Positions 1 to 64,000 are shown, counted from the first letter of the stretch. The stretch is DNA of 64,000 nt from Thermoguttaceae bacterium (GCA_031553595.1 JAVBLI010000016.1:61773-125772), one strand, 5' to 3'. The notes: generated by a model not told the origin, from the sequence alone. Numbers and translations are program-made.

Positions 1-45
1 TATAATATAATATTATTATGTATATTTCTTATCTCGGGTGTTAAA

Positions 46-1692
46 ATGAAACCGGTACATCATCACGCGTTATTTTCAGCGGGCCGGGTGGTTTTCGCGT
101 GCCTGTTTCTTTTTTTGTTGTCCGCGGGCATGTGTTTTTCAGAGGGAACGGATGCGGAGCCGGACGATTTCGAAATTTCTTTGCCGCCGGAGGTGGAATT
201 CTTTTCGCCGGAACTGTCGGATAATACGGATCTGATTCTGGAGCCGTTTTTCCCTGGCGGGGGAGGGGAGTCCGATGAATATCCGGAGGGCGAGGAAACG
301 CCGCTGCCGCCGCTGGCCTCCATGCAGGAATTTTGGGAGAGCAAAAACCTTTCCTTGTCCACGCGCGAAACATTTTATGACGGCACGGCATTTCAGCCGC
401 TGGAATCTTCGGTGCTGCCCAAGCTTTTTTATGAGTTGAGCGAGGCGCCGCCGCAGTATTTGTGGGCGTGGGCCAGGCCTGGCGAGGAGCTGGCGGATTT
501 TGAAACGCTTTCCCGGCCGCAGCGGACCGCTGCGCGTTTCGAATTATATCATGTCACGGGGACGCTGAAATCCATCCGCGAGGTGCCACTGCCGAAAGAG
601 CTGTTTTACACGCTGCGCCAGATGAGAAAATACTGGATCGTGCAGATGGAACTGGCGGACGGGCGGACGGTGGAGATGTACAGCCTGCGGGTGCCTCGGG
701 CGTTTCAGCCGCGGAAAGGGGTTCTGCCGCCGGGAATGCAGGATATGCGCGTCGGGGCGTATGCCGTCCTGATGAAGCTGGGGAGGGGAGAGCCGCCGCT
801 GATTTACATGCTTACGCACCGGCTGGAGTATTACCCGGATAATTTTCTCGGAAACCGCGGAATGGATTACGGGCTTTTTGATGACCTGGATCGGCAGCCG
901 CTGAATCCGCAGGAGATGCGCTCGCGGACGGCGGATATTCGCTTGGGTGTGCATAACCGGGAATGTTTTTATCGCCTGCTGTACTGCGTTTCCAACATTC
1001 CTCGGAAAGACTTAAAGCAGCATTCCGTGGAGGTGCTTCTTGAGTCGCCGGCCGACCGCCTCACGCCGGACGGAAAATACAGTCACCCGTTGCCGCTGTT
1101 TCAGAGACCGGTGGATGAGCGTGGAAATTATTTTCTGATCCGCGGAACGGCGAAAGAAGTCCTTTCCATCCGCGTGGAGGAGGAGGATATCATCGAGCGT
1201 TTCGGCATCACCGGGTATTATCAGATGGCGATTTTCACGGCCGAGACGGGGGATAACCCGCTGTTTATCATGGTGACGGAACTGCCGGAGGGGATGAAGC
1301 CGGGGCATGATTCGGATTACTCGGTGGACGTGACCGTGCCGGCGTTTTTCTTTAATACCTGGGGATATTCCAGCCGAAACGAGGAAGGAAAACGTGTAAA
1401 ACGCCTCACGCCGCTGCTGATGGGGGGAAAGCCGATTTTTACGCCGCGGCAAGAACCCATTCGCGCCCGCTGGATTGAAATGCTGCTGGCGATTTTTGTT
1501 GCCGGCGGGATTTTAGGGCTGGGATTTCTGCTGCTTTACTCGGAACGGAAAGAGCAGGCCCTGCGGAAAAAACTGCTGCGTTCGCGCGGTCTGCCGGAAG
1601 GGGAAGTGCTGGATGAAACGAAATTTGACCGCACCGGATACCCGGATTTCACTCGCTGGGGCGAAGACGCGGCGGATGATAAAAAACCGTGA
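46..1692 (+). CDS. hypothetical secreted / membrane-anchored protein
   Basis: Long ORF. Has an N-terminal hydrophobic signal-like segment (VVFACLFLFLLSAGMCFS) and one C-terminal TM helix (WIEMLLAIFVAGGILGLGFLLLY) followed by a charged tail. No family recognised by eye. Confidence 0.6.
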   Translation: MKPVHHHALFSAGRVVFACLFLFLLSAGMCFSEGTDAEPDDFEISLPPEVEFFSPELSDNTDLILEPFFPGGGGESDEYPEGEETPLPPLASMQEFWESKNLSLSTRETFYDGTAFQPLESSVLPKLFYELSEAPPQYLWAWARPGEELADFETLSRPQRTAARFELYHVTGTLKSIREVPLPKELFYTLRQMRKYWIVQMELADGRTVEMYSLRVPRAFQPRKGVLPPGMQDMRVGAYAVLMKLGRGEPPLIYMLTHRLEYYPDNFLGNRGMDYGLFDDLDRQPLNPQEMRSRTADIRLGVHNRECFYRLLYCVSNIPRKDLKQHSVEVLLESPADRLTPDGKYSHPLPLFQRPVDERGNYFLIRGTAKEVLSIRVEEEDIIERFGITGYYQMAIFTAETGDNPLFIMVTELPEGMKPGHDSDYSVDVTVPAFFFNTWGYSSRNEEGKRVKRLTPLLMGGKPIFTPRQEPIRARWIEMLLAIFVAGGILGLGFLLLYSERKEQALRKKLLRSRGLPEGEVLDETKFDRTGYPDFTRWGEDAADDKKP

Positions 1693-1716
1693 AAAACGGC
1701 GTATTTTTACTTTTAA

Positions 1717-2682
<966 letters not shown>

Positions 2683-2683
2683 T

Positions 2684-2776
2684 GAAAATGAGAAATAAAG
2701 GAATAAAGAAATAAAAAAATGTTAAAAAAACGCTTGCGCAATTTTTCATTCTTTTATTTCTTTATTTCTCATTTTC
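2684..2776. repeat. AT-rich 'word-repeat' hairpin (element A) after mdh; probable transcript 3' structure
   Basis: Left arm gaaaatgagaaataaaggaataaagaaataaaa pairs imperfectly with right arm ttttatttctttatttctcattttc. The loop contains cgcttgcg, the core shared with elements at 12881, 57136 and 63741. Confidence 0.55.
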
Positions 2777-2796
2777 AGTGGCGCGGAGAAAACGGT

Positions 2797-3945
2797 ATGA
2801 AGATAATCTCCTGTCTGGCGGTGATTTTGTTTCTTTCGTCGCCCGTGTTCGCGCTGGATAAGGTGGTCTGGAAGCCGAAACCGGATGCGGAGGCGCGGAC
2901 GGCGGAAGGGCGGGCGCTGGAGGTGGCGCAGGACGGCGGTATTCTGTTCCAGTTTCGTGACGGATCGGTGGAGGCCATGGAGCCGGGGGTGATCGTGAAG
3001 GCCACCCGCACCGAGGCGCCTTTCGTGCCCATGACGCAGGATGAAATCGGGGCGAACGTGCTGGCCGAGCTGCCCGCCGGGTTTAAAGTTCATAAAACCG
3101 CGAATTATGTGGTCTGTTATAACACCTCGCAGGAGTACGCCCGGTGGTGCGCCCTGCTGATGGAACGTCTTTACGAGTGTTTCGGCTCGTACTGGAAAAA
3201 CCAGAAACGCGCCCTCACGGAGCCGGAATTTCCGCTGGTGCTGATCATTTTTGCGGATAAAAAGCAGTACCTGACGTACGGAAAAGAGGATCTCGGGGGC
3301 GCTGCGGACGCCATCGTCGGCTATTACAGTTACGCCACGAATCGGATTGCGTGTTATGATCTCACGGGGCGGGAGAATCATGCGGGAGGCCGTAAAACCG
3401 GGACGCTGACGGGGGTGACGCAGGAAATTCTGAAACGGCCGGACGCGCAGAGCCAGGTGGCGACGATTATTCATGAGGCCACCCACCAGCTGGCGTTTAA
3501 CCGTGGGCTGATTCGCCGATATGCGGATGTGCCGCTGTGGTTTAACGAGGGAATTTCCATGTTTTTCGAGGTGCCGGACATGAAAAACACGAAAGGCTGG
3601 GCGGGCGTGGGGAAGGTGAATCCGCTGCGGATGCCGCAGTACAAGGAATATTTAGGCCGCCGTCAGATGGGGGCGCTGCGGAAAATGCTGACGGATGATG
3701 ATGTGCTCCGCCGCCCCGCGACGACCGCGGACGGTTACGCGGAAGCATGGGCGCTGACGTATTTTTTGCAAAAAACGCAGCGAGAGAAATATGTAAAATA
3801 TTCAGAATTGATTTCCGCGAAGAAAACGCTGCGGTGGGATACGCCGGAAGGGCGGATACGTGATTTTGAATCTTGCTTCGGAAACGTGGATGAACTGGAG
3901 ACCGCGTTCGTCCGGTACATGCGGCGGAATGATGGAAAACTTTAA
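2797..3945 (+). CDS. DUF1570-like secreted protein with HExxH motif (putative metallopeptidase-like)
   Basis: Start chosen at MKIISCLAVILFLSSPVFA (signal peptide); the ORF track begins at 2719. IIHEATHQLAFN contains HExxH. Overall resemblance to planctomycete DUF1570 proteins is judged from memory. Confidence 0.65.
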   Translation: MKIISCLAVILFLSSPVFALDKVVWKPKPDAEARTAEGRALEVAQDGGILFQFRDGSVEAMEPGVIVKATRTEAPFVPMTQDEIGANVLAELPAGFKVHKTANYVVCYNTSQEYARWCALLMERLYECFGSYWKNQKRALTEPEFPLVLIIFADKKQYLTYGKEDLGGAADAIVGYYSYATNRIACYDLTGRENHAGGRKTGTLTGVTQEILKRPDAQSQVATIIHEATHQLAFNRGLIRRYADVPLWFNEGISMFFEVPDMKNTKGWAGVGKVNPLRMPQYKEYLGRRQMGALRKMLTDDDVLRRPATTADGYAEAWALTYFLQKTQREKYVKYSELISAKKTLRWDTPEGRIRDFESCFGNVDELETAFVRYMRRNDGKL

Positions 3946-4435
3946 CAGTTTTGCCAAGATACGTCTTTTTTCTGAAAAAAACCTTCTTTCTTTAAAGAAA
4001 AATCTTTCCTGTTTTGCATAAACGTCCCTGTCTTGTGCTTTTTTGACAAAGTTTTTTTGGAAAACATAAAATTCGTGTTTCCTGTTCTTCGAAAAAATGT
4101 TATAGTTATTCTGTTGCACCTTCTCGTGGTGTGCGACACAGGAAAGGAATGGAGATTTTCTCGGAAGGATTCGGTATGGAAATCATTATTTGGACACTAA
4201 ACATTACTTTTTTCGCCCTCTGGACGCTGGTCGGGGCTATTATGATTCGTTAAATTCTGTATATACTGCTTATTTCCAGATAAAAGAATTTTGCACTATT
4301 TTAAATACGTCATTTCCGACTTCTTTCGTCCGTGATGATGACACGGTGAGCGCTTTTGCATTACCTCCCGGCAACGTCACGATTCTATTTTGCACGCGTT
4401 TCTCTTCATAAAACGTGGTAAATTCTTCCCATTTT

Positions 4436-4464
4436 TTGCTTTTCGCGGAAAAATAGAGTATAAT
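4436..4464 (+). promoter_or_regulatory. candidate sigma70-type promoter upstream of glgA
   Basis: TTGCTT (4436-4441), 17-nt spacer, TATAAT (4459-4464), about 55 nt upstream of the glgA ATG. Confidence 0.3.
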
Positions 4465-4517
4465 AAGGAAAATAATTGTGCCATGCTATTTAAATTGATT
4501 GAAATTGGGACGAAAAA

Positions 4518-6026
4518 ATGAATATTTTGATTGCGACCAGTGAGGCGGCGCCGCTGGCGAAGACGGGCGGTCTGGCGGATGTTTGCGGGGCGCTGCCGAA
4601 AGCGCTGAAAAAGTTGGGCCATAACCCCGTGCTCATCATGCCGGCTTATCAGTGCACGCGGAAGTACCCCATGGAGTCGACGGGGCTGGAGGTCTCTGTC
4701 TGGATTAGTGGGACGGAATATAAAGGCCTGATCCTAAAATGCGAGGTTCCGCAGATCGGTGTGCCTGTTTATCTGATTGAGCATCACAGTTTTTTTGATC
4801 GGGACGGGCTGTACAATCATGATAATCATGATTACGGCGACAACTGCGAGCGTTTCGTGTTTTTTTGTCGGGCGGTGATGGAGGCGATTCGCCTGTTGGA
4901 GCTGGAGGTGGACATTTTGCACGTCAACGACTGGCAGACGGGCCTGCTGCCGGCCATTTTGCATTTGCAGTACCGCGGCATGGCCCCCGGCTACGAAAAC
5001 ATCGCGTCCCTGCTGACCATCCATAATATCGCGTACCAGGGCAATTTCCCCGCGCCATGCATGTCGCTGACGGGCCTGCACTGGAAATACTTTAACTGGC
5101 TTCAGATGGAGTGCTTCGATCAGCTGAATCTGCTGAAGACGGGCGTCGTCTTCGCGGACGGCGTGACCACCGTCAGCCCGAATTACGTGAACGAAATCAC
5201 GCAGTCGCCTGGTGGTAACGGCCTGGAGGGGGTGCTCAAAAGCCGGTGGGATTCACTCTGGGGAATTGTTAACGGCATCGACACCGACGAGTGGAATCCC
5301 GAGACGGATCCGCTTTTGCCGCACCATTATAATGTGGAGACGGTGTTCGAGCAGAAGCCGCTGAATAAGGTGGCGCTGCAGCGGCAGTTGCGGCTGCCGG
5401 AGCGCATGGACGTGCCCATGGTGGGGCTGGTGGGCCGACTTTCGCATCAAAAAGGGTTCGACATCGCGATCGAGCTGATTCACCGCAAAGGCCACTGGGA
5501 AGACATTCAGTGGGTGCTTCTGGGCTCCGGCGACAAGCGGATGGAAAACGAGCTTTACCAACTCGCGGCCAAGTATCCCCAGCGGGTCGCGGTGGCGGCC
5601 TGTTACTCGAACGAACTGGCGCACCAAATTATCGGGGCTAGCGACATTTTCCTCATGCCCAGCCGGTTCGAGCCGTGCGGGCTGACCCAGCTTTACAGCC
5701 TGCGTTACGGGACGATTCCGGTGGTGCACGCGACGGGTGGGCTGGTGGACACGGTGGTGGACATGACAGACGAAACACTCGCTGACGGGACCGCCACGGG
5801 CATTCATTTTCGCCATCCGGATGTGGAGGGGGCGGCGTGGGCCATCGACAGTGCGGTGGGCAAGTACCGCCATAACCGTCCAGCGTGGGAGCAGATGATG
5901 CGCACCGGCATGACAACCGACGTTTCCTGGGAGAAAAGCGCCCGGCGCTATGTGGAGATTTACGAGCGCATCCGCCGTCACACCCCGGCCGCGAACGGCA
6001 AGAAAAGCAAAAAGAAAACGTCTTGA
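4518..6026 (+). CDS. glgA: glycogen (starch) synthase, ADP-glucose type
   Basis: N-terminal MNILIATSEAAPLAKTGGLADV (KTGGL motif). Also HNIAYQG, the GLVGRLSHQKG block and a C-terminal PSRFEPCGLTQLY motif. Confidence 0.9.
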   Translation: MNILIATSEAAPLAKTGGLADVCGALPKALKKLGHNPVLIMPAYQCTRKYPMESTGLEVSVWISGTEYKGLILKCEVPQIGVPVYLIEHHSFFDRDGLYNHDNHDYGDNCERFVFFCRAVMEAIRLLELEVDILHVNDWQTGLLPAILHLQYRGMAPGYENIASLLTIHNIAYQGNFPAPCMSLTGLHWKYFNWLQMECFDQLNLLKTGVVFADGVTTVSPNYVNEITQSPGGNGLEGVLKSRWDSLWGIVNGIDTDEWNPETDPLLPHHYNVETVFEQKPLNKVALQRQLRLPERMDVPMVGLVGRLSHQKGFDIAIELIHRKGHWEDIQWVLLGSGDKRMENELYQLAAKYPQRVAVAACYSNELAHQIIGASDIFLMPSRFEPCGLTQLYSLRYGTIPVVHATGGLVDTVVDMTDETLADGTATGIHFRHPDVEGAAWAIDSAVGKYRHNRPAWEQMMRTGMTTDVSWEKSARRYVEIYERIRRHTPAANGKKSKKKTS

Positions 6027-6037
6027 GTGAAAGTGAA

Positions 6038-6079
6038 AGAGCCGCAAGTGCATCGCAGCGTAACTTGCGGCTCTTTTTT
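6038..6079 (+). terminator. Rho-independent terminator after glgA
   Basis: 12-bp perfect stem agagccgcaagt / acttgcggctct, followed by a run of six T (6074-6079). Lies between convergent genes. Confidence 0.7.
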
Positions 6080-6090
6080 CGTTTACTTCC

Positions 6091-7347
6091 CTAAGGAATC
6101 AGGAACACGAGGGCGGTGATGATACCGCCTTCGGCGATCGCAGACCGCATACTGACGGGCAGCGGATTCCATTTATACGGGGCACAGCTTCCCGGGCGAT
6201 AATGGCCCAGCGGGTACTGGCATTCGTTGACCGGCTCGATCGCGATCAGCGACGGCAGCATGGGGATCGTCAGCAGGAACTGGCCTGCCGAGAGGATCGG
6301 CTGCAGAACCGGGCCGGCAGTGTGGCCGTAACGCTCCAGGTCGGGCTGCTCGAAATACAGCGGGTTATGACACAGGTTCGACGCGGTCCAGGTGAACTGC
6401 GTGCCGGCAAACTGGCGCACCGGGAAAACTTCGTCGTTGGTCACCAGCGGGCACGTCGTCGGGAAAATCCCTTCCGGCGGCTTAATATTATTCGTGATCT
6501 CACGAATCGGCTTCATGTCGCGGCTGGATGGACAGCGGTCTTCAACGTACCCGTCCTGATGAAATCGCTTCCATGGATCATCGTCGTCGGCCGTCGAAGG
6601 CGGCATCGCGCCGACGCCTGATGGCGGCAGAATATTCGAATCGCCGTTCATATCCCGTGGAAATGTGGGAGCCGTGCCTGTTCTTCCGTTACGCTCCGAA
6701 CCGCTGAGGTCCGGACTTCCAATCGCTCTCGGTGAAGCAGCAGAATCACGACCATTCATCATGTCCACTCCCGCATCCGGGAGTTGGGGGAACCCGAATT
6801 CTTCCATCGGCAGTGCCGCGGGCATTTCGTCATCATCGCCGGCCAGGGCTCCCAGGCCGGGGGCTGCGCCGAGACCGCCGGGTAAAGGCAGCGAGCTGCG
6901 GGTGCGGGTATCCGCCACGGGGATGAAGGCCGCGGTGGCCGCCTCCCGCCGGGGCATCTGCACATTAGAGACCTGCCGCACACCGTAATTTTCGGGAGCG
7001 GTAATGATCACCGGCACGGCTTCGGCATGCTGAACCGGAATCGGCGTCAGCACCACGGTGTCTGACTGCGCTCCCTGCCAGTGAGAAGCCGTTTCCTGCA
7101 AAACCGGCTTCGCGGCCGTCTGCGTCCGCTGCACTTCGCGCCCCTGCGAAGCATGCACCGGAATCCATTTCAACTCGGCTCCACCCTGCGAAAGCGGCGT
7201 GTTTTCCGTTGCCGCGGAGGTGTACGAAACGATCTGTACCGTCGGCGCACGGCCGGGCGATTCAACGAAAACCGCCTGGCGAACCGGATAATCCCCCGCC
7301 TGAAGAATACTCGGCGAGGCACAGAATGCCAGCAGGCCCACCATCAT
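6091..7347 (-). CDS. hypothetical secreted protein with conserved Cys-containing C-terminal domain
   Basis: Start placed at MMVGLLAFCASPSILQA (signal-like). The longer ORF-track start at 7545 would overlap the guaB 3' end by 140 nt. The middle is Pro/Gly/Ala-rich and low-complexity; the C-terminus is hydrophobic. Confidence 0.55.
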   Translation of the reverse strand: MMVGLLAFCASPSILQAGDYPVRQAVFVESPGRAPTVQIVSYTSAATENTPLSQGGAELKWIPVHASQGREVQRTQTAAKPVLQETASHWQGAQSDTVVLTPIPVQHAEAVPVIITAPENYGVRQVSNVQMPRREAATAAFIPVADTRTRSSLPLPGGLGAAPGLGALAGDDDEMPAALPMEEFGFPQLPDAGVDMMNGRDSAASPRAIGSPDLSGSERNGRTGTAPTFPRDMNGDSNILPPSGVGAMPPSTADDDDPWKRFHQDGYVEDRCPSSRDMKPIREITNNIKPPEGIFPTTCPLVTNDEVFPVRQFAGTQFTWTASNLCHNPLYFEQPDLERYGHTAGPVLQPILSAGQFLLTIPMLPSLIAIEPVNECQYPLGHYRPGSCAPYKWNPLPVSMRSAIAEGGIITALVFLIP

Positions 7348-7405
7348 GGAAAGCCTGCGCGGCAACAAATTTTTCTTTACGAAACCAAGCACCGAACGAC
7401 CCGGC

Positions 7406-8869
7406 TCAGCCGAAATCCTCCGATGTGTAATTAGGGGCTTCCTGCGTAATTTTAATGTCATGGGGATGATTCTCCCGAACGCTTGCCGGCGAAATCTGGA
7501 CGAACCGCGCTTCTGTACGAAGCTCGTCAATACTCCGCGTACCACAATATCCCATACCAGCCCTAAGCCCCCCTATGAGCTGATAAACGAATGGCCCCAG
7601 CTTTCCGCGATACGGCACCTGGCCTTCCACGCCCTCCGGAACCAACTTGTCCGGGCCGGCGGCCGACTGCCGATAACGATCACTGGAACCCTTCACCATC
7701 GCGCCAAGCGATCCCATTCCGCGGTAATACTTATATTGTCGTCCCTGGTAAAAAACCGTCGTCCCGGGGCTCTCTTCCAATCCAGCGAGAAGACCGCCGA
7801 GCATGACAACATTCGCACCGGCGGCAATCGCTTTCGTGATGTCGCCGGAATAACGGATTCCTCCGTCCGCAATAACGGATACGCCTGACCCCTCGACGGC
7901 TTTCGCCGCCTGGTAGATGGCGGAAATCTGAGGAACTCCCACACCCGAAACAACCCGCGTCGTGCAGATCGAACCGGGCCCGATCCCCACCTTGATGGCG
8001 TCCGCACCCGCTTTCACGAGATCACGCGCCGCATCCTCGGTGGCAATGTTACCCACGATCAAATCAATGTCCCAATCTTTCTTGATCTTTTTTGTGGAAT
8101 CAAGAACATTTTTCGAATGGCCGTGGGCGCTATCCATCACCAGCACGTCCACTCCCATCTTGATCAGCTTCTCCACGCGTTCGTAATCGTGGACGCCGAC
8201 CGCGGCACCGACGCGAAGCCGGCCGCTGGAGTCTTTGCAGGCATGAGGATAACTTCTCATCATATCGATATCCTTGATCGTGATGAGTCCCTTCAATATA
8301 TAATTATCGTCAACCAGCAGAAGTTTCTCCACCTTTTTTTTCATTAAAATTTTCTCAGCTTCCTTAAGTGTTACTTTTCCTGAAAACGTCACAAGGTGCT
8401 TCTTTGTCATAACTTCGCTAATCGGAATATCTGAAACCTCCAGAAACCGCAGATCCCGGCGGGTGATGATCCCCTCCAGATGGCCGTTCTCCAGCGTGAT
8501 CGGAATCCCGGAAACACGGCTTTCGTCCATCAATTTACGGGCGTCACTGACTTTCGCGTCCGGGCGGAGCGTGGCGGGGTTCGTGATGATGCCGTTCGCC
8601 GTACGCTTCACTTTCACCACTTCCGCCACCTGCTGGGCGATGGAAAGATTTTTGTGTATGATTCCGATTCCTCCCTCCTGGGCCAATGCGATGGCCATGG
8701 CACTTTCTGTAACGGTATCCATCGGGGAACTCAAAATCGGGATATTCAGGCAGATGGATTTCGTCAGATGCGTGGAGACATCCGCTTCTGAGGGAACGAA
8801 TTCACTGTAACGCGGCTCGAGCAGCACATCATCGAACGTAATCCCGCGATATTTAATTTTATCTACCAT
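7406..8869 (-). CDS. guaB: inosine-5'-monophosphate dehydrogenase
   Basis: [19 protein letters not shown] start, a CBS pair region, the catalytic loop [11 protein letters not shown] and GGIRYSGD. Start trimmed from the ORF-track 8911 to the MVDK ATG. Confidence 0.93.
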
Positions 8870-9026
8870 GGTTTCTCCTTTCGAACCGGCCCGGCGTGAA
8901 TGGGTGCGCACTAAATGGTCTGTGTAAAACCCATTATTTTAATCGCGCATTTAAATAATGAAAAGGGGGAGGGCCGACTTGCGAAAAAATCGAAAATCGG
9001 CTCTCCCCCTGCAATTTACGCTGTGT

Positions 9027-11468
9027 TTACTCCGCGTCATCCTGCCTGAGACTCTTGTCCATCATCATTTTCAGGTAAACCTGAAGAAGATTTTTCGATA
9101 ACGCATGCGGCGTCGCGGAGAAAAAGTGACCATTTTGGCCCGAAACGGTGGTCACCGCCAGGGTGGAGGGCGTGTCGGACGCCAGTGGTGAGGGAAGCGG
9201 ATGAGGCAGTTCCGGGGCATAATTCGCGCGAATAATGTCGCACAAAAACTGAATCCGCACCCCATCCAGACGCAGGGCGGTGCGGACGATATTCTTTTCC
9301 GGCGAGGCGACTTCCTCACAGATGGCGTTCCATTCATCACGCCAATCGGGGTGGACGCCGGTGACCGAACCGGGTTTCTGGAACGCCACGGGTACGAATT
9401 TTCCAGGCGTACCGTTTTCCGAATGCGGAATTCCCGTCGGCACGGCACTCGGCCGCGGAGCCGGCTGCGGAGTATTCCCCGGTGGGAGCGGCGCTTCTGA
9501 CTCCGGAATGTACTGGGCGCGAACGCGTTCCCAGTTATTTTTCGCCGCCCGCAGAACGTTTTCATTACCCGGGACGATTAAAATATGATTTCCGTCTAAA
9601 AGAAGCACCAAATTCCGTTTCGCCAGCAGCGGATCGGGCCCGCCAGTGGCCTCCCGATTCATGAATTGCGCGAGGACGTCCTGAAATCCGTTCTGCAAGT
9701 CGCCGGTCTGGAGGCCGATTACGCCGCGCTGAAGCAGGGTGGTCAGACGGAAATCGCCGTCAAAACCGCGGTGTGAGAAGTCACCGGCCTGCTCGGCCCG
9801 CATTTTTTTCATTTCCCGGGCATAAAGTTCGAGATCTGAAATATACAGCGAATATCCGTCAAAATCATAAACCTTCATTCCCTCATTCGCCCCGGCGTTT
9901 CGGCCGATCTTCTCTCCGATTCGTGAGCCGATTTCACCGCCACGCTGCGCCGCCGCCTGCGGATCTGCCAGGGGCAGGCGGACGGGGCGGTTATTCGCCG
10001 CACGCCGGGACTGCCGGGCGGAGCGACCGTTGGCGAGATTTTCCGCTATTTTCGCACCTAAATCACCCAGCGCCGAGGCGCCGATATAACTGCCCACTAA
10101 TTCCGCCTTGGGCAGGATCAGCTCCGTCACGAACGCCTGCGCGTCATCCACCTCCAGAAAAAAGCACCACTGCTCGGCCAGCAACTCGCCCTGACCCGGC
10201 AGCGCCAGCGAGAATTCCACGTGGCGGACCCGGTCAAACGGCGCTTCAAGCTTCGCGGCCACGCTCTGGGTGATGTCTGCCTGCCCGGCAAACGGCGCGG
10301 GAACGTCCGGGACGATTTTCAGAAAGTTGCCCGTCTCCAGCGTCGTATTTACCAGCGGCCCGGTGGTGTCCCGCACCTGAACCATCAGCGGGGAATTCGG
10401 CTTGGGCTGGAGCGTGACGGAAGTCAGCGTGGTGTCTTTCTTGACACACATGTCCACCCGCACCCCGGCCAGGTTCTGCTCCATCCAGCGTATGGCGACA
10501 TGCGCCCGGTCATAATAACCCTCCGCCATATCCAGCTCGGGATCCGGAATTTTCAGGGATTTCATGGCCTCCGAGAACACCGGCGAAAAATCCTCCAACG
10601 CGATTTTCCCCAGATCAAGCAGGTGCTGAATGCCGGCGGAGGTAAGCTCCAGCGAAAGATGCGAATTCTTCATCGCGCATGGCGTGGCGGGATGCGTCTG
10701 CGCGTATGACTTGGCCTGCCATAATTGCAGCATGGTTTCTTTCGAGACCGGCTCGACGACGAACGCGTACCCATTTTTTTCGAAAACCTGATGTTTTTCC
10801 GGTAATTGCACCACGGAAACATACCCGGCGCGCATCGGCTCCGGGAATTTTTCGGGGTTCTCCCCCAGCGCGAAGACAAATTTTTTGTAATCCCGCACCG
10901 GCAGGATGATCACCCGGGCCATCAGATTTCCGTAAGGCACGTACACCACCGCGGCCTGGCCTTTCATGTCCACATGCGCCGCCGCCCTTCCGTAAGCGGA
11001 AAGCTGAATCCACTCCAGCGGTCCCACATTACCCAGCCCCAACTGAGCGAAAAGATACCGTCCCCGCTGATTCAGCACTTCCAGCGCCGTGGTTCGCACG
11101 ATCAAAAGCGCGTGGTCCGGAATCATTTCCTCCAGCGCAACCCGCGGAATTTCAGACTCCACGGCCGGCAGCGCGGCGCCGTCTTTTTTACGCGAAAAGC
11201 CGGGAATAACGAGTGTGCCGGGATTTTTCCCCGCACCAGGCGATTTTTTAGCGTCTTTCGGCGTTTTTGCTGCGACCGGCTCCGTAACCGTTTCCTGAAC
11301 CTCCGTCCGTGGAGTATCCGCGTCTTCAAAACCCGCAAAAACCTCCATTTCGTCGGCTACCGGCTCCGCCGATTCTTCCGCGTGCAGCGAGTGAGCGGTG
11401 AAAAATACAGCCGCGGCAGTAAAAAAAGCCCCTAAAAAGATAAACCCCGTGTTATATTTGTGTTTCAT
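9027..11468 (-). CDS. hypothetical secreted protein (813 aa)
   Basis: Start at MKHKYNTGFIFLGAFFTAAAVFFTAHSLHA (signal peptide). Long uninterrupted ORF; no family recognised. Confidence 0.6.
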   Translation of the reverse strand: MKHKYNTGFIFLGAFFTAAAVFFTAHSLHAEESAEPVADEMEVFAGFEDADTPRTEVQETVTEPVAAKTPKDAKKSPGAGKNPGTLVIPGFSRKKDGAALPAVESEIPRVALEEMIPDHALLIVRTTALEVLNQRGRYLFAQLGLGNVGPLEWIQLSAYGRAAAHVDMKGQAAVVYVPYGNLMARVIILPVRDYKKFVFALGENPEKFPEPMRAGYVSVVQLPEKHQVFEKNGYAFVVEPVSKETMLQLWQAKSYAQTHPATPCAMKNSHLSLELTSAGIQHLLDLGKIALEDFSPVFSEAMKSLKIPDPELDMAEGYYDRAHVAIRWMEQNLAGVRVDMCVKKDTTLTSVTLQPKPNSPLMVQVRDTTGPLVNTTLETGNFLKIVPDVPAPFAGQADITQSVAAKLEAPFDRVRHVEFSLALPGQGELLAEQWCFFLEVDDAQAFVTELILPKAELVGSYIGASALGDLGAKIAENLANGRSARQSRRAANNRPVRLPLADPQAAAQRGGEIGSRIGEKIGRNAGANEGMKVYDFDGYSLYISDLELYAREMKKMRAEQAGDFSHRGFDGDFRLTTLLQRGVIGLQTGDLQNGFQDVLAQFMNREATGGPDPLLAKRNLVLLLDGNHILIVPGNENVLRAAKNNWERVRAQYIPESEAPLPPGNTPQPAPRPSAVPTGIPHSENGTPGKFVPVAFQKPGSVTGVHPDWRDEWNAICEEVASPEKNIVRTALRLDGVRIQFLCDIIRANYAPELPHPLPSPLASDTPSTLAVTTVSGQNGHFFSATPHALSKNLLQVYLKMMMDKSLRQDDAE

Positions 11469-11600
11469 GATTCGCCCTTTCCTGATAAATATAAATATAA
11501 TGGAATGAAAAGATGCATGCGCCGCCGTGCGGCCTCTCTCTATTATCATACACACTCCGCAGCCCGGCGTCTAGTGCACATCCAGAATCAGTGTCGTCAC

Positions 11601-11720
11601 GAAACAGCAGCCGGGAGCGCAGCGGAACGCAGTGACGCGAAGAGACCGGATAGAACCGCTGGATTTTTCGCCACTTCGATCCGGTCTCTGCGCTAACGCT
11701 CCGCTTCCGGCTGCTGTTCT
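11601..11720. repeat. long palindromic intergenic repeat, family E, copy 1
   Basis: Arms aaacagcagccgggagcgcagcggaacgcagtgacgcgaagagaccggat and atccggtctctgcgctaacgctccgcttccggctgctgtt flank a centre containing cgccacttc. Lies in a divergent promoter region. Confidence 0.8.
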
Positions 11721-11834
11721 TATGGGAAAATGAACCTGATAACACCTTTACGAAAGTCCGTCCTTGCAAGGAGCACGCGAATTGGTAAAATAAAGGTAGA
11801 GAGAAAAAGCACCCTTTCCTTAAGGAGAAAAATC

Positions 11835-12893
11835 ATGGCGCAAAACGATAAAAAAATGTGGGCCCTGGTAAAGGCGAGACCTGAAAAAGGCATCTGGCTG
11901 GAGAAAGTGCCGGTGCCGGAGGTGGGGCCGAATGATGTGCTGATTAAAATTCATAAAACGGCGATTTGCGGCACGGATATTCACATTTATAATTGGGACG
12001 CCTGGGCGCAGGCGACGATTCCCGTGCCCATGCATGTGGGGCATGAATTCGTGGGTGAAATCGTGTCCTGGGGCAGTAATGTGGACGGTTATTCCGTGGG
12101 GGAAATCGTTTCCGGAGAGGGGCACATCGTGTGTGGGAAGTGCCGGAACTGCCTGGCCGGGCGGCGTCACCTGTGCATGGACACGCGCGGTGTGGGCGTG
12201 AACCGTCCGGGCGCGTACGCCGAGTATCTGAGCATTCCGTCCGAAAATGTCTGGCCGTGCGCCCCCGGCATTTCCGAGGATATTATCGCGTGTTTCGATC
12301 CGCTGGGGAACGCCACGCACACGGCGCTGTCTTTCGATTTAATCGGGGAAGACGTGCTGATTACGGGGGCCGGGCCGATCGGGGTCATGGCCGCCGCCAT
12401 CAGCCGGCACGTCGGGGCGCGGCACGTGGTCGTCACGGACGTTAACGATTACCGCCTTGAGCTGGCCCAGAAGCTGGGCGCGACGCGCGTCGTGAACGTT
12501 ACCCGGGAAAACCTCCCGGAGGTGATGGACTCGCTGGGAATGAAAGAGGGTTTTGATGTCGGCCTGGAAATGTCCGGAAACGCCTCCGCCTTCAGTGCGA
12601 TGATTGATGTCATGCACCACGGCGGGAAAGTCGCCATGCTCGGGATTCCGTCGCAGGATGTGAAGATCGACTGGAATAAAGTCGTCTTTAACGGCCTGCA
12701 ACTGAAAGGGATTTATGGCCGGGAGATGTATGAGACGTGGTATAAAATGACGTCCATGATTCAGAGTGGCCTGGATATTTCCTCCGTCATCACCCACCGC
12801 TTCCCCATCCGCGACTACACCACCGCGTTTGAGGTCATGGCCTCCGGCAAATCCGGCAAAGTGGTGATGGACTGGAGTGAAATTGACAATTGA
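11835..12893 (+). CDS. tdh: L-threonine 3-dehydrogenase
   Basis: [59 protein letters not shown] is a near-canonical Tdh N-terminus. It is a zinc-ADH with a Cys cluster and a GAGPIG Rossmann motif. AAGGAG RBS lies upstream of ATG 11835. Confidence 0.9.
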
Positions 12894-12962
12894 TAATTAA
12901 CTGCGTAATGCAAGCATTCCGGTCGGTGGCTCGCTTGCGTCAATTATCAATTATCAATTATC
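12881..12962 (+). repeat. 'word-repeat' hairpin (element C) with GGCTCGCTTGCG loop core, at tdh 3' end
   Basis: aattgacaattgataattaa ... ttccggtcggtggctcgcttgcg ... tcaattatcaattatcaattatc. It is near-colinear with the reverse complement of 63741..63846. Confidence 0.7.
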
Positions 12963-13071
12963 CCTTCCATCTTCCCCCCCTTGCGGGAAAATAAAATGGG
13001 AATATAATGGCGACTTACTGGGGTAAATTTTATTTTCGCAAATTACCACCCATTTAGCAGGAGAAAATCAC

Positions 13072-13158
13072 GTGGGAACAAAGATTTCGGGAAAAGGGCG
13101 TCGGAAGATCGGTCGGAAAAAGCGTAAGATGCGTTCCAAGATTCGCCACCGTAAATAA
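13072..13158 (+). CDS. very small highly basic protein (28 aa), possible bS22-like ribosomal protein
   Basis: Not in the ORF track. GTG 13072 is preceded by AGGAGA. Translation is (M)GTKISGKGRRKIGRKKRKMRSKIRHRK*. The RKKRKM..K.RHRK pattern resembles actinobacterial bS22 (..KKRRKRMSKKKHRKLL..), judged from memory. Confidence 0.4.
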   Translation: MGTKISGKGRRKIGRKKRKMRSKIRHRK

Positions 13159-13728
13159 TGATGGTTGGTGGGGTGTCTTCTGTGGGGGATGCCATGGTGG
13201 AATTCATGAGGCCGGGGCGCTTTCTGTTTAAGGTTCCCGTAAAAATGATTTTTGCGCAAATTATAATAAAAGCTGGCATAAAATGTTATGTCGGCTTTTT
13301 TCTTTTCTTGGAGAGGAACCGGACTTCTCAAAAGTCACACAGAGAAGAATAGATAATATGTAAGTATTTCAAATTTACTTTTTTTTCGTCAAAATTCACC
13401 ACAGAGAGCACAGAGGACACAGAGAAAAAATTTTCTCATTCATTATTCTCTGCGGTGAAAAAAAGCAGGCGAAAGCAGATTGATTTCAGAAAATACAAAC
13501 AAAGCATGCATATTCTTGTACTGCAGTGCCCGGTAAATTCACCGTATTTTTTGTAATCGGAACAGGCCGTCGCATAAGCGGAGGCATTCTTCCCGAATCG
13601 TTAACGTGATTATGCCGAAAGCACCGAAAATTCCAGATGACGGAGCATGAACTTGGTGGATGTTTTCTGCGTAACTATACGTAATCTGCGCAGTGTGCAC
13701 GAAATATTACTTTATTTAGGGTTTTTTT

Positions 13729-16700
13729 ATGTTCTCCCCCAAAAAAAGTGAGGGTCGCGAATCCCTGAAAAAACGCAATTTGCGTCTGGAAATGTTGGAA
13801 AAAAGGGAGATGCTCAGTGTGACGCCGCTGGTTGAGGTGACCGGCGCGATGGTGAGCATTTACCGCAATAATGATAAAATCGTCGTCGTTGGGGAGGATT
13901 CCCAGCAATTTTACACCGGGGACATCGCGGAAATCGAAAAGCTGACTATCAAGAGTAATGATGGCCTGGCGAAGGTGATTTCGGTGGACATGGATCGTGG
14001 CGGGGTGTTCAATTTCGCTGATGGGCTGCTCATTCAGTGCAGCACTGGTTCCAGCCTGACGAACATCGTGAAGCTCATCGGCTCGAATCAGGACAACACG
14101 TTTCTGGTGGAAAACACGCAGGTGACGCTCAATTCGCTGGTCGTGACTGCCACGGATGTGTCTTCCATGGTCCTGCAGGGCGGCGAGGCGAACGACACCT
14201 ACTCGCTGGTCGGGCTGATGGTAAACACCACGATTTATGACGCCGAGGGAGTGAATCACTTGGATTTCTCGGGATACACCTCGGCCCAGACGCAGGGCGT
14301 GGAGGTCAATCTCGGCACCACCAGCGCGCAAAAGGTGTTCGCCGACAACGTCAATAGATTAACGCTGGCCACGCAGTTACAGAATCTCACAGGCAGCCAG
14401 TACGCCGACATTCTGCGGGGGAACAGCCTCGCGAACGTGATTATCGGCGGTGCCGGGAACGACGAAATTCATGGCGGTGCCGGGGCCGATACGATTTACG
14501 GTGGCGCGGGCGACGACACGATTTACGCCGATTCCGGAAACAATCGTGTTTACGCGGGCACCGGCGATATCAACCGCATTTACGGCGGCACGGGCAACGA
14601 CCGCATTTTCGGCAGTGCCGGCAACGACCGGATCGAAGCCGGGGGGGGGAATAACCTCATCGTCGGTGGCGGAGGAAACGACATCCTCACGGCGTCCAAC
14701 GGCCGAAACGTTATCATTGGCGGCGAAGGCGAAGACATCATCACCACCGGCGAAGACGAATCGATCGTCATTACCGGCCAAACGATCTACGACGATTACA
14801 CCCAGGCCGAATCGCTGGCCGCACTGGAAGCGATTTACGCCACGTGGATTTCCAGCGACAGCCGCTCGGCCCGTATCACCGCCCTGCGCGACGGCGTGGG
14901 AACCGGCGCCAGTGTGAAGCTCGACGCCACCACCGTGCTCAACGACGGTGAGGCGAATACCGTTAACGGCACGGCGGGCAAAAACTGGATTTTCGCCAGT
15001 GAGCTGCATGATACCCTCAACGGCGTGAGCGCAACGGACGGGAAAGACGTCATCAACGAAGGCGGCATTCCGGTCGATCCAGACCCGGATCCGGACCCGG
15101 ATGATTATCAAACGCTGGAAGCATTCAAAAACGAGCTGGCTGAACTGCTGGCAACCGGCGATGCAACTGCGCTGATGTTCACGGTTTCCGAAAACGGAAC
15201 GCTCCTGGTGTCTGTGCGCGAGGGTGTGGTGGACAAGGCGAGTAATGCCGCGCTGACGGCCGGCACGCTTTACCCGGTGGGTTCCGTGTATCAATTAATC
15301 GTCACCGCGGGCGTGATGAAGCTGGTGGAAGCCGGCAAGGTTTCGCTCGACGATTCCGTGATGGAACTGTTGCCCGACGTGTTTACCGAGGCCGCGGCCG
15401 GCTCGAATTTGGAGGCCCTGACGGTGCGGATGCTGCTGAATGGTTCCAGCGGGCTGACGGATAGTATTTTTGCGGCGGAAACGGCCGTCCCTTCGCGCGA
15501 CGAATACATTTCGGCGTTCCTGGCTTACCTCGGCACGCTGAAAGAAGCCGCCACCACGCCGGGCACGCGGACGCAGGACGGCGAGGCGGGATTCCTACTG
15601 GCCGAGCTGCTGATTCAGACGATTACGGAAAAGTCGCTGAAAGAATATATCACGGAGAAATTCCTTGACCCGGCCGGGATTACGGGGTTCGTGTGGGATG
15701 CGGCGGATGTACTGGCCGCGAAAAATAACGTGGCGAAAACAGACGCGTCTCTGGCGTGGGCCAACCGTCCTTCCGCCGGCGGCGGCGTGATGGCAACTCC
15801 GGAAGCGGTGGCGAAATTCCTCGGCATTTTCACCGGCGCCACCACCGCCACTTCAGACGGCACGGCTCTGCTCAGCCAGGCTTCCCTGACCGCCATGGCC
15901 CAGAATCAACTCGCCAACTACTGGAAATCCAGCGCCGACGAAACCTGGAATAACGCCATCGCGCCGGGGCTCGGGTGGAACAGCGTGGCCGACCCCGTAT
16001 TCAGCGCCCTGGGCGTCAGCGCGTGGATGCAAACCAGTCGGGCCGGCGATTACCTCACCGTGAATCTCGTGATTCCGGAGTATAAACTTGTGCTGACTGC
16101 CTGTGCCGTCCTGAACCCGGAAGCGGACTCGGACGTCGCGCTGACCGATACCGTGCAGAGTCTGCTGACGCGGACCGTCATCGGCATGCTCGCGGAAAAA
16201 GGCGTGACCATCGACTTCCCGGACACGATCACATACGCCGGTGACGCGGCCGTGCTGCCGGAAAATTTCGCGACGACGTACGCCGGGGTGTACGCCACGT
16301 ACGGCGACATTCTCAGCGTGGACTTTTCCGGAAATAACCTGCTCGTGCGGGTGTACTCGGCCAGCGGCTGGACGGATGAAATTGTATGCCAGTACCGTGA
16401 AGACGCGGACGGAAACGGTTATTTCGTGCCTGCGGATCAAGTCGAGGGCGATCAGGAAACGCGTCTGGTTTTCGCCGAGACGGATGGGAAAATTTATATC
16501 GTAACCACCGTCATCGACACGATTTACGGAATCGCCGAAATGTCGTGCGTCAGCCATCAGAAACTGAACGCCATGGCGTGGGACGCGATCTGGGATAACG
16601 CGGGAGTCGAGGAAGGTGACCGCGAGGCGGCGAAAGACACGTGGCTGGACGATCGCGTGGAGAAAGTGTATGCGCTGTCCGGGGATTATTATTCTTCGGA

Positions 16701-17247
16701 CGCCCAGGCGCAGCCGCGGGTGAAGCTCAATTATTCCGGGTCTGACATGAGCAGCATCATTTTCGTGGAACATGAGGGTGGCTATTACGCGTTTCAGATC
16801 GTGGACGAAAACACCGCGGTGCCGGTGCTCGACCTGCCGGGCGAATTCGGGAAGCAGCTGCCCACGCTGGTGTTTACGGCGGACACGGAATTTAAGCTGG
16901 GGAACATGGCGTACCAGTCGGTCAGCGATTTTCAGTCGCTTACGGTGGGCAGTACCATGGAGCCGAGTCTGACTGCCGACGCTCCCGGTTACTGGCTTCA
17001 CGCGCCGGCCACCTCCACCCCGGACGTTCAACTCGCGGTGGACGTACCGGCGAACGGCCGGGTGATGATTTTTAACGCCAGCTTCAAGCTGCTGTACGAC
17101 AGTTTTGAGGATGACGGCCGGCTGCCGAGCACGGCCAGCGGAACGATTTCCGCGTACCAGGTTACGTATGACGCCCAGCAGGAGTTATACATTTACGTTA
17201 CCTCGAAAACCGGCGGAGAGTGGAGTATCAGCCGGACGGCGGAGTGA
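13729..17247 (+). CDS. giant secreted protein: planctomycete-type leader, RTX (GGxGxD) calcium-binding repeats, beta-lactamase-fold domain, C-terminal beta-rich region
   Basis: N-terminus KKRNLRLEMLEKREMLSV. A run of nonapeptide repeats follows (GGAGNDEIHGGAGADTIYGGAGDDTIYADSGNNRVYAGTGDINRIYGGTGNDRIFGSAGNDRIEAGGGNNLIVGGGGNDIL). Then a PDPDPDPDD linker. YPVGSVYQLIVTAGVMKLVEAGKVSLDDSVMELLP resembles the SxxK region of PF00144-type serine hydrolases. Confidence 0.8.
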   Translation: MFSPKKSEGRESLKKRNLRLEMLEKREMLSVTPLVEVTGAMVSIYRNNDKIVVVGEDSQQFYTGDIAEIEKLTIKSNDGLAKVISVDMDRGGVFNFADGLLIQCSTGSSLTNIVKLIGSNQDNTFLVENTQVTLNSLVVTATDVSSMVLQGGEANDTYSLVGLMVNTTIYDAEGVNHLDFSGYTSAQTQGVEVNLGTTSAQKVFADNVNRLTLATQLQNLTGSQYADILRGNSLANVIIGGAGNDEIHGGAGADTIYGGAGDDTIYADSGNNRVYAGTGDINRIYGGTGNDRIFGSAGNDRIEAGGGNNLIVGGGGNDILTASNGRNVIIGGEGEDIITTGEDESIVITGQTIYDDYTQAESLAALEAIYATWISSDSRSARITALRDGVGTGASVKLDATTVLNDGEANTVNGTAGKNWIFASELHDTLNGVSATDGKDVINEGGIPVDPDPDPDPDDYQTLEAFKNELAELLATGDATALMFTVSENGTLLVSVREGVVDKASNAALTAGTLYPVGSVYQLIVTAGVMKLVEAGKVSLDDSVMELLPDVFTEAAAGSNLEALTVRMLLNGSSGLTDSIFAAETAVPSRDEYISAFLAYLGTLKEAATTPGTRTQDGEAGFLLAELLIQTITEKSLKEYITEKFLDPAGITGFVWDAADVLAAKNNVAKTDASLAWANRPSAGGGVMATPEAVAKFLGIFTGATTATSDGTALLSQASLTAMAQNQLANYWKSSADETWNNAIAPGLGWNSVADPVFSALGVSAWMQTSRAGDYLTVNLVIPEYKLVLTACAVLNPEADSDVALTDTVQSLLTRTVIGMLAEKGVTIDFPDTITYAGDAAVLPENFATTYAGVYATYGDILSVDFSGNNLLVRVYSASGWTDEIVCQYREDADGNGYFVPADQVEGDQETRLVFAETDGKIYIVTTVIDTIYGIAEMSCVSHQKLNAMAWDAIWDNAGVEEGDREAAKDTWLDDRVEKVYALSGDYYSSDAQAQPRVKLNYSGSDMSSIIFVEHEGGYYAFQIVDENTAVPVLDLPGEFGKQLPTLVFTADTEFKLGNMAYQSVSDFQSLTVGSTMEPSLTADAPGYWLHAPATSTPDVQLAVDVPANGRVMIFNASFKLLYDSFEDDGRLPSTASGTISAYQVTYDAQQELYIYVTSKTGGEWSISRTAE

Positions 17248-17270
17248 TGCGTCTACAGAGCCGTCACAAG

Positions 17271-17392
17271 AAACAGCAGCCGGGAGCGGAACGTTAGCGC
17301 AGAGACCGGATTAGAATTGGGAAATTGGTTACCGATTCTTATCCGGTCTCTGCGCGTCACGGTGTTCCGCTGCGCTCCCGGCTGCTGTTTTT
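17271..17392. repeat. long palindromic intergenic repeat, family E, copy 2
   Basis: aaacagcagccgggagcggaacgttagcgcagagaccggat ... atccggtctctgcgcgtcacggtgttccgctgcgctcccggctgctgttt. The arm variants are swapped relative to copy 1, so this copy is in the opposite orientation. Confidence 0.8.
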
Positions 17393-17419
17393 TGTGAGAT
17401 AATTAATTAAAAAGACGCG

Positions 17420-18073
17420 TCACCGGTTTTCTAAAAGCTGCCGCAACTTGCGATGCGAGGTTTTCAGGCCGGGATGAATGAGGCGTCCGCGCCGGAACGC
17501 GCGGCGGGCGAGTGATTTTTTGCCCTGAAGCAGAAACGCGTGGCCGAGCATGGCGGCGGCCGTGAAATGATGCGGATTCCGTTTCAGCGTCTGCCGGAAA
17601 TCGTCCGCGGCCCGATCATATTCTCCCAGCGCAAACCACGCGCAGCCGCGCTGATGCCACACTTCCGCGAAATCCGGCGTGCGCGCAAGCTGGGCGGAGG
17701 CGAGAATCATGGCCGGGCCGAAATTCCCGGCGTTTATCTGGGCGATGATTTCTTCCAGCGCCTGCCGATCTTCCGGAGAACCGTCCCGCCGCCAGAGCAT
17801 TTTCATGCCGGTCTCGGCGAGCATGGCGGTGATGGAATCCGGATCATGCAGCGCGCGGGCCAGCGCCCGACTCGCGCGAAAATCTCCCTGGGCGGTTAAA
17901 GCCAGAACGGCCGCCTGACGGACGGTGGTTTCATGGTGCGCGACCAGACGCTCCAGGGTTCCGGGTGTATAAGTACTGGCTGCACGTTTCTGAAAACCGG
18001 AAAGATCCCGGTCTTCCAGATACACATGATAAAATGCGGATATTTGCGGCAAATGCGGATTCCTAGATTTCAC
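17420..18073 (-). CDS. tetratricopeptide-repeat protein
   Basis: TPR-like helical repeats (AEVWHQRGCAWFALGEYDRAADDFRQTLKRNPHHFTAAAMLGHAFLLQGK). 217 aa. Confidence 0.6.
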   Translation of the reverse strand: MKSRNPHLPQISAFYHVYLEDRDLSGFQKRAASTYTPGTLERLVAHHETTVRQAAVLALTAQGDFRASRALARALHDPDSITAMLAETGMKMLWRRDGSPEDRQALEEIIAQINAGNFGPAMILASAQLARTPDFAEVWHQRGCAWFALGEYDRAADDFRQTLKRNPHHFTAAAMLGHAFLLQGKKSLARRAFRRGRLIHPGLKTSHRKLRQLLENR

Positions 18074-18326
18074 AGGAGCACTCCCTTACGACGCTGTCTG
18101 AAGTATAAAATGATAACCGACTAATATTAGTTTACACGCATTTCTTGTATCAGTAAAGAGAAATTTTCATATAATTTCATTATCGCACGGTTTGCTCAGC
18201 GGGTTATAACGGCTGGTGAGCCTGTGACACGTCCCCGTAACTTGCATTCCGGCGGGGGATCTGATAAAATAAATGAACTGGGAGTTTCCCGGGTACATTT
18301 TTTAGCGTTTTACTGGAGAAAATGAG

Positions 18327-19238
18327 ATGAAAAGATATTTTACCCCCATGGCGGCCGTGATGATCGCGGCGGCATTTACGTTTATGTCCACGTTTTCGTG
18401 TGTGGGACAGGAAGTGACGTCCGGTAAGCCGGACGGGTCGGCGATCGAGGTGATGATCGTGGACGGCAATAATAATCATAATTGGCGGGAGTCTACGCCG
18501 ATTCTGAAGCAGGATCTGGAGGAGACGGGGCTTTTTGAGGTCACGGTGGCCACGGCGGACCCGGATAATATGGCCGATTTTAACCCGAAATTTTCGGATT
18601 ATGACGTGATCGTGCTGAATTATAATGGCCCAGACTGGAACGAAAACACGCAGAAGGCGTTTCTGGAGTACGTGAAAAACGGCGGCGGCGTGGTGGTTTA
18701 TCACGCGGCGAATAACGCGTTCACGGGCTGGGAAGAATTTAATAAAATCATCGCCGTCGGCGGCTGGGGCGGACGGAATAAAGAAACCGGCCCTTACTTT
18801 TACCTGAAAGACGGAAAACCCTTCCGCGATTATGAATCGGACGGCCCCGGCGGCAGCCACGGTCCACAGCATGAGTTTCAGGTGGTGCTGTATGAAGAGC
18901 ACCCGATAACGAAAGGCCTGCCGGAAAAATTCATGCACGTTTCGGACGAGCTTTACTGTTATCTTCGCGGCCCGGCAGAGAACGTGAAGATTCTGGCGTA
19001 CGCCCACTCGCCGGCGGATAACGGCGGTTCGGGGCGGGATGAGCCGCAACTGATGGTGATCGAGTATGGGAAAGGCCGGATTTTCCATCTGGCGTACGGG
19101 CATGCGGGCAGCCACCTGCGTGCGGTTTCGTTCATCGTGCCGTTTATTCGCGGGACGCAGTGGGCTGCCACGGGAACGGTTACCATTCCGGTGCCGCCGG
19201 ATATGCCCACGGCGGAAAAAACCATGAAGCGGGATTAA
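18327..19238 (+). CDS. ThuA-domain protein (trehalose-utilisation-like), secreted
   Basis: Signal-like N-terminus. The blocks YDVIVLNYNGPDWNENTQKAFLEYVKNGGGVVVYHAANNAF and HPITKGLP...DELY are typical of ThuA-like class-I glutamine-amidotransferase-fold proteins. Confidence 0.75.
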   Translation: MKRYFTPMAAVMIAAAFTFMSTFSCVGQEVTSGKPDGSAIEVMIVDGNNNHNWRESTPILKQDLEETGLFEVTVATADPDNMADFNPKFSDYDVIVLNYNGPDWNENTQKAFLEYVKNGGGVVVYHAANNAFTGWEEFNKIIAVGGWGGRNKETGPYFYLKDGKPFRDYESDGPGGSHGPQHEFQVVLYEEHPITKGLPEKFMHVSDELYCYLRGPAENVKILAYAHSPADNGGSGRDEPQLMVIEYGKGRIFHLAYGHAGSHLRAVSFIVPFIRGTQWAATGTVTIPVPPDMPTAEKTMKRD

Positions 19239-19248
19239 GGGAATGATG

Positions 19249-19390
19249 AATGAGCCGCAAGTGGAGTGCATCGCAACTTGCGGATGGTGTGCCGGCGCGT
19301 AAAAATGCGGATTCAGACGTATGAAGCAGTGAGGTTCTCCGTTTCTGCGTTATCCGCAAGTTACACCCCGCTTCACATGCGGCTCATTTA
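19249..19390. repeat. composite hairpin repeat (family G, GAGCCGCAAGT type)
   Basis: aatgagccgcaagtggagtgcatcgcaacttgcggat (19249-19285) and atccgcaagttacaccccgcttcacatgcggctcatt (19351-19388) can pair with each other. The left unit resembles the glgA terminator at 6038. Confidence 0.6.
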
Positions 19391-19448
19391 TTTTTCGCAG
19401 AAAAAAGTGAATTTTTTATGAAATTTGGCGAAACCCCTTTATCTGTGG

Positions 19449-19476
19449 TTGACATTTTGGCGATTTCTGATAATAA
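19449..19476 (+). promoter_or_regulatory. candidate sigma70-type promoter, about 400 nt upstream of rho
   Basis: Consensus TTGACA (19449-19454), 16-nt spacer ending in TGA, then TAATAA (19471-19476). Confidence 0.3.
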
Positions 19477-19870
19477 TAATAGAGAATTAAGTGATTCGTC
19501 CTTAATATAATAAAAGTTATTGGATGATGTTCCTGTCAGGGAAGTCTTTTTCTGCCCGGCAGCGTGTAATTGTTCAGTGTCCGTATTTTATGCGTCCGCA
19601 TAAGTCTTTTTGCGGCGTGCTTTCCAGAGTGTAACCCTCTTTGAACGCAGTGCATTTTTTGTTGCGGAGTGGAAGCGGGGAACGTGTTTTTTCATGGAAT
19701 GATGGGAATTCTGGTATGCCTGGCCGGCCGGTGACGGCGGCTGCGTTTATCGTTTTGCCATGAAGTAACATGAAATGCAGCGGTAAAATTTAAAAATGAT
19801 CGTGTCGCCCCGTTTCTTTATGGCGGGGATCGAAATAATTTATGAAAGTGTTCTTTCAGGTGATTTAAAC

Positions 19871-21286
19871 ATGGGAAAATTCAGAGATCAGCGTGGCGGT
19901 TCTCGCAATAATTCTAATTCCGGAGATCGAACGGCGTCTTATTCTTCGGGCGGACGCGGCGGATACCGTGACGGCGGCGGTTATCGTGACGGCGGTGGCG
20001 GCGGTTACCGTGATGGGGGGGGGTACCGTGACGGTGGTGGCGGTTATCGTGACGGCGGCGGACGTGGGAATCGTCAGCAGCGGCCGCGCATGTCGAAAAT
20101 GAAAACAAGTAATGATCCGGTGAACGCCGAAAATCCGTTTCTGGATGATGAAACCGGCGAGCAGGTGGAAGAGCTGGAAATCACGGGCGTGCTGGAAATG
20201 CACCCGAATGGATACGGTTTTTTGCGCGACCCGGCTGTGACGTACACGCGGCAGTTGATTGACCCGTTCGTGCCGGGAAACATGATTGAAAAATACGGCC
20301 TGCGCGAGGGCGTAATGTGTAAGGCGGTTGCGCAGCCGGGGCGGAAGAATCAGGGCCCGCGGATCAAGGAAATCGTGGAGGTGGAGGGTGCTCCGCCGGA
20401 AGATTTTCTGAACGTTCGCTGTTTTGACGAGCTGACGGCCATCACGCCAGATAATTGGTATCGGCTGGAGACCGGGCCGGAGCCCATCAGCACGCGGGTA
20501 ATGGATCTGCTGACGCCGCTTGGCCGCGGGCAGCGGGCGCTGATCGTGGCGCCGCCGCGGACGGGGAAAACCATTCTCATGCAGCAGATTTCGGCAGCCA
20601 TCTCGAAAAATTATCCGGACGTGCACATGTTCGTGCTGCTGATTGACGAGCGCCCGGAAGAAGTGACGGACATGCGCCGCGCGGTGCGTGGCGAGGTGGT
20701 GGCCAGCAGTCTGGATAAAGACGTGGAGAGCCACGTGCGACTTTCGCAGCTCATTATTGAACGGTGTAAGCGGCTGGCGGAAAGCGGAAAAGACGTGTTT
20801 CTGCTGCTGGACAGCATTACGCGGCTGGCCCGGGCGTTTAATAAATGGGTTGGGAATACCGGCCGCACCATGAGCGGTGGTGTGGACATTAAAGCCATGG
20901 ACATTCCAAAAAAGCTGTTCGCCACGGCCCGGCAGTTCGAGGAAGGCGGCTCGCTGACGATCGTCGGCACGGCCCTGATTGACACTGGAAGCCGGATGGA
21001 TGAGCTGATTTTCCAGGAATTTAAGGGCACGGGGAACATGGAACTCGTGCTGGATCGCCGGTTGGCGGACCGCCGCATCTGGCCGGCGCTGGACATCAGC
21101 CAGTCGGGGACGCGGCGTGAGGAAAAGCTGTTGGCGCCGGATGTGCTTCATGCCGTGACCATGCTCCGCCGGACGCTTGCCAGCATGAATCCGGTGGAGG
21201 CCATGGAGCAGTTGACGCAAAAGCTGGCGAAATGGAAGACGAATCAGGAATTTATTGACCGGATTTGCGGCCAGCTGCGAGATTGA
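19871..21286 (+). CDS. rho: transcription termination factor Rho with Gly/Arg/Tyr/Asp-rich N-terminal insertion
   Basis: C-terminal RecA-type core (LIVAPPRTGKT Walker A, LLIDERPEEV, LLLDSITRLARA, TALIDTGSRMDE). The N-terminal region carries GGYRDGGGYRDGGGGGYRDGGGYRDGGGGYRDGGGRGNRQQ. Start set at MGKF (19871). Confidence 0.92.
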   Translation: MGKFRDQRGGSRNNSNSGDRTASYSSGGRGGYRDGGGYRDGGGGGYRDGGGYRDGGGGYRDGGGRGNRQQRPRMSKMKTSNDPVNAENPFLDDETGEQVEELEITGVLEMHPNGYGFLRDPAVTYTRQLIDPFVPGNMIEKYGLREGVMCKAVAQPGRKNQGPRIKEIVEVEGAPPEDFLNVRCFDELTAITPDNWYRLETGPEPISTRVMDLLTPLGRGQRALIVAPPRTGKTILMQQISAAISKNYPDVHMFVLLIDERPEEVTDMRRAVRGEVVASSLDKDVESHVRLSQLIIERCKRLAESGKDVFLLLDSITRLARAFNKWVGNTGRTMSGGVDIKAMDIPKKLFATARQFEEGGSLTIVGTALIDTGSRMDELIFQEFKGTGNMELVLDRRLADRRIWPALDISQSGTRREEKLLAPDVLHAVTMLRRTLASMNPVEAMEQLTQKLAKWKTNQEFIDRICGQLRD

Positions 21287-21372
21287 GCAGGGGCTCGGGG
21301 CCGGAGGCTTGGGATTAGGAGGAGGTATTCTTGCGAAATATCTCCTTTTTTTATGTTTTGAGGAATGAAATT

Positions 21373-22272
21373 ATGTCGGAAGAAGTGTGGACCATCGGGC
21401 GGCTGCTGAACTGGACGAAAGATTATCTGGCGAAACGCGGGGTGGCGTCGCCGCGGCTGGATGCGGAAGTGTTGCTGGCGGAAGCGGTGGGCTGTGCGCG
21501 AATCGGGCTTTACACGCGTTTCGAGGAAGTGCCGGCGGAGGATGTGCGGACGCGGTTTAAGGAAATGCTGCGGCGGCGGGCGGAGGGAGAGCCGGTGGCG
21601 TATCTGGTGGGGAAGAAGGAGTTTTACTCGGAGGAATTTGAGGTGACGTCGGCAGTGCTGATTCCCCGGCCGGAAACGGAGTTTTTGGTGGTGGGGCTTT
21701 TGGATGCGGCGAAAACGCTGTCGGCAGGGGCGGCGGGGGCATACCGGCTGTGTGATTTGGGCACGGGCAGCGGTATTCTTGCGATCATTGCCGCGATGAA
21801 CCTGAAAAATAGCACGGTGGACGCGGTGGATATTTCGCCGGAGGCGCTGGAGGTGGCGGCGAAGAACGTGCGGAAGCATGAGGCGAAAATCGGTGAGCGG
21901 GTGCGGCTTTTACAGGGGGATTTGTTCGGGCCGCTGGCGGGAAATGAGGGGGCGTATGATTTCGTGCTGACGAACCCCCCGTATGTGGCGGAAACGGAGA
22001 CGTGTCGCGAGTTGGCGGAGGACGTGTACCGGTATGAGCCGCGGGTGGCGCTGTTTGGCGGGCGTGAGGGGACGGAAATCATCGCGAGGATTCTGGAAGG
22101 CTCGCGGACGTTCCTGAAGCCGGGCGGGTTTTTGCTGCTGGAGCTGAGCCCCATGATTCACGCGCGGACGGTGGAGATGGTGGCCCAGACGCCGGGGCTG
22201 GAGTACGTGCGGACGATTTTTGATCTGGAGAAACGCGAGCGGATTCTGGTGGCGCGGCGGACGGTGATTTAG
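21373..22272 (+). CDS. prmC: release-factor glutamine N5-methyltransferase
   Basis: DLGTGSGILAI SAM-binding motif and TNPPYV catalytic motif, with a HemK-type N-terminal helical domain. Start set at MSEEVW. Confidence 0.85.
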   Translation: MSEEVWTIGRLLNWTKDYLAKRGVASPRLDAEVLLAEAVGCARIGLYTRFEEVPAEDVRTRFKEMLRRRAEGEPVAYLVGKKEFYSEEFEVTSAVLIPRPETEFLVVGLLDAAKTLSAGAAGAYRLCDLGTGSGILAIIAAMNLKNSTVDAVDISPEALEVAAKNVRKHEAKIGERVRLLQGDLFGPLAGNEGAYDFVLTNPPYVAETETCRELAEDVYRYEPRVALFGGREGTEIIARILEGSRTFLKPGGFLLLELSPMIHARTVEMVAQTPGLEYVRTIFDLEKRERILVARRTVI

Positions 22273-22301
22273 GGCAGATTCAGAATGAATGCAGCCGCCA
22301 G

Positions 22302-22417
22302 AACAGCAGCCGGGAATGAAGCGTAGTGGAATGACCGGATAAAATGGCCGAGCGTTTTCCCACTTCGATCCGGTCTCTGCGCGTCACTGCGTTCCGCTTC
22401 GCTCCCGGCTGCTGTTT
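22302..22417. repeat. long palindromic intergenic repeat, family E, copy 3
   Basis: gaacagcagccgggaatgaagcg...accggat aaaatggccgagcgttttcccacttcg atccggtctctgcgcgtcactgcgttccgcttcgctcccggctgctgttt. Confidence 0.75.
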
Positions 22418-22437
22418 CCGTGTAAAATTTACCGGTT

Positions 22438-22540
22438 TGTGACGCGTGGAAGTATTGCGCAGAGGCCGGATGGAAGTGGAAAAATTCTCGGCCATTTTAT
22501 CCGATCATTTCGCTGCGCTCCATTCTCGGCTGCTGTTTCT
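22438..22540. repeat. family E repeat, copy 4 (degenerate; centre inverted relative to copy 3)
   Basis: gtgacgcgtggaagtattgcgcagaggccggat ggaagtggaaaaattctcggccattttatcc gatcatttcgctgcgctccattctcggctgctgtttc. The centre is the reverse complement of the copy 3 centre. Confidence 0.6.
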
Positions 22541-22638
22541 TGTCTAAAACCGTGGCGGCGCGGGTATTCTTGTGCGGTAAAGTCTTCGCAGGTAGATGAA
22601 AATAGTGGGATTTGCTGGAGAATTCCGGTCTTTTTGAG

Positions 22639-22667
22639 TTGAAAAAAGTATTCGGGGATGTTAAAAT
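22639..22667 (+). promoter_or_regulatory. candidate promoter for the paralogue array
   Basis: TTGAAA (22639-22644), 17-nt spacer, TAAAAT (22662-22667), about 75 nt upstream of ATG 22741. Confidence 0.3.
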
Positions 22668-22740
22668 ATGTATGTATCTTTTCTTTATTGGTGATGTGAA
22701 AAGGGTGATGCCGGGTTTGAATAAAAATATGAGGTAAAAA

Positions 22741-23640
22741 ATGATGACGGAAAATGCGTCGCCGCCGGCGGAGAGTGTACGGGAGGCCATGCAGCGGGGG
22801 ATGCTGCTGGCGTTTGAGCGGCAGTTGGGAAACGGTTCGCGCGGCATGGTGTGGCTGATGGGCGGCGTGCTGCTGTGGTGCATCACGTGTGTGACGGTGC
22901 TGGTCAGTGCGTATGGAATAAACCTTTCGCTTTTTGAACAGGAGTCGGAGTTTCTTCTGGGGGCTTCCGGGGCGATTCTGGCGGGGCTGATGGGCGCGAG
23001 TTGGTGTGCGGAATTGCCGGGGCGGGTGGTGCCCAGCGGCGGGCTCTGGCTACGGGTGAGTTGGGGGCTGTTTTTCGTGGGGTGCCTGATGTTGGTGGCG
23101 CCGGGCTGGTTTCCGTTTACGGTGGGGCTGGTGCTGGTGACGGCGAGTTACGTCCTGTGGCTGCTTTACCTGCGGCGCGTGGCGTATGCGCTTGACGGCC
23201 AGGAGGCGCTGCGGCTGGTGCAGTGGTGGGCGATTTTGCTGGGGATTTTTGGGGCGGTGCTGCTGTGGCTGGCGATTTACGTAAAAACGCTGTGGCCGGA
23301 GTATGCGTTTCACTTCCGGATGGTGCCGGACACGCTGGCGGCGACGAAAGCGCTGACGTATTTCGAGTGGTTCTGTTTCGGTCTTTGGTGCGTGGCGGTG
23401 CTCGGCTCGGCTCAGATGATCATGCTCTGGCGGATGCGCGAATTGATTCGCCAGCGGATGAAAGACTGGGTGGAATCGGAAGGAAAGATGGAAATCGGCG
23501 GGCAGCGGAAAGAGACGCCGGGCGTGCTGCCGGTGCGGATAGTGATGGAAGTGGAGGAAGAGGATCTGACGCCGCGCGGGAAAGCGGGGAGTTTGAAGCG
23601 GCGGGATTTCATCAGCAGGAACCGCGGAAGGCGGAAATAA
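22741..23640 (+). CDS. multi-pass membrane protein, array member P0 (degenerate N-terminal box)
   Basis: ATG preceded by GAGG. MMTENASPPAESVREAM resembles the ENPYASPE.V.E box with PY missing. Several hydrophobic helices and a charged C-terminal tail. Confidence 0.75.
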   Translation: MMTENASPPAESVREAMQRGMLLAFERQLGNGSRGMVWLMGGVLLWCITCVTVLVSAYGINLSLFEQESEFLLGASGAILAGLMGASWCAELPGRVVPSGGLWLRVSWGLFFVGCLMLVAPGWFPFTVGLVLVTASYVLWLLYLRRVAYALDGQEALRLVQWWAILLGIFGAVLLWLAIYVKTLWPEYAFHFRMVPDTLAATKALTYFEWFCFGLWCVAVLGSAQMIMLWRMRELIRQRMKDWVESEGKMEIGGQRKETPGVLPVRIVMEVEEEDLTPRGKAGSLKRRDFISRNRGRRK

Positions 23641-23677
23641 TGCGTAATGCGAAATGCTTAATGCTTAATGAGAGGGA

Positions 23678-24424
23678 ATGATGGAAAATCCGTATGCGTC
23701 GCCGGAAAGGATGACAGAGGAGGTGCGGTGGTCGAGACAGGATCGGGCACTGGTGCTGACGTGGATCGGATTGGGCTGGATGCTCATGTCGGCGTCGTGC
23801 TCGCTTGGATTGTACGTCGCGGCCGGCGGGGCGTTTTTGGTGTTGCTGGTGTCCGTGGGGAAAGCATTTTTTGTGATTGAAATGATCGGGGCGTGTTCCG
23901 CTTATGGGCTGCTGGGGGCGGCAGGGCTGAGCGTGTTTCCGGGCGTGTGGCGGTGCTGGGGAGGCATGAGCGGCTTGAACGTGATCGGGAGGGATTTTTT
24001 GTCGGTCACATGGACGGCGTGGGCGGTGGGCGGACTGCTGATGTGCGGGACGATTGTGGGGGCGTTTTGGCTTGTCCCGCTGGGCGTTATCGCGCTGGCG
24101 GTGAGCTTTTGGCACTGGTATCGTTACCTTGAATTCGTCGCGTGGAAAAATCGCCAGCCGGGAATGATGCGACTGGCTTTTTTTATGTTCGTGGCGGCGG
24201 CGTGCTGGTGTGGCGTGGTGCTGATGATCATGCTGCTGGCTTTTTTGGACATAACGATGAACCGGATGTACGCGGAGCCGTTCATTCTGCCGCCCCTGGC
24301 GATTCTGGCAGTCTGTCTTCCGGCGGTGTATCAGCTGCTGGAAATTGTGGTGCTTCGCGGCCTGCGGCTGGGGATTCAGGGATTGCTGGAACTTCCGGAA
24401 GCGGAAAGGAATGTGGAATGGTAA
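23678..24424 (+). CDS. ENPYASPE-box multi-pass membrane protein, array member P1
   Basis: MMENPYASPERMTEEV, then about 6 hydrophobic helices. The loop SFWHWYRYLEFVAWKN is shared with P2 and P3. Acidic C-terminus ends in NVEW. Confidence 0.8.
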   Translation: MMENPYASPERMTEEVRWSRQDRALVLTWIGLGWMLMSASCSLGLYVAAGGAFLVLLVSVGKAFFVIEMIGACSAYGLLGAAGLSVFPGVWRCWGGMSGLNVIGRDFLSVTWTAWAVGGLLMCGTIVGAFWLVPLGVIALAVSFWHWYRYLEFVAWKNRQPGMMRLAFFMFVAAACWCGVVLMIMLLAFLDITMNRMYAEPFILPPLAILAVCLPAVYQLLEIVVLRGLRLGIQGLLELPEAERNVEW

Positions 24425-24448
24425 GCTGCGCGAGAGTGAGGGCCTGAG

Positions 24449-25225
24449 ATGAATGAGAATCCGTATGCGTCGCCGGAACGGGTGGAGGATCGGCAGGAAA
24501 ATCCCATGCTGGATATGATGCTGGGGAATTCTCGCCGGGATGAAATGATGGAGATGCTGCGTATCAGGCAGGGGCTGCGGCTGACATGGTGCAGGGGCGT
24601 GATGTGGCTGTTGGTGATGCTTTGTACGTTGCTGAATGCCGGCCTTGCAAAAATGAAAGTGGATGGAGATATCGTCCCGCTTCTCGCTTTAGGGAATACG
24701 TTGTTTTCGTTTTTGGGCGGTGTTCTGGCATTGTTCGCGCTGGCATATCTGTGGTGGGGGCTGGCGGAGGCGGAACCCGGGGCGCACTGGGATATGATCG
24801 TCAGTTGGTTGTGTGCGGTCAGCGGAACGCTATTGACGGTCGCTATGGTTTTCGTGGAGGTGGCGTTACTTGGACTGGTGGGTTTGTCGCTGCTGTGTAT
24901 CGGTTACTGGAAATGGTCGCGTTGTCTGGAATTCGTCGCGTGGAAAGTGAAACGCGGGGATTTGATGCAGCGTTCGTTGTGGGTAGGAGCCCTGGCGATC
25001 GGATGGTTCGGTATGGTGCTACTTGCCTTGTTGCTGTTGGTGTTCCTCTCCCGTTTTTCGGTTTCCGCGGACGGACTGGTGATGTTGGTGGAGGGGATGA
25101 TGCTTATGGCGGGCGTTCTCGGATGTGCTTATTTTGTTGCGGAGCTGACGCTGGTCTGGAAGTTGATCGGGCGGCTGGGCAGAATGCTGCGGGCGGGTGA
25201 CGGCATCGAGGAGGTGGACTGGTGA
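24449..25225 (+). CDS. ENPYASPE-box multi-pass membrane protein, array member P2
   Basis: MNENPYASPERVEDRQ. Has the GYWKWSRCLEFVAWKV loop. C-terminus ends in EEVDW. Confidence 0.8.
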   Translation: MNENPYASPERVEDRQENPMLDMMLGNSRRDEMMEMLRIRQGLRLTWCRGVMWLLVMLCTLLNAGLAKMKVDGDIVPLLALGNTLFSFLGGVLALFALAYLWWGLAEAEPGAHWDMIVSWLCAVSGTLLTVAMVFVEVALLGLVGLSLLCIGYWKWSRCLEFVAWKVKRGDLMQRSLWVGALAIGWFGMVLLALLLLVFLSRFSVSADGLVMLVEGMMLMAGVLGCAYFVAELTLVWKLIGRLGRMLRAGDGIEEVDW

Positions 25226-25941
25226 GGCGGGGTGCGGAAGAAAACGGGATGCGCGAGAATCCGTATGCGCCGCCCCAGCGGGTGGAGGAGGATGCGCGCG
25301 AGATGACGCCCGAGCAGCGGTTTGCGGCGGCGCGGGGGCTGGGGTGGATGTGGTGGAAGACGCTGTGGTGGGTGGTGGTGGAGGTGACGGTGGTGGCGTG
25401 GCTGACGTGGCCGTACCCGCTGACGGAATGGTGCATGTGGGTGCTGTGGATTCCGCTGGCGGTGACGAGTGTGGCGGGGACGTGGGCCGTGTGGAGGTGC
25501 CTGGATGGCGTGCATGTCCGGGGGCAGTGGTTCGTGTGGACGAGTTGGGCGTTCTGGTTCGGTGCACTTTGGTTTTTGATGGCGTGGAATCCTTATGCCG
25601 GGCAGTTCATGGCAGTGATGGCTGTGACGTGCATGGCGGTGAGCGTGGTGAAGTGGCTGGAATTCATGGCGCTGCTGGCGAAAGAGATGAAAAGTCGGCG
25701 GCATGTGTGGACGGCTTACGGACTGATGGCGCTTACGGCGGTGTGCCTGACTCTGACGTGTATGCTGGGGGAGTTCGGCGGCTGGCTGCTGGCGGCGATG
25801 ACCGTGGTGTGCTGGAGTGCGTACCTGACGCTGAATTTATGGCTGCTGGGCGGGCTTCGGCGCGTGCTGCTGGAGAATGTGGAAATGGAAATACAGGAGA
25901 AGGTGTGGTGGAAAATCCGTATGCGTCGCCGGAAAGGGTGA
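25222..25941 (+). CDS. ENPYASPE-box multi-pass membrane protein, array member P3
   Basis: GTG 25222 overlaps the P2 stop (GTGA); an alternative ATG at 25249 gives MRENPYAPPQRVEED. Has the VVKWLEFMALLAKEMK loop. The Arg-rich C-terminal tail is encoded inside the P4 box. Confidence 0.75.
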   Translation: MRRGAEENGMRENPYAPPQRVEEDAREMTPEQRFAAARGLGWMWWKTLWWVVVEVTVVAWLTWPYPLTEWCMWVLWIPLAVTSVAGTWAVWRCLDGVHVRGQWFVWTSWAFWFGALWFLMAWNPYAGQFMAVMAVTCMAVSVVKWLEFMALLAKEMKSRRHVWTAYGLMALTAVCLTLTCMLGEFGGWLLAAMTVVCWSAYLTLNLWLLGGLRRVLLENVEMEIQEKVWWKIRMRRRKG

Positions 25942-26642
25942 CGGAAGAGATGGAAATGCGTCATGCGGGGCTGTACGGCAGCGTGCGTATACGGGAATTG
26001 CAGCGGGCGCTGGCCGGGTTGGGGTGGACGCTGTACGCGGTGTTGTTGGGCGGTACGACGCTGACTTTTCTGTCGGTTTTCGAGTGGGATCCAGCCAGGT
26101 GGGATGCTCTGCTTCATTGGAGATGGTTCGGCGCGGTGTGGATAACGCTCATTTTGTGCATGGTGGGAACGGGGGGAATGTATCTGCTGGGTGCGGTTTT
26201 GTGCTCGTTGACGGGATGGACGCAGAGGTGGCGGGCCCCGTTGTTGGTACTTGGCGGATTGATTTTGTCCGCCACCGGCGAGACGTATCTGTTTCGTGAA
26301 CCGTTCCTCGAGTATGGCAGCCTGAACGGGTTGCAGGGGTTGGCGTGGATGACGGCGGGGGCGGCGCTGTGGTGCTGGTATTTGTGCTGGCTGACGCGAA
26401 CTTTGCATGCGGAGGCAGCGAAGCTTTGGGCGCATGCCGCGCTGGTGCTGTGCATATTGACGTTTTGCGCGGTACTGACGCAGTGGTTCCGCGATGACGG
26501 GTTTCTGCTGGAGTTCCTGGCGTGGGGGGGCGGCTGTTCCGTGACGGCTTATGTGATCCTGCATGCCATGACGCTGGTGATTTTGCGTCGGACGCTGCGC
26601 ATGCGGATTCGGCGGTTGAATGAGACGGGATACGAGGAATGA
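25905..26642 (+). CDS. ENPYASPE-box multi-pass membrane protein, array member P4
   Basis: Embedded in the ORF-track entry 25197..26642. GTG 25905 is preceded by AGGAGA (25895-25900). It reads (M)VENPYASPERVTEEMEM followed by hydrophobic helices. Overlaps P3 by 37 nt. Confidence 0.7.
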   Translation: MVENPYASPERVTEEMEMRHAGLYGSVRIRELQRALAGLGWTLYAVLLGGTTLTFLSVFEWDPARWDALLHWRWFGAVWITLILCMVGTGGMYLLGAVLCSLTGWTQRWRAPLLVLGGLILSATGETYLFREPFLEYGSLNGLQGLAWMTAGAALWCWYLCWLTRTLHAEAAKLWAHAALVLCILTFCAVLTQWFRDDGFLLEFLAWGGGCSVTAYVILHAMTLVILRRTLRMRIRRLNETGYEE

Positions 26643-27385
26643 GTGAAAACGGGATGCGTGAGAATCCGTATGTGTCGCCCCCGCAGGTGGTGGAGGATGA
26701 AACGTCAGTGCACGAGTACCTGCGGCGGATTCGCTGGGTGCGGTGGGGACTGGGCGTGTTGTGGTGGAGCGTGCTTTTGGCGGTGCTCTTTTACGCGGCG
26801 ATGTTCCTCGGCGAGGGGAATGACGGCGTGCCGACATGGGATTCGCAGTTGAAGGATTGGCTGCTGACGTTGTCGGTCATACCCGTGTTGGTGATTGCAG
26901 TGGCCGGGATCATCGCGTATGATATGTGCCCGAAGGAAGTGCTGTCGAAGCGCGGGCGGTGGATGGGCGGGACATTAGGCGGATGGTGGATTCCGTTGCA
27001 GTTTCTGGCGATATCGGCACATACGGAAAAGGGTTTCATCGTGATGCATCTGCTTTTCTGGGGAGGGTCGATTCTTTGGGGGCTTGGCATCCGGCAGTTG
27101 GCACGCGGATTGGAATGTCAGCGCGGCGTGGAGCAGGGCACGCGGCTTATGCGGTTGGCGATTCTTTTCGGCGTGGCCGTGGCGGCGACCATCGGGGTGG
27201 TGCGTGGGTTGGGATATCCGATTGAGTTCATTGCACACGGTGGTTATAACACAGCGGCGCTGGCGGTGATGCTGGTGCAGATGGCAGGGCTGTTGGTTTT
27301 CGGAGTGCTGCTGATGCGGGCGCTGAGTACACTGCGGCGGTGGATGCAGGTGGAAATTCTGGATAAATCGGATGAGGTGCGATGA
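26639..27385 (+). CDS. ENPYASPE-box multi-pass membrane protein, array member P5
   Basis: ATGA overlap with the P4 stop. MSENGMRENPYVSPPQVVEDE; the ENGMRENPY stretch is shared with P3. Confidence 0.8.
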   Translation: MSENGMRENPYVSPPQVVEDETSVHEYLRRIRWVRWGLGVLWWSVLLAVLFYAAMFLGEGNDGVPTWDSQLKDWLLTLSVIPVLVIAVAGIIAYDMCPKEVLSKRGRWMGGTLGGWWIPLQFLAISAHTEKGFIVMHLLFWGGSILWGLGIRQLARGLECQRGVEQGTRLMRLAILFGVAVAATIGVVRGLGYPIEFIAHGGYNTAALAVMLVQMAGLLVFGVLLMRALSTLRRWMQVEILDKSDEVR

Positions 27386-28191
27386 GCGAGACGCGTGAAA
27401 ATCCGTTTGCGTCGCCGGAAAGGGTGGCGGAGGATGGAAAGCCGCGGGTGGAGGGAAAACCGCTGACGGAAGCGGAGTTTGTGCGGGCGGTGCAGTGGAC
27501 GGCGCTGGGACTGCGGCGTTTGCGCGGGTGTGTGATCTGGTTGGCGGCGTGTGCTGTGCTGGTGCTGGTGGCAGGGGCGGCGAGTTGGCTGTCCGGAGCA
27601 TGGCGGGATTTTGTTGGTCTTGCGGTGTGGATGCCGTGGGTTTTAGCGCCGCCGGCGATTTTTCTGTTCCTGAAGGGCATGTACGGGTGCTCGCAGTGTC
27701 CGGCGGTGTTGGTGCCGAAAGCCAGTGACGAGATGCTGGGGTGCCTGATCCTGGCGGCGCTGGGGATTCCGATGATGCTTGTCGGGGCGGCGGTGCATTT
27801 TCATGTGATCATTTTTTTGATGGGTGCCGGGCTGTGTGCTGCGGGGCAGTTTTTGTTTACGCGCTTCGTCGTGCGGCTGGCTCAGCACACGCGGGATGAA
27901 CGGATTTTGGGATTGTCGCGTGCGCTGCAATTTGTCAGCCGGTTCATGCCGGTATTTTGCTGCCTGTTTATTCCGGTGCTGGGCGTGCAGACGGCATTGT
28001 TCAGCGGAGGTTTTGCGGCCGTGAAATGGAATTCGCTGGTGTATATGAACGTGACCATTTGCGCGACGATGGATGTGCTGATGTATGGCTGCATGAGCTT
28101 CGAATTTTTGAAACGGATGGCGGCGTGGCTGAAGACGCTGGCGGCGGATGACGCGGCGGTTATGCAGTGGATTTTAGACTCGGAACAGTAA
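27382..28191 (+). CDS. ENPYASPE-box multi-pass membrane protein, array member P6
   Basis: ATGA overlap with the P5 stop. MSETRENPFASPERVAEDGK. Multiple hydrophobic helices. Confidence 0.8.
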   Translation: MSETRENPFASPERVAEDGKPRVEGKPLTEAEFVRAVQWTALGLRRLRGCVIWLAACAVLVLVAGAASWLSGAWRDFVGLAVWMPWVLAPPAIFLFLKGMYGCSQCPAVLVPKASDEMLGCLILAALGIPMMLVGAAVHFHVIIFLMGAGLCAAGQFLFTRFVVRLAQHTRDERILGLSRALQFVSRFMPVFCCLFIPVLGVQTALFSGGFAAVKWNSLVYMNVTICATMDVLMYGCMSFEFLKRMAAWLKTLAADDAAVMQWILDSEQ

Positions 28192-28218
28192 CGGTTTTTG
28201 ATAAAACGGGAGGTTGAA

Positions 28219-28911
28219 ATGGATGTGGATATGCCGGTGAAGCGGGAAATGAGCGCGGAAGAACGGAAGTTTGACCGCGGGATGCGGATGGTGGTGCATG
28301 GGGTGACGTGCTGCTTTGCGGCCGCGTTCGTGATGCTGCTGGGGCCGATTCTGCTGTCGAATCTTGGGCTGAAAAATGAGGCGGCCGAGCGGGCGTGGCT
28401 GGGGCTGATTTTGACTGTGGGGGGGATGCACATGGTGGGGTGCGTGCTTTGCTGCCTGTGCCCGACTTCGGTCGTGCGGCACGGAAAAGGCGTGATTTTA
28501 ACCGGTCTGGGGATGATCCTGCTGGCCGGGGGAATCGCGTGGTGGTGTTCGCGGAATGAAGAATATCTGAAAGAGTATGAATCCGCGCGGATACTGATAA
28601 TGCTCATTCCTCTGCTGCTGTTCGCGGGAGTAACGGTGTGGATACTGTTTTTGTGGCAGCTTGCGAAACGGACGCTCAGCGGGGAAATGGCGATGTTCGC
28701 GATATCGCTGGCGGTGCTCTGCGGGGGGAGTGCCGTGCTGCTGCTGACGCCGTTGGCGATGATATTTTTTCTGTTGATGCCGTATAGTTTGGTGGCGCTG
28801 GTGCTGGAAATGTTCCTTTACATGGGCCTGCTGCTGGGGCTGCGGACGCGGATTTTGCAGCGGCTGGACCAGGGTTGGGAAGTGGAGGACGGAGAGGATT
28901 GGGTGAGCTGA
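28219..28911 (+). CDS. multi-pass membrane protein, array member P7 (lacks the N-terminal box)
   Basis: ATG 28219 is preceded by GGGAGG; the ORF track uses TTG 28198. It begins MDVDMPVKREMSAEERKF and then has hydrophobic helices. Same size class and same strand as its neighbours. Confidence 0.7.
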   Translation: MDVDMPVKREMSAEERKFDRGMRMVVHGVTCCFAAAFVMLLGPILLSNLGLKNEAAERAWLGLILTVGGMHMVGCVLCCLCPTSVVRHGKGVILTGLGMILLAGGIAWWCSRNEEYLKEYESARILIMLIPLLLFAGVTVWILFLWQLAKRTLSGEMAMFAISLAVLCGGSAVLLLTPLAMIFFLLMPYSLVALVLEMFLYMGLLLGLRTRILQRLDQGWEVEDGEDWVS

Positions 28912-28925
28912 ATGAGGCATCAGGC

Positions 28926-29648
28926 ATGAGGAATGCGGAATTGGAGCCGCGTGAGAATCCGTATCGGTCGCCGGAGGAGGCGGAATGTGGTGCTGGTGCG
29001 GCCCGCGGGGAGATGGATCCGCGTTGCGCTGCGTTTTTGCGAAAAGGGTTGGGATGGTTTTATGGCAGCACGCTGGTGGGATTTCTGGCGTTGGCGGCGT
29101 GTGTGTTTGAGAAGTTGTTCATTGGCGAGTCGTTCGTGCTGGCGGTCGGGTGGCCGGTGGTGGTGTTGATATGCTTCATGCAGGCGGCGGGGACGCTCAA
29201 CTGTTTGCGCGGCTCGTGGCGGCTGATACCTGAGGGGCCGTTTTGGGTTCTTGGCAGTTGGTTACTCTTTCCACTTCTGGTGCCTGTGTCGGTCGTACAC
29301 CCGACATTTGAGGCTGTGGTCGCCGCGGCGGTAGGAGTGTGGTTATGGCATGGGTATTTAATCCGGCTCGCACTGCGGTTGAGAAGCGGGGCGTGTGTGA
29401 CGGGAGTGGCGGTGATGATGCTGGCGTGGCTGGTGATGATATTGGCATGGGTGAGGTTCTGGCAGTTGGATGAAATGTTGAAGTCGCCGGATCCCCACGC
29501 ATGGGAGTTGACGGAGGTGATGTACGTCGGGTGGACATTGGCGGCGTCGTGCGGCGTGATGCTGGTGGTGTATATGGCGGTGCTGCTGCGGTTGCGGTAC
29601 CTGGCGTGGAGTGTGCAGGGTGAGAAAACGGAAATTCCGGGAGAATGA
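28926..29648 (+). CDS. ENPYASPE-box multi-pass membrane protein, array member P8
   Basis: MRNAELEPRENPYRSPEEAE. The box DNA is near-identical to that of P9 (gagaatccgtatcggtcgccggaggag). Confidence 0.75.
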   Translation: MRNAELEPRENPYRSPEEAECGAGAARGEMDPRCAAFLRKGLGWFYGSTLVGFLALAACVFEKLFIGESFVLAVGWPVVVLICFMQAAGTLNCLRGSWRLIPEGPFWVLGSWLLFPLLVPVSVVHPTFEAVVAAAVGVWLWHGYLIRLALRLRSGACVTGVAVMMLAWLVMILAWVRFWQLDEMLKSPDPHAWELTEVMYVGWTLAASCGVMLVVYMAVLLRLRYLAWSVQGEKTEIPGE

Positions 29649-29649
29649 A

Positions 29650-30321
29650 ATGACTGAGAATCCGTATCGGTCGCCGGAGGAGACGGAGGAAGGCGAGACG
29701 CCGGAGAGTGACGCGGCGTATTTGCGCGGGCTGGAGTCGCTACGTGCCGGAATCGGGTGGGTGTTGACCGGTGGGGCGGCGGCGGTGGTGATGATGCTGA
29801 TGTTTCCCGTGCCTGTCCTGCAGGTGTATCTGGAGCATTTCGGGGGAGTGATGGCGATGGTCGGGGCGGTGACGACGGCGCTGGTTGCGGTACAAGTTTA
29901 CGGAATGTGGCGGTGCATGCGATGCCCGGGGCGGATTGCCCGTAATGTGGACGCGCTGGTCGGGGCGAGCATGGGGCTGATGGTGGCGGCGTATTTTGCG
30001 GCGTGGACCTTGGTGTGGGGGAAGTCACTCGAAACCGTGATGTACGGGCTGGCGTTAGCGTGTCTGTTGCCGTGGTTGTGGTTTTTGATGCGCGTGGCGA
30101 GAGGATTGAAACGCCCGGAGTTGACGGTAATTGCGGCGATTGTCGCCGGGCTGTGGCTGGCCGTGCTGGTTTTGGCGCTGCTGGGTGAGCAGGAATTGTT
30201 GGTGATGGCAGGCGTCGGGTATGTGATTTTTTATCTCAGCCTGATGATGGCGTTGCGGACATGGTTGAATGAGGAGATCGGAAAGTGCATGAGAACGTTT
30301 ACGCTTCGCCGGCAGAGGTGA
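29650..30321 (+). CDS. ENPYASPE-box multi-pass membrane protein, array member P9
   Basis: ATG lies 1 nt after the P8 stop. MTENPYRSPEETEEGE. The Arg-rich C-terminal tail (RTFTLRRQR) is encoded inside the P10 box. Confidence 0.75.
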   Translation: MTENPYRSPEETEEGETPESDAAYLRGLESLRAGIGWVLTGGAAAVVMMLMFPVPVLQVYLEHFGGVMAMVGAVTTALVAVQVYGMWRCMRCPGRIARNVDALVGASMGLMVAAYFAAWTLVWGKSLETVMYGLALACLLPWLWFLMRVARGLKRPELTVIAAIVAGLWLAVLVLALLGEQELLVMAGVGYVIFYLSLMMALRTWLNEEIGKCMRTFTLRRQR

Positions 30322-30719
30322 CGGAAGAACACTTGCAGGATGCGGAGAAACGGAAACCGTCGTCGGTGCGGCGGCTTGCGATGATCGTGTTTCTGGTGCA
30401 TCTGGCGCCTGTGCTGTTGATTTGTGGGGCAATTGTGCATGGCTATTTGACCAAGGATCATACGGGTGAATTGCATTTTATGTGGATTTGGGGAGTGATC
30501 ATGGACTTTCCGCTTTCGCTGCTGCTCTTCTTTGTCTCTGGGGCGGGTATCGGTACGGCGCCTCTCGAGTGGATGGGTGTAGAGCATCGCTGGTGGCCAT
30601 TGCATGACGTGATTTGGCCGGGCGTGATTTTTCAGACGGTCGGGACGCTGAACTGGCTGGGGATTGTGCTCGTGGTGCGTGCGTTGAGGAAAAGAGGAAG
30701 GAATGGCATTGGAGAATAA
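30285..30719 (+). CDS. short box-bearing membrane protein, array member P10 (144 aa)
   Basis: GTG start preceded by GAGGAG. (M)HENVYASPAEVTEE. Only about 3-4 hydrophobic segments, and the body is unlike its neighbours. Overlaps P9 by 37 nt. Confidence 0.6.
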   Translation: MHENVYASPAEVTEEHLQDAEKRKPSSVRRLAMIVFLVHLAPVLLICGAIVHGYLTKDHTGELHFMWIWGVIMDFPLSLLLFFVSGAGIGTAPLEWMGVEHRWWPLHDVIWPGVIFQTVGTLNWLGIVLVVRALRKRGRNGIGE

Positions 30720-31431
30720 GTACGCGTCGCCGGAAGCGGTGGCGGAAGAGGGTGCGGAGAATTCGCGGCGGCGGTGGAATGAAGTGATCGCGCTGGCGGC
30801 GGGGATGTCGTTGGCGTTGGCAGGGTGTGTGCTGGTTGTTTGGCGATTTTTCATGCTGATGCAGTTTCGTTTGATGGGTGAATATCCGCTTTCCCAGGTG
30901 CTTTTCCTCATATCATTTTGTATGGCGGTTTACGGAACGCAGATGCTGGGGATGACGCTGTCGCTGGCGGGTGCGCGGCAGATACGGTTCGGGCGGGGGC
31001 TGATGTTGGCCGGGCTGGTGCCGTATGCGGTGTTTTGCGCGGCGTTTTGGTGGAATACGTCGGATCGCGTGCCGGAAATGTGGATTTTGCCGTGTGTCGG
31101 CATCGGATGTTTGGCGTGGCTCGGATTCCTGACACTGGTGGCGCATCGGGTGGGCAGCCGCTGGATGGTGGGCATGGCGTGTCTGACGCTGATGGCGTTT
31201 GCGTCCGCGTGGGCTGGCACGTCGGTGGTGTGGTATTTTTATTATAACATGCCGTGGGACGGCGGCCCCGGGTATTCGGAGTTGCTGAGTTGGCTGATTT
31301 TTTCCAGCACGTGGATTTCACCGGCGGTGGTGTTTTTGTTTAAGGCGTGCTTTGCAACCTACTTTGTTTTGCTGATTGGATTGACGTTTCGGCTGTGGCG
31401 GCTGGCACAAATTTTGAAGGAGGAGCCATGA
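30703..31431 (+). CDS. ENPYASPE-box multi-pass membrane protein, array member P11
   Basis: MALENKYASPEAVAEEGAE. Overlaps P10 by 17 nt. Multiple hydrophobic helices. Confidence 0.75.
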   Translation: MALENKYASPEAVAEEGAENSRRRWNEVIALAAGMSLALAGCVLVVWRFFMLMQFRLMGEYPLSQVLFLISFCMAVYGTQMLGMTLSLAGARQIRFGRGLMLAGLVPYAVFCAAFWWNTSDRVPEMWILPCVGIGCLAWLGFLTLVAHRVGSRWMVGMACLTLMAFASAWAGTSVVWYFYYNMPWDGGPGYSELLSWLIFSSTWISPAVVFLFKACFATYFVLLIGLTFRLWRLAQILKEEP

Positions 31432-32099
31432 GTGAGAATTATTACGCGTCGCCGGAGGTGGTGGAGCGTGTGGATACGGACGTGCTGCGGGAATACCGGT
31501 GGTCATTGATTTGGCTGGCCCGCGGGATGATGGGAATGATTTTGAGTTTCGTTCTCGGAGTCGGCATGGCTTGGTTGACGGAAGTATTCTGGTGGCGATA
31601 TTTTTTGCAGTATTACAATTGGTCGTGGGCACTTGGCTTCGGAATGTTCTGCGTGCTGCAGTTGCTCGGGGCCGTGATGTGCTGGATCGGGGCAAGCCGG
31701 CTGCGGTGGGACGCGAAATGGCTGATCCCGCTCAGCGGCGTGCTGTTCGTGCTGATGTTCGGTGTCGGATTTATTGAGGCGCAGGTGAACTCGCCGCCGC
31801 TGATTTCCGCCATGCTGGTTTTCGGGTTCAGTTGCTGGGCTTGGCAGGCGTTCCTGCTGTGGATGGCGTGGTGGATGGAAAGCCGGTGGCTGATGGTGAC
31901 GGCGGGGCTGGTGCTGCTGACGTTCAGCATCGCCGGCTTCGCAACAATGTATGTATTCCTGCAGCTCCGCGATTGCTGGCAGATGTGGCTGGCGATGATC
32001 TCCGGAGTCGGGTATTTCGGGCTTTACGCGATTTTGCTTATCGGAACATTGAAACGGCTGTGGACGCTGGTGGCCCGGTCGTTGGAAGGAGTGCAGTGA
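31428..32099 (+). CDS. ENPYASPE-box multi-pass membrane protein, array member P12
   Basis: ATGA overlap with P11. MSENYYASPEVVERVDTDVLREYRWSL. Colinear with P13 through to the C-terminus (LIGTLKRLWTLVARSLEGVQ). Confidence 0.8.
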   Translation: MSENYYASPEVVERVDTDVLREYRWSLIWLARGMMGMILSFVLGVGMAWLTEVFWWRYFLQYYNWSWALGFGMFCVLQLLGAVMCWIGASRLRWDAKWLIPLSGVLFVLMFGVGFIEAQVNSPPLISAMLVFGFSCWAWQAFLLWMAWWMESRWLMVTAGLVLLTFSIAGFATMYVFLQLRDCWQMWLAMISGVGYFGLYAILLIGTLKRLWTLVARSLEGVQ

Positions 32100-32794
32100 T
32101 GGAGAATCCGTATGTATCGCCGGAGGTGACGGAAATGGTGGAGACGGACGCGGTGGTGAAATACCGCCGGTCGCTGACCGCCATGGCCCAGGGAGTGATG
32201 TGTGTAATGCTGAGTTTCGTCGTTGCGATCACGTGCATGATCGTGGGAAATCTGGTTGAGATGTGGTTGCGTTTGGAGATCATTAACGGCGCGAATGTCG
32301 TCGGACTCTCGCTGTTTTGCGGCTTGCAATTTATCGGGGCGATGTATTGTTATTCCGCCGCGGATGTGTTTGCGGAAAACGGAAAGCTTCTGATTTTCTC
32401 CTGCGGCATATTATTCGTGTCGGCGATTCTGCTGCGGTATTTTACGGTTCATCCCCTTTCGTCGGACGTCTGGTCGTTCGTCGCGATGCTGCTGTTTGGT
32501 TGCAGTTGCTGGTGCTGGCAGGTGTTTCTGCTGCGGCTTGCGCGGCGGACGGAAAGTCGGTGGCTGACGTTGGCGGCGCGGCTGGTGCTGTTGACGTTCA
32601 CCATCGCGGGCTTTGCGACGATGTCTTTTTTTGCCATTGCTTCGCAGCCGGGATTTCCGCTGCCGGTAGGCGTGGCGCTGTTTTCCGGATTCGCGTATTT
32701 CGGGCTTTACGCGGTGTTGCTGATCGGATTGTGGAAACGCCTGTGGATGCTGGTCGTGCGGTCGCAGGAAGGAGTTGCGGATGTCGGAGAATAA
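32099..32794 (+). CDS. ENPYASPE-box multi-pass membrane protein, array member P13
   Basis: TGATG junction with P12. MENPYVSPEVTEMVETDAVVKYRRSL. C-terminus LIGLWKRLWMLVVRSQEGV. Confidence 0.8.
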   Translation: MENPYVSPEVTEMVETDAVVKYRRSLTAMAQGVMCVMLSFVVAITCMIVGNLVEMWLRLEIINGANVVGLSLFCGLQFIGAMYCYSAADVFAENGKLLIFSCGILFVSAILLRYFTVHPLSSDVWSFVAMLLFGCSCWCWQVFLLRLARRTESRWLTLAARLVLLTFTIAGFATMSFFAIASQPGFPLPVGVALFSGFAYFGLYAVLLIGLWKRLWMLVVRSQEGVADVGE

Positions 32795-33530
32795 ATTCGC
32801 GTCGCCGGCGGGGGTGCGGGAAGAAGTTTCGCAGGATGAAAAATGGCGACGGAACGCGAAATCGCTGCGGATCGCGGCGTGGGGACTGACGCTGGCGTCG
32901 CTGAGTATGGGGCTGATTGTGGCGCTCATGGCGATGTTTGTCGTGAGTGACATGATATGGCCATTGTCCATTGTGAATCAATTTTTAGCGAATGTTCGCG
33001 AGCTGATTCAATGGGCGATGACAGCATCCGCCATTTCCTCTGGCATGGGCGTGGTGATGTGCCTGGCCTGCGGACGCGAGACGGCGAGGTTTGGCCGGTG
33101 GCTGATTCCGCTGTGCGTGGTGTGCCTGGCGTGGCCGGGGATGGCGATCCTGGAGATCGACTTCGGTTTGGTCGAAATGCTGGGCCATTACGAGCATTTG
33201 TTAGCAATGACTTTTTTCATCGGCCTGGCCCTGTGGGGTGTCTTTCTCTGGCTGTTGGCTTGGACGATGAAAATTCCTCACGCGGCGATATGGATCGTGC
33301 TGACGGTTGTCGTTTGGGTTATCCTTACCGTATGGAGTTCGCCGCTGATGGATTCGAATCGGGATTTTGCGCGGATGCACCGTCTTTTTTACCGTGAAGT
33401 GATGGATAACGTGCTGCCGGTGGTCGGGCTGGCCACGTGTGTCACGGCCATGTGGACGTTGCGTTCCGCGATCATGCGGGGGCTGCGGATGGTGTGCGGA
33501 AAGAGTGGTGATGAAAGGGACGAAAAATGA
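32781..33530 (+). CDS. ENKFASP-box multi-pass membrane protein, array member P14
   Basis: ATG 32781 follows GGAG; the ORF track uses TTG 32775. MSENKFASPAGVREEVSQDEKWRRNAKSLRIAAWGL. Confidence 0.8.
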   Translation: MSENKFASPAGVREEVSQDEKWRRNAKSLRIAAWGLTLASLSMGLIVALMAMFVVSDMIWPLSIVNQFLANVRELIQWAMTASAISSGMGVVMCLACGRETARFGRWLIPLCVVCLAWPGMAILEIDFGLVEMLGHYEHLLAMTFFIGLALWGVFLWLLAWTMKIPHAAIWIVLTVVVWVILTVWSSPLMDSNRDFARMHRLFYREVMDNVLPVVGLATCVTAMWTLRSAIMRGLRMVCGKSGDERDEK

Positions 33531-34264
33531 TGGATGAAAATAAATTCGCGTCGCCGGCAGAGGTGAATGAGACGTTGGCGCCGGAGGAAACATGGCGGCG
33601 AAAGGCGGGGCAGTTGCGTTTCGCGGCGTGGGGGATGGTGCTGGTGAGTTGGGGATTCGCGCAGATGCTGATGGCCGTTAGTGTAAGCCTTGTGTCCCGG
33701 GAGTGGAAATGGAAATTACTGGATTTCCTCGTGGATTTCAACATGATCCGTATGCTGGCGGCAATCATCGGGGTAGGGATGTTCGTTCTGGGAATGGCGT
33801 TGTGCCTTGCCTGCGGGAAGAACGTAATCCGGCATGGCCGCTGGCTGATTCTGGCGGCGCTAGGATGTATCTGCGTGCCGCCGTTGTCGGATTTCTTTGT
33901 TTCCGCTTACTGGACTTATGAAAACGCGATCATCTTCGCCGGGTTCACGTTCTGGAGCGTCTTTCTCTGGCTCATGGCATGGGCGTTGAAAATCCCGCAC
34001 TGCCGGTTTTGGCTCGGATTGACGTTTCTGCTCTGGGCGACGGCAGTTTTCTGGAGTGTGATGTTAAACGCGGGGTTTTCTTTTTTTCGTGATTTTAACG
34101 ATTACCTTTTTCCACTTATATATTATCGTCTTGGCGTCGAGCAGTACACATATGTCGCTGGGTGTGTGACGTGTATCGTCGGGATGCTGATTTTGCGGGC
34201 CAGCATAGTGAAGCAGTTGCGGAAGATGCACGAGTTGGGCGGTGATGAGAGGAACGAAGAATGA
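33527..34264 (+). CDS. ENKFASP-box multi-pass membrane protein, array member P15
   Basis: ATGA overlap with P14. MMDENKFASPAEVNETLAPEETWRRKAGQLRFAAWGM. Confidence 0.8.
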   Translation: MMDENKFASPAEVNETLAPEETWRRKAGQLRFAAWGMVLVSWGFAQMLMAVSVSLVSREWKWKLLDFLVDFNMIRMLAAIIGVGMFVLGMALCLACGKNVIRHGRWLILAALGCICVPPLSDFFVSAYWTYENAIIFAGFTFWSVFLWLMAWALKIPHCRFWLGLTFLLWATAVFWSVMLNAGFSFFRDFNDYLFPLIYYRLGVEQYTYVAGCVTCIVGMLILRASIVKQLRKMHELGGDERNEE

Positions 34265-34962
34265 CGGGTGAGAATAAATTCGCATCGCCGGAAGAGGCGG
34301 ATGACGGCAGGTTGTCGGATAAAGAATGGAAACGAAACTCGCTGCCATTGCGGTTCGCGGCGTACGGGCTGATGTTCGTCAGTTGCGGTTTCGCACTGCT
34401 GGTGTTGGCGTTTGGAATTCGGATGCTGTGGATACGCCCCGTGACATATAGTCCGCTTAACACGGTAACGCTGATTGCGGAGCTTCTCGGCGTTGGGCTC
34501 TCCCTCACCGGCATGGCGTTGTGTATGGGCATGGACAAAGATGCGGCGAGACGTGGACGTTACCTGATCCCGGCAGCATTCGGGTGCTTCTTCGTGCCAG
34601 TGCTCATACGATTTCCCCTTGCATACTGGGCCTGGAGAGATCCGATCATTTTTTCGTGGTCTGTGCTCTGGAACGCGTTTCTCTGGCAGTTGATGCGGGC
34701 ATTGAAAACCCCCCAGGCACGGATTGGGCTTCGTCTCGCGTTTCTTTTTTCGTTGACGGCGATTTTCTGGAGTATCATGCTTGCTTTGAGAGTTCCCATG
34801 TTTTGTAATTACCAGGATGCGTTTGCCTATCTTGGATATTACCCCACGTGTGCTGACCGGTTTTTATTTGTTGTGGGGCACATTCCGTGTATTTTCGGGA
34901 TGTTGATACTGTGGGCCGGCGCGATGAAGCAGCTGCGGATGATGCGTGGAGAGATTTTATGA
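34261..34962 (+). CDS. ENKFASP-box multi-pass membrane protein, array member P16
   Basis: ATGA overlap with P15. MTGENKFASPEEADDGRLSDKEWKRNSLPLRFAAYGL. Confidence 0.8.
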   Translation: MTGENKFASPEEADDGRLSDKEWKRNSLPLRFAAYGLMFVSCGFALLVLAFGIRMLWIRPVTYSPLNTVTLIAELLGVGLSLTGMALCMGMDKDAARRGRYLIPAAFGCFFVPVLIRFPLAYWAWRDPIIFSWSVLWNAFLWQLMRALKTPQARIGLRLAFLFSLTAIFWSIMLALRVPMFCNYQDAFAYLGYYPTCADRFLFVVGHIPCIFGMLILWAGAMKQLRMMRGEIL

Positions 34963-35462
34963 TGGAGGAGGTGAAAATGGATGAAAATAAATACGCGTCG
35001 CCGGAAGCGGTGGATGATGGTGGATCGCAGGTTGATGTATGGAGACACAAATCGCGGCTGCGGATTATGGCGTACGGGCTGCTGGCGGCGGCAGTAGGTA
35101 TGGGGATGTACTTGGCGTTGTTGATTACCACCGTCGTGCAGATGACATTTTTTCAGGTCGCTCAAGCGATGTATGTTCCCCGTGTTAGTGGGCTTTTCGA
35201 GGTGGTCGGCTTCTTGGCAATCGGCTTGTTCGTACAGGGCATGTTGCTGTGCTTAGCCTGCGGGCTGGAGATCGCCGGATGGGCGAGGTGGTTGGTGCCT
35301 GCCAGCCTGGCATGTATGGTTTTCATTCCGCAGATGCCCGCACCGGGGTTGATTCTCTGGAATTTTTTTCTTTTGCGGGTGTCGCAGAGGATGGAGTTTG
35401 CACGTTCCGCGTCGTGCTTTTGGATTGCGTTTATCCCGTGGGGCATGCTGACTTTGCATTAA
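34959..35462 (+). CDS. ENKYASP-box membrane protein, array member P17 (short, last in array)
   Basis: ATGA overlap with P16. An alternative ATG at 34977, preceded by GGAGGAGG, gives MDENKYASPEAVDDGGSQVDVWRHKSRLRIMAYGL. Only about 167 aa. Confidence 0.65.
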   Translation: MMEEVKMDENKYASPEAVDDGGSQVDVWRHKSRLRIMAYGLLAAAVGMGMYLALLITTVVQMTFFQVAQAMYVPRVSGLFEVVGFLAIGLFVQGMLLCLACGLEIAGWARWLVPASLACMVFIPQMPAPGLILWNFFLLRVSQRMEFARSASCFWIAFIPWGMLTLH

Positions 35463-35518
35463 TCGCCGTTTTCAGAAAATTGCAGGCGCTGGACAAAACC
35501 AAAAAAAACTCCGGCCAC

Positions 35519-37759
35519 TCACGGTTTTTTTTTCTTTAGCATTTCTGCAGCGGTCATCAGGCCGGGGATGTCGGGGAGGGATTTGCCGGGCTTGGATTTT
35601 TTCACCGGCGGCGCAGAGTCGTCGGCGTCGAAATAAGATGCGTCACTCGGCGCGGCGTCGGCGTGCTCCTCCGGCGGAAGCTCGAAATCCCATGAGTCGT
35701 CTTCCGGAAAAAAGAAATCGGCGTCGGCGTGATTCACATCGAATGAAGACTCCGCGGCGTCCAGTGCCGCGAGCGTGGCGTCGGTCGTGTGCATCTCGTC
35801 ACGCGGCAGTTCCATCAGGAACCGGCTTGGCGCCGCCGTGCGTGTTTTGCCACGCGCATTCCGCGCTGCCGTGAACGAAAGATGCAGCTCCTCGCGGGCA
35901 CGAGTCATGCCGACGAACATTAGCCGCCGCTCCTCCTCGAGTTGCGTCGGGTCGTCCGCACTTCGCTGGTGCGGGAGAATGCCGTGCTCCAGGGCGGTGA
36001 GGTACACCACGGGAAACTCCAGCCCCTTCGCCGCGTGCAGCGTCATCAGGTGCACGCGGTCCTCGGCTTCGTCCAGGTCGTCGGTGTCGGATGAAAGACT
36101 TGTTTCTTCGAGAAACCGCTCGAGCAAAAAACTCGTGCCAGTCGCATCGCGGGCGTGCTTCGCGTCGAACTGCCGGGCCAGGGACACGAGTTCGGCGAGA
36201 TGCGTGCGGCGTTTTTCCGCCTCATCATCCGTGCCCGTCACATCCCGGCACAGCGCGGCGTATCCAGAAAAATCGATCACCGCTTCGATGAGCGCCGTCA
36301 TGCCACCACGGGTGCCGTTTTCGAGGGCAGTGTACGTTTCATGCATTTGGTGCATGGCGAAGACGAAGGCCGCGAGGGCCGACTGTGCACGCTTCTTGAT
36401 CGACTCGCACCGCTGTGCCTGCGCAGCCGCCTCCCACAGCGAAAGCCTTTCTCGCCACGCAAAATCACCGAGATGCTCGAGCGTCGTCTTGCCGATTCCG
36501 CGGGCCGGCACGTTGATAATCCGCAGCAGCGCCTCGTTGTCGTGCGGGTTTTGTAAGAGCCGCAGGTACGCCAGCACGTCGCGCACTTCCCGCCGCGCGA
36601 AAAATTCCATCCCGTGCAGCACGCGGTAAGGCACGCCCGAGAGCCGCAGCGCTTTTTCGAACTCCACGGCCAGCGAATTCACCCGGTAAAAAATCGCGAA
36701 CTCTGCTGCCTTGTGCGCCTGACACGAAATGGCGTCGGCGATTTGCCGCGCGATGATATTCGCCTCGTGCTCGCCGGAATCGTAGCGAGAAAGCGTCACG
36801 GGCACACCCGCCGGATTCTCCGTAAAAAGCGGGTTCTCCTTCCGCAGCGTGTTGTGCGAAATCAGCGTCTCGGCCGTCGCGAGAATGCGCCGCGTGCTGC
36901 GGTAATTCTGCCCGAGATTGACCACCGTCGCCCCGGGAAAGTCTTTTTCGAAATCGAGAATGTTCCCGATGTTCGCGCCTCGCCAGCCGTAAATCGACTG
37001 GTCGGGGTCGCCCGTGACGGTGAGGTTCGGTGTGTCGGTCGACAGCGCCCGCGCGATGGCGTACTGCGCGAAATTCGTGTCCTGATACTCATCGACGAGA
37101 ATGTAGCGGTACTGGGCGTCGAGGGCTGCGCGGATGGTCGGCTGCGTTTTCAGCAATTGCATCGCCAGCAGTAGCAGATCGTCGAAGTCCACGGCATTCG
37201 CCAGCCGCAGCGCCTGCTGATAATGCGGATAGATCTCGGCCGCGACCGCCGCCGCGAGATCGCCGTACGGGGGCGCGTATTCGTCCGCCGTTTGCAGTTG
37301 CGTCTTCGCGGCACTGATCGCCGACGCGATGGTGCTTGCGGAAAAGTTCGCCGAGAGATGCGTGGTAGCCGTTTGGCGGTGCTGCTGGATCGCTTTCTTC
37401 AAGGCGGAGAGGCTGTCGTCTTTATCGTAGATCGTAAAATTTTCGCCCAGGCCGACATAGGGGGCGTAGTGCCGCAAGAGCCGCGCGGCAAAGCGGTGAT
37501 ACGTGCTGATCCACACGCGGTTTTGCTTTTTGTCGAAATCATCATCACCGAGCATCGCCGCCACGCGCGACTGAATTTCCTCCGCCGCCTTATTCGTAAA
37601 CGTCAGCGCCAGCACCTCGTCCGGCCGCACGCCATTCTCCAGCATCCACGCGATTCGGTGCGTAATGACCCGCGTTTTCCCACTTCCCGGTCCCGCGATA
37701 ATCAGCATCGGCCCGTCGTAGTGCGTCACGGCGAATTGTTGGGAAGGGGTGAGAGACAT
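35519..37759 (-). CDS. UvrD/PcrA-type superfamily-1 DNA helicase
   Basis: Helicase motifs GPGSGKT, TFTNKAA, DEYQDTN, GDPDQSIYGWRGA, QNYRS and VGMTRAREEL. 746 aa with an acidic then basic C-terminal tail. The ATG lies 5 nt after the LRR gene stop. Confidence 0.88.
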   Translation of the reverse strand: MSLTPSQQFAVTHYDGPMLIIAGPGSGKTRVITHRIAWMLENGVRPDEVLALTFTNKAAEEIQSRVAAMLGDDDFDKKQNRVWISTYHRFAARLLRHYAPYVGLGENFTIYDKDDSLSALKKAIQQHRQTATTHLSANFSASTIASAISAAKTQLQTADEYAPPYGDLAAAVAAEIYPHYQQALRLANAVDFDDLLLLAMQLLKTQPTIRAALDAQYRYILVDEYQDTNFAQYAIARALSTDTPNLTVTGDPDQSIYGWRGANIGNILDFEKDFPGATVVNLGQNYRSTRRILATAETLISHNTLRKENPLFTENPAGVPVTLSRYDSGEHEANIIARQIADAISCQAHKAAEFAIFYRVNSLAVEFEKALRLSGVPYRVLHGMEFFARREVRDVLAYLRLLQNPHDNEALLRIINVPARGIGKTTLEHLGDFAWRERLSLWEAAAQAQRCESIKKRAQSALAAFVFAMHQMHETYTALENGTRGGMTALIEAVIDFSGYAALCRDVTGTDDEAEKRRTHLAELVSLARQFDAKHARDATGTSFLLERFLEETSLSSDTDDLDEAEDRVHLMTLHAAKGLEFPVVYLTALEHGILPHQRSADDPTQLEEERRLMFVGMTRAREELHLSFTAARNARGKTRTAAPSRFLMELPRDEMHTTDATLAALDAAESSFDVNHADADFFFPEDDSWDFELPPEEHADAAPSDASYFDADDSAPPVKKSKPGKSLPDIPGLMTAAEMLKKKKP

Positions 37760-37764
37760 GGGAA

Positions 37765-38517
37765 TTAGGAATTAGAAATGAAAAAGAGATGCTTCAAGAG
37801 GATGAAAATTACGCCAAGAAGGATACCGGCTGCGATAACCTTCGCCCATTCGTAAAACGATGTGGGCTTTTCATCATCATAGTGAATATAGCATTTTGGG
37901 AGAAGGGCTTTCAGTGGTAAAAAACCAAAAAACCATGTGACGCGGTCACAGCCCCAAATGTTCAGCTCACGCAACTGCGGCGTATGGCGGCAAAGGCGGA
38001 GCAGGCCAAGATCGGTGATTCGTTGGCAACCAAAAAAGTTCAGTTTTTTTAATTGTGTCATGCGATGAAGGTTGGCCAAGCCAGCGCCAGTGATACGATC
38101 GCATCCCGCAAGATTCAACTCCTGCATCTGCGTCATGCCGCGAAGATGAGTCAACCCGGCATTTGTAATGCGATCACATCCGTAAAGGCCCAATTTACGC
38201 ATTTTTGTCATGCCGCGAAGGTTGGCCAGCCCGGCATTGGTGATGCGATGGTACCACCCCAGATCCAACTCCTCCAGCTGTGTCATGTCGTGCAAGTAGT
38301 GTAACCCGGCGTCCGTGAGTCGATTGAAGTCCCCCAGACATCCGACCAGCCGATATTCATTCGGATTGAGAGACAACGTCCGCACCTTCGGCAACTGTGC
38401 AAGGTACGCGGCATCCTCATCAGAGATATCGTCCGTGGTATAGGCCTGGTCTTCATAGATACACAGCCATTCCGGCAACTCGACTTTGTTTTCGAATGGG
38501 GTATCGGGAGTATTCAT
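37765..38517 (-). CDS. tail-anchored leucine-rich-repeat protein (cysteine-containing, RNI/F-box-type LRRs)
   Basis: True start is MNTPDTPFENK (ATG 38517..38515), overlapping the ATPase stop as ATGA. Six or so ~25-aa repeats of the type L..L.L.GC.RITNAGLA.L..MT. C-terminal TM helix VIAAGILLGVIFILLKHLFFI. Confidence 0.75.
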   Translation of the reverse strand: MNTPDTPFENKVELPEWLCIYEDQAYTTDDISDEDAAYLAQLPKVRTLSLNPNEYRLVGCLGDFNRLTDAGLHYLHDMTQLEELDLGWYHRITNAGLANLRGMTKMRKLGLYGCDRITNAGLTHLRGMTQMQELNLAGCDRITGAGLANLHRMTQLKKLNFFGCQRITDLGLLRLCRHTPQLRELNIWGCDRVTWFFGFLPLKALLPKCYIHYDDEKPTSFYEWAKVIAAGILLGVIFILLKHLFFISNS

Positions 38518-39872
38518 TTTTCGTCTTTCATTTCCAGTCGCCGGATGCGTGCATCGGCGGCGATGAGTTTGGGTTCGGAGCGGCGGTACTGGCGGATTTC
38601 CTCGATCAGGGCTTTTGCCTCGTTCAGGCGGCGACGCTCGATAAGCTCGAACAGCCGCAGGAGTTTGCGCTCCTCGTCGGCGTCGCGCGAGGGGACGTCC
38701 ATGATGTCTTCGAGGATTTCGTTGGTGGTCATGCCGAAAGATTCCTCGGGGCGGCGGGTCTGTACGATGCCGTTGTCGTCCATGTAAAAGAGGATGATGC
38801 TTTGGGGGTGGACGTGGCCGAGGATTTGCGGCGAGTGCGTCGCGACGATGAACTGGCAGTTCGGGAAAACTTTTTGCAGCTTCGGGACGATGGTCCGCTG
38901 TCGCTGGGGATGGAGATGCAGATCGATTTCGTCGATCATGACGATTCCCTCGCCGTCGAGCGGGTTCTCGAGGGTGGGATTGGCGATCGACAGCCGCCGC
39001 GCGATGTCGCCGACCATAGCCAGGAGGCTTTTTTCGCCGTCGGAAAGCTGGCTGATGCTGAACGTCACGCCGTTCTTGGTGGCCTCCAGCCGCAGCGGAT
39101 TCATCTCGATCGAAAAATCGGACAGCTCGGGCATGAACTGATGCCACGTATAACGCACTGCCTCGAGCTGACGATCTTTGAAATCCAGTGGCATCGACGA
39201 AAGGTCGACCTGCGTGAGGTCTTTGCCCGTGCGGCGCATCTCATTGCGGATACGCTCCTCGTTTTGCCGCATGATCCGGCGGAATTCCTTGTCCTCCAGA
39301 CTTTCCCGCTCACGCATCCATTCCAGCAGTACTTTGTAATCCGCCTTGCACGAAAGCGCGTCGCGGTAGACGCTCAGCAGTGAGAAGTCGGTGTCGGTGC
39401 GGATGAACTTCGGGAAACTCAGGGCCACGCGGCTGGCCTGGTAATAAATGATAATCGGCACGGAACACTTGTCGAGCGTCGCGGCCATTTGATTCCGGAT
39501 GGCCCCGGTGAATTCCCGCATGGGGTGGCAGTCGGCGGGGAAAGCGTCCAGCTCGGGATTCTTCTTCGCCCCGACGGCGTACTTCGAAATCGTCGCGCCG
39601 TACGGGCCTTGCTGGGCAAGTTCGTTGACGGTGATGAAGATTTTCGAGAATTTTTTCCCGGCGGAAATATCCAGGACGCCGATATTCCGGCCAGTGTTTT
39701 TCCCCGTACGAATCATGGAAACCACCCGCGAAAAAATAATCGCCAGCGCGTCGAGCATCGACGATTTACCCGCGCCGTTCGCACCCACCAAAACGTTCAT
39801 CCGGGGATGCAGGTCGAGCGACAATTCGTGAATGCCGCGGAAATGAGTGATTTCGAGTTTCTGAATGTTCAT
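38514..39872 (-). CDS. ABC/SMC-like AAA ATPase (AAA_15/AAA_21, COG3950-like class)
   Basis: Start at MNIQKLEITHFRGIHELSLDL. Walker A GANGAGKSS, signature-like LSDGEKS, Walker B IVMIDEIDLHLHP and H-loop ATHSPQ. Long helical insert between the lobes. No nuclease motif recognised in the short C-terminal helical tail. Confidence 0.8.
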   Translation of the reverse strand: MNIQKLEITHFRGIHELSLDLHPRMNVLVGANGAGKSSMLDALAIIFSRVVSMIRTGKNTGRNIGVLDISAGKKFSKIFITVNELAQQGPYGATISKYAVGAKKNPELDAFPADCHPMREFTGAIRNQMAATLDKCSVPIIIYYQASRVALSFPKFIRTDTDFSLLSVYRDALSCKADYKVLLEWMRERESLEDKEFRRIMRQNEERIRNEMRRTGKDLTQVDLSSMPLDFKDRQLEAVRYTWHQFMPELSDFSIEMNPLRLEATKNGVTFSISQLSDGEKSLLAMVGDIARRLSIANPTLENPLDGEGIVMIDEIDLHLHPQRQRTIVPKLQKVFPNCQFIVATHSPQILGHVHPQSIILFYMDDNGIVQTRRPEESFGMTTNEILEDIMDVPSRDADEERKLLRLFELIERRRLNEAKALIEEIRQYRRSEPKLIAADARIRRLEMKDEK

Positions 39873-39927
39873 GGCGTGGGGATGGGGCGTGTGGATTGTG
39901 GATGGTGGACGGGGGATACAATATTTA

Positions 39928-39956
39928 ATTGTATAATGGATGGTGGAAAAAAGCAA
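39928..39956 (-). promoter_or_regulatory. candidate promoter for the ATPase-LRR-helicase operon
   Basis: On the minus strand: TTGCTT (39956-39951), 17-nt spacer, TACAAT (39933-39928), about 55 nt upstream of ATG 39872. Confidence 0.25.
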
Positions 39957-40371
39957 GATTGGACGGAGGCGGAGATGGGAAAGCGTGTCATGGTGTACGA
40001 ATAGATTTTTAAATTTTGAGTGCATTTCCCATTTCCCATTCCCCATTCACAAACCACAAACCCCTATCCACGCTCCGTACGCTATTCGTTCGCCCGGGTT
40101 TTGTCGGTGGTAGCGGCGGTGTAATCGCTATATTTTAAGATTTTTTCTGCAAAAAACCATTTTTTTTCTAAAAAAACCTGTTGTTTCTGCGCCACGGCCA
40201 ATAAAAAATAGTAAAATAGAATAAAGGTAATAAAACGCAGAATCGCTCCCCGCTGTTTTCAGCGCATGGGGTGAAATCCAGACGGACATGCATGGTGGCG
40301 TATGTCCGGAGATGCAAAAATGGTTTCTGTACGTTCTTTTCCATTCACATTTTATTAGGGAAGGTGAAATA

Positions 40372-41751
40372 ATGAAAGCGACAAAACCCACAAAGATGTT
40401 ATTTTTGGTGGCGTTTTTCGTGTGTTTGACATGCAAAAGCGCTACCGCAGAATGCTGTACGTCGGTTTCGGCGGCCCAGGTGGTCGCTGATTACGCTGTT
40501 ACGTCGTGCGAAATTCCGACGACCACGTATAAAGTCGTCTGCGAAACGGTTTATGACGAGCAGAAAGTGGTACGGTATAAACCCGTCTGGGAAACGGAAA
40601 TCCGCCAGCGGCCGTACACTGTCTCGCGCCAGGTGCCGGAAACGGCGATGAAGGTGGAGCGGTACAAGGTTCGCGTGCCGGTGACGGACGTGGAAATTCG
40701 CGATTACAGTTATGAGCGCGTACGTTATGTGCCGGAAACGGCCATGAAGGACGAAATTTCGTATGTCATGCGGCCGGTCTGCCGAACGTATGAAAAAGAT
40801 GAAGTTTATACGGTCAGTCGCCCGGTGCAGGAAACATGCATGCAGACCCGGCAGGTGACGGTGAATAAGCAGGTCACGTCTTACGAAACGAAGTACGTGG
40901 ATCAGGGGGCGTACACGGACCAGTTGGTGCTGAAGCCGAATAACGGGCCGTTTTCGAACCGCCTGAAGTTCCAGGAAGCGAAAGTCTGCACGGACCCGGT
41001 GACGGGCGAAGTGGAGAAGCAGCGTGCGGGGCTTTACTGGGTGCCGAGTAATAAAGGCCGGTACGAGGTGTCCAAGATTTGGGTGCCGAATCCGCAGCCG
41101 GTGCAGGTGCCGCGGACGTACACGGTGCCGGAAACGGTGTGCGAGCAGGTGCCGGTGACCAGCACGCGTTACATTCAGGAGCAGGTGGTGCGGAAAGTGC
41201 CCGTGACAGTAACGGAAATGGTGCGCGAGCAGGTGGTGCGGAAAGTGCCGCACACGACGATGAAGCCGGTGCGCGAAGTGGTGGAGAACAAGGTGCCCGT
41301 GAAGGTCTGCCGCTGGCAGGAGGAAGAGCGGGTGCGGGAAGTGCCTTACACGAGCTGGAAAACCATCTGCGAGCAGCAGGTGGAAGAGTACCAGGTGAAG
41401 GTGTGCAAGATGGTGGCGGAAGAGCAGGTCTGCCGCACGCCGCGGGTGGTGCAGCGGTATGTTCCGCTGGACGCCATGGGGTGTGAAATCATGACGCCGG
41501 CCCCGAGGATCGTTTCGCCCACCCCGGCTGTGGGTGCGGCGGCGCAGGAACCGTCCATTTTGACAGGCGATTCAGACATGCCCGCGCCGTCCCTGGCGCC
41601 GGATGCCGGCGGTGGAAAGCAGACGTATGAATCGTCGGAAGGATATAAAGTGAACTCCGTGCTGCTCCCGGATGAAGGGGCGGCGAAAGCCCCGGTGAAG
41701 ACGGGCGTCGCGCCGATCCCGGCCGCGAAAGATGATGTGCCGGTGCTTTAA
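40372..41751 (+). CDS. secreted YTV-repeat protein
   Basis: Signal peptide MKATKPTKMLFLVAFFVCLTCKSATA. Repeated units of the type (R/V)(P)YTV.R.VPET..(K/Q)..RY (RPYTVSRQVPETAMKVERYKV, VYTVSRPVQETCMQTRQV, RTYTVPETVCEQVPVTSTRY), as in the planctomycete YTV domain (from memory). Confidence 0.7.
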   Translation: MKATKPTKMLFLVAFFVCLTCKSATAECCTSVSAAQVVADYAVTSCEIPTTTYKVVCETVYDEQKVVRYKPVWETEIRQRPYTVSRQVPETAMKVERYKVRVPVTDVEIRDYSYERVRYVPETAMKDEISYVMRPVCRTYEKDEVYTVSRPVQETCMQTRQVTVNKQVTSYETKYVDQGAYTDQLVLKPNNGPFSNRLKFQEAKVCTDPVTGEVEKQRAGLYWVPSNKGRYEVSKIWVPNPQPVQVPRTYTVPETVCEQVPVTSTRYIQEQVVRKVPVTVTEMVREQVVRKVPHTTMKPVREVVENKVPVKVCRWQEEERVREVPYTSWKTICEQQVEEYQVKVCKMVAEEQVCRTPRVVQRYVPLDAMGCEIMTPAPRIVSPTPAVGAAAQEPSILTGDSDMPAPSLAPDAGGGKQTYESSEGYKVNSVLLPDEGAAKAPVKTGVAPIPAAKDDVPVL

Positions 41752-41883
41752 AACAGCGCCGATAAAATGAAGGGCCTTTCCTGATGGTGGCAGGCTGCAT
41801 GCTGTAAGCTCATGGCTTATCGTGTGTAGCCTGTCGTCATTTGTAACCTTTTTGAGCAACTATCAGATGGAATCTATTCGCAA

Positions 41884-41991
41884 GAACAGCAGCCGCTAGC
41901 GCAGAAACCGGATTGAAGTGGGAAAAATTCCGACTACTCTATCCGGTCTCTGCGCGTCACTCCGTTCCGCTGCGCTCCCTGCTGCTGTTTC
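41884..41991. repeat. long palindromic intergenic repeat, family E, copy 5
   Basis: gaacagcagccgctagcgcagaaaccggat tgaagtgggaaaaattccgactactct atccggtctctgcgcgtcactccgttccgctgcgctccctgctgctgttt. Lies between convergent genes. Confidence 0.75.
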
Positions 41992-42098
41992 GTGAATGCA
42001 TGAACCGGGCGGCGGTTACAAAAAAAGACCGGCCGGGCACATGCGCGTCACCCGACCGGCTTCTTTCATGAAACACTTCACGAGAGAGAAGTTTCCGA

Positions 42099-43355
42099 TT
42101 ATCTCTGTTTCGCCTCGGCCGCCTCTCGCCGGAATTCGCCGGGCGTTTTCTGGATGGCACGTTTCAGGGAAATGCATAAATGCGAAACGCTACGAAAACC
42201 CGTCCGGCGGGCGATTTCTTCCAGCGTGTAAGAGGTCTCGGCCAGCAACCGCTGCGTGGTCTCCACCTGCACTCGCAAAATTTCGGCGTGTGGCGAACGC
42301 TTCAAAATCTGATGAAATTTCCGCTCCAGCGTCCGTCGCGGCAGCCCCGTGGCGGCGATTAAATCCTCCACTCGCAGCCCCTGACACGCCTGTTCGCGGA
42401 TGAGTTTCATCGCGCACAGCAGTTGCGGATCCTGAACCGTCTGCGGATTACTCGATTCCCGGGTCACGATTTTCGCGGGGGATATGAGGGATGGCAGGCG
42501 GTGCGCGGTTTCCTGGCCGCGGAACAGGCCGTCAAAATACTTCGCCGCTTCCCAGCCGAAACGCTTTCCGTCGGTGGAAATACTGGACAGGGCCGGTGAA
42601 ACGCTTTCGCACAGGGCGGAATCGTTATCCGTGCCAAGCACCGCGACTTCACTTGGCACGAGGCACTTCAATTTTTGGGCCGCCTCCATCGCCCGCAGCG
42701 CCAGGGCGTCATGAAACGCAAAAATTCCCAGCGGTTTCGGCAGCTTTTGGATCAGTCGTTCGAGATGAAGCTGCTGCTGATCATACGTTTCTCCGTCCGG
42801 CGAATCGCCCAGCAGACGCATCACGGGCCGCAGCCCCAGCGGACGCGCTTCTTCAAAAAACGCCTCCGCGCGGATTTCGCTGGCCGCGTGATTCGGCGAG
42901 CCGAGATAAAGCAGATGGCGAATGCCCTGCGACGCGAAATGCTCCACGGCCAGGTGCGCGACTTTTTGATGATCGTAATAAACGGTGGGGAAGCCGAAAC
43001 GGTGTTCGTCGCCGATATCCAGCACCCAGGAAGCCCGGCGGGCGTTTTCCCGCACAAAATCCGCGTGGTCCGTGCGGACGATCATCCCGTCCCCCTCCCA
43101 GTGCTGAAAACGCGGGGGCAGGGCGGCGCCGGTAAAACAGCATTCGGGGAAAGAAAGGCTCCAGTGCGGAGCCGAGCTTTTCTGATAATCCAGGATTCCC
43201 TGTAAAATTTCCCGCCCGAAAAACATACTCGTGTCCACGAAAACCGCGATTTTCCGCGTTGCATGCTGAGCGCTGGCGCTGCGCAAATGGCGAAGGGAGT
43301 GCCGGTCGTCACGAAAAGGAGGTATCGGAGCTGATTCGGAAGCACGCGAGATCAT
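42099..43355 (-). CDS. XylR-like transcriptional regulator (periplasmic-binding-protein-type sugar sensor + AraC HTH)
   Basis: The N-terminal two-thirds resemble a LacI/PBP-type fold (KIAVFVDTSMFFGREILQGILDY). The C-terminal AraC-type HTH reads LIAATGLPRRTLERKFHQILKRSPHAEI...IARRTGFRSVSHLCISLKRAIQKTPGEFR. Confidence 0.75.
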   Translation of the reverse strand: MISRASESAPIPPFRDDRHSLRHLRSASAQHATRKIAVFVDTSMFFGREILQGILDYQKSSAPHWSLSFPECCFTGAALPPRFQHWEGDGMIVRTDHADFVRENARRASWVLDIGDEHRFGFPTVYYDHQKVAHLAVEHFASQGIRHLLYLGSPNHAASEIRAEAFFEEARPLGLRPVMRLLGDSPDGETYDQQQLHLERLIQKLPKPLGIFAFHDALALRAMEAAQKLKCLVPSEVAVLGTDNDSALCESVSPALSSISTDGKRFGWEAAKYFDGLFRGQETAHRLPSLISPAKIVTRESSNPQTVQDPQLLCAMKLIREQACQGLRVEDLIAATGLPRRTLERKFHQILKRSPHAEILRVQVETTQRLLAETSYTLEEIARRTGFRSVSHLCISLKRAIQKTPGEFRREAAEAKQR

Positions 43356-43464
43356 AAATATACGTCAATCTTGCCAGTTGAATAAAATTAGAATTACCTT
43401 CTCCGGGAACGATTTCTTTACGTCATGGTCATATGGATGGTTCATGAAAATCAGCCTTTAAAAA

Positions 43465-43494
43465 CAAAAAACCCAGAGATCGTGACGGTCTGGG
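43465..43494 (-). terminator. possible weak intrinsic terminator after the flotillin gene
   Basis: On the minus strand: cccaga-(11 nt)-tctggg followed by TTTTTTGTTTTT. The stem is only 6 bp. Confidence 0.3.
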
Positions 43495-43550
43495 ACGGTC
43501 GCGACGACTCCGGGTAATTTACGTATTTTTACAGTTTTACGGCCTTTTGC

Positions 43551-45146
43551 CTATTTTGCACTTGGCGCGTCGGTGTCTTTATCCGTTTTGGGCTTCTGTT
43601 CGCCTTCCTGCGATTTCAGGGAGGAAACCAGGTCGATTCCGGCCACGTCTTTCATCACCTCCAGCATCGGGGGCAGGGTTTTGGCCATGCCGGTGAGCCA
43701 GTTGGCGGTGGCGCTGCCGTTTTCAGCGGATCCGTTGCCGTCCCAGACGACGACTTTATCGAATTTGATGCTCGAAATAGCGGTTGCGGACGCCTCGATG
43801 AGGTTGTCGAAATGTTCCAGCATCATCATCCGGAAGGCGGCGTCGGCACTGCCGCAGGCTTCGATGATGGAGCGGAAACCTTCGCCCTTTTTGGCGAGCA
43901 TTTCGTATTCGCCGCGGGCTTTGGCTTCCATCTCCGCGAAGATCGCTTTCGCCATACCCTCGGCCTCAATCCGATGACGCTCGGCTTCCGCCTCCGCCTC
44001 GACGATCCGCTTCGCCTTCTCGGCTTTCGCGGGAGCTTCCAGCGCCGCACGGCGCTCGGCTTCAATGCGCTCGGCTTCCGCCACAGCCGCTTTCGCACGG
44101 GCATGGTGCCCCGCCTCGGCGACGGCCGCTTCCGCGATGGCCCGCTTCGTTTCGCCCAGCTCGAACGCCTCCGCCTCCGCCATTTGTAGCTTCGCGCGGC
44201 TCGCGGCGATGTCCGCCTTCGAAAGGTTTTCACCCTCCACGGCCCGCGCGATCGCGTCCGCGTTCTGAATACGCATATCCCGCTCGGCACGCTTGATTTC
44301 TGCCTCTTTCTCGAAGACGGAACGCTGCTCGCCGATGTTCTGCTCTTTTTCCAGTTCCGCCACACGCACCGCCCGCTCGCGCTCCGCTTCCCGCGTGCCG
44401 ATGTTCCGGATTTTGTCGGCGTTCGCCACCGCGATCTGCTTTTCACGCTCGGCATCCGCCACACGCACGGCACCCATTTTTTCGTTGTCGGCCACGTCGC
44501 CGCGCGCCTTCTGAATCGCTTCGCTGGCCGCCTTCTGGCCGATGGCCTCGATATAACCCGACTCGTCCGTGATGTCCGTGATGTTCACGTTAATCAGCAC
44601 CAGCCCGATTTTCCGCAGCTCCGGCTCCAGCGAATGCTGAATGCTGGTGAGAAACTGGTCGCGGTCGCGGTTAATATGCTCGATCGGCATCGACGCGATC
44701 ACCTGCCGCAATTGCCCGAAGATGATGTCTTCCGACTGCTTCTTGATTTCCTGCGGTTTCAGGCCCAAAAGCCGCACGGCCGCGTTCTGCATCAGCTCGT
44801 GGGACGTGCCGATGGCGACGGTGAACACGCTGGGCACGTTCACACGTATATTCTCCAGAGAGAGTGCGCCCTTGAGCGGAATTTCGATCTGCATGGGCTC
44901 CAGACTCAGCCAGGCGTAATCCTGGATGAAGGGCATGACAAATCGCGCCCCGCCGGCGATGCACGTGGCCGCCTGATCGCCTTTCGTCCAGCCGAAAATC
45001 ACCAGGATCCGGTTACTGGGGCAGCGTTTATAGAACCGCGCGATGAACAGGTACAAAGAAAACAGCAGAATGACCGCCACGATGACGATGCCTGTGTAAA
45101 GCATCTGCTGCGAAGGATTGAGGAAGCCAAAGAGAGTGGACATCAT
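43551..45146 (-). CDS. flotillin-family SPFH/band-7 protein
   Basis: N-terminal TM helix, an SPFH domain, then a long Ala/Glu-rich coiled-coil (flotillin repeats AEAEA..RA..AE). 531 aa. Confidence 0.85.
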   Translation of the reverse strand: MMSTLFGFLNPSQQMLYTGIVIVAVILLFSLYLFIARFYKRCPSNRILVIFGWTKGDQAATCIAGGARFVMPFIQDYAWLSLEPMQIEIPLKGALSLENIRVNVPSVFTVAIGTSHELMQNAAVRLLGLKPQEIKKQSEDIIFGQLRQVIASMPIEHINRDRDQFLTSIQHSLEPELRKIGLVLINVNITDITDESGYIEAIGQKAASEAIQKARGDVADNEKMGAVRVADAEREKQIAVANADKIRNIGTREAERERAVRVAELEKEQNIGEQRSVFEKEAEIKRAERDMRIQNADAIARAVEGENLSKADIAASRAKLQMAEAEAFELGETKRAIAEAAVAEAGHHARAKAAVAEAERIEAERRAALEAPAKAEKAKRIVEAEAEAERHRIEAEGMAKAIFAEMEAKARGEYEMLAKKGEGFRSIIEACGSADAAFRMMMLEHFDNLIEASATAISSIKFDKVVVWDGNGSAENGSATANWLTGMAKTLPPMLEVMKDVAGIDLVSSLKSQEGEQKPKTDKDTDAPSAK

Positions 45147-45650
45147 GGGTTACCTCCTTTATTTGTTAAAATTAGTGCGTATCCTTTTCAGGAATGTTAT
45201 ACCTGTATTATAATCGGTTTATTTTGTAATGTCGAGCGTTTCGTCGGAATTTTTTAGCTAAAAGTCGCGATTTTATTATTTTTATTATTTTGACGCGGCG
45301 ATGTGGGCAGATTTGGCCGGTTTCGGGCAGTTTAAGGCCGGTGCATGGCGAAAAAAGAAAAATAGCGCGCTGACAAATGCGCAAACGGCCAGTTTCATGC
45401 CCCGCAGTTCCTTCCGCACAGGCCATAAAATAGGCGGAATATGCTACCCGGGGGGTTATCTCTCGTTTTTCAAAAAAGAAATGTCGATAAAAAAGTCAAA
45501 ATGGGAAGATCGTATAAAAAAACTCAGGGATTCATGTGAAAATTTGTATCCGCGGGGAGATTTTCTTGTTATAATGGAAAAGCAAACCGCTTTGTCGCGG
45601 TTTATCCCCTGTTATTTAATTTATTTTAATTTTAATGGTGAGATTCGGGT

Positions 45651-48600
45651 ATGAAGGAAGACCTTTTTGTCCAGAAAAATCCGCTTCAAGGTGTGCCGGG
45701 GGCTTCGCGTGACGATCTTTTCGTCCAGGAGAATCCGATTCTCAATACGCCGACGCAGAAGCCGGGAGAGTCGCCGACTCCCGGTTTGGAGTGGGACTTC
45801 AAAGGCATGGGCATGCCCGACAATTTTTCCATTGCGCGGAAATCAATTTGGTTTCAGCTCCTGATTTATACCACGTACACGGGTTTTATCGTCGGCGGTG
45901 CCGTGTTATTATGGGTGCTTGTCATGGTCGCGATGGCTTACCAGAGTCGGCCCAGCGACGGCAACGACCCTTACGTGGCGCCGGCGGATCCGACCACGGC
46001 CGGGGTGCCGCAGGAAGACAAAAACTGCATGGTTCTGGAGGGGCATCCGAACACGGTAACGGTGATCGCGTTTTCGCCGGACGGGCGCACCATGATCAGC
46101 GGCGGCGGGTGGATGGGCGTAACGACGCCTTCCGCGACGAAAAATCTCACGAAGCCCGACCCCGACAATACCGAGGCGAATGTGCTGCGGATGGGGATCG
46201 GCAAGCCCGGTTCCGAGACGCCTGGTGGGGATCCTTCCTTGCCGGACGGCGAGACGCCAGACGGGACGAAAGAGGGCCACTTCAGCCACGGGCTGGATCT
46301 GACGGAAATTCGGAAAGAGGCCGGGCTGCCTCCAGAGGAAGAGGAGGCGGAAACGCTGCTGAAAACGCTTGCTGCGCCGAAAGAGCCTGCCGCGCCGGAA
46401 ACGCCTGTTGCGCCGGAAGTGCCCGCCGAGCCGGAAACATCAGGTGCGCCGGACGGTGTGCAGGATGCGGACGACATTTCTCCGAGCCGATCCACCAGCC
46501 ATACGATTTCGACCACGATGTCCACGACGTCCACCACGAGTGAGACGGTGGTCAAGACGATCATGCTGCCGACGAACGGAGCCACCGGTGAAACGACCAG
46601 CGAAGCGGCGGATAAATCAGCGGAAGAAACCCCGGCCCCGCCGAAAAATGAGGATCCTTCCCCGGCGGCGCCTTCTCATGAAAACGCGCCGGTCGCGGCC
46701 GCTGAAAACGCTCCGGAATCCCCCGCTTCTGGCGAAACGCAGCCGACGGTGGTGGAGCCGAAATCCGAAACCGAAGCCGGCTCTGGCGAAACGCCCGATG
46801 CGACAGACGAAACGGACGACGAAGGCGACGAGGATGACGAAACGCTGACGGATGGTGCGCACGAACATGCGCCGAAAAAAAACGATGACCTGGAGGCGTC
46901 TATTCTCCAGCTGGAGCCGGACAACCTCATCGACGGCACGGGCGACGTTCTCGGGGAGCTGGAGGATGAGGATCCGCTGAAAACCATGTTTGAACCCAAG
47001 GAAACGCAGCAGCAGAACACGGAGCGAATGGTGATGGATAACATGGCCGCGGCCAGTGTTGCGCCGCCTCCCGGGGAGAGTGACGGCGGGAAAGATTCCC
47101 ATGTAACGCGTCCGATGGACGTGCTGCGGCTGATGCATAATAATTTTCGCCGTCTGCAGGCCATGATGGACCATTACGATCAGGAAGCGAAACGGAAGCT
47201 TCTAGAAAAAGAAGCGGCGCCGGTTTCGCCCGATGAAACGCTGGAAATGATAGAAATCGCGAAGGAGACGGACGATTTGCAGCCGCTGGAAGCGATGCTG
47301 GCCAATCCGCCTCAAATGCCGGTCATGCGTCCGCGCGATGCGCTGGAGCTGATGGCGAATAAATTCCGTCGTGCCATGTTAATCGGGAATTATATGCAGG
47401 AGACGGGGAAGTCGTGGCCGCCGAAACCGCAGTTCGCGGAGAGTGACGAAGCGAAGCGGACGCCGCCTGTGGACATACTTCCCGCCCCGGCGCTGCGGTA
47501 CATTACAGATGTCGAGCCCGCGCCGCAGTACGTGGCGAACATCCATTTCCAGTCGTACCGGAAAGATGAAACCCGCCGTACCGTGGTGGAGAAGCCGGAG
47601 CCGGAACAGGAGCGGCGCGAGGAGATGGAAATCGACGTGAATGAACTGATCACCGGCTCCAAAGGGTCTAACACCGATTCCCTGCAAAAGACGGCGGAGA
47701 AGATTAAGGCCGCCAACGCGGAACATGCCGAGGCGGCGGAAAAGTCGGGGAACTCCTGGGAAAATACTTCCGAGAAGCCAGCGTTTCCGATCGTCATCTG
47801 GGATCTGAAAACATGCAGGCCCAGCCAGATTTTCTGGGAACACGATTTCCCCATCACCTCCATCACCGTCTCGCGGGCGGGGAACCAGTTCGTCTCGACG
47901 GACCTCGGCGGGAACGCCATTTTATGGAAGCTGGTGGACGATTCGGAAAACGAAAACGCGTCGGCCGCGCCGGTGGCGACGCTTCGGTCCATGGAAATTT
48001 CGCGAGGTGGCACGTCTTCCGAAATAAAGATCATGTCCCTGCGTCGTGACGGTGCGGACATGCATTCCACGACCACCGCGGCGTCCGAAACGCTCCAGTC
48101 CCCGACCCTGAGTGAAAGCGGCCAGGCCGCCACGAAACCCGCTACGGCGCGTGCCAAGAGCCGTGGCCCGATCTGGAAAATGGTGGGGAAAATCACGCCC
48201 ACGGTGCGTGGGGAAAAAGGGCTGGGCCGGGTGATTACGTTTTACGGGGCGTCGTTCGCGCCGTCCGGAAAGCAGTTCGTCCTGTGCGGCCAGTCCATCG
48301 CGCTGGACGTCAGCATGAACGCGTATGGCGAGACCGGCATGATCATGCTGTGGGACATCGACTCGTGGAGCGAGGTGACCCGCATGCACCCGATTTCGCA
48401 CCAGCCGAATACCTGGTTCCAGACGCTGAATCCGGTCGGAGTGTACCGCAGTGTGTCGTTCACGCCGGACGGGAAGTATCTGCTGGCCGGGGCCTCCGGA
48501 TTTAACGCGGGGGTGTACTGGTTCCAGTCCGGGGGCGAGGGGCAGTGCATGGCCGTCGACGCCGACCAGCCTCGCAAACAGCGCCAGGTGTTCACCGCGA

Positions 48601-49349
48601 ATATGGAGTTGGAGTCGAACCTCGTTTCCGGCAACAGCGGCCACGAGGGCCCCGACGCGGAACAGCTTCATATCGCCGTCTCGCCGGACGGCAACCGTGT
48701 CGTTTCGGGTGACGAATACGGACGCGTGAACTTCTGGAACTTCACCCCCATTTTCTCGCGTCAGGACCGGGGCGTTTTCCGCCTCTCGGCCGTGGATGTC
48801 AAGGACGCGCAGACCCGACATATCCGCTCCGTCATTTACTCCCGCGATAAGCGCTTCGTCATGCTCGTCGGCGAGGATTCCTCCTTCCGTAATGGGCGAA
48901 AACGGACGTTCGATTATCTCGGAAACCTGAGAATCGCCTCCACGGGCATGTTCCGGCAGATGATGTACGAAGTGCTTTGCGCGCAGTACTCGCCCGACAA
49001 GCAGTACCTGGCTCTGGGGTGTGACGACCATAAAATCCGCGTGTGGAAGATGGACGACATTCCGCTTACGTCCCCGACGGTGCTTTCCTCCGAAACCAAG
49101 GACGGGGAGTCGCCGCCCACGTATGACCAGACCGTGGAAAGTGCGAAGGAAGTCATGACCTTCAAGGAAGACACCTCGAAGGATAATGACAAACTGCGAA
49201 AATACAACCCGGATGAAATCAACAGTCGACTGCCCGGCGAAAACATCCAGGATCCCATGGGGACGCGCAACCGGGCGCTGGAATCGCATAATCCACTGGA
49301 TAAACGCTTGCCCCGCGGATCGGAAGAGCCGATTCATTTGCCGCTGTGA
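45651..49349 (+). CDS. giant membrane-anchored WD40-repeat protein with long disordered insert
   Basis: N-terminal duplicated DLFVQ(K/E)NP motif, then TM helix FQLLIYTTYTGFIVGGAVLLWVLVMVAMAY. WD-like blades include LEGHPNTVTVIAFSPDGRTMISGG, ITSITVSRAGNQFVSTDLGGNAILWKL, IAVSPDGNRVVSGDEYGRVNFWNF and AQYSPDKQYLALGCDDHKIRVWKM. An acidic/Pro/Thr-rich stretch of about 500 aa lies between the first and later blades. Confidence 0.75.
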   Translation: MKEDLFVQKNPLQGVPGASRDDLFVQENPILNTPTQKPGESPTPGLEWDFKGMGMPDNFSIARKSIWFQLLIYTTYTGFIVGGAVLLWVLVMVAMAYQSRPSDGNDPYVAPADPTTAGVPQEDKNCMVLEGHPNTVTVIAFSPDGRTMISGGGWMGVTTPSATKNLTKPDPDNTEANVLRMGIGKPGSETPGGDPSLPDGETPDGTKEGHFSHGLDLTEIRKEAGLPPEEEEAETLLKTLAAPKEPAAPETPVAPEVPAEPETSGAPDGVQDADDISPSRSTSHTISTTMSTTSTTSETVVKTIMLPTNGATGETTSEAADKSAEETPAPPKNEDPSPAAPSHENAPVAAAENAPESPASGETQPTVVEPKSETEAGSGETPDATDETDDEGDEDDETLTDGAHEHAPKKNDDLEASILQLEPDNLIDGTGDVLGELEDEDPLKTMFEPKETQQQNTERMVMDNMAAASVAPPPGESDGGKDSHVTRPMDVLRLMHNNFRRLQAMMDHYDQEAKRKLLEKEAAPVSPDETLEMIEIAKETDDLQPLEAMLANPPQMPVMRPRDALELMANKFRRAMLIGNYMQETGKSWPPKPQFAESDEAKRTPPVDILPAPALRYITDVEPAPQYVANIHFQSYRKDETRRTVVEKPEPEQERREEMEIDVNELITGSKGSNTDSLQKTAEKIKAANAEHAEAAEKSGNSWENTSEKPAFPIVIWDLKTCRPSQIFWEHDFPITSITVSRAGNQFVSTDLGGNAILWKLVDDSENENASAAPVATLRSMEISRGGTSSEIKIMSLRRDGADMHSTTTAASETLQSPTLSESGQAATKPATARAKSRGPIWKMVGKITPTVRGEKGLGRVITFYGASFAPSGKQFVLCGQSIALDVSMNAYGETGMIMLWDIDSWSEVTRMHPISHQPNTWFQTLNPVGVYRSVSFTPDGKYLLAGASGFNAGVYWFQSGGEGQCMAVDADQPRKQRQVFTANMELESNLVSGNSGHEGPDAEQLHIAVSPDGNRVVSGDEYGRVNFWNFTPIFSRQDRGVFRLSAVDVKDAQTRHIRSVIYSRDKRFVMLVGEDSSFRNGRKRTFDYLGNLRIASTGMFRQMMYEVLCAQYSPDKQYLALGCDDHKIRVWKMDDIPLTSPTVLSSETKDGESPPTYDQTVESAKEVMTFKEDTSKDNDKLRKYNPDEINSRLPGENIQDPMGTRNRALESHNPLDKRLPRGSEEPIHLPL

Positions 49350-49583
49350 TGCTGGAAGGGTGTAGGGTGGCTGGCAAGACGCGAACGCACTCTCTTTTCC
49401 CCACACTCCACCCCCCACATCCCATCCCCACCTGGGCCTCCTTTTTTCTGAAAATTCTGCCGGGGTGGGTGTTATCGCCCGTGAGGGATGTTATAATTTG
49501 GGAAAATGATAAAATCATCATTTTTCGAAAACCGTTCATTGTGATATTCGCTCCATACAAATCAGGAAAAGGGACTTTCTATC

Positions 49584-50678
49584 ATGGCCAAAAAAAAGAT
49601 CGCAGCGGAATCGGCCGCTCCTAAAAATCGGTTGGAAAAAATTCTTCACGAGAATCAATCTTTGCGGTCAACCGTCGCGCAGATCGAGAAGGAGTTCGGT
49701 GAGGGCTCGATCATGGCCCTGGGCGCGAACGCGTCGCTGAAGGTGGAGTGTATTTCCACGGGGTGTCTTTCGCTGGACCTGGCGCTGGGCGGGCGTGGGC
49801 TGCCGCGGGGGCGCGTGGTGGAAGTTTTCGGGCCGGAATCCAGTGGCAAAACCACGCTGACGTTGCATGTCGTGGCGGAGGCGCAGAAAGCCGGCGGCGT
49901 CGCGGCGTTTATTGATGCCGAGCATGCGTTGGATCCGTCCTGGGCGAAAAAGCTGGGTGTGGATCTGGAAACGCTGCTGGTCAGCCAGCCGTCCAGCGGC
50001 GAGGAAGCGCTGCACATTGCGGAGATGCTCATCCGCTCGAACGCCGTGGATATCGTCGTGATCGACTCCGTGGCGGCGCTGGTGCCGCGGAAAGAATTGG
50101 AGGGCGACATCGGCGACCAGCACGTGGGGCTCCAGGCCCGGCTCATGAGCCAGTCCCTGCGAAAGCTCACCGGCGTTATCTCGAAAAGCAAGGCGATCGT
50201 CGTTTTCATTAACCAGATCCGCGACAAAATCGGCATGACCGGGTACGGCTCTCCGGAAACCACGCCGGGCGGCCGGGCGCTGAAATTTTACTGCTCCTGT
50301 CGCGTCGACGTGCGGCGGATCGCGCAGGTGAAAGAGGGCGAAAACGTCATCGGGCAGCGGGTGCGTGCGAAAGTGGTGAAGAATAAAGTCGCTCCGCCGT
50401 TTCGTGCCGCCGAATTCGACATGATGCACGATAACGGCATCAGCTACGAGGGTGACATCATCGACCTGGCGCTGGCAGACAAAATCATCAGCCGCAGCGG
50501 CGCGTGGTTCCGTTACGGCGACATGCCGCTGGGGCAGGGCCGGGAAAAGGCTCGGGCGTTTCTGCGCGACAACCCGGACGTTTGCGAGGAAATCAAAGAG
50601 CAGGTGCTGGCCAATCTCGGCGACCAGGCGGCCGTCGACGCCGTGCTGGAAGAGGAAGCCGAGGGCGAGGATTTTTAA
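49584..50678 (+). CDS. recA: recombinase A
   Basis: [21 protein letters not shown] (Walker A), [18 protein letters not shown] and INQIRDKIG are canonical RecA blocks. Confidence 0.95.
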
Positions 50679-50735
50679 GGCGGCATCCTTAAATCCCTGT
50701 GTTTTCCCAAGGTAAGAATTGGAAAGGAGCATTTT

Positions 50736-50993
50736 ATGGCAGCGACAACCCCTCAGGAAGAAATTCTCAACGTGGTGAAAAAACTGAGTCCCTGGAGTGT
50801 ATCCCACCTGCTTTCCTACGCGCGTTTTTTGCGACAGGCGGAAGCGGAAAACGAAACGGACGAGGAAGATACCCAGACGCCGGAAGAGGCCACTGTGGAG
50901 ATTATGAACGACCCGGAGGCGTATGCGAGTCATCTGCAGGGAGTGGAGGATATTGAGGCTGGGCGCACGTGGAAACTGGAGGATCTTCTATGA
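50736..50993 (+). CDS. putative type II antitoxin (partner of RelE/ParE-like toxin)
   Basis: 85-aa acidic protein. Its stop overlaps the toxin ATG (ATGA). Family not recognised by eye. Confidence 0.5.
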   Translation: MAATTPQEEILNVVKKLSPWSVSHLLSYARFLRQAEAENETDEEDTQTPEEATVEIMNDPEAYASHLQGVEDIEAGRTWKLEDLL

Positions 50994-51250
50994 ATGCCCG
51001 AAACGTGCAACTGTCGGATGTTGCGAAAACGCAGTTCACGAAAATCCAGGAACCTTTTCATACATCCATCCTGAAAAAACTCAAATTGCTTCAGGAACAT
51101 GGCATGGCGTTGAATAACGTGAAGGCCCTGGCGGGAAATCTTTCCGGATATTATCGCCTGCGTATAGGAAAATACCGAGCGATCCTTATGGTTTCAGGAA
51201 ATACAATTTTCGTTACTTCTATCACGCTCCGCCGGGACGCTTATGAATGA
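50990..51250 (+). CDS. RelE/ParE-superfamily toxin
   Basis: 86 aa. LSGYYRLRIGKYRAILMVSGNTIFVTSITLRRDAY matches the RelE/StbE pattern (G.yRlRvGdYRiiY....i.i..v.hRkdvY). Confidence 0.7.
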   Translation: MNARNVQLSDVAKTQFTKIQEPFHTSILKKLKLLQEHGMALNNVKALAGNLSGYYRLRIGKYRAILMVSGNTIFVTSITLRRDAYE

Positions 51251-51297
51251 ATCGCCGTGCAGTGATCGCACGTTACTTTTTTACAGGAAAAATATTT

Positions 51298-51843
51298 ATG
51301 GACTATCGTCCCGACCCGAATCTCGATCTGAAAGATTACGTCACTACCATTCCGGATTACCCGCACGCGGGCATTCTTTTTCGGGACATCACCACGATCA
51401 TCCAGTCGCCGGTGGCGTTCCGCGAGGCGTGCAGCCGACTTGCGGACACGCTGCGGGATCTGGAAATCGACATCATTGCGGCCCCGGAAGCGCGGGGTTT
51501 CATCTTCTCGGCCCCGGTGGCCAACGCGCTGGGCTGCGGTCTGGTGCCGGTACGTAAGCCGGGCAAATTGCCGAGGGCGGTGATTACGCAGGAGTATGCG
51601 CTGGAATACGGGACGGACACGCTGTGTATGCACGTGGACGCCATCCCCGCCGGGGCGCGCGTGCTGATTCTGGACGATTTACTGGCCACCGGCGGAACCG
51701 TGGAGGCCGTGCGGAAGCTGGTGGAGAAAGCCGGCGGAAATGTAATAGGTTACGCGTTCGTCATGGAGCTTTCCACCGAATGTGCCGGCCGCAAGCGCCT
51801 GGAAACTCCGGAAACGCCGGTGTATACGTTGATTGATTATTAG
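51298..51843 (+). CDS. apt: adenine phosphoribosyltransferase
   Basis: IPDYPHAGILFRDITTI and the PRPP-binding motif VLILDDLLATGGT. Start trimmed to MDYRPD. Confidence 0.9.
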   Translation: MDYRPDPNLDLKDYVTTIPDYPHAGILFRDITTIIQSPVAFREACSRLADTLRDLEIDIIAAPEARGFIFSAPVANALGCGLVPVRKPGKLPRAVITQEYALEYGTDTLCMHVDAIPAGARVLILDDLLATGGTVEAVRKLVEKAGGNVIGYAFVMELSTECAGRKRLETPETPVYTLIDY

Positions 51844-51856
51844 CGGCAAGCGTCTT

Positions 51857-52652
51857 TGCAGAGCCGCAATCGTAAGATTGCGAAAAGGGGATGGGATGTA
51901 AGTTTCGTTTCATCCCTACGATGTATATTAACCGTGTACTTTAGTGCGTGAAGGGCAGTTTCGCCTCATTGGCCTCCAGCGTAAGTGCAGATCCTGCAGA
52001 GCCACAATCGTAGGATTACCGAAACAATTTGACCCATAAGAAATCCTCGCTGCAATCACGCAATCTTACGATTGCGGCTCTGTGAAATGGCCTGTCGACA
52101 CAACATTCCTTTAGCGTATTTAATCACCTTTACCTGTTACGGTACGTGGCTGCACGGCGACGAACGCGGGTCGGTCGACTTCCTGCACAACCATTTCGGT
52201 GAACCGGCTTTAGACGAAAACGCACTCAGAGAACAATACGAATTCAAGAAATTGAAACATCAGCAAGTTACTTTGGCGCAGGAGCAGAGGAACTGTGTCG
52301 CACAATCAATTCGTGAAGTATGCCAGTATCGTGAGTGGAAATTATTGGAAGTGAACGTGCGGACGAATCACGTTCACGTTGTTGTGTATTCACAGGAATC
52401 GCCGAATATAATTCTACGTGCTTTGAAATCACGAAGTACGGTGAACCTGAAAAAGAGTGGATTGTTTTCCGCTGAACGTTTATGGACTCGCGGTGGCAGC
52501 GGCCGATATTTATGGGACGAAGACGCGGTTACCGCGGCGCGTCAATATGTGAGAGAGCAATAGCAGTGCCGCAATCGTAAGCTTGCAGGAAAAGTTCACG
52601 CAATAAAAAGATCACGCCGCAATCACGCAATCTTACGATTGCGGCTCTGCAG
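51857..52652 (+). mobile_element. REP/RAYT unit: IS200-like Y1 transposase gene flanked by inverted REP hairpins
   Basis: REP copies lie at 51857-51882 (+), 51994-52020 (+, degenerate), 52048-52082 (-), 52564-52588 (+) and 52615-52652 (-). The core is cagagccgcaatcgtaagattgcg (stem cgcaatc/gattgcg). The 35-nt units at 52048 and 52615 differ by 1 nt. Confidence 0.7.
52087..52563 (+). CDS. IS200/IS605-family Y1 (HUH) transposase-like protein, RAYT-like
   Basis: HUH motif in VRTNHVHVVV. The C-terminal LWTRGGSGRYLWDEDAVTAARQYVREQ resembles the IS200 TnpA catalytic-Tyr helix. Start at MACRHN (ATG 52087), just after a REP. Confidence 0.65.
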   Translation: MACRHNIPLAYLITFTCYGTWLHGDERGSVDFLHNHFGEPALDENALREQYEFKKLKHQQVTLAQEQRNCVAQSIREVCQYREWKLLEVNVRTNHVHVVVYSQESPNIILRALKSRSTVNLKKSGLFSAERLWTRGGSGRYLWDEDAVTAARQYVREQ

Positions 52653-52663
52653 GAAACCCGACC

Positions 52664-53581
52664 ATGCATATCCTCCTTGCCGCTCCGCGCGGTTTTTGTG
52701 CCGGCGTGAACATGGCCATCCATGCGCTGGACGAGGCGCTGACGAAATACGGTGCGCCGGTGTATGTTTTTCACGAAATCGTGCATAACAACCACGTCGT
52801 GGAGGAATTCCTCGCGCGCGGCGCGGTTTTTGTGGATTCACTGGAGGATGTGCCCGACGGGGTGTGCCTGATGTACTCCGCCCACGGCGTCGCGCCGGAG
52901 GTGCGTAAACGGGCACAGGAAAAGAACTTGCGCGTGGTCGACGCCACGTGTCCGCTGGTGAATCGCGTGCATCAGCAGGCGAAGCGGCTGGCCGAGTCCG
53001 GGTATTCGGTGCTTTTAATCGGGCACGCGGGGCACGATGAAATCGTGGGAATCGTGGGCGAGGCGCCGCACGCCATCCAGACGCTGTGCGCGGTCGAGGA
53101 TGTGGAAAAGCTTCACGTGCCGAACCAGCAGAAGGTGGCCTATTTAACGCAAACCACGCTCTCGCTGGACGAAACGCAGACGCTCGTCGAGAAGCTGCAC
53201 GCGCGTTTTCCGCATCTCCAGACGCCGGTGCCCAGTTGCATCTGTTATGCCACGCAGAATCGCCAGCGCGGGGTACGGGAGTTGGCGCCGCAGTGCGAAA
53301 TGGTGCTGGTTGTGGGCAGTTCCAGCAGCTCGAACAGCCGGCGGCTCATGGAATTAGCGCTGCGGCAGGGCGTCCGCGCGATGCTCATCGACGGGGTGGA
53401 AGAACTCAGCCCGGATATGTTTCAGGGAGGGGAATCGGTGCTGATCACGGCCGGGGCCAGTGCGCCGGAGTGGGTCGTGCAGAGCATCATCCAAAAATTG
53501 CGGGAAACCTTTCACGCCACGCTCGAGACCGTGGAAATCTGCAAGGAAACGCTGCAATTCAAGACGCCGATTGATTCGTAA
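52664..53581 (+). CDS. ispH: 4-hydroxy-3-methylbut-2-enyl diphosphate reductase
   Basis: MHILLAAPRGFCAGVNMAI (first Cys ligand), VVDATCPLV (second) and SSSSNSRRL are canonical IspH/LytB blocks. Confidence 0.92.
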   Translation: MHILLAAPRGFCAGVNMAIHALDEALTKYGAPVYVFHEIVHNNHVVEEFLARGAVFVDSLEDVPDGVCLMYSAHGVAPEVRKRAQEKNLRVVDATCPLVNRVHQQAKRLAESGYSVLLIGHAGHDEIVGIVGEAPHAIQTLCAVEDVEKLHVPNQQKVAYLTQTTLSLDETQTLVEKLHARFPHLQTPVPSCICYATQNRQRGVRELAPQCEMVLVVGSSSSSNSRRLMELALRQGVRAMLIDGVEELSPDMFQGGESVLITAGASAPEWVVQSIIQKLRETFHATLETVEICKETLQFKTPIDS

Positions 53582-53633
53582 TGCTGCGTCGTTCTTTTTC
53601 TCTGACTATAAGTCGAAAAATTAAAAAGCAGTT

Positions 53634-55619
53634 TCACCGGATTTCGAGGATCGCGTCCACGTTTCCTTCTTCGTCGAACGTGCCGATAAAGTTCTCGGAG
53701 GTGAGGTTATGGCCCAGCAGCGAGCGATTCGCGGCGGGGGCGAGGCTGCGGTAAATCAGCCACTGGGAATCCGCCACCATGACGCGCGTTCCGCTGGCGA
53801 TGTATGCGGGCACTTTCTGTAATTTCTGGGCCACGGTCAGCCGGCGCCACGTCAGCGAGCTGTGCAGCCGTTCATCATAAAGATCGAAAAACAGCGGCGC
53901 GAAAATCGCTTCCCGCGGCGAGTGGCAGCGGTATTCGAGCATGCCGTTTTTGCACATCAGCCCTTCCGTCTTCCCCACCTGATGACGCCATTCCGGCAGC
54001 GCCAGCGGCAGCACTAGCGCCTTTATTTCCCGCGGCGTGTACAGCGACATTTCGAACGAATCCGCGTTCTCCCCGGCTTTCACCCCCGGGAAAATCGGCA
54101 GGCGGGCCGTGTATTCCAGTCCCTGATTTTTCCGCAGCTTTTTCGGCTCCGGCGGCGTGGAAGCGGCGGGTAGCCACGGCTCCATGAACGCCTCACTGGC
54201 CTCCATAAACTCCTCCGGCGGCAGCACCGCGTCCGCCAGCAGCACGAAACCCTCGCGCTTCGCCAGCGCCACGCTGCGCTGAAACCGAAACCCGTCCGTC
54301 AGCAGCATTTCCAGCTCCACGTACCCCACGTCATCACTGTCCTCATGGCACACCATGTCCCACGTGTCCGCGGCCACCAGCGGCTTCCCGTTCCATTTAA
54401 TTTCATAATCCCAGTCGCCGGAGATCAGCGTGGTGCCCAGATTTCCCAACTCCACACGCGGCACGGGCTTCTCCCACGTCAGCGCCGAAACGGATTCCTC
54501 CCGGTCCCACGCGCCGCGCATCACCGCCACGGCACTCCACTCCGAAATATTCACACTCTCCGGCACGGGTTCTTTCTCCGCCGCCTCCACCGCGTATTTC
54601 GGATACCCAGGCAGGGCCAGCGGCGCCAGCACGAACTGGTTATCCGCATCCGCGTCCATCACCCGCACCGCCGTGAACAGCCCCGGCTCCCACGCCCCGG
54701 TTTTCGCGCCCTCCGGCGAGAACATCAGCGTGCCGTCCGGCCGCGTGAGATGAATCGCACACCGCGAAACCCACTCGTACTGATGATTCACGGCCTGCGA
54801 AAAAATCGTCGATTCCTCCCGCGGCAAGGCATTATTTTCACCAAGCGACGAAAGCTCCCAGTCCAACCACTTCATCCGCGTCCAACTGGCCAGCAGCACG
54901 CGCGAAACGCCGAGATTTTTCGCCTGCACCATGCCCGCCCCGTCCAGCAGCACGTCCAGCGTCTCCTCCATCACGGCCACCGCCTGCTTCACCCACGTGT
55001 TATGCTGCGGCATTTCAGGAAAATACGCCGCCAGGGTCAGCGGCAACTCGCCCGCCATCAGCAGATACTGCACCGGGGTGTCCTCGAGGGAAATCACTCG
55101 CGCGTCCGCCGCCACCTGCGCGAGCGTGTCCAGCAGCTCCTGCCACACGTCCGGCGAGAAACCTTCCAGCGTTTTCAACCATTCCAGTGCCCGGGCCGCC
55201 GCCAGCACGAGAAACACGCCGTTCAGGTTTTTATCCGGCTCCGCCGCCGTTTTCACCGCCCGCAGGAGTTTCTTTCCGTTCCCGAAAAACGCCGCCGCGT
55301 CTTTCCGGGAAAGTCCGGGTTTATGCGGAATGCCCACCGCTTTCCTGGATTTCGCGAAATCATCCGCCATGACCGTCATCGCCGTCAGCATCTGAATCAT
55401 CTTCAGCGCGGTATCAGAAAACCCGCGTTTTTTCGCACCCGGCGGAAGCCCGTCTTCCCTCACGCCCCATAAAACCGGCACCGCCGCCGGCCAATTCCGC
55501 CGGACGATATAATCCATCATCCGCGAATTTCTTGTCTCCGACGTGTTTAACTGCGACAAAAGTTCATCTTTCATAAGATTCATGTGGCACTCAACTTTTT
55601 GAACACTTTTTGTTTTCAA
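53634..55619 (-). CDS. hypothetical protein (661 aa)
   Basis: Long uninterrupted ORF with coding-like composition. No family recognised with confidence; a heparinase II/III-like fold is only a guess. Confidence 0.5.
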   Translation of the reverse strand: MKTKSVQKVECHMNLMKDELLSQLNTSETRNSRMMDYIVRRNWPAAVPVLWGVREDGLPPGAKKRGFSDTALKMIQMLTAMTVMADDFAKSRKAVGIPHKPGLSRKDAAAFFGNGKKLLRAVKTAAEPDKNLNGVFLVLAAARALEWLKTLEGFSPDVWQELLDTLAQVAADARVISLEDTPVQYLLMAGELPLTLAAYFPEMPQHNTWVKQAVAVMEETLDVLLDGAGMVQAKNLGVSRVLLASWTRMKWLDWELSSLGENNALPREESTIFSQAVNHQYEWVSRCAIHLTRPDGTLMFSPEGAKTGAWEPGLFTAVRVMDADADNQFVLAPLALPGYPKYAVEAAEKEPVPESVNISEWSAVAVMRGAWDREESVSALTWEKPVPRVELGNLGTTLISGDWDYEIKWNGKPLVAADTWDMVCHEDSDDVGYVELEMLLTDGFRFQRSVALAKREGFVLLADAVLPPEEFMEASEAFMEPWLPAASTPPEPKKLRKNQGLEYTARLPIFPGVKAGENADSFEMSLYTPREIKALVLPLALPEWRHQVGKTEGLMCKNGMLEYRCHSPREAIFAPLFFDLYDERLHSSLTWRRLTVAQKLQKVPAYIASGTRVMVADSQWLIYRSLAPAANRSLLGHNLTSENFIGTFDEEGNVDAILEIR

Positions 55620-55839
55620 TGTGATAATTCCCGGATATTCCGCCCATTTTCATCAAAATTTTCACCGCCGGGCACAAATTGCGCAGATTTTCAGAGAAAA
55701 TGCTTGGCGTCCAACTCAATTTACGGTAAAATATAAAAATAGGAAAGGAATGGCTTCTTTGTGACCCATCTTTTCATTATACCAGAAAAAATGGATTTGT
55801 TTAGACAGGCACACGCAAAAAATCGTGGGAGATCAAAAA

Positions 55840-57132
55840 ATGAAAAGTTTACCGTCACACGGCCCGGCCATTTTCCAGCCGCTCTTTTTCTGCGCCCTCT
55901 GCACCGTCCTTGCGCTGGCGGGATGCGATTTACAGGTGAAAAAAAGCGGCGAGGCGGGCGATGGTTCTCCGGCACTGACCCCCGCCGGCGGTGCGGAGGG
56001 TGTTTCTGACGCCGCCAGAAAAGTGCAGGACGCGGTCAAGCAGATAAAGGAGCTGGAGAATTTTCCGGAAAAGCTTGAGGAACATCAGGAGGCGAACCGC
56101 GAAATCCGTGAAGAGGGAAAGCGTCACATGGCGAATCCTCCGGGAAGAACGCAGTCCACGCCGGACGATTTACCGCCGCCGCCGGTGCAGGAGCGTCCGC
56201 AGCCTTACACCACGCTGTACCCGCCGCCGGGGCCGGAAGAAAATGCCGCGGCGCCGAAGCCTGCCAAAAATGGCCGAAACGTGGAAAAGGAAGATCGCGA
56301 AATTTTGGAAGCTTCCATGGAAGACGACTCGGAAGGCGAGACGCTGGATCTCGCGACGCCCGGGGAAGCGGCGGAGGACGAGGATTTCGACCTGATGGTC
56401 TCCGAGAAGTTTAATAAGCCGATCGAGCTGGGGGAGCCGTTTTTCGAAAAGCCGGAAAATCTGGTGCGGCTGGACAAGGAAATGGCGATTTGGGTGGATA
56501 AGGACAAGAAAAACGTGGTGCTGCAGGGCTGGGTGTGCCAGACGCGTGCGCCGCTGGAATTTTTCATGTGCACCGGCCGGGGCATCATCCGCCTGAATCC
56601 GTATGACGGCGAGGAAGGTATGCCGGATCAGATTTTGCAATTCATGGGCGCGAAAACGCATGAGGCCGTGCTGTGTGTGGACGTACGTCCGAGCATCATT
56701 CATGCCGGCCTGCTGGCAATCGGCGCGAAGCCCGGCGAGCCGGTGAGTTTCCAGCCTGAATTTAAACCTGCCACCGGCGAGGAAATCGACATTCGTGTCC
56801 GCTGGAAGGATGCGGACGGAAAAATCGTCGAGAAGCGGGCCCAGGAACTGGTCCGGGACGCCGCCACCGGCGATGAGATGGACATTCCGTGGGTCTTTGC
56901 GGGCAGCTTTTTTTACACAGACGAAGAAGACACCGCCCAGCCGCCGAAGCGGTTTTACGCGGCCGACTCGGAAGGCGAAATCATCGGCGTTTCTAATTTC
57001 CCCAGCGCCATGCTGGACGTCCCGAAAGCCAGTTCCGACTCGAATGCCGAGCTGATTTTCCAGGCGAATCAGGATACCCTCCCCGAGAGAGGCACGCCGG
57101 TGACGATTCTCATGCGTGTCCATGAAAAATAA
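55840..57132 (+). CDS. hypothetical lipoprotein
   Basis: MKSLPSHGPAIFQPLFFCALCTVLALAGC (lipobox LAGC). Acidic, Pro-rich linker. The conserved-looking C-terminal domain reads WVCQTRAPLEFFMCTGRG...HEAVLCVDVRPSIIHAGLLAIGAKPG. Confidence 0.6.
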   Translation: MKSLPSHGPAIFQPLFFCALCTVLALAGCDLQVKKSGEAGDGSPALTPAGGAEGVSDAARKVQDAVKQIKELENFPEKLEEHQEANREIREEGKRHMANPPGRTQSTPDDLPPPPVQERPQPYTTLYPPPGPEENAAAPKPAKNGRNVEKEDREILEASMEDDSEGETLDLATPGEAAEDEDFDLMVSEKFNKPIELGEPFFEKPENLVRLDKEMAIWVDKDKKNVVLQGWVCQTRAPLEFFMCTGRGIIRLNPYDGEEGMPDQILQFMGAKTHEAVLCVDVRPSIIHAGLLAIGAKPGEPVSFQPEFKPATGEEIDIRVRWKDADGKIVEKRAQELVRDAATGDEMDIPWVFAGSFFYTDEEDTAQPPKRFYAADSEGEIIGVSNFPSAMLDVPKASSDSNAELIFQANQDTLPERGTPVTILMRVHEK

Positions 57133-57135
57133 AAA

Positions 57136-57205
57136 AATGAGAAATAAAGGAATGATTTTTCGGAACAGTCAGAGGCTCGCTTGCGCCATTTCTTTATTTC
57201 TCATT
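57136..57205 (+). repeat. 'word-repeat' hairpin (element B) with GGCTCGCTTGCG loop core, between convergent genes
   Basis: Stem aatgagaaataaaggaatg / catttctttatttctcatt. The loop ...ttcggaacagtcagaggctcgcttgcgc... shares its core with 12881 and 63741. Confidence 0.7.
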
Positions 57206-57893
57206 CCCCAGGCCGGATGTCCCACATTTCGCACCGCCATGCACCGCCGTCATGCGTGAAAATCGAAAACGCGCCGGTGGCCATTTTCATTCCTGCGCCG
57301 GGGAGTTCACCCGCGGTATTCTCATCAGCCGCCGCCGTCAGGCCCCACGCGAATCGCGCTACGCCGTTACTGGTCACGGCCAGCACGGTCTGATCCGTAT
57401 ACTGTGTTAAAAGACACGTGCCGAATTCCCGCCACTGCCGGAAGCGTTCTTCCACATCCACGCTCCATCCGGGCGGCACGATAAACTCCCGGCTCCAGCG
57501 CTCGAGGCACGCTTTTCCCTCCGCGGCGAGCGTTTCCGCGTCCTTCACGTCCGGCCCCAGCACGCGATGCCCCATCCGCCGCAGCACCTCCGTTTCCGGC
57601 AGGCCGTCATCTTCGCCGAAATGCAGCTCCTTCAAAAATTCCGCTTCCCGCACGGGAATGTCCGCGCCGAGCTTCTGGCGAATTTCCGTCGCCGTCTGTA
57701 TGGTGCGTTTCAGCGGCGCCGCAAAAATCGCGGCCGGCATCAGCCCGTGCGTGGAAAAATAAGCGCCCACGCGCTCGGCCTGCCGCATACCCTCCGCCGT
57801 CAACGAAATGTCCGTCCCGGCTCCCACCCGCCGCACCGACTCGCCCTTCTCGAATGTGTTCCCGTGCCGCACCACGATTAATTTCGTCGCCAT
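57201..57893 (-). CDS. histidine phosphatase (phosphoglycerate-mutase) family protein
   Basis: N-terminal LIVVRHGNT (RHG catalytic motif). 230 aa. Confidence 0.8.
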   Translation of the reverse strand: MATKLIVVRHGNTFEKGESVRRVGAGTDISLTAEGMRQAERVGAYFSTHGLMPAAIFAAPLKRTIQTATEIRQKLGADIPVREAEFLKELHFGEDDGLPETEVLRRMGHRVLGPDVKDAETLAAEGKACLERWSREFIVPPGWSVDVEERFRQWREFGTCLLTQYTDQTVLAVTSNGVARFAWGLTAAADENTAGELPGAGMKMATGAFSIFTHDGGAWRCEMWDIRPGE

Positions 57894-58009
57894 ACTTCTT
57901 TCTTCCTCTTTCGTTTATTTTTCCATCACCAAAAGAAAAACCCGAGACGCTCGCCCGGGTTTTTCTGTTTTCGCAGCGTGAAAGCGAGGTTTCCCACGCC
58001 CGCCGAATG

Positions 58010-60199
58010 TTACCAGAAGTAAATGTAAAGCGCCGCGGTGAGGATCAGCACCGTGATGCCGCCCACCAGTGCGCTGCGGGAGGGGCGTAAATCCATGTCC
58101 GTTTTCGTCTCCATGACCAGGGCCTCTTTCCGCGGGAAGAGCGCTGTCAGGACGCCCAGCAGCAGCAGCAGCAGCACGAAGGTCAGGGCCATCTGATTCA
58201 GGAAGTTCATGCTGTTCAGATACGGGAAGGGGGCGATTTTCATGAAGCCGTAAAGGCACGGGCCCAAGAGCAACACCAGCGCTCCGGCGAATTTCGGCAC
58301 GCGCGGCGCGAGAATCCCGAAGACGAAGATGGCCAGCACGCCCGGCGAGAGATAACCCTGGAATTCCTGGATGTATTTGAACAGGCCACCGAATTTCGGA
58401 TTCGCCAAAAACGGCACCAGCAGACACGCCAGGATGGTAAACGCCAGCACGCAGGTACGGCCGATGCGCACCATGCCGCGCTCCGAGGCGTTTTTATTCA
58501 GGAATTCTTTATAAATATCCATTGTGAAGATGGTTGACGCGGCGTTGAGCATGGCCGCCAGCGAACTGAGCACGGCCCCCAGCAGCGCCGCCAGCACGAA
58601 ACCGCGAATACCGGCCGCGAACGGCAGGTGCTTCAGCAGCAGCGGAAACGCGGCGTCATATTTATATCCGATCAGCTCTTTCGCCACGGGATACGCGGCT
58701 TTTTTCCCTGCCAGCGACTCCAGGAACGTCGGTATTCCGGCCTTCGCCTTCATGCTCGCGTTCACCTCGGCCACCGCCAGACACGTCGCCAGGCCGTCCT
58801 CTTTTTCCAGCACCGGAATGAGCTTCACGAGCCGTGTCGGCGCCGTTTTCGGATCCAGCAGTTTCACCTTCTCGGCGGCCACCAGCGCATCGAACGTCGC
58901 GGGATCTTCCTGGAGCGTTTTCATGTTATGCTTCGTGATTTCCACCGCTTTCGCCGGGTGCAGCACGGAATAATCCTCGTTGAACTCAAAAAGCGTCTTC
59001 GCTTCGTCGGCTTTCAGCGTCCGTCCCTCGGGCAGGGCCGCGCCGTTGGCAAGATACTCGTAAAGTTGCAGCGTTTCGAGGTTCGCCAGCTTATCGGTCT
59101 GAGCCTCCCCGATCATTTCCTTGTGATACATATTAAACGCGAGAATCCCGGGAATAACCACGATGAACGGAATCAGCAGCTTCATTCCCGCCGCGAAAAC
59201 CAGCCCCTTCTGGCCCTGTGCCAGCGACTGCGAGCCCAGCGTCCGCTGCATGATGTACTGATTCAATCCCCAATAATAGAGGTTCGGAATCCAGATGCCC
59301 AGCAAGAGCGTCGTCCACACGATGTTCGGATCCGACAGCGGCCGAAGCATGTGCAGCTTGTCGGCGTTTATCTCACGGAACTTTTCCAGCGTCGGCGTGT
59401 CCTGCTTCACCTGCGCGATCATATTCACGTTTTCAGGCGTCTGATACGCATCCGGGCGAGCGTAAACCGGCGTGTCCTGAAGCGTATCCAGCGGGGCTTT
59501 TTCGAATACGTCGAACGCGTAAACCATGACCATCGCGCCGCCGATGATCAGCGCCGAACCCTGTAGCAGGTCGGCCCACGCACAGGCTTTGAGCCCGCCG
59601 ATGAAAACGTATATACACGCCAAGAGTCCCATTACCCATGCGGCATTCACCACCGTGACCGGCACCCCGAGAACCGTCCAGCCGGCGAAGAGGGTGTAAA
59701 TCGTCAGGGCACCCAGATAAATCACCGCCGCGGTGGAGACGCCCACGAGAATGATCATCATGAAAATGGACAGCAACGAGCGGGAGAGTTTGTTATAGCG
59801 GAACTCGAGAAATTCAGGCACGGTGTAAATCCCGCGCTTGAGGAACATGGGCAGGAAGATGAACGCCACGGCGACCAGCGAAATCGCGGCGATCCACTCG
59901 TAGCTGGCGATCGCAAGGCCCGTGCACTGGGCGGCGTTTCCCGACATTCCGACGAACTGCTCCGCCGAGATGTTGGCCGCGATCAGCGAAAACCCGATCA
60001 GCCACCACTTCAGCCCTCGCCCGGCGAGGAAGTAATCCTCACTGGAGTCGCCCGCCTTGCGGCTCATGCCCACGCTGATGGCGATCACCGCGAGGATGAA
60101 CGCCACGAAAATAAAGATATCCAGCGTCGTGAACTGAAATATCCCCGTCGCCGTTTCCGCCAACAAAATCATGCTCATAAAAGTCTCCGTTGAAAACAA
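58010..60199 (-). CDS. sodium:solute symporter family transporter (SGLT-like, with large soluble insert)
   Basis: Many TM helices. SSF-type N-terminal blocks are present (DYFLAGRGLKWWLIGFSLIAANISAEQFVGMSG). About 729 aa. Confidence 0.85.
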   Translation of the reverse strand: MFSTETFMSMILLAETATGIFQFTTLDIFIFVAFILAVIAISVGMSRKAGDSSEDYFLAGRGLKWWLIGFSLIAANISAEQFVGMSGNAAQCTGLAIASYEWIAAISLVAVAFIFLPMFLKRGIYTVPEFLEFRYNKLSRSLLSIFMMIILVGVSTAAVIYLGALTIYTLFAGWTVLGVPVTVVNAAWVMGLLACIYVFIGGLKACAWADLLQGSALIIGGAMVMVYAFDVFEKAPLDTLQDTPVYARPDAYQTPENVNMIAQVKQDTPTLEKFREINADKLHMLRPLSDPNIVWTTLLLGIWIPNLYYWGLNQYIMQRTLGSQSLAQGQKGLVFAAGMKLLIPFIVVIPGILAFNMYHKEMIGEAQTDKLANLETLQLYEYLANGAALPEGRTLKADEAKTLFEFNEDYSVLHPAKAVEITKHNMKTLQEDPATFDALVAAEKVKLLDPKTAPTRLVKLIPVLEKEDGLATCLAVAEVNASMKAKAGIPTFLESLAGKKAAYPVAKELIGYKYDAAFPLLLKHLPFAAGIRGFVLAALLGAVLSSLAAMLNAASTIFTMDIYKEFLNKNASERGMVRIGRTCVLAFTILACLLVPFLANPKFGGLFKYIQEFQGYLSPGVLAIFVFGILAPRVPKFAGALVLLLGPCLYGFMKIAPFPYLNSMNFLNQMALTFVLLLLLLGVLTALFPRKEALVMETKTDMDLRPSRSALVGGITVLILTAALYIYFW

Positions 60200-60209
60200 T
60201 GGTCAATTG

Positions 60210-60248
60210 TTAATGGTGCATGGCTAATGATTTTTAATTCACCATTAA
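60210..60248 (-). terminator. hairpin between the fusA-like gene and the symporter gene
   Basis: Stem ttaatggtg / caccattaa, embedded in ccatta/taatgg word repeats (60203-60265). No clear U-tract. Confidence 0.35.
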
Positions 60249-60265
60249 CCATTCATCATTAACCA

Positions 60266-62383
<2,118 letters not shown>

Positions 62384-62478
62384 GAGAGGTCTCGGGGATA
62401 ATTTTCAGCGAACGTAATAAAAATAACTCTATTTCGTTTATTATATCGGCCGGAATAAAAAAAACAAGACACGCGGGG

Positions 62479-62565
62479 AATGGACAATGGATAATTGACG
62501 ATAGACAATGATTTTAAGGGCGGCTTTCCTCCGACTCCCTCATTGTCCATCGTCCATTGGCCATT
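62479..62565. repeat. 'word-repeat' hairpin in the divergent intergenic region
   Basis: aatggacaatggataattgacgatagacaatga pairs imperfectly with tcattgtccatcgtccattggccatt. The loop is gattttaagggcggctttcctccgactccc. Confidence 0.5.
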
Positions 62566-62732
62566 GCCCGCGTCTTTCACTTTTTTCCCAAAAATCCGCC
62601 CGCGACTCTTGAAATCCGCCGCTGCGTGTGCTACAAAAGAGGTATGTTGGTTCGCGCCGACGGGGCATTCCGTCAAACCGGCGTGGCTTTTAGATTAAAA
62701 ATCCAGAAAATTCTTTGAAGGAGAACACACAC

Positions 62733-63740
<1,008 letters not shown>

Positions 63741-63846
63741 AAAAATTGATAATTGAAAATTGATAATTGATAATTATCGCAAGCGAGCTACTGACCGAAG
63801 ATTTTGCTCGACGCAGTTAATTGTCAATTATCAATTGTCAATTGCC
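63741..63846 (-). repeat. 'word-repeat' hairpin (element D), inverted copy of element C
   Basis: Contains cgcaagcgagc, the reverse complement of gctcgcttgcg. The reverse complement of the whole element aligns with 12881..12962, including caattaactgcgt and the ttcggtc.gt.gctcgcttgcg core. Confidence 0.7.
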
Positions 63847-63847
63847 C

Positions 63848-64000
63848 CTACCACGCCACTTCCATCATGCCGACGAGTCGCTGGGCGAGGGTTTCCATCA
63901 TTTTTTGGGACGTCGTCGCGTTCGACTGCCCGGCCTCGGCGATCATCGCGGCGCCGTTGGAGATTTCCAGCGCTACGGAGTTGAGATTGATGTTCTGCGA
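63848..64000 (-). CDS. 3' end of an unidentified minus-strand gene (partial, runs off the window)
   Basis: The reverse-strand frame is open to the window edge and ends in TAG (63850..63848). It reads ...SQNINLNSVALEISNGAAMIAEAGQSNATTSQKMMETLAQRLVGMMEVAW*. Not in the ORF track because it has no start in the window. Confidence 0.3.
   Translation of the reverse strand, partial: SQNINLNSVALEISNGAAMIAEAGQSNATTSQKMMETLAQRLVGMMEVAW

Follow-up and report, generated by a model that had tools for sequence, protein, structure and literature searches.

Immunity-gene islands in bacteria include the orphan arrays of CDI, Rhs and T6SS loci, the acquired interbacterial defence clusters of Bacteroidales, and the Abi/CPBP bacteriocin-immunity arrays. 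Such islands mix unrelated families and either adjoin toxin genes and toxin gene fragments or ride on mobile elements, and the CPBP proteins carry EExxxR/FxxxH motifs. Chlamydiae, which are intracellular pathogens, export Inc proteins by type III secretion, and the hydrophobic domain of these proteins is bilobed with two helices. An NPY(A/Q)(A/P)P-like peptide, often positioned behind a GYF_2 domain, can open small membrane proteins of bacteria, among them those of the RDD family (PF06271). Here we describe a gut-type planctomycete in which one uncharacterised gene has become 18 diverged tandem copies, against one in the closest sequenced relative.

The 18 genes lie back-to-back on the + strand at positions 22741-35462 of the window, the whole 64-kb stretch of DNA that was analysed. 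Our ORF listing and a re-examination of start codons bear out the head-to-tail set described in the first-pass annotation and its junctions, which are of a kind seen in translational coupling. Neighbouring genes overlap at ATGA, meet once at TGATG, are separated by gaps of 1-37 nt or overlap by 14-37 nt. The boxed genes start with ATG or GTG one to five codons (usually two or three) ahead of the Glu-Asn of a shared box, or nine codons ahead in g09, and most are preceded by a purine-rich Shine-Dalgarno-like stretch. Two long ORFs that seem to overlap their neighbours, one of 481 aa and one of 320 aa, are over-extended. Long antisense ORFs opposite the array are by-products of the pronounced G/T bias on its coding strand (GC skew +0.25 to +0.37, AT skew -0.16 to -0.31). 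Between the PrmC stop codon and the array lies an inverted repeat (22302..22537) with 81-nt arms that are 86% complementary across a 74-nt spacer and a predicted RNA fold of -156.6 kcal/mol (z -15). Its core is found again at 11603 and 17368; the repeat consists of two copies of a dispersed REP/MITE-like element and may serve as a terminator or insulator ahead of the array. The region's top sigma-70-like match (22639..22667, + strand; TTGAAA-17-TAAAAT with an extended TG, 10/12 positions) falls ~70 nt 5' of g01 and is a candidate promoter for the array.

The box, EN[PKYV][YF]x[SP]P, is encoded by 16 of the 18 genes at residues 2-11 (10-16 in g09), and a relaxed six-frame scan of all 64 kb returned these 16 gene starts and only two unrelated matches. 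The earlier observation stands that 16 members share a box and that their bodies have diverged more than the box has. In leave-one-out tests, profiles built from the other 17 copies recognised all 18 full-length proteins and 15 of the 18 when the body alone was used. The first gene, g01 (22741..23640, 299 aa), has a degenerate box (ENASPPAE) on a family body (leave-one-out E 2.4e-10), a charged C-terminal extension of ~70 aa, and an outside orthologue, P0045, that is 55% identical. It is followed by g02 (23678..24424, 248 aa, MMENPYASPER), whose exact protein is already recorded in an NCBI genome contig, and g03 (24449..25225, 258 aa, MNENPYASPER). The next gene, g04 (25249..25941, 230 aa, MRENPYAPPQR), has an alternative GTG start at 25222 and an outside relative, P0028, with 45% identity. 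It overlaps by 37 nt with g05 (25905..26642, 245 aa), which starts with GTG, (M)VENPYASPER, and has a 43% identical orthologue, P0020, followed in locus L102 by a g06-like gene. In g06 (26654..27385, 243 aa, MRENPYVSPPQ; alternative ATG at 26639) the body alone was missed by the leave-one-out profile, and in g07 (27382..28191, 269 aa, MSETRENPFASPER), which has an ATGA overlap with g06, it scored weakly. Because these two bodies are so diverged, membership of g06 and g07 rests on the box, architecture and array position.

The one gene without a box, g08 (28198..28911, 237 aa), encodes a full family body with the motifs LCCLCP and W..FLWQLAKR (leave-one-out E 2.3e-9) and has a 47.5% identical orthologue, P0048, within another array, L086. 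Outside relatives were also found for g09 (28926..29648, 240 aa, MRNAELEPRENPYRSPEE; P0029, 41.5% identity) and g10 (29650..30321, 223 aa, MTENPYRSPEE; P0022, 37% identity, in array L002). The short g11 (30285..30719, 144 aa, GTG start, (M)HENVYASPAE), a divergent or truncated member, has ~3 hydrophobic segments and the lowest leave-one-out score of the array (28.5 bits, over its N-terminal half only), its body falling below profile detection like those of g06 and g07. After g12 (30703..31431, 242 aa, MALENKYASPEA) come g13 (31428..32099, 223 aa, MSENYYASPEV) and g14 (32099..32794, 231 aa, MENPYVSPEV), which meet at the TGATG junction and are 45% identical; the outside protein P0018 matches g13 at 49% identity. 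The young g15-g18 subgroup closes the array with g15 (32781..33530, 249 aa, MSENKFASPAG), g16 (33527..34264, 245 aa, MMDENKFASPAE), g17 (34261..34962, 233 aa, MTGENKFASPEE) and g18 (34977..35462, 161 aa, MDENKYASPEA). The last of these lacks the final two helices, aligns to profile positions 1-174 of 242 only, and is a truncated terminal copy convergent with UvrD.

The array proteins are predicted to be six-helix membrane proteins of ~230-260 aa with both termini inside. This arrangement is indicated by Lys+Arg residues, of which every paralogue has 6-20 facing the cytoplasm against 0-3 facing the periplasm, and by AlphaFold2 models that are confident helical bundles for two members (g02, pLDDT 89.7 and pTM 0.86; g16, pLDDT 84.5 and pTM 0.81). 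Family body motifs and the predicted six-helix, N-in arrangement were found throughout, in g11 and g18 in part. Across 117 family sequences, five residues (N, P, G, G and C) are near-invariant, the box N and P being conserved at 90% or more. As to the motifs, TM1 has a Gly, TM2 carries GxxxC(xxCP) at its inner end, TM4 is followed by W/F-L-x-x-L-A and basic residues, and the C-terminus has Y..L...LR. Cytoplasmic halves and loops score 0.31-0.37 for conservation and periplasmic ones 0.11-0.18, a difference of ~2x. A pattern of this kind, conserved inside and variable outside, could also be shown by the subunits of a complex or by proteins for immunity or exclusion.

The compact six-helix bundle and its confident model would also suit subunits of a transporter, a channel or a membrane-organising complex, forming homo- or hetero-oligomers for which the expansion supplies alternative subunits. 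Coupling-type junctions would favour stoichiometric co-production of such subunits, and the invariant Gly/Cys pair of TM2 could line an interface. However, neither sequence nor fold showed similarity to transporters or channels, conserved intramembrane residues that are polar or charged were not seen in the family alignments, and the wider family is single-copy at the loci sampled; we consider this reading improbable.

Searches with the array members support the first-pass statement that the family was not recognisable. Pfam gave only sub-threshold noise for the ten members scanned at E<=1, and NCBIfam nothing under E 0.025 for all 18. The best Foldseek hits of two models against the PDB had E values of 0.16 and 0.12 with TMq at most ~0.42, the best fold match in BFVD had an E value of 0.23, and a family profile found noise only among PDB sequences. 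By these searches no described family and no solved fold corresponds to the family, which is uncharacterised. It is nevertheless real and extends beyond the array genome: at a cut-off of E<=1e-3 a wider family of 326 representative proteins was recovered. Almost all of them measure 215-270 aa and carry the box, and almost all come from Planctomycetia, where they are annotated as 'hypothetical proteins'; profile E values go down to 1e-27 for non-self matches. Named homologues include KOR34_28400 of Posidoniimonas corsicana and proteins from metagenome-assembled genomes of Rubripirellula, Thermoguttaceae and Fuerstiella. All 12 metagenome loci that were fetched, and one more contig, carry the family as a single copy among unrelated housekeeping genes, and a conserved gene for a cytoplasmic partner was found next to none of the family members.

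The array itself sits at a core chromosomal locus, Rho-PrmC-array-UvrD, and the large ORFs scanned across the window are core housekeeping and regulatory genes. In the closest genome, whose Rho is 84% identical, this synteny recurs as Rho-PrmC-X-UvrD-ATPase-YTV, with one copy and no remnants of additional copies. A single copy in such a housekeeping setting is what the first-pass annotation had said would count against its reading, and its analogy with an 'arsenal' is weakened because the copies of relatives are single and in housekeeping contexts, although the 18-fold expansion is still odd. If the array were an immunity or exclusion arsenal, each copy would act in the inner membrane, neutralising a different membrane-acting toxin (a bacteriocin or polymorphic-toxin domain) or blocking a different phage, and what drives copy number would be an arms race among the crowded microbes of gut or rumen. 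The proteins are small, polytopic and fast-diverging, they stand in tandem, their variable part is the one that faces outward, and the two closest genomes differ by 1 versus 18 copies, all of which would fit. So would the occurrence of arrays in several metagenomes, with members mostly lacking recognisable one-to-one counterparts. Directly 3' of the array, a PtuA-like ATPase and a UvrD-type helicase match the PADLOC defence-system models PtuA and GajB, so that the earlier statement that no toxin, secretion or phage gene lies nearby holds for the large ORFs with this pair as a qualification; yet the pair likewise adjoins the single copy of the closest genome. Among the large ORFs scanned, no mobile, toxin, Rhs/CDI, bacteriocin, secretion or phage genes were found, and the array copies abut, leaving no space for toxin fragments between them. 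Four members matched no PADLOC-DB family, none of the 18 matched PHROGs, scans of IMG/VR with two alignments confirmed no family member, and tblastn found no match on PLSDB plasmids. Together with the single-copy housekeeping loci sampled from the wider family, the outside orthologues of several copies, and a strict conservation of the cytoplasmic face and fusions to kinase and GYF_2 domains that would be unexpected for immunity proteins, this makes an arsenal of this kind unlikely.

At least five other sequencing runs yielded short contigs filled with successive members, and one of these arrays begins right behind PrmC. The g05-to-g06 order is kept in arrays of other samples, and for most members of those arrays a one-to-one counterpart could not be recognised. 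Of the 18 copies, eight or nine lie nearer to outside proteins than to any array paralogue, with outside orthologues of individual copies at 37-55% identity, and the closest relatives of g15-g18 are each other. As judged from these comparisons, the array is old and evolves by gene birth and death, because for several copies the clearer counterpart is an orthologue elsewhere and not a paralogue within it. Neutral decay would instead leave one functional gene among redundant, pseudogenising duplicates, or among ORFs that are compositional artefacts. The apparent truncation of g11 and g18 and the undetected bodies of g06, g07 and g11 could be read this way, as could distant-pair dN/dS values near 0.8-1, which were obtained with paralogue dS saturated at 0.8-1.3. 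We find this account very hard to credit: no ORF is interrupted by a stop codon and 16 of the 18 (223-299 aa) are full length despite a dS of ~1, which implies long persistence of the copies, and the box and key residues are kept. The five closest pairs, within the g13-g17 subgroups, have dN/dS values of 0.4-0.6 (0.40 for g17 versus g16), individual copies have orthologues retained in other organisms, exact array proteins were called independently in public assemblies, and the structure predictions are confident. It is highly probable that the array represents an old tandem birth-and-death expansion, specific to its lineage and still active, of one inner-membrane family of Planctomycetia.

A handful of domain fusions offer a view of what the family may do. 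One distant homologue, a single protein on one 2.8-kb metagenome contig, joins a Pkinase domain (2e-36) to a family body (96 bits), and others place GYF_2 or a zinc ribbon before the box and body; Pfam found only these fused domains in the distant homologues. In array members the NPYxxP-type box lies 20-35 residues ahead of TM1, and in the fusions it is internal, after GYF_2 or the zinc ribbon and ~25-35 residues ahead of TM1. AlphaFold2 places it with a pLDDT of 78-90 in two members, and from pLDDT alone we infer that it may dock on the conserved face. Because it is internal in fusions and placed by AlphaFold2, the box looks like part of the conserved cytoplasmic face of the domain. The first-pass annotation had proposed a short linear N-terminal motif read by a common partner; a partner protein reading the box is possible, but a free N-terminal signal it probably is not. 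Other planctomycete proteins also carry NPY-type motifs.

These features suggest a model in which the conserved parts of the family, box and body motifs alike and all on the cytoplasmic side, would make one common surface. The bundle's outer half and the loops in the periplasm have diverged freely. Specificity, outward or within the membrane, would then differ from copy to copy, and all copies would couple to shared cytoplasmic machinery. In distant homologues this coupling appears hard-wired through a fused Ser/Thr kinase, GYF_2 or zinc ribbons, because these domains precede the same membrane body. We tentatively propose, from sequence features, that the array could be a diversified repertoire of membrane sensors or adaptors with a common cytoplasmic face. 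The explanation as a whole, birth-and-death expansion together with such a repertoire, is the one towards which we lean slightly.

Compared with known systems, the array is homologous to the 'hypothetical protein' family of Planctomycetia, with which it shares length, box, TM1 Gly, the TM2-end GxxxC, the F/W-L-x-x-L-A-basic motif and the C-terminal Y..L..LRK. That family is single-copy at the 12 fetched loci, against 18 in tandem here, and has a PxE(S/T)GAKG loop motif that the array clade has lost; a second Cys (CxxCP) is often present in the array clade. To our knowledge none of these homologues has been characterised or is represented by a Pfam or NCBIfam model. Immunity-gene islands resemble the array in their head-to-tail, small, fast-diverging and often membrane-embedded proteins and in copy number that varies among relatives. 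In contrast to them, the array consists of one family at a core locus, the large ORFs scanned include neither toxin nor mobile genes, and its cytoplasmic face is conserved; the members scanned gave no Pfam match to CPBP (PF02517), and conserved Glu-Glu or His columns are absent from both family alignments. Chlamydial Inc clusters, too, group small paralogous membrane proteins that bear signals at the N-terminus, and chlamydiae also belong to the PVC superphylum, but the array proteins have six helices, and type III secretion genes were not noted among the window's scanned large ORFs. The RDD family shares the short NPY..P peptide before the first helix and the co-occurring GYF_2 and zinc-ribbon domains; the membrane body of the array differs, and the members scanned had no match to RDD or any other Pfam family at E<=1. 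Chemoreceptor repertoires, both bacterial paralogues and eukaryotic gene arrays, are an analogy only, since the array family has no homology to them and no MCP, HAMP or histidine-kinase domains, and its short periplasmic loops mean that there is no ligand-binding ectodomain. What the two would have in common is a conserved cytoplasmic signalling side with a diversified sensing side; both show tandem birth-and-death evolution, and the array family has a kinase-fused homologue.

The stretch from 22741 to 35462 holds a tandem array of one protein family, with coupling-type junctions and its own promoter-like site ahead of it (22639-22667, a consensus match). A mechanical ORF list gave a + strand series without a break, and inspection of start codons refined this to 18 genes (g01 to g18) of 144-299 aa, bearing out the head-to-tail arrangement proposed in the first-pass annotation. 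In every member with the N-terminal box, an ENPYASPE-type peptide, an ATG or GTG lies 1-5 codons, mostly 2-3, ahead of the box Glu-Asn, except in g09, where the start codon lies 9 codons ahead and nine residues precede the box. Most starts have a purine-rich, Shine-Dalgarno-like stretch 5-12 nt 5' of them. Start codons and these stretches sit by the box, which marks two very long ORFs, of 481 and 320 aa, as over-extensions. The junctions are of the types first described: five ATGA-type 4-nt overlaps, one TGATG, gaps of 1-37 nt and overlaps of 14-37 nt. Sixteen genes open with M-x(1-2)-E-N-[PKYV]-[YF]-x-[SP]-P followed by acidic residues, while g01 has a degenerate box (ENASPPAE) and g08 has none. 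A relaxed six-frame box scan of the whole window returned the starts of exactly those 16 boxed genes, together with only two unrelated matches.

The coding strand of the array is strongly G- and T-rich, which accounts for the long antisense (Pro/His/Arg-rich) and out-of-frame shadow ORFs. Across 22000-36000, composition is skewed over the array only, with GC skew up to +0.37 and AT skew down to -0.31. Synonymous sites in the box codons of g01-g18 (for example 23684-23710) are more uniform than codon usage predicts, against saturated dS elsewhere: AAT encodes the box Asn in 16 of 17 cases (background 52%), and TCG encodes the box Ser in all 16 (41% of all Ser codons and ~66% of TCN). Possible causes are mRNA-level selection near starts or gene conversion of 5' ends.

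Between PrmC and the array lies an inverted repeat (22302-22537) with 81-nt arms (86% complementary) and a 74-nt spacer, folding as RNA at -156.6 kcal/mol (z-score -15). Its 22-nt core recurs in two intergenic spots, 11603-11624 (+) and 17368-17389 (-), so the repeat looks like a dispersed REP/MITE-like element. It may serve as a terminator or insulator ahead of the promoter-like site. An invertible promoter (phase variation) was considered and rejected, as the only inverted repeat sits upstream of the promoter-like site and is part of this dispersed, hairpin/REP-like element. Rfam gave no match over the whole window. Elsewhere in the window, 13729-17247 (+) encodes a 1172-aa protein with RTX calcium-binding repeats and a beta-lactamase-fold (serine hydrolase) domain. 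Directly 3' of the array is a UvrD-type helicase (35519-37759, -), with an AAA ATPase (38514-40046, -) ahead of it on the same strand. The ATPase gives a full-length match to the Septu PtuA model (E 5e-131). The helicase hits GajB models (1e-109), a result that any UvrD could give, and the two may be either a defence module or a housekeeping UvrD with a partner. A 460-aa ORF with leucine-rich-repeat matches (37765-39147, -) overlaps the 3' part of the ATPase ORF by ~630 nt, so one of these two ORF models must be shorter.

The paralogy of the 18 copies extends beyond the box. In a leave-one-out analysis, a 17-member profile found the remaining member in 18/18 cases (E 2e-41 to 5e-5 at a database size of 1e6), and in 15/18 with the first 25 residues removed. 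In g06, g07 and g11 the body has diverged too far for this, so the membership of these three rests on box, architecture and array position. Features shared across the 18-copy alignment are a TM1 Gly, a G-x-x-x-C (often C-x-x-C-P) at the end of TM2, W-x-x-[FY]-L-x-x-[LV]-A plus basic residues after TM4, and a C-terminal L-R; g11 (144 aa) and g18 (161 aa) are truncated. All-against-all BLAST resolved young subgroups, g13/g14 (45% identity) and g15/g16/g17(/g18), as well as weak similarity within g02/g03 and g04/g06, with all remaining pairs in the twilight zone.

The family had gone unrecognized at first reading, and database searches left it so. There was no family match in Pfam (10 members, E<=1) or NCBIfam (18/18 members), none in PADLOC (4 members) or PHROGs (18 members), none for the family profile against all PDB sequences, and no family member in IMG/VR or PLSDB. 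Foldseek comparison of the g02 and g16 models with the PDB gave best E values of 0.16 and 0.12 and whole-model TM scores of at most ~0.42, and the best E against BFVD was 0.23. Weak neighbours among 7TM, rhodopsin, ABC and designed helical-bundle structures (TM 0.2-0.45, E>0.1) were treated as noise. Features of curated families, defence systems, phage proteins, CPBP immunity proteases and solved folds were looked for and none was found, and a literature search returned no paper with the motif strings or sample accessions. The novelty lies in the protein family and its predicted fold, which are covered by no curated database or solved structure searched here; the tandem array of paralogues is itself a familiar kind of genomic event.

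A word-indexed search returned only g02 itself when queried with g02, and four proteins when queried with a 117-sequence alignment. Hydrophobic words swamp the index of such a search. The family came to light when a profile was run exhaustively against 1.84 billion representative proteins (326 proteins at E<=1e-3, 67 at <=1e-10). Apart from those of the window, nearly all are 215-270 aa. Close relatives start MNENPYASPEE-like and distant ones MSxxNPYAAPQ-like. Motifs are sharper in this distant, main branch: NPYASP, GLxLVYYGI, GPxFCLAVPxESGAKGLI, FVLFLRRLAxFIGRxDLAxRA and FVMYANLVNxLRKAI. All named source organisms are planctomycetes (Rubripirellula, Thermoguttaceae, Posidoniimonas corsicana and Fuerstiella), with the product always annotated 'hypothetical protein', and the family appears to be restricted to Planctomycetia, a group with an unusual and poorly understood cell biology. 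A scan of GTDB genomes (596 Gb) for ENPYASPE gave 29 pattern matches, by rough estimate the chance level, with none confirmed; the source genome is apparently outside that set. The one family to which the array belongs is the unnamed planctomycete family delineated here.

AlphaFold2, run with the 117-sequence alignment, confidently predicts an all-helical bundle for both members modelled, g02 (pLDDT 89.7, pTM 0.86) and g16 (pLDDT 84.5, pTM 0.81). In all 18 paralogues, segments assigned as cytoplasmic hold 6-20 Lys and Arg against 0-3 in those assigned as periplasmic, and the helices combined with these counts support a predicted N-in/C-in topology of six helices. Column conservation in the 117-sequence alignment is about twice as high in cytoplasmic halves and loops (0.31-0.37) as in periplasmic ones (0.11-0.18), and the 18 paralogues show the same tendency (0.40-0.42 against 0.25-0.29). 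The box, the TM2 Cys motif, the post-TM4 motif and the C-terminal motif would all lie on the inner side, giving, as predicted from sequence, a conserved inner face and a variable outer half. A test of selection by membrane side found omega >1 nowhere, with dS saturated and the outer regions poorly aligned. The first ~19 residues are non-helical in the models yet have a pLDDT of 78-90, and a free tail normally scores lower, suggesting that the box may be docked onto the conserved cytoplasmic face. Such proteins could also be subunits of an oligomeric transporter or a membrane scaffold, which we consider quite improbable.

In a few homologues, additional domains, which must be cytoplasmic, stand N-terminal to the same membrane body. 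In P0116 (contig L105, 322-2714), a Hanks-type Ser/Thr kinase (Pkinase 2e-36) takes the place of the box, and the body is of the array-clade type (FCCLCPESVVKRR; 96 bits); its contig comes from a sample also holding array-clade relatives. On the same contig, a 233-aa protein with a planctomycete-type zinc ribbon at its start ends 11 nt upstream of P0116. Other homologues are fused to GYF_2 (P0111, P0120) or to zinc ribbons (P0072, P0126, P0142, P0220), and these keep the NPY box internally, ~25-35 residues ahead of TM1. This makes the box probably an integral part of the domain and not an N-terminal sorting or processing signal, one of the roles first suggested for it. The accompanying suggestion, a peptide read by a common partner, is still conceivable, because NPY-type peptides also occur on non-family planctomycete proteins. 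One such protein (L070, ~7869-8025, -) has several NPY(A)(x)P copies in its proline-rich linker, and a different small membrane protein (L075, ~19209, -) has one near its start; NPY..P may be a more general planctomycete short motif.

The window's Rho is 84% identical to that of its closest genome, a MAG labelled Planctomycetia bacterium S1R_St_60 (L004), and 70-80% identical to those of Thermoguttaceae and Pirellulales MAGs, several from rumen. L004 has the window's gene order, namely Rho, PrmC, one family member, convergent UvrD, AAA ATPase and a YTV-domain protein. Its single member is 251 aa long with a degenerate box (WPENNAFSVAS), and a sensitive scan of the 1.1-kb spacer found no relics of further copies. 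This AT-rich spacer, 5' of the gene, contains three ~115-nt direct repeats (12540-13361), each with a TATAAT-like end; they could not be aligned with the window's upstream region. The helicase/ATPase pair is kept beside this single copy (14972-17266, - and 17292-18632, -), and no gene lies between ATPase and UvrD. P0057, of the same subtype as the L004 member, is single-copy between endonuclease III and Fmt. In the main branch, each of 12 metagenome loci has one copy, the three longest with unrelated neighbours. At the loci examined, single-copy homologues had no conserved neighbour; besides endonuclease III and Fmt, neighbours include an MCP, a TrpD-type phosphoribosyltransferase, an RNase II/R-type RNB-domain protein, RecG and a TrkA-domain channel protein. 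The usual state in the sampled loci is one gene in a housekeeping setting, and the array has expanded from one copy at a syntenic locus.

This bears on the likeness to an immunity or exclusion arsenal drawn in the first-pass annotation: its observations were confirmed, and its interpretation is supported in part. Single copies in housekeeping settings, a finding that the annotation itself had listed as refuting, speak against the likeness, while the oddity of 18 copies stands. An arsenal would fit the copy-number contrast and rapid divergence. The large ORFs scanned in the window, however, include no toxin, phage or mobile gene, and such a role would explain neither the conserved inner face nor the fusions, so we regard an arsenal as unlikely.

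Most related contigs measure only 1-4 kb. Short ones from other sequencing runs are made up solely of consecutive family genes: four copies in L002 and at least three in L102 (both SRR8655113), five in L086 (SRR8925724), two in L087 and three in L003. L084 (ERR12071767) carries PrmC, two family genes and then a 55% identical g01 orthologue. Arrays therefore exist at the same PrmC-adjacent locus in other organisms, with local order partly kept (for example, a g06-like gene comes right after a g05 orthologue). For g01, g02, g04, g05, g08, g09 and g10, the best external protein (37-55% identity) is closer than any window paralogue (25-30%); for g13/g14 this holds only marginally, and g15-g18 are each other's closest relatives. 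Two members without a canonical box, g01 and g08, are among the three best conserved (55% and 47.5% external identity; g13, 49%). The charged C-terminal extension of g01 (22741-23640), ~70 residues long (…DWVESEGKMEIGGQRKETPGVLPVR…RRK), is conserved in its 55% identical orthologue P0045. Paralogue dS is saturated (0.8-1.3), with dN/dS of 0.4-0.6 in the five closest pairs, from the g13-g17 subgroups. These comparisons point to an old array, probably maintained under selection and evolving by birth and death. In this picture some members are conserved 'anchors' and others evolve fast, the 3' end holds recent duplications, and a couple of copies are decaying. Mostly neutral decay of the whole is very improbable given 16 full-length uninterrupted ORFs despite dS of ~1 and orthologues retained elsewhere.

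We tentatively infer that the copies could be alternative membrane sensor or adaptor modules sharing one common cytoplasmic interface, a possible if uncertain reading. A broader proposal, which we put forward with considerable doubt, is a previously unrecognized bacterial multigene repertoire of membrane receptors, with a new six-helix fold whose conserved cytoplasmic face, NPY 'latch' included, would be recognized by a shared signalling partner. In some relatives, a fused Hanks-type kinase or GYF_2 module would play the partner's role, and the outward half would have been diversified through tandem birth and death, giving gut planctomycetes combinatorial sensing of their surroundings.

The contrast between one and 18 copies at an otherwise identical core locus is striking and offers a natural experiment on the growth of bacterial multigene families. 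The conserved-inside, variable-outside pattern leads to a concrete hypothesis; the fused kinase and GYF_2 domains are candidate partners. If the copies are a sensor repertoire, NPY..P could serve as a tractable example of short motifs in the membrane proteins of bacteria; if they are an arsenal, they would be a new immunity family without a known toxin. Among known systems, the array at best resembles, in the way it works, immunity islands or receptor repertoires expanded in tandem, and is a member of neither.
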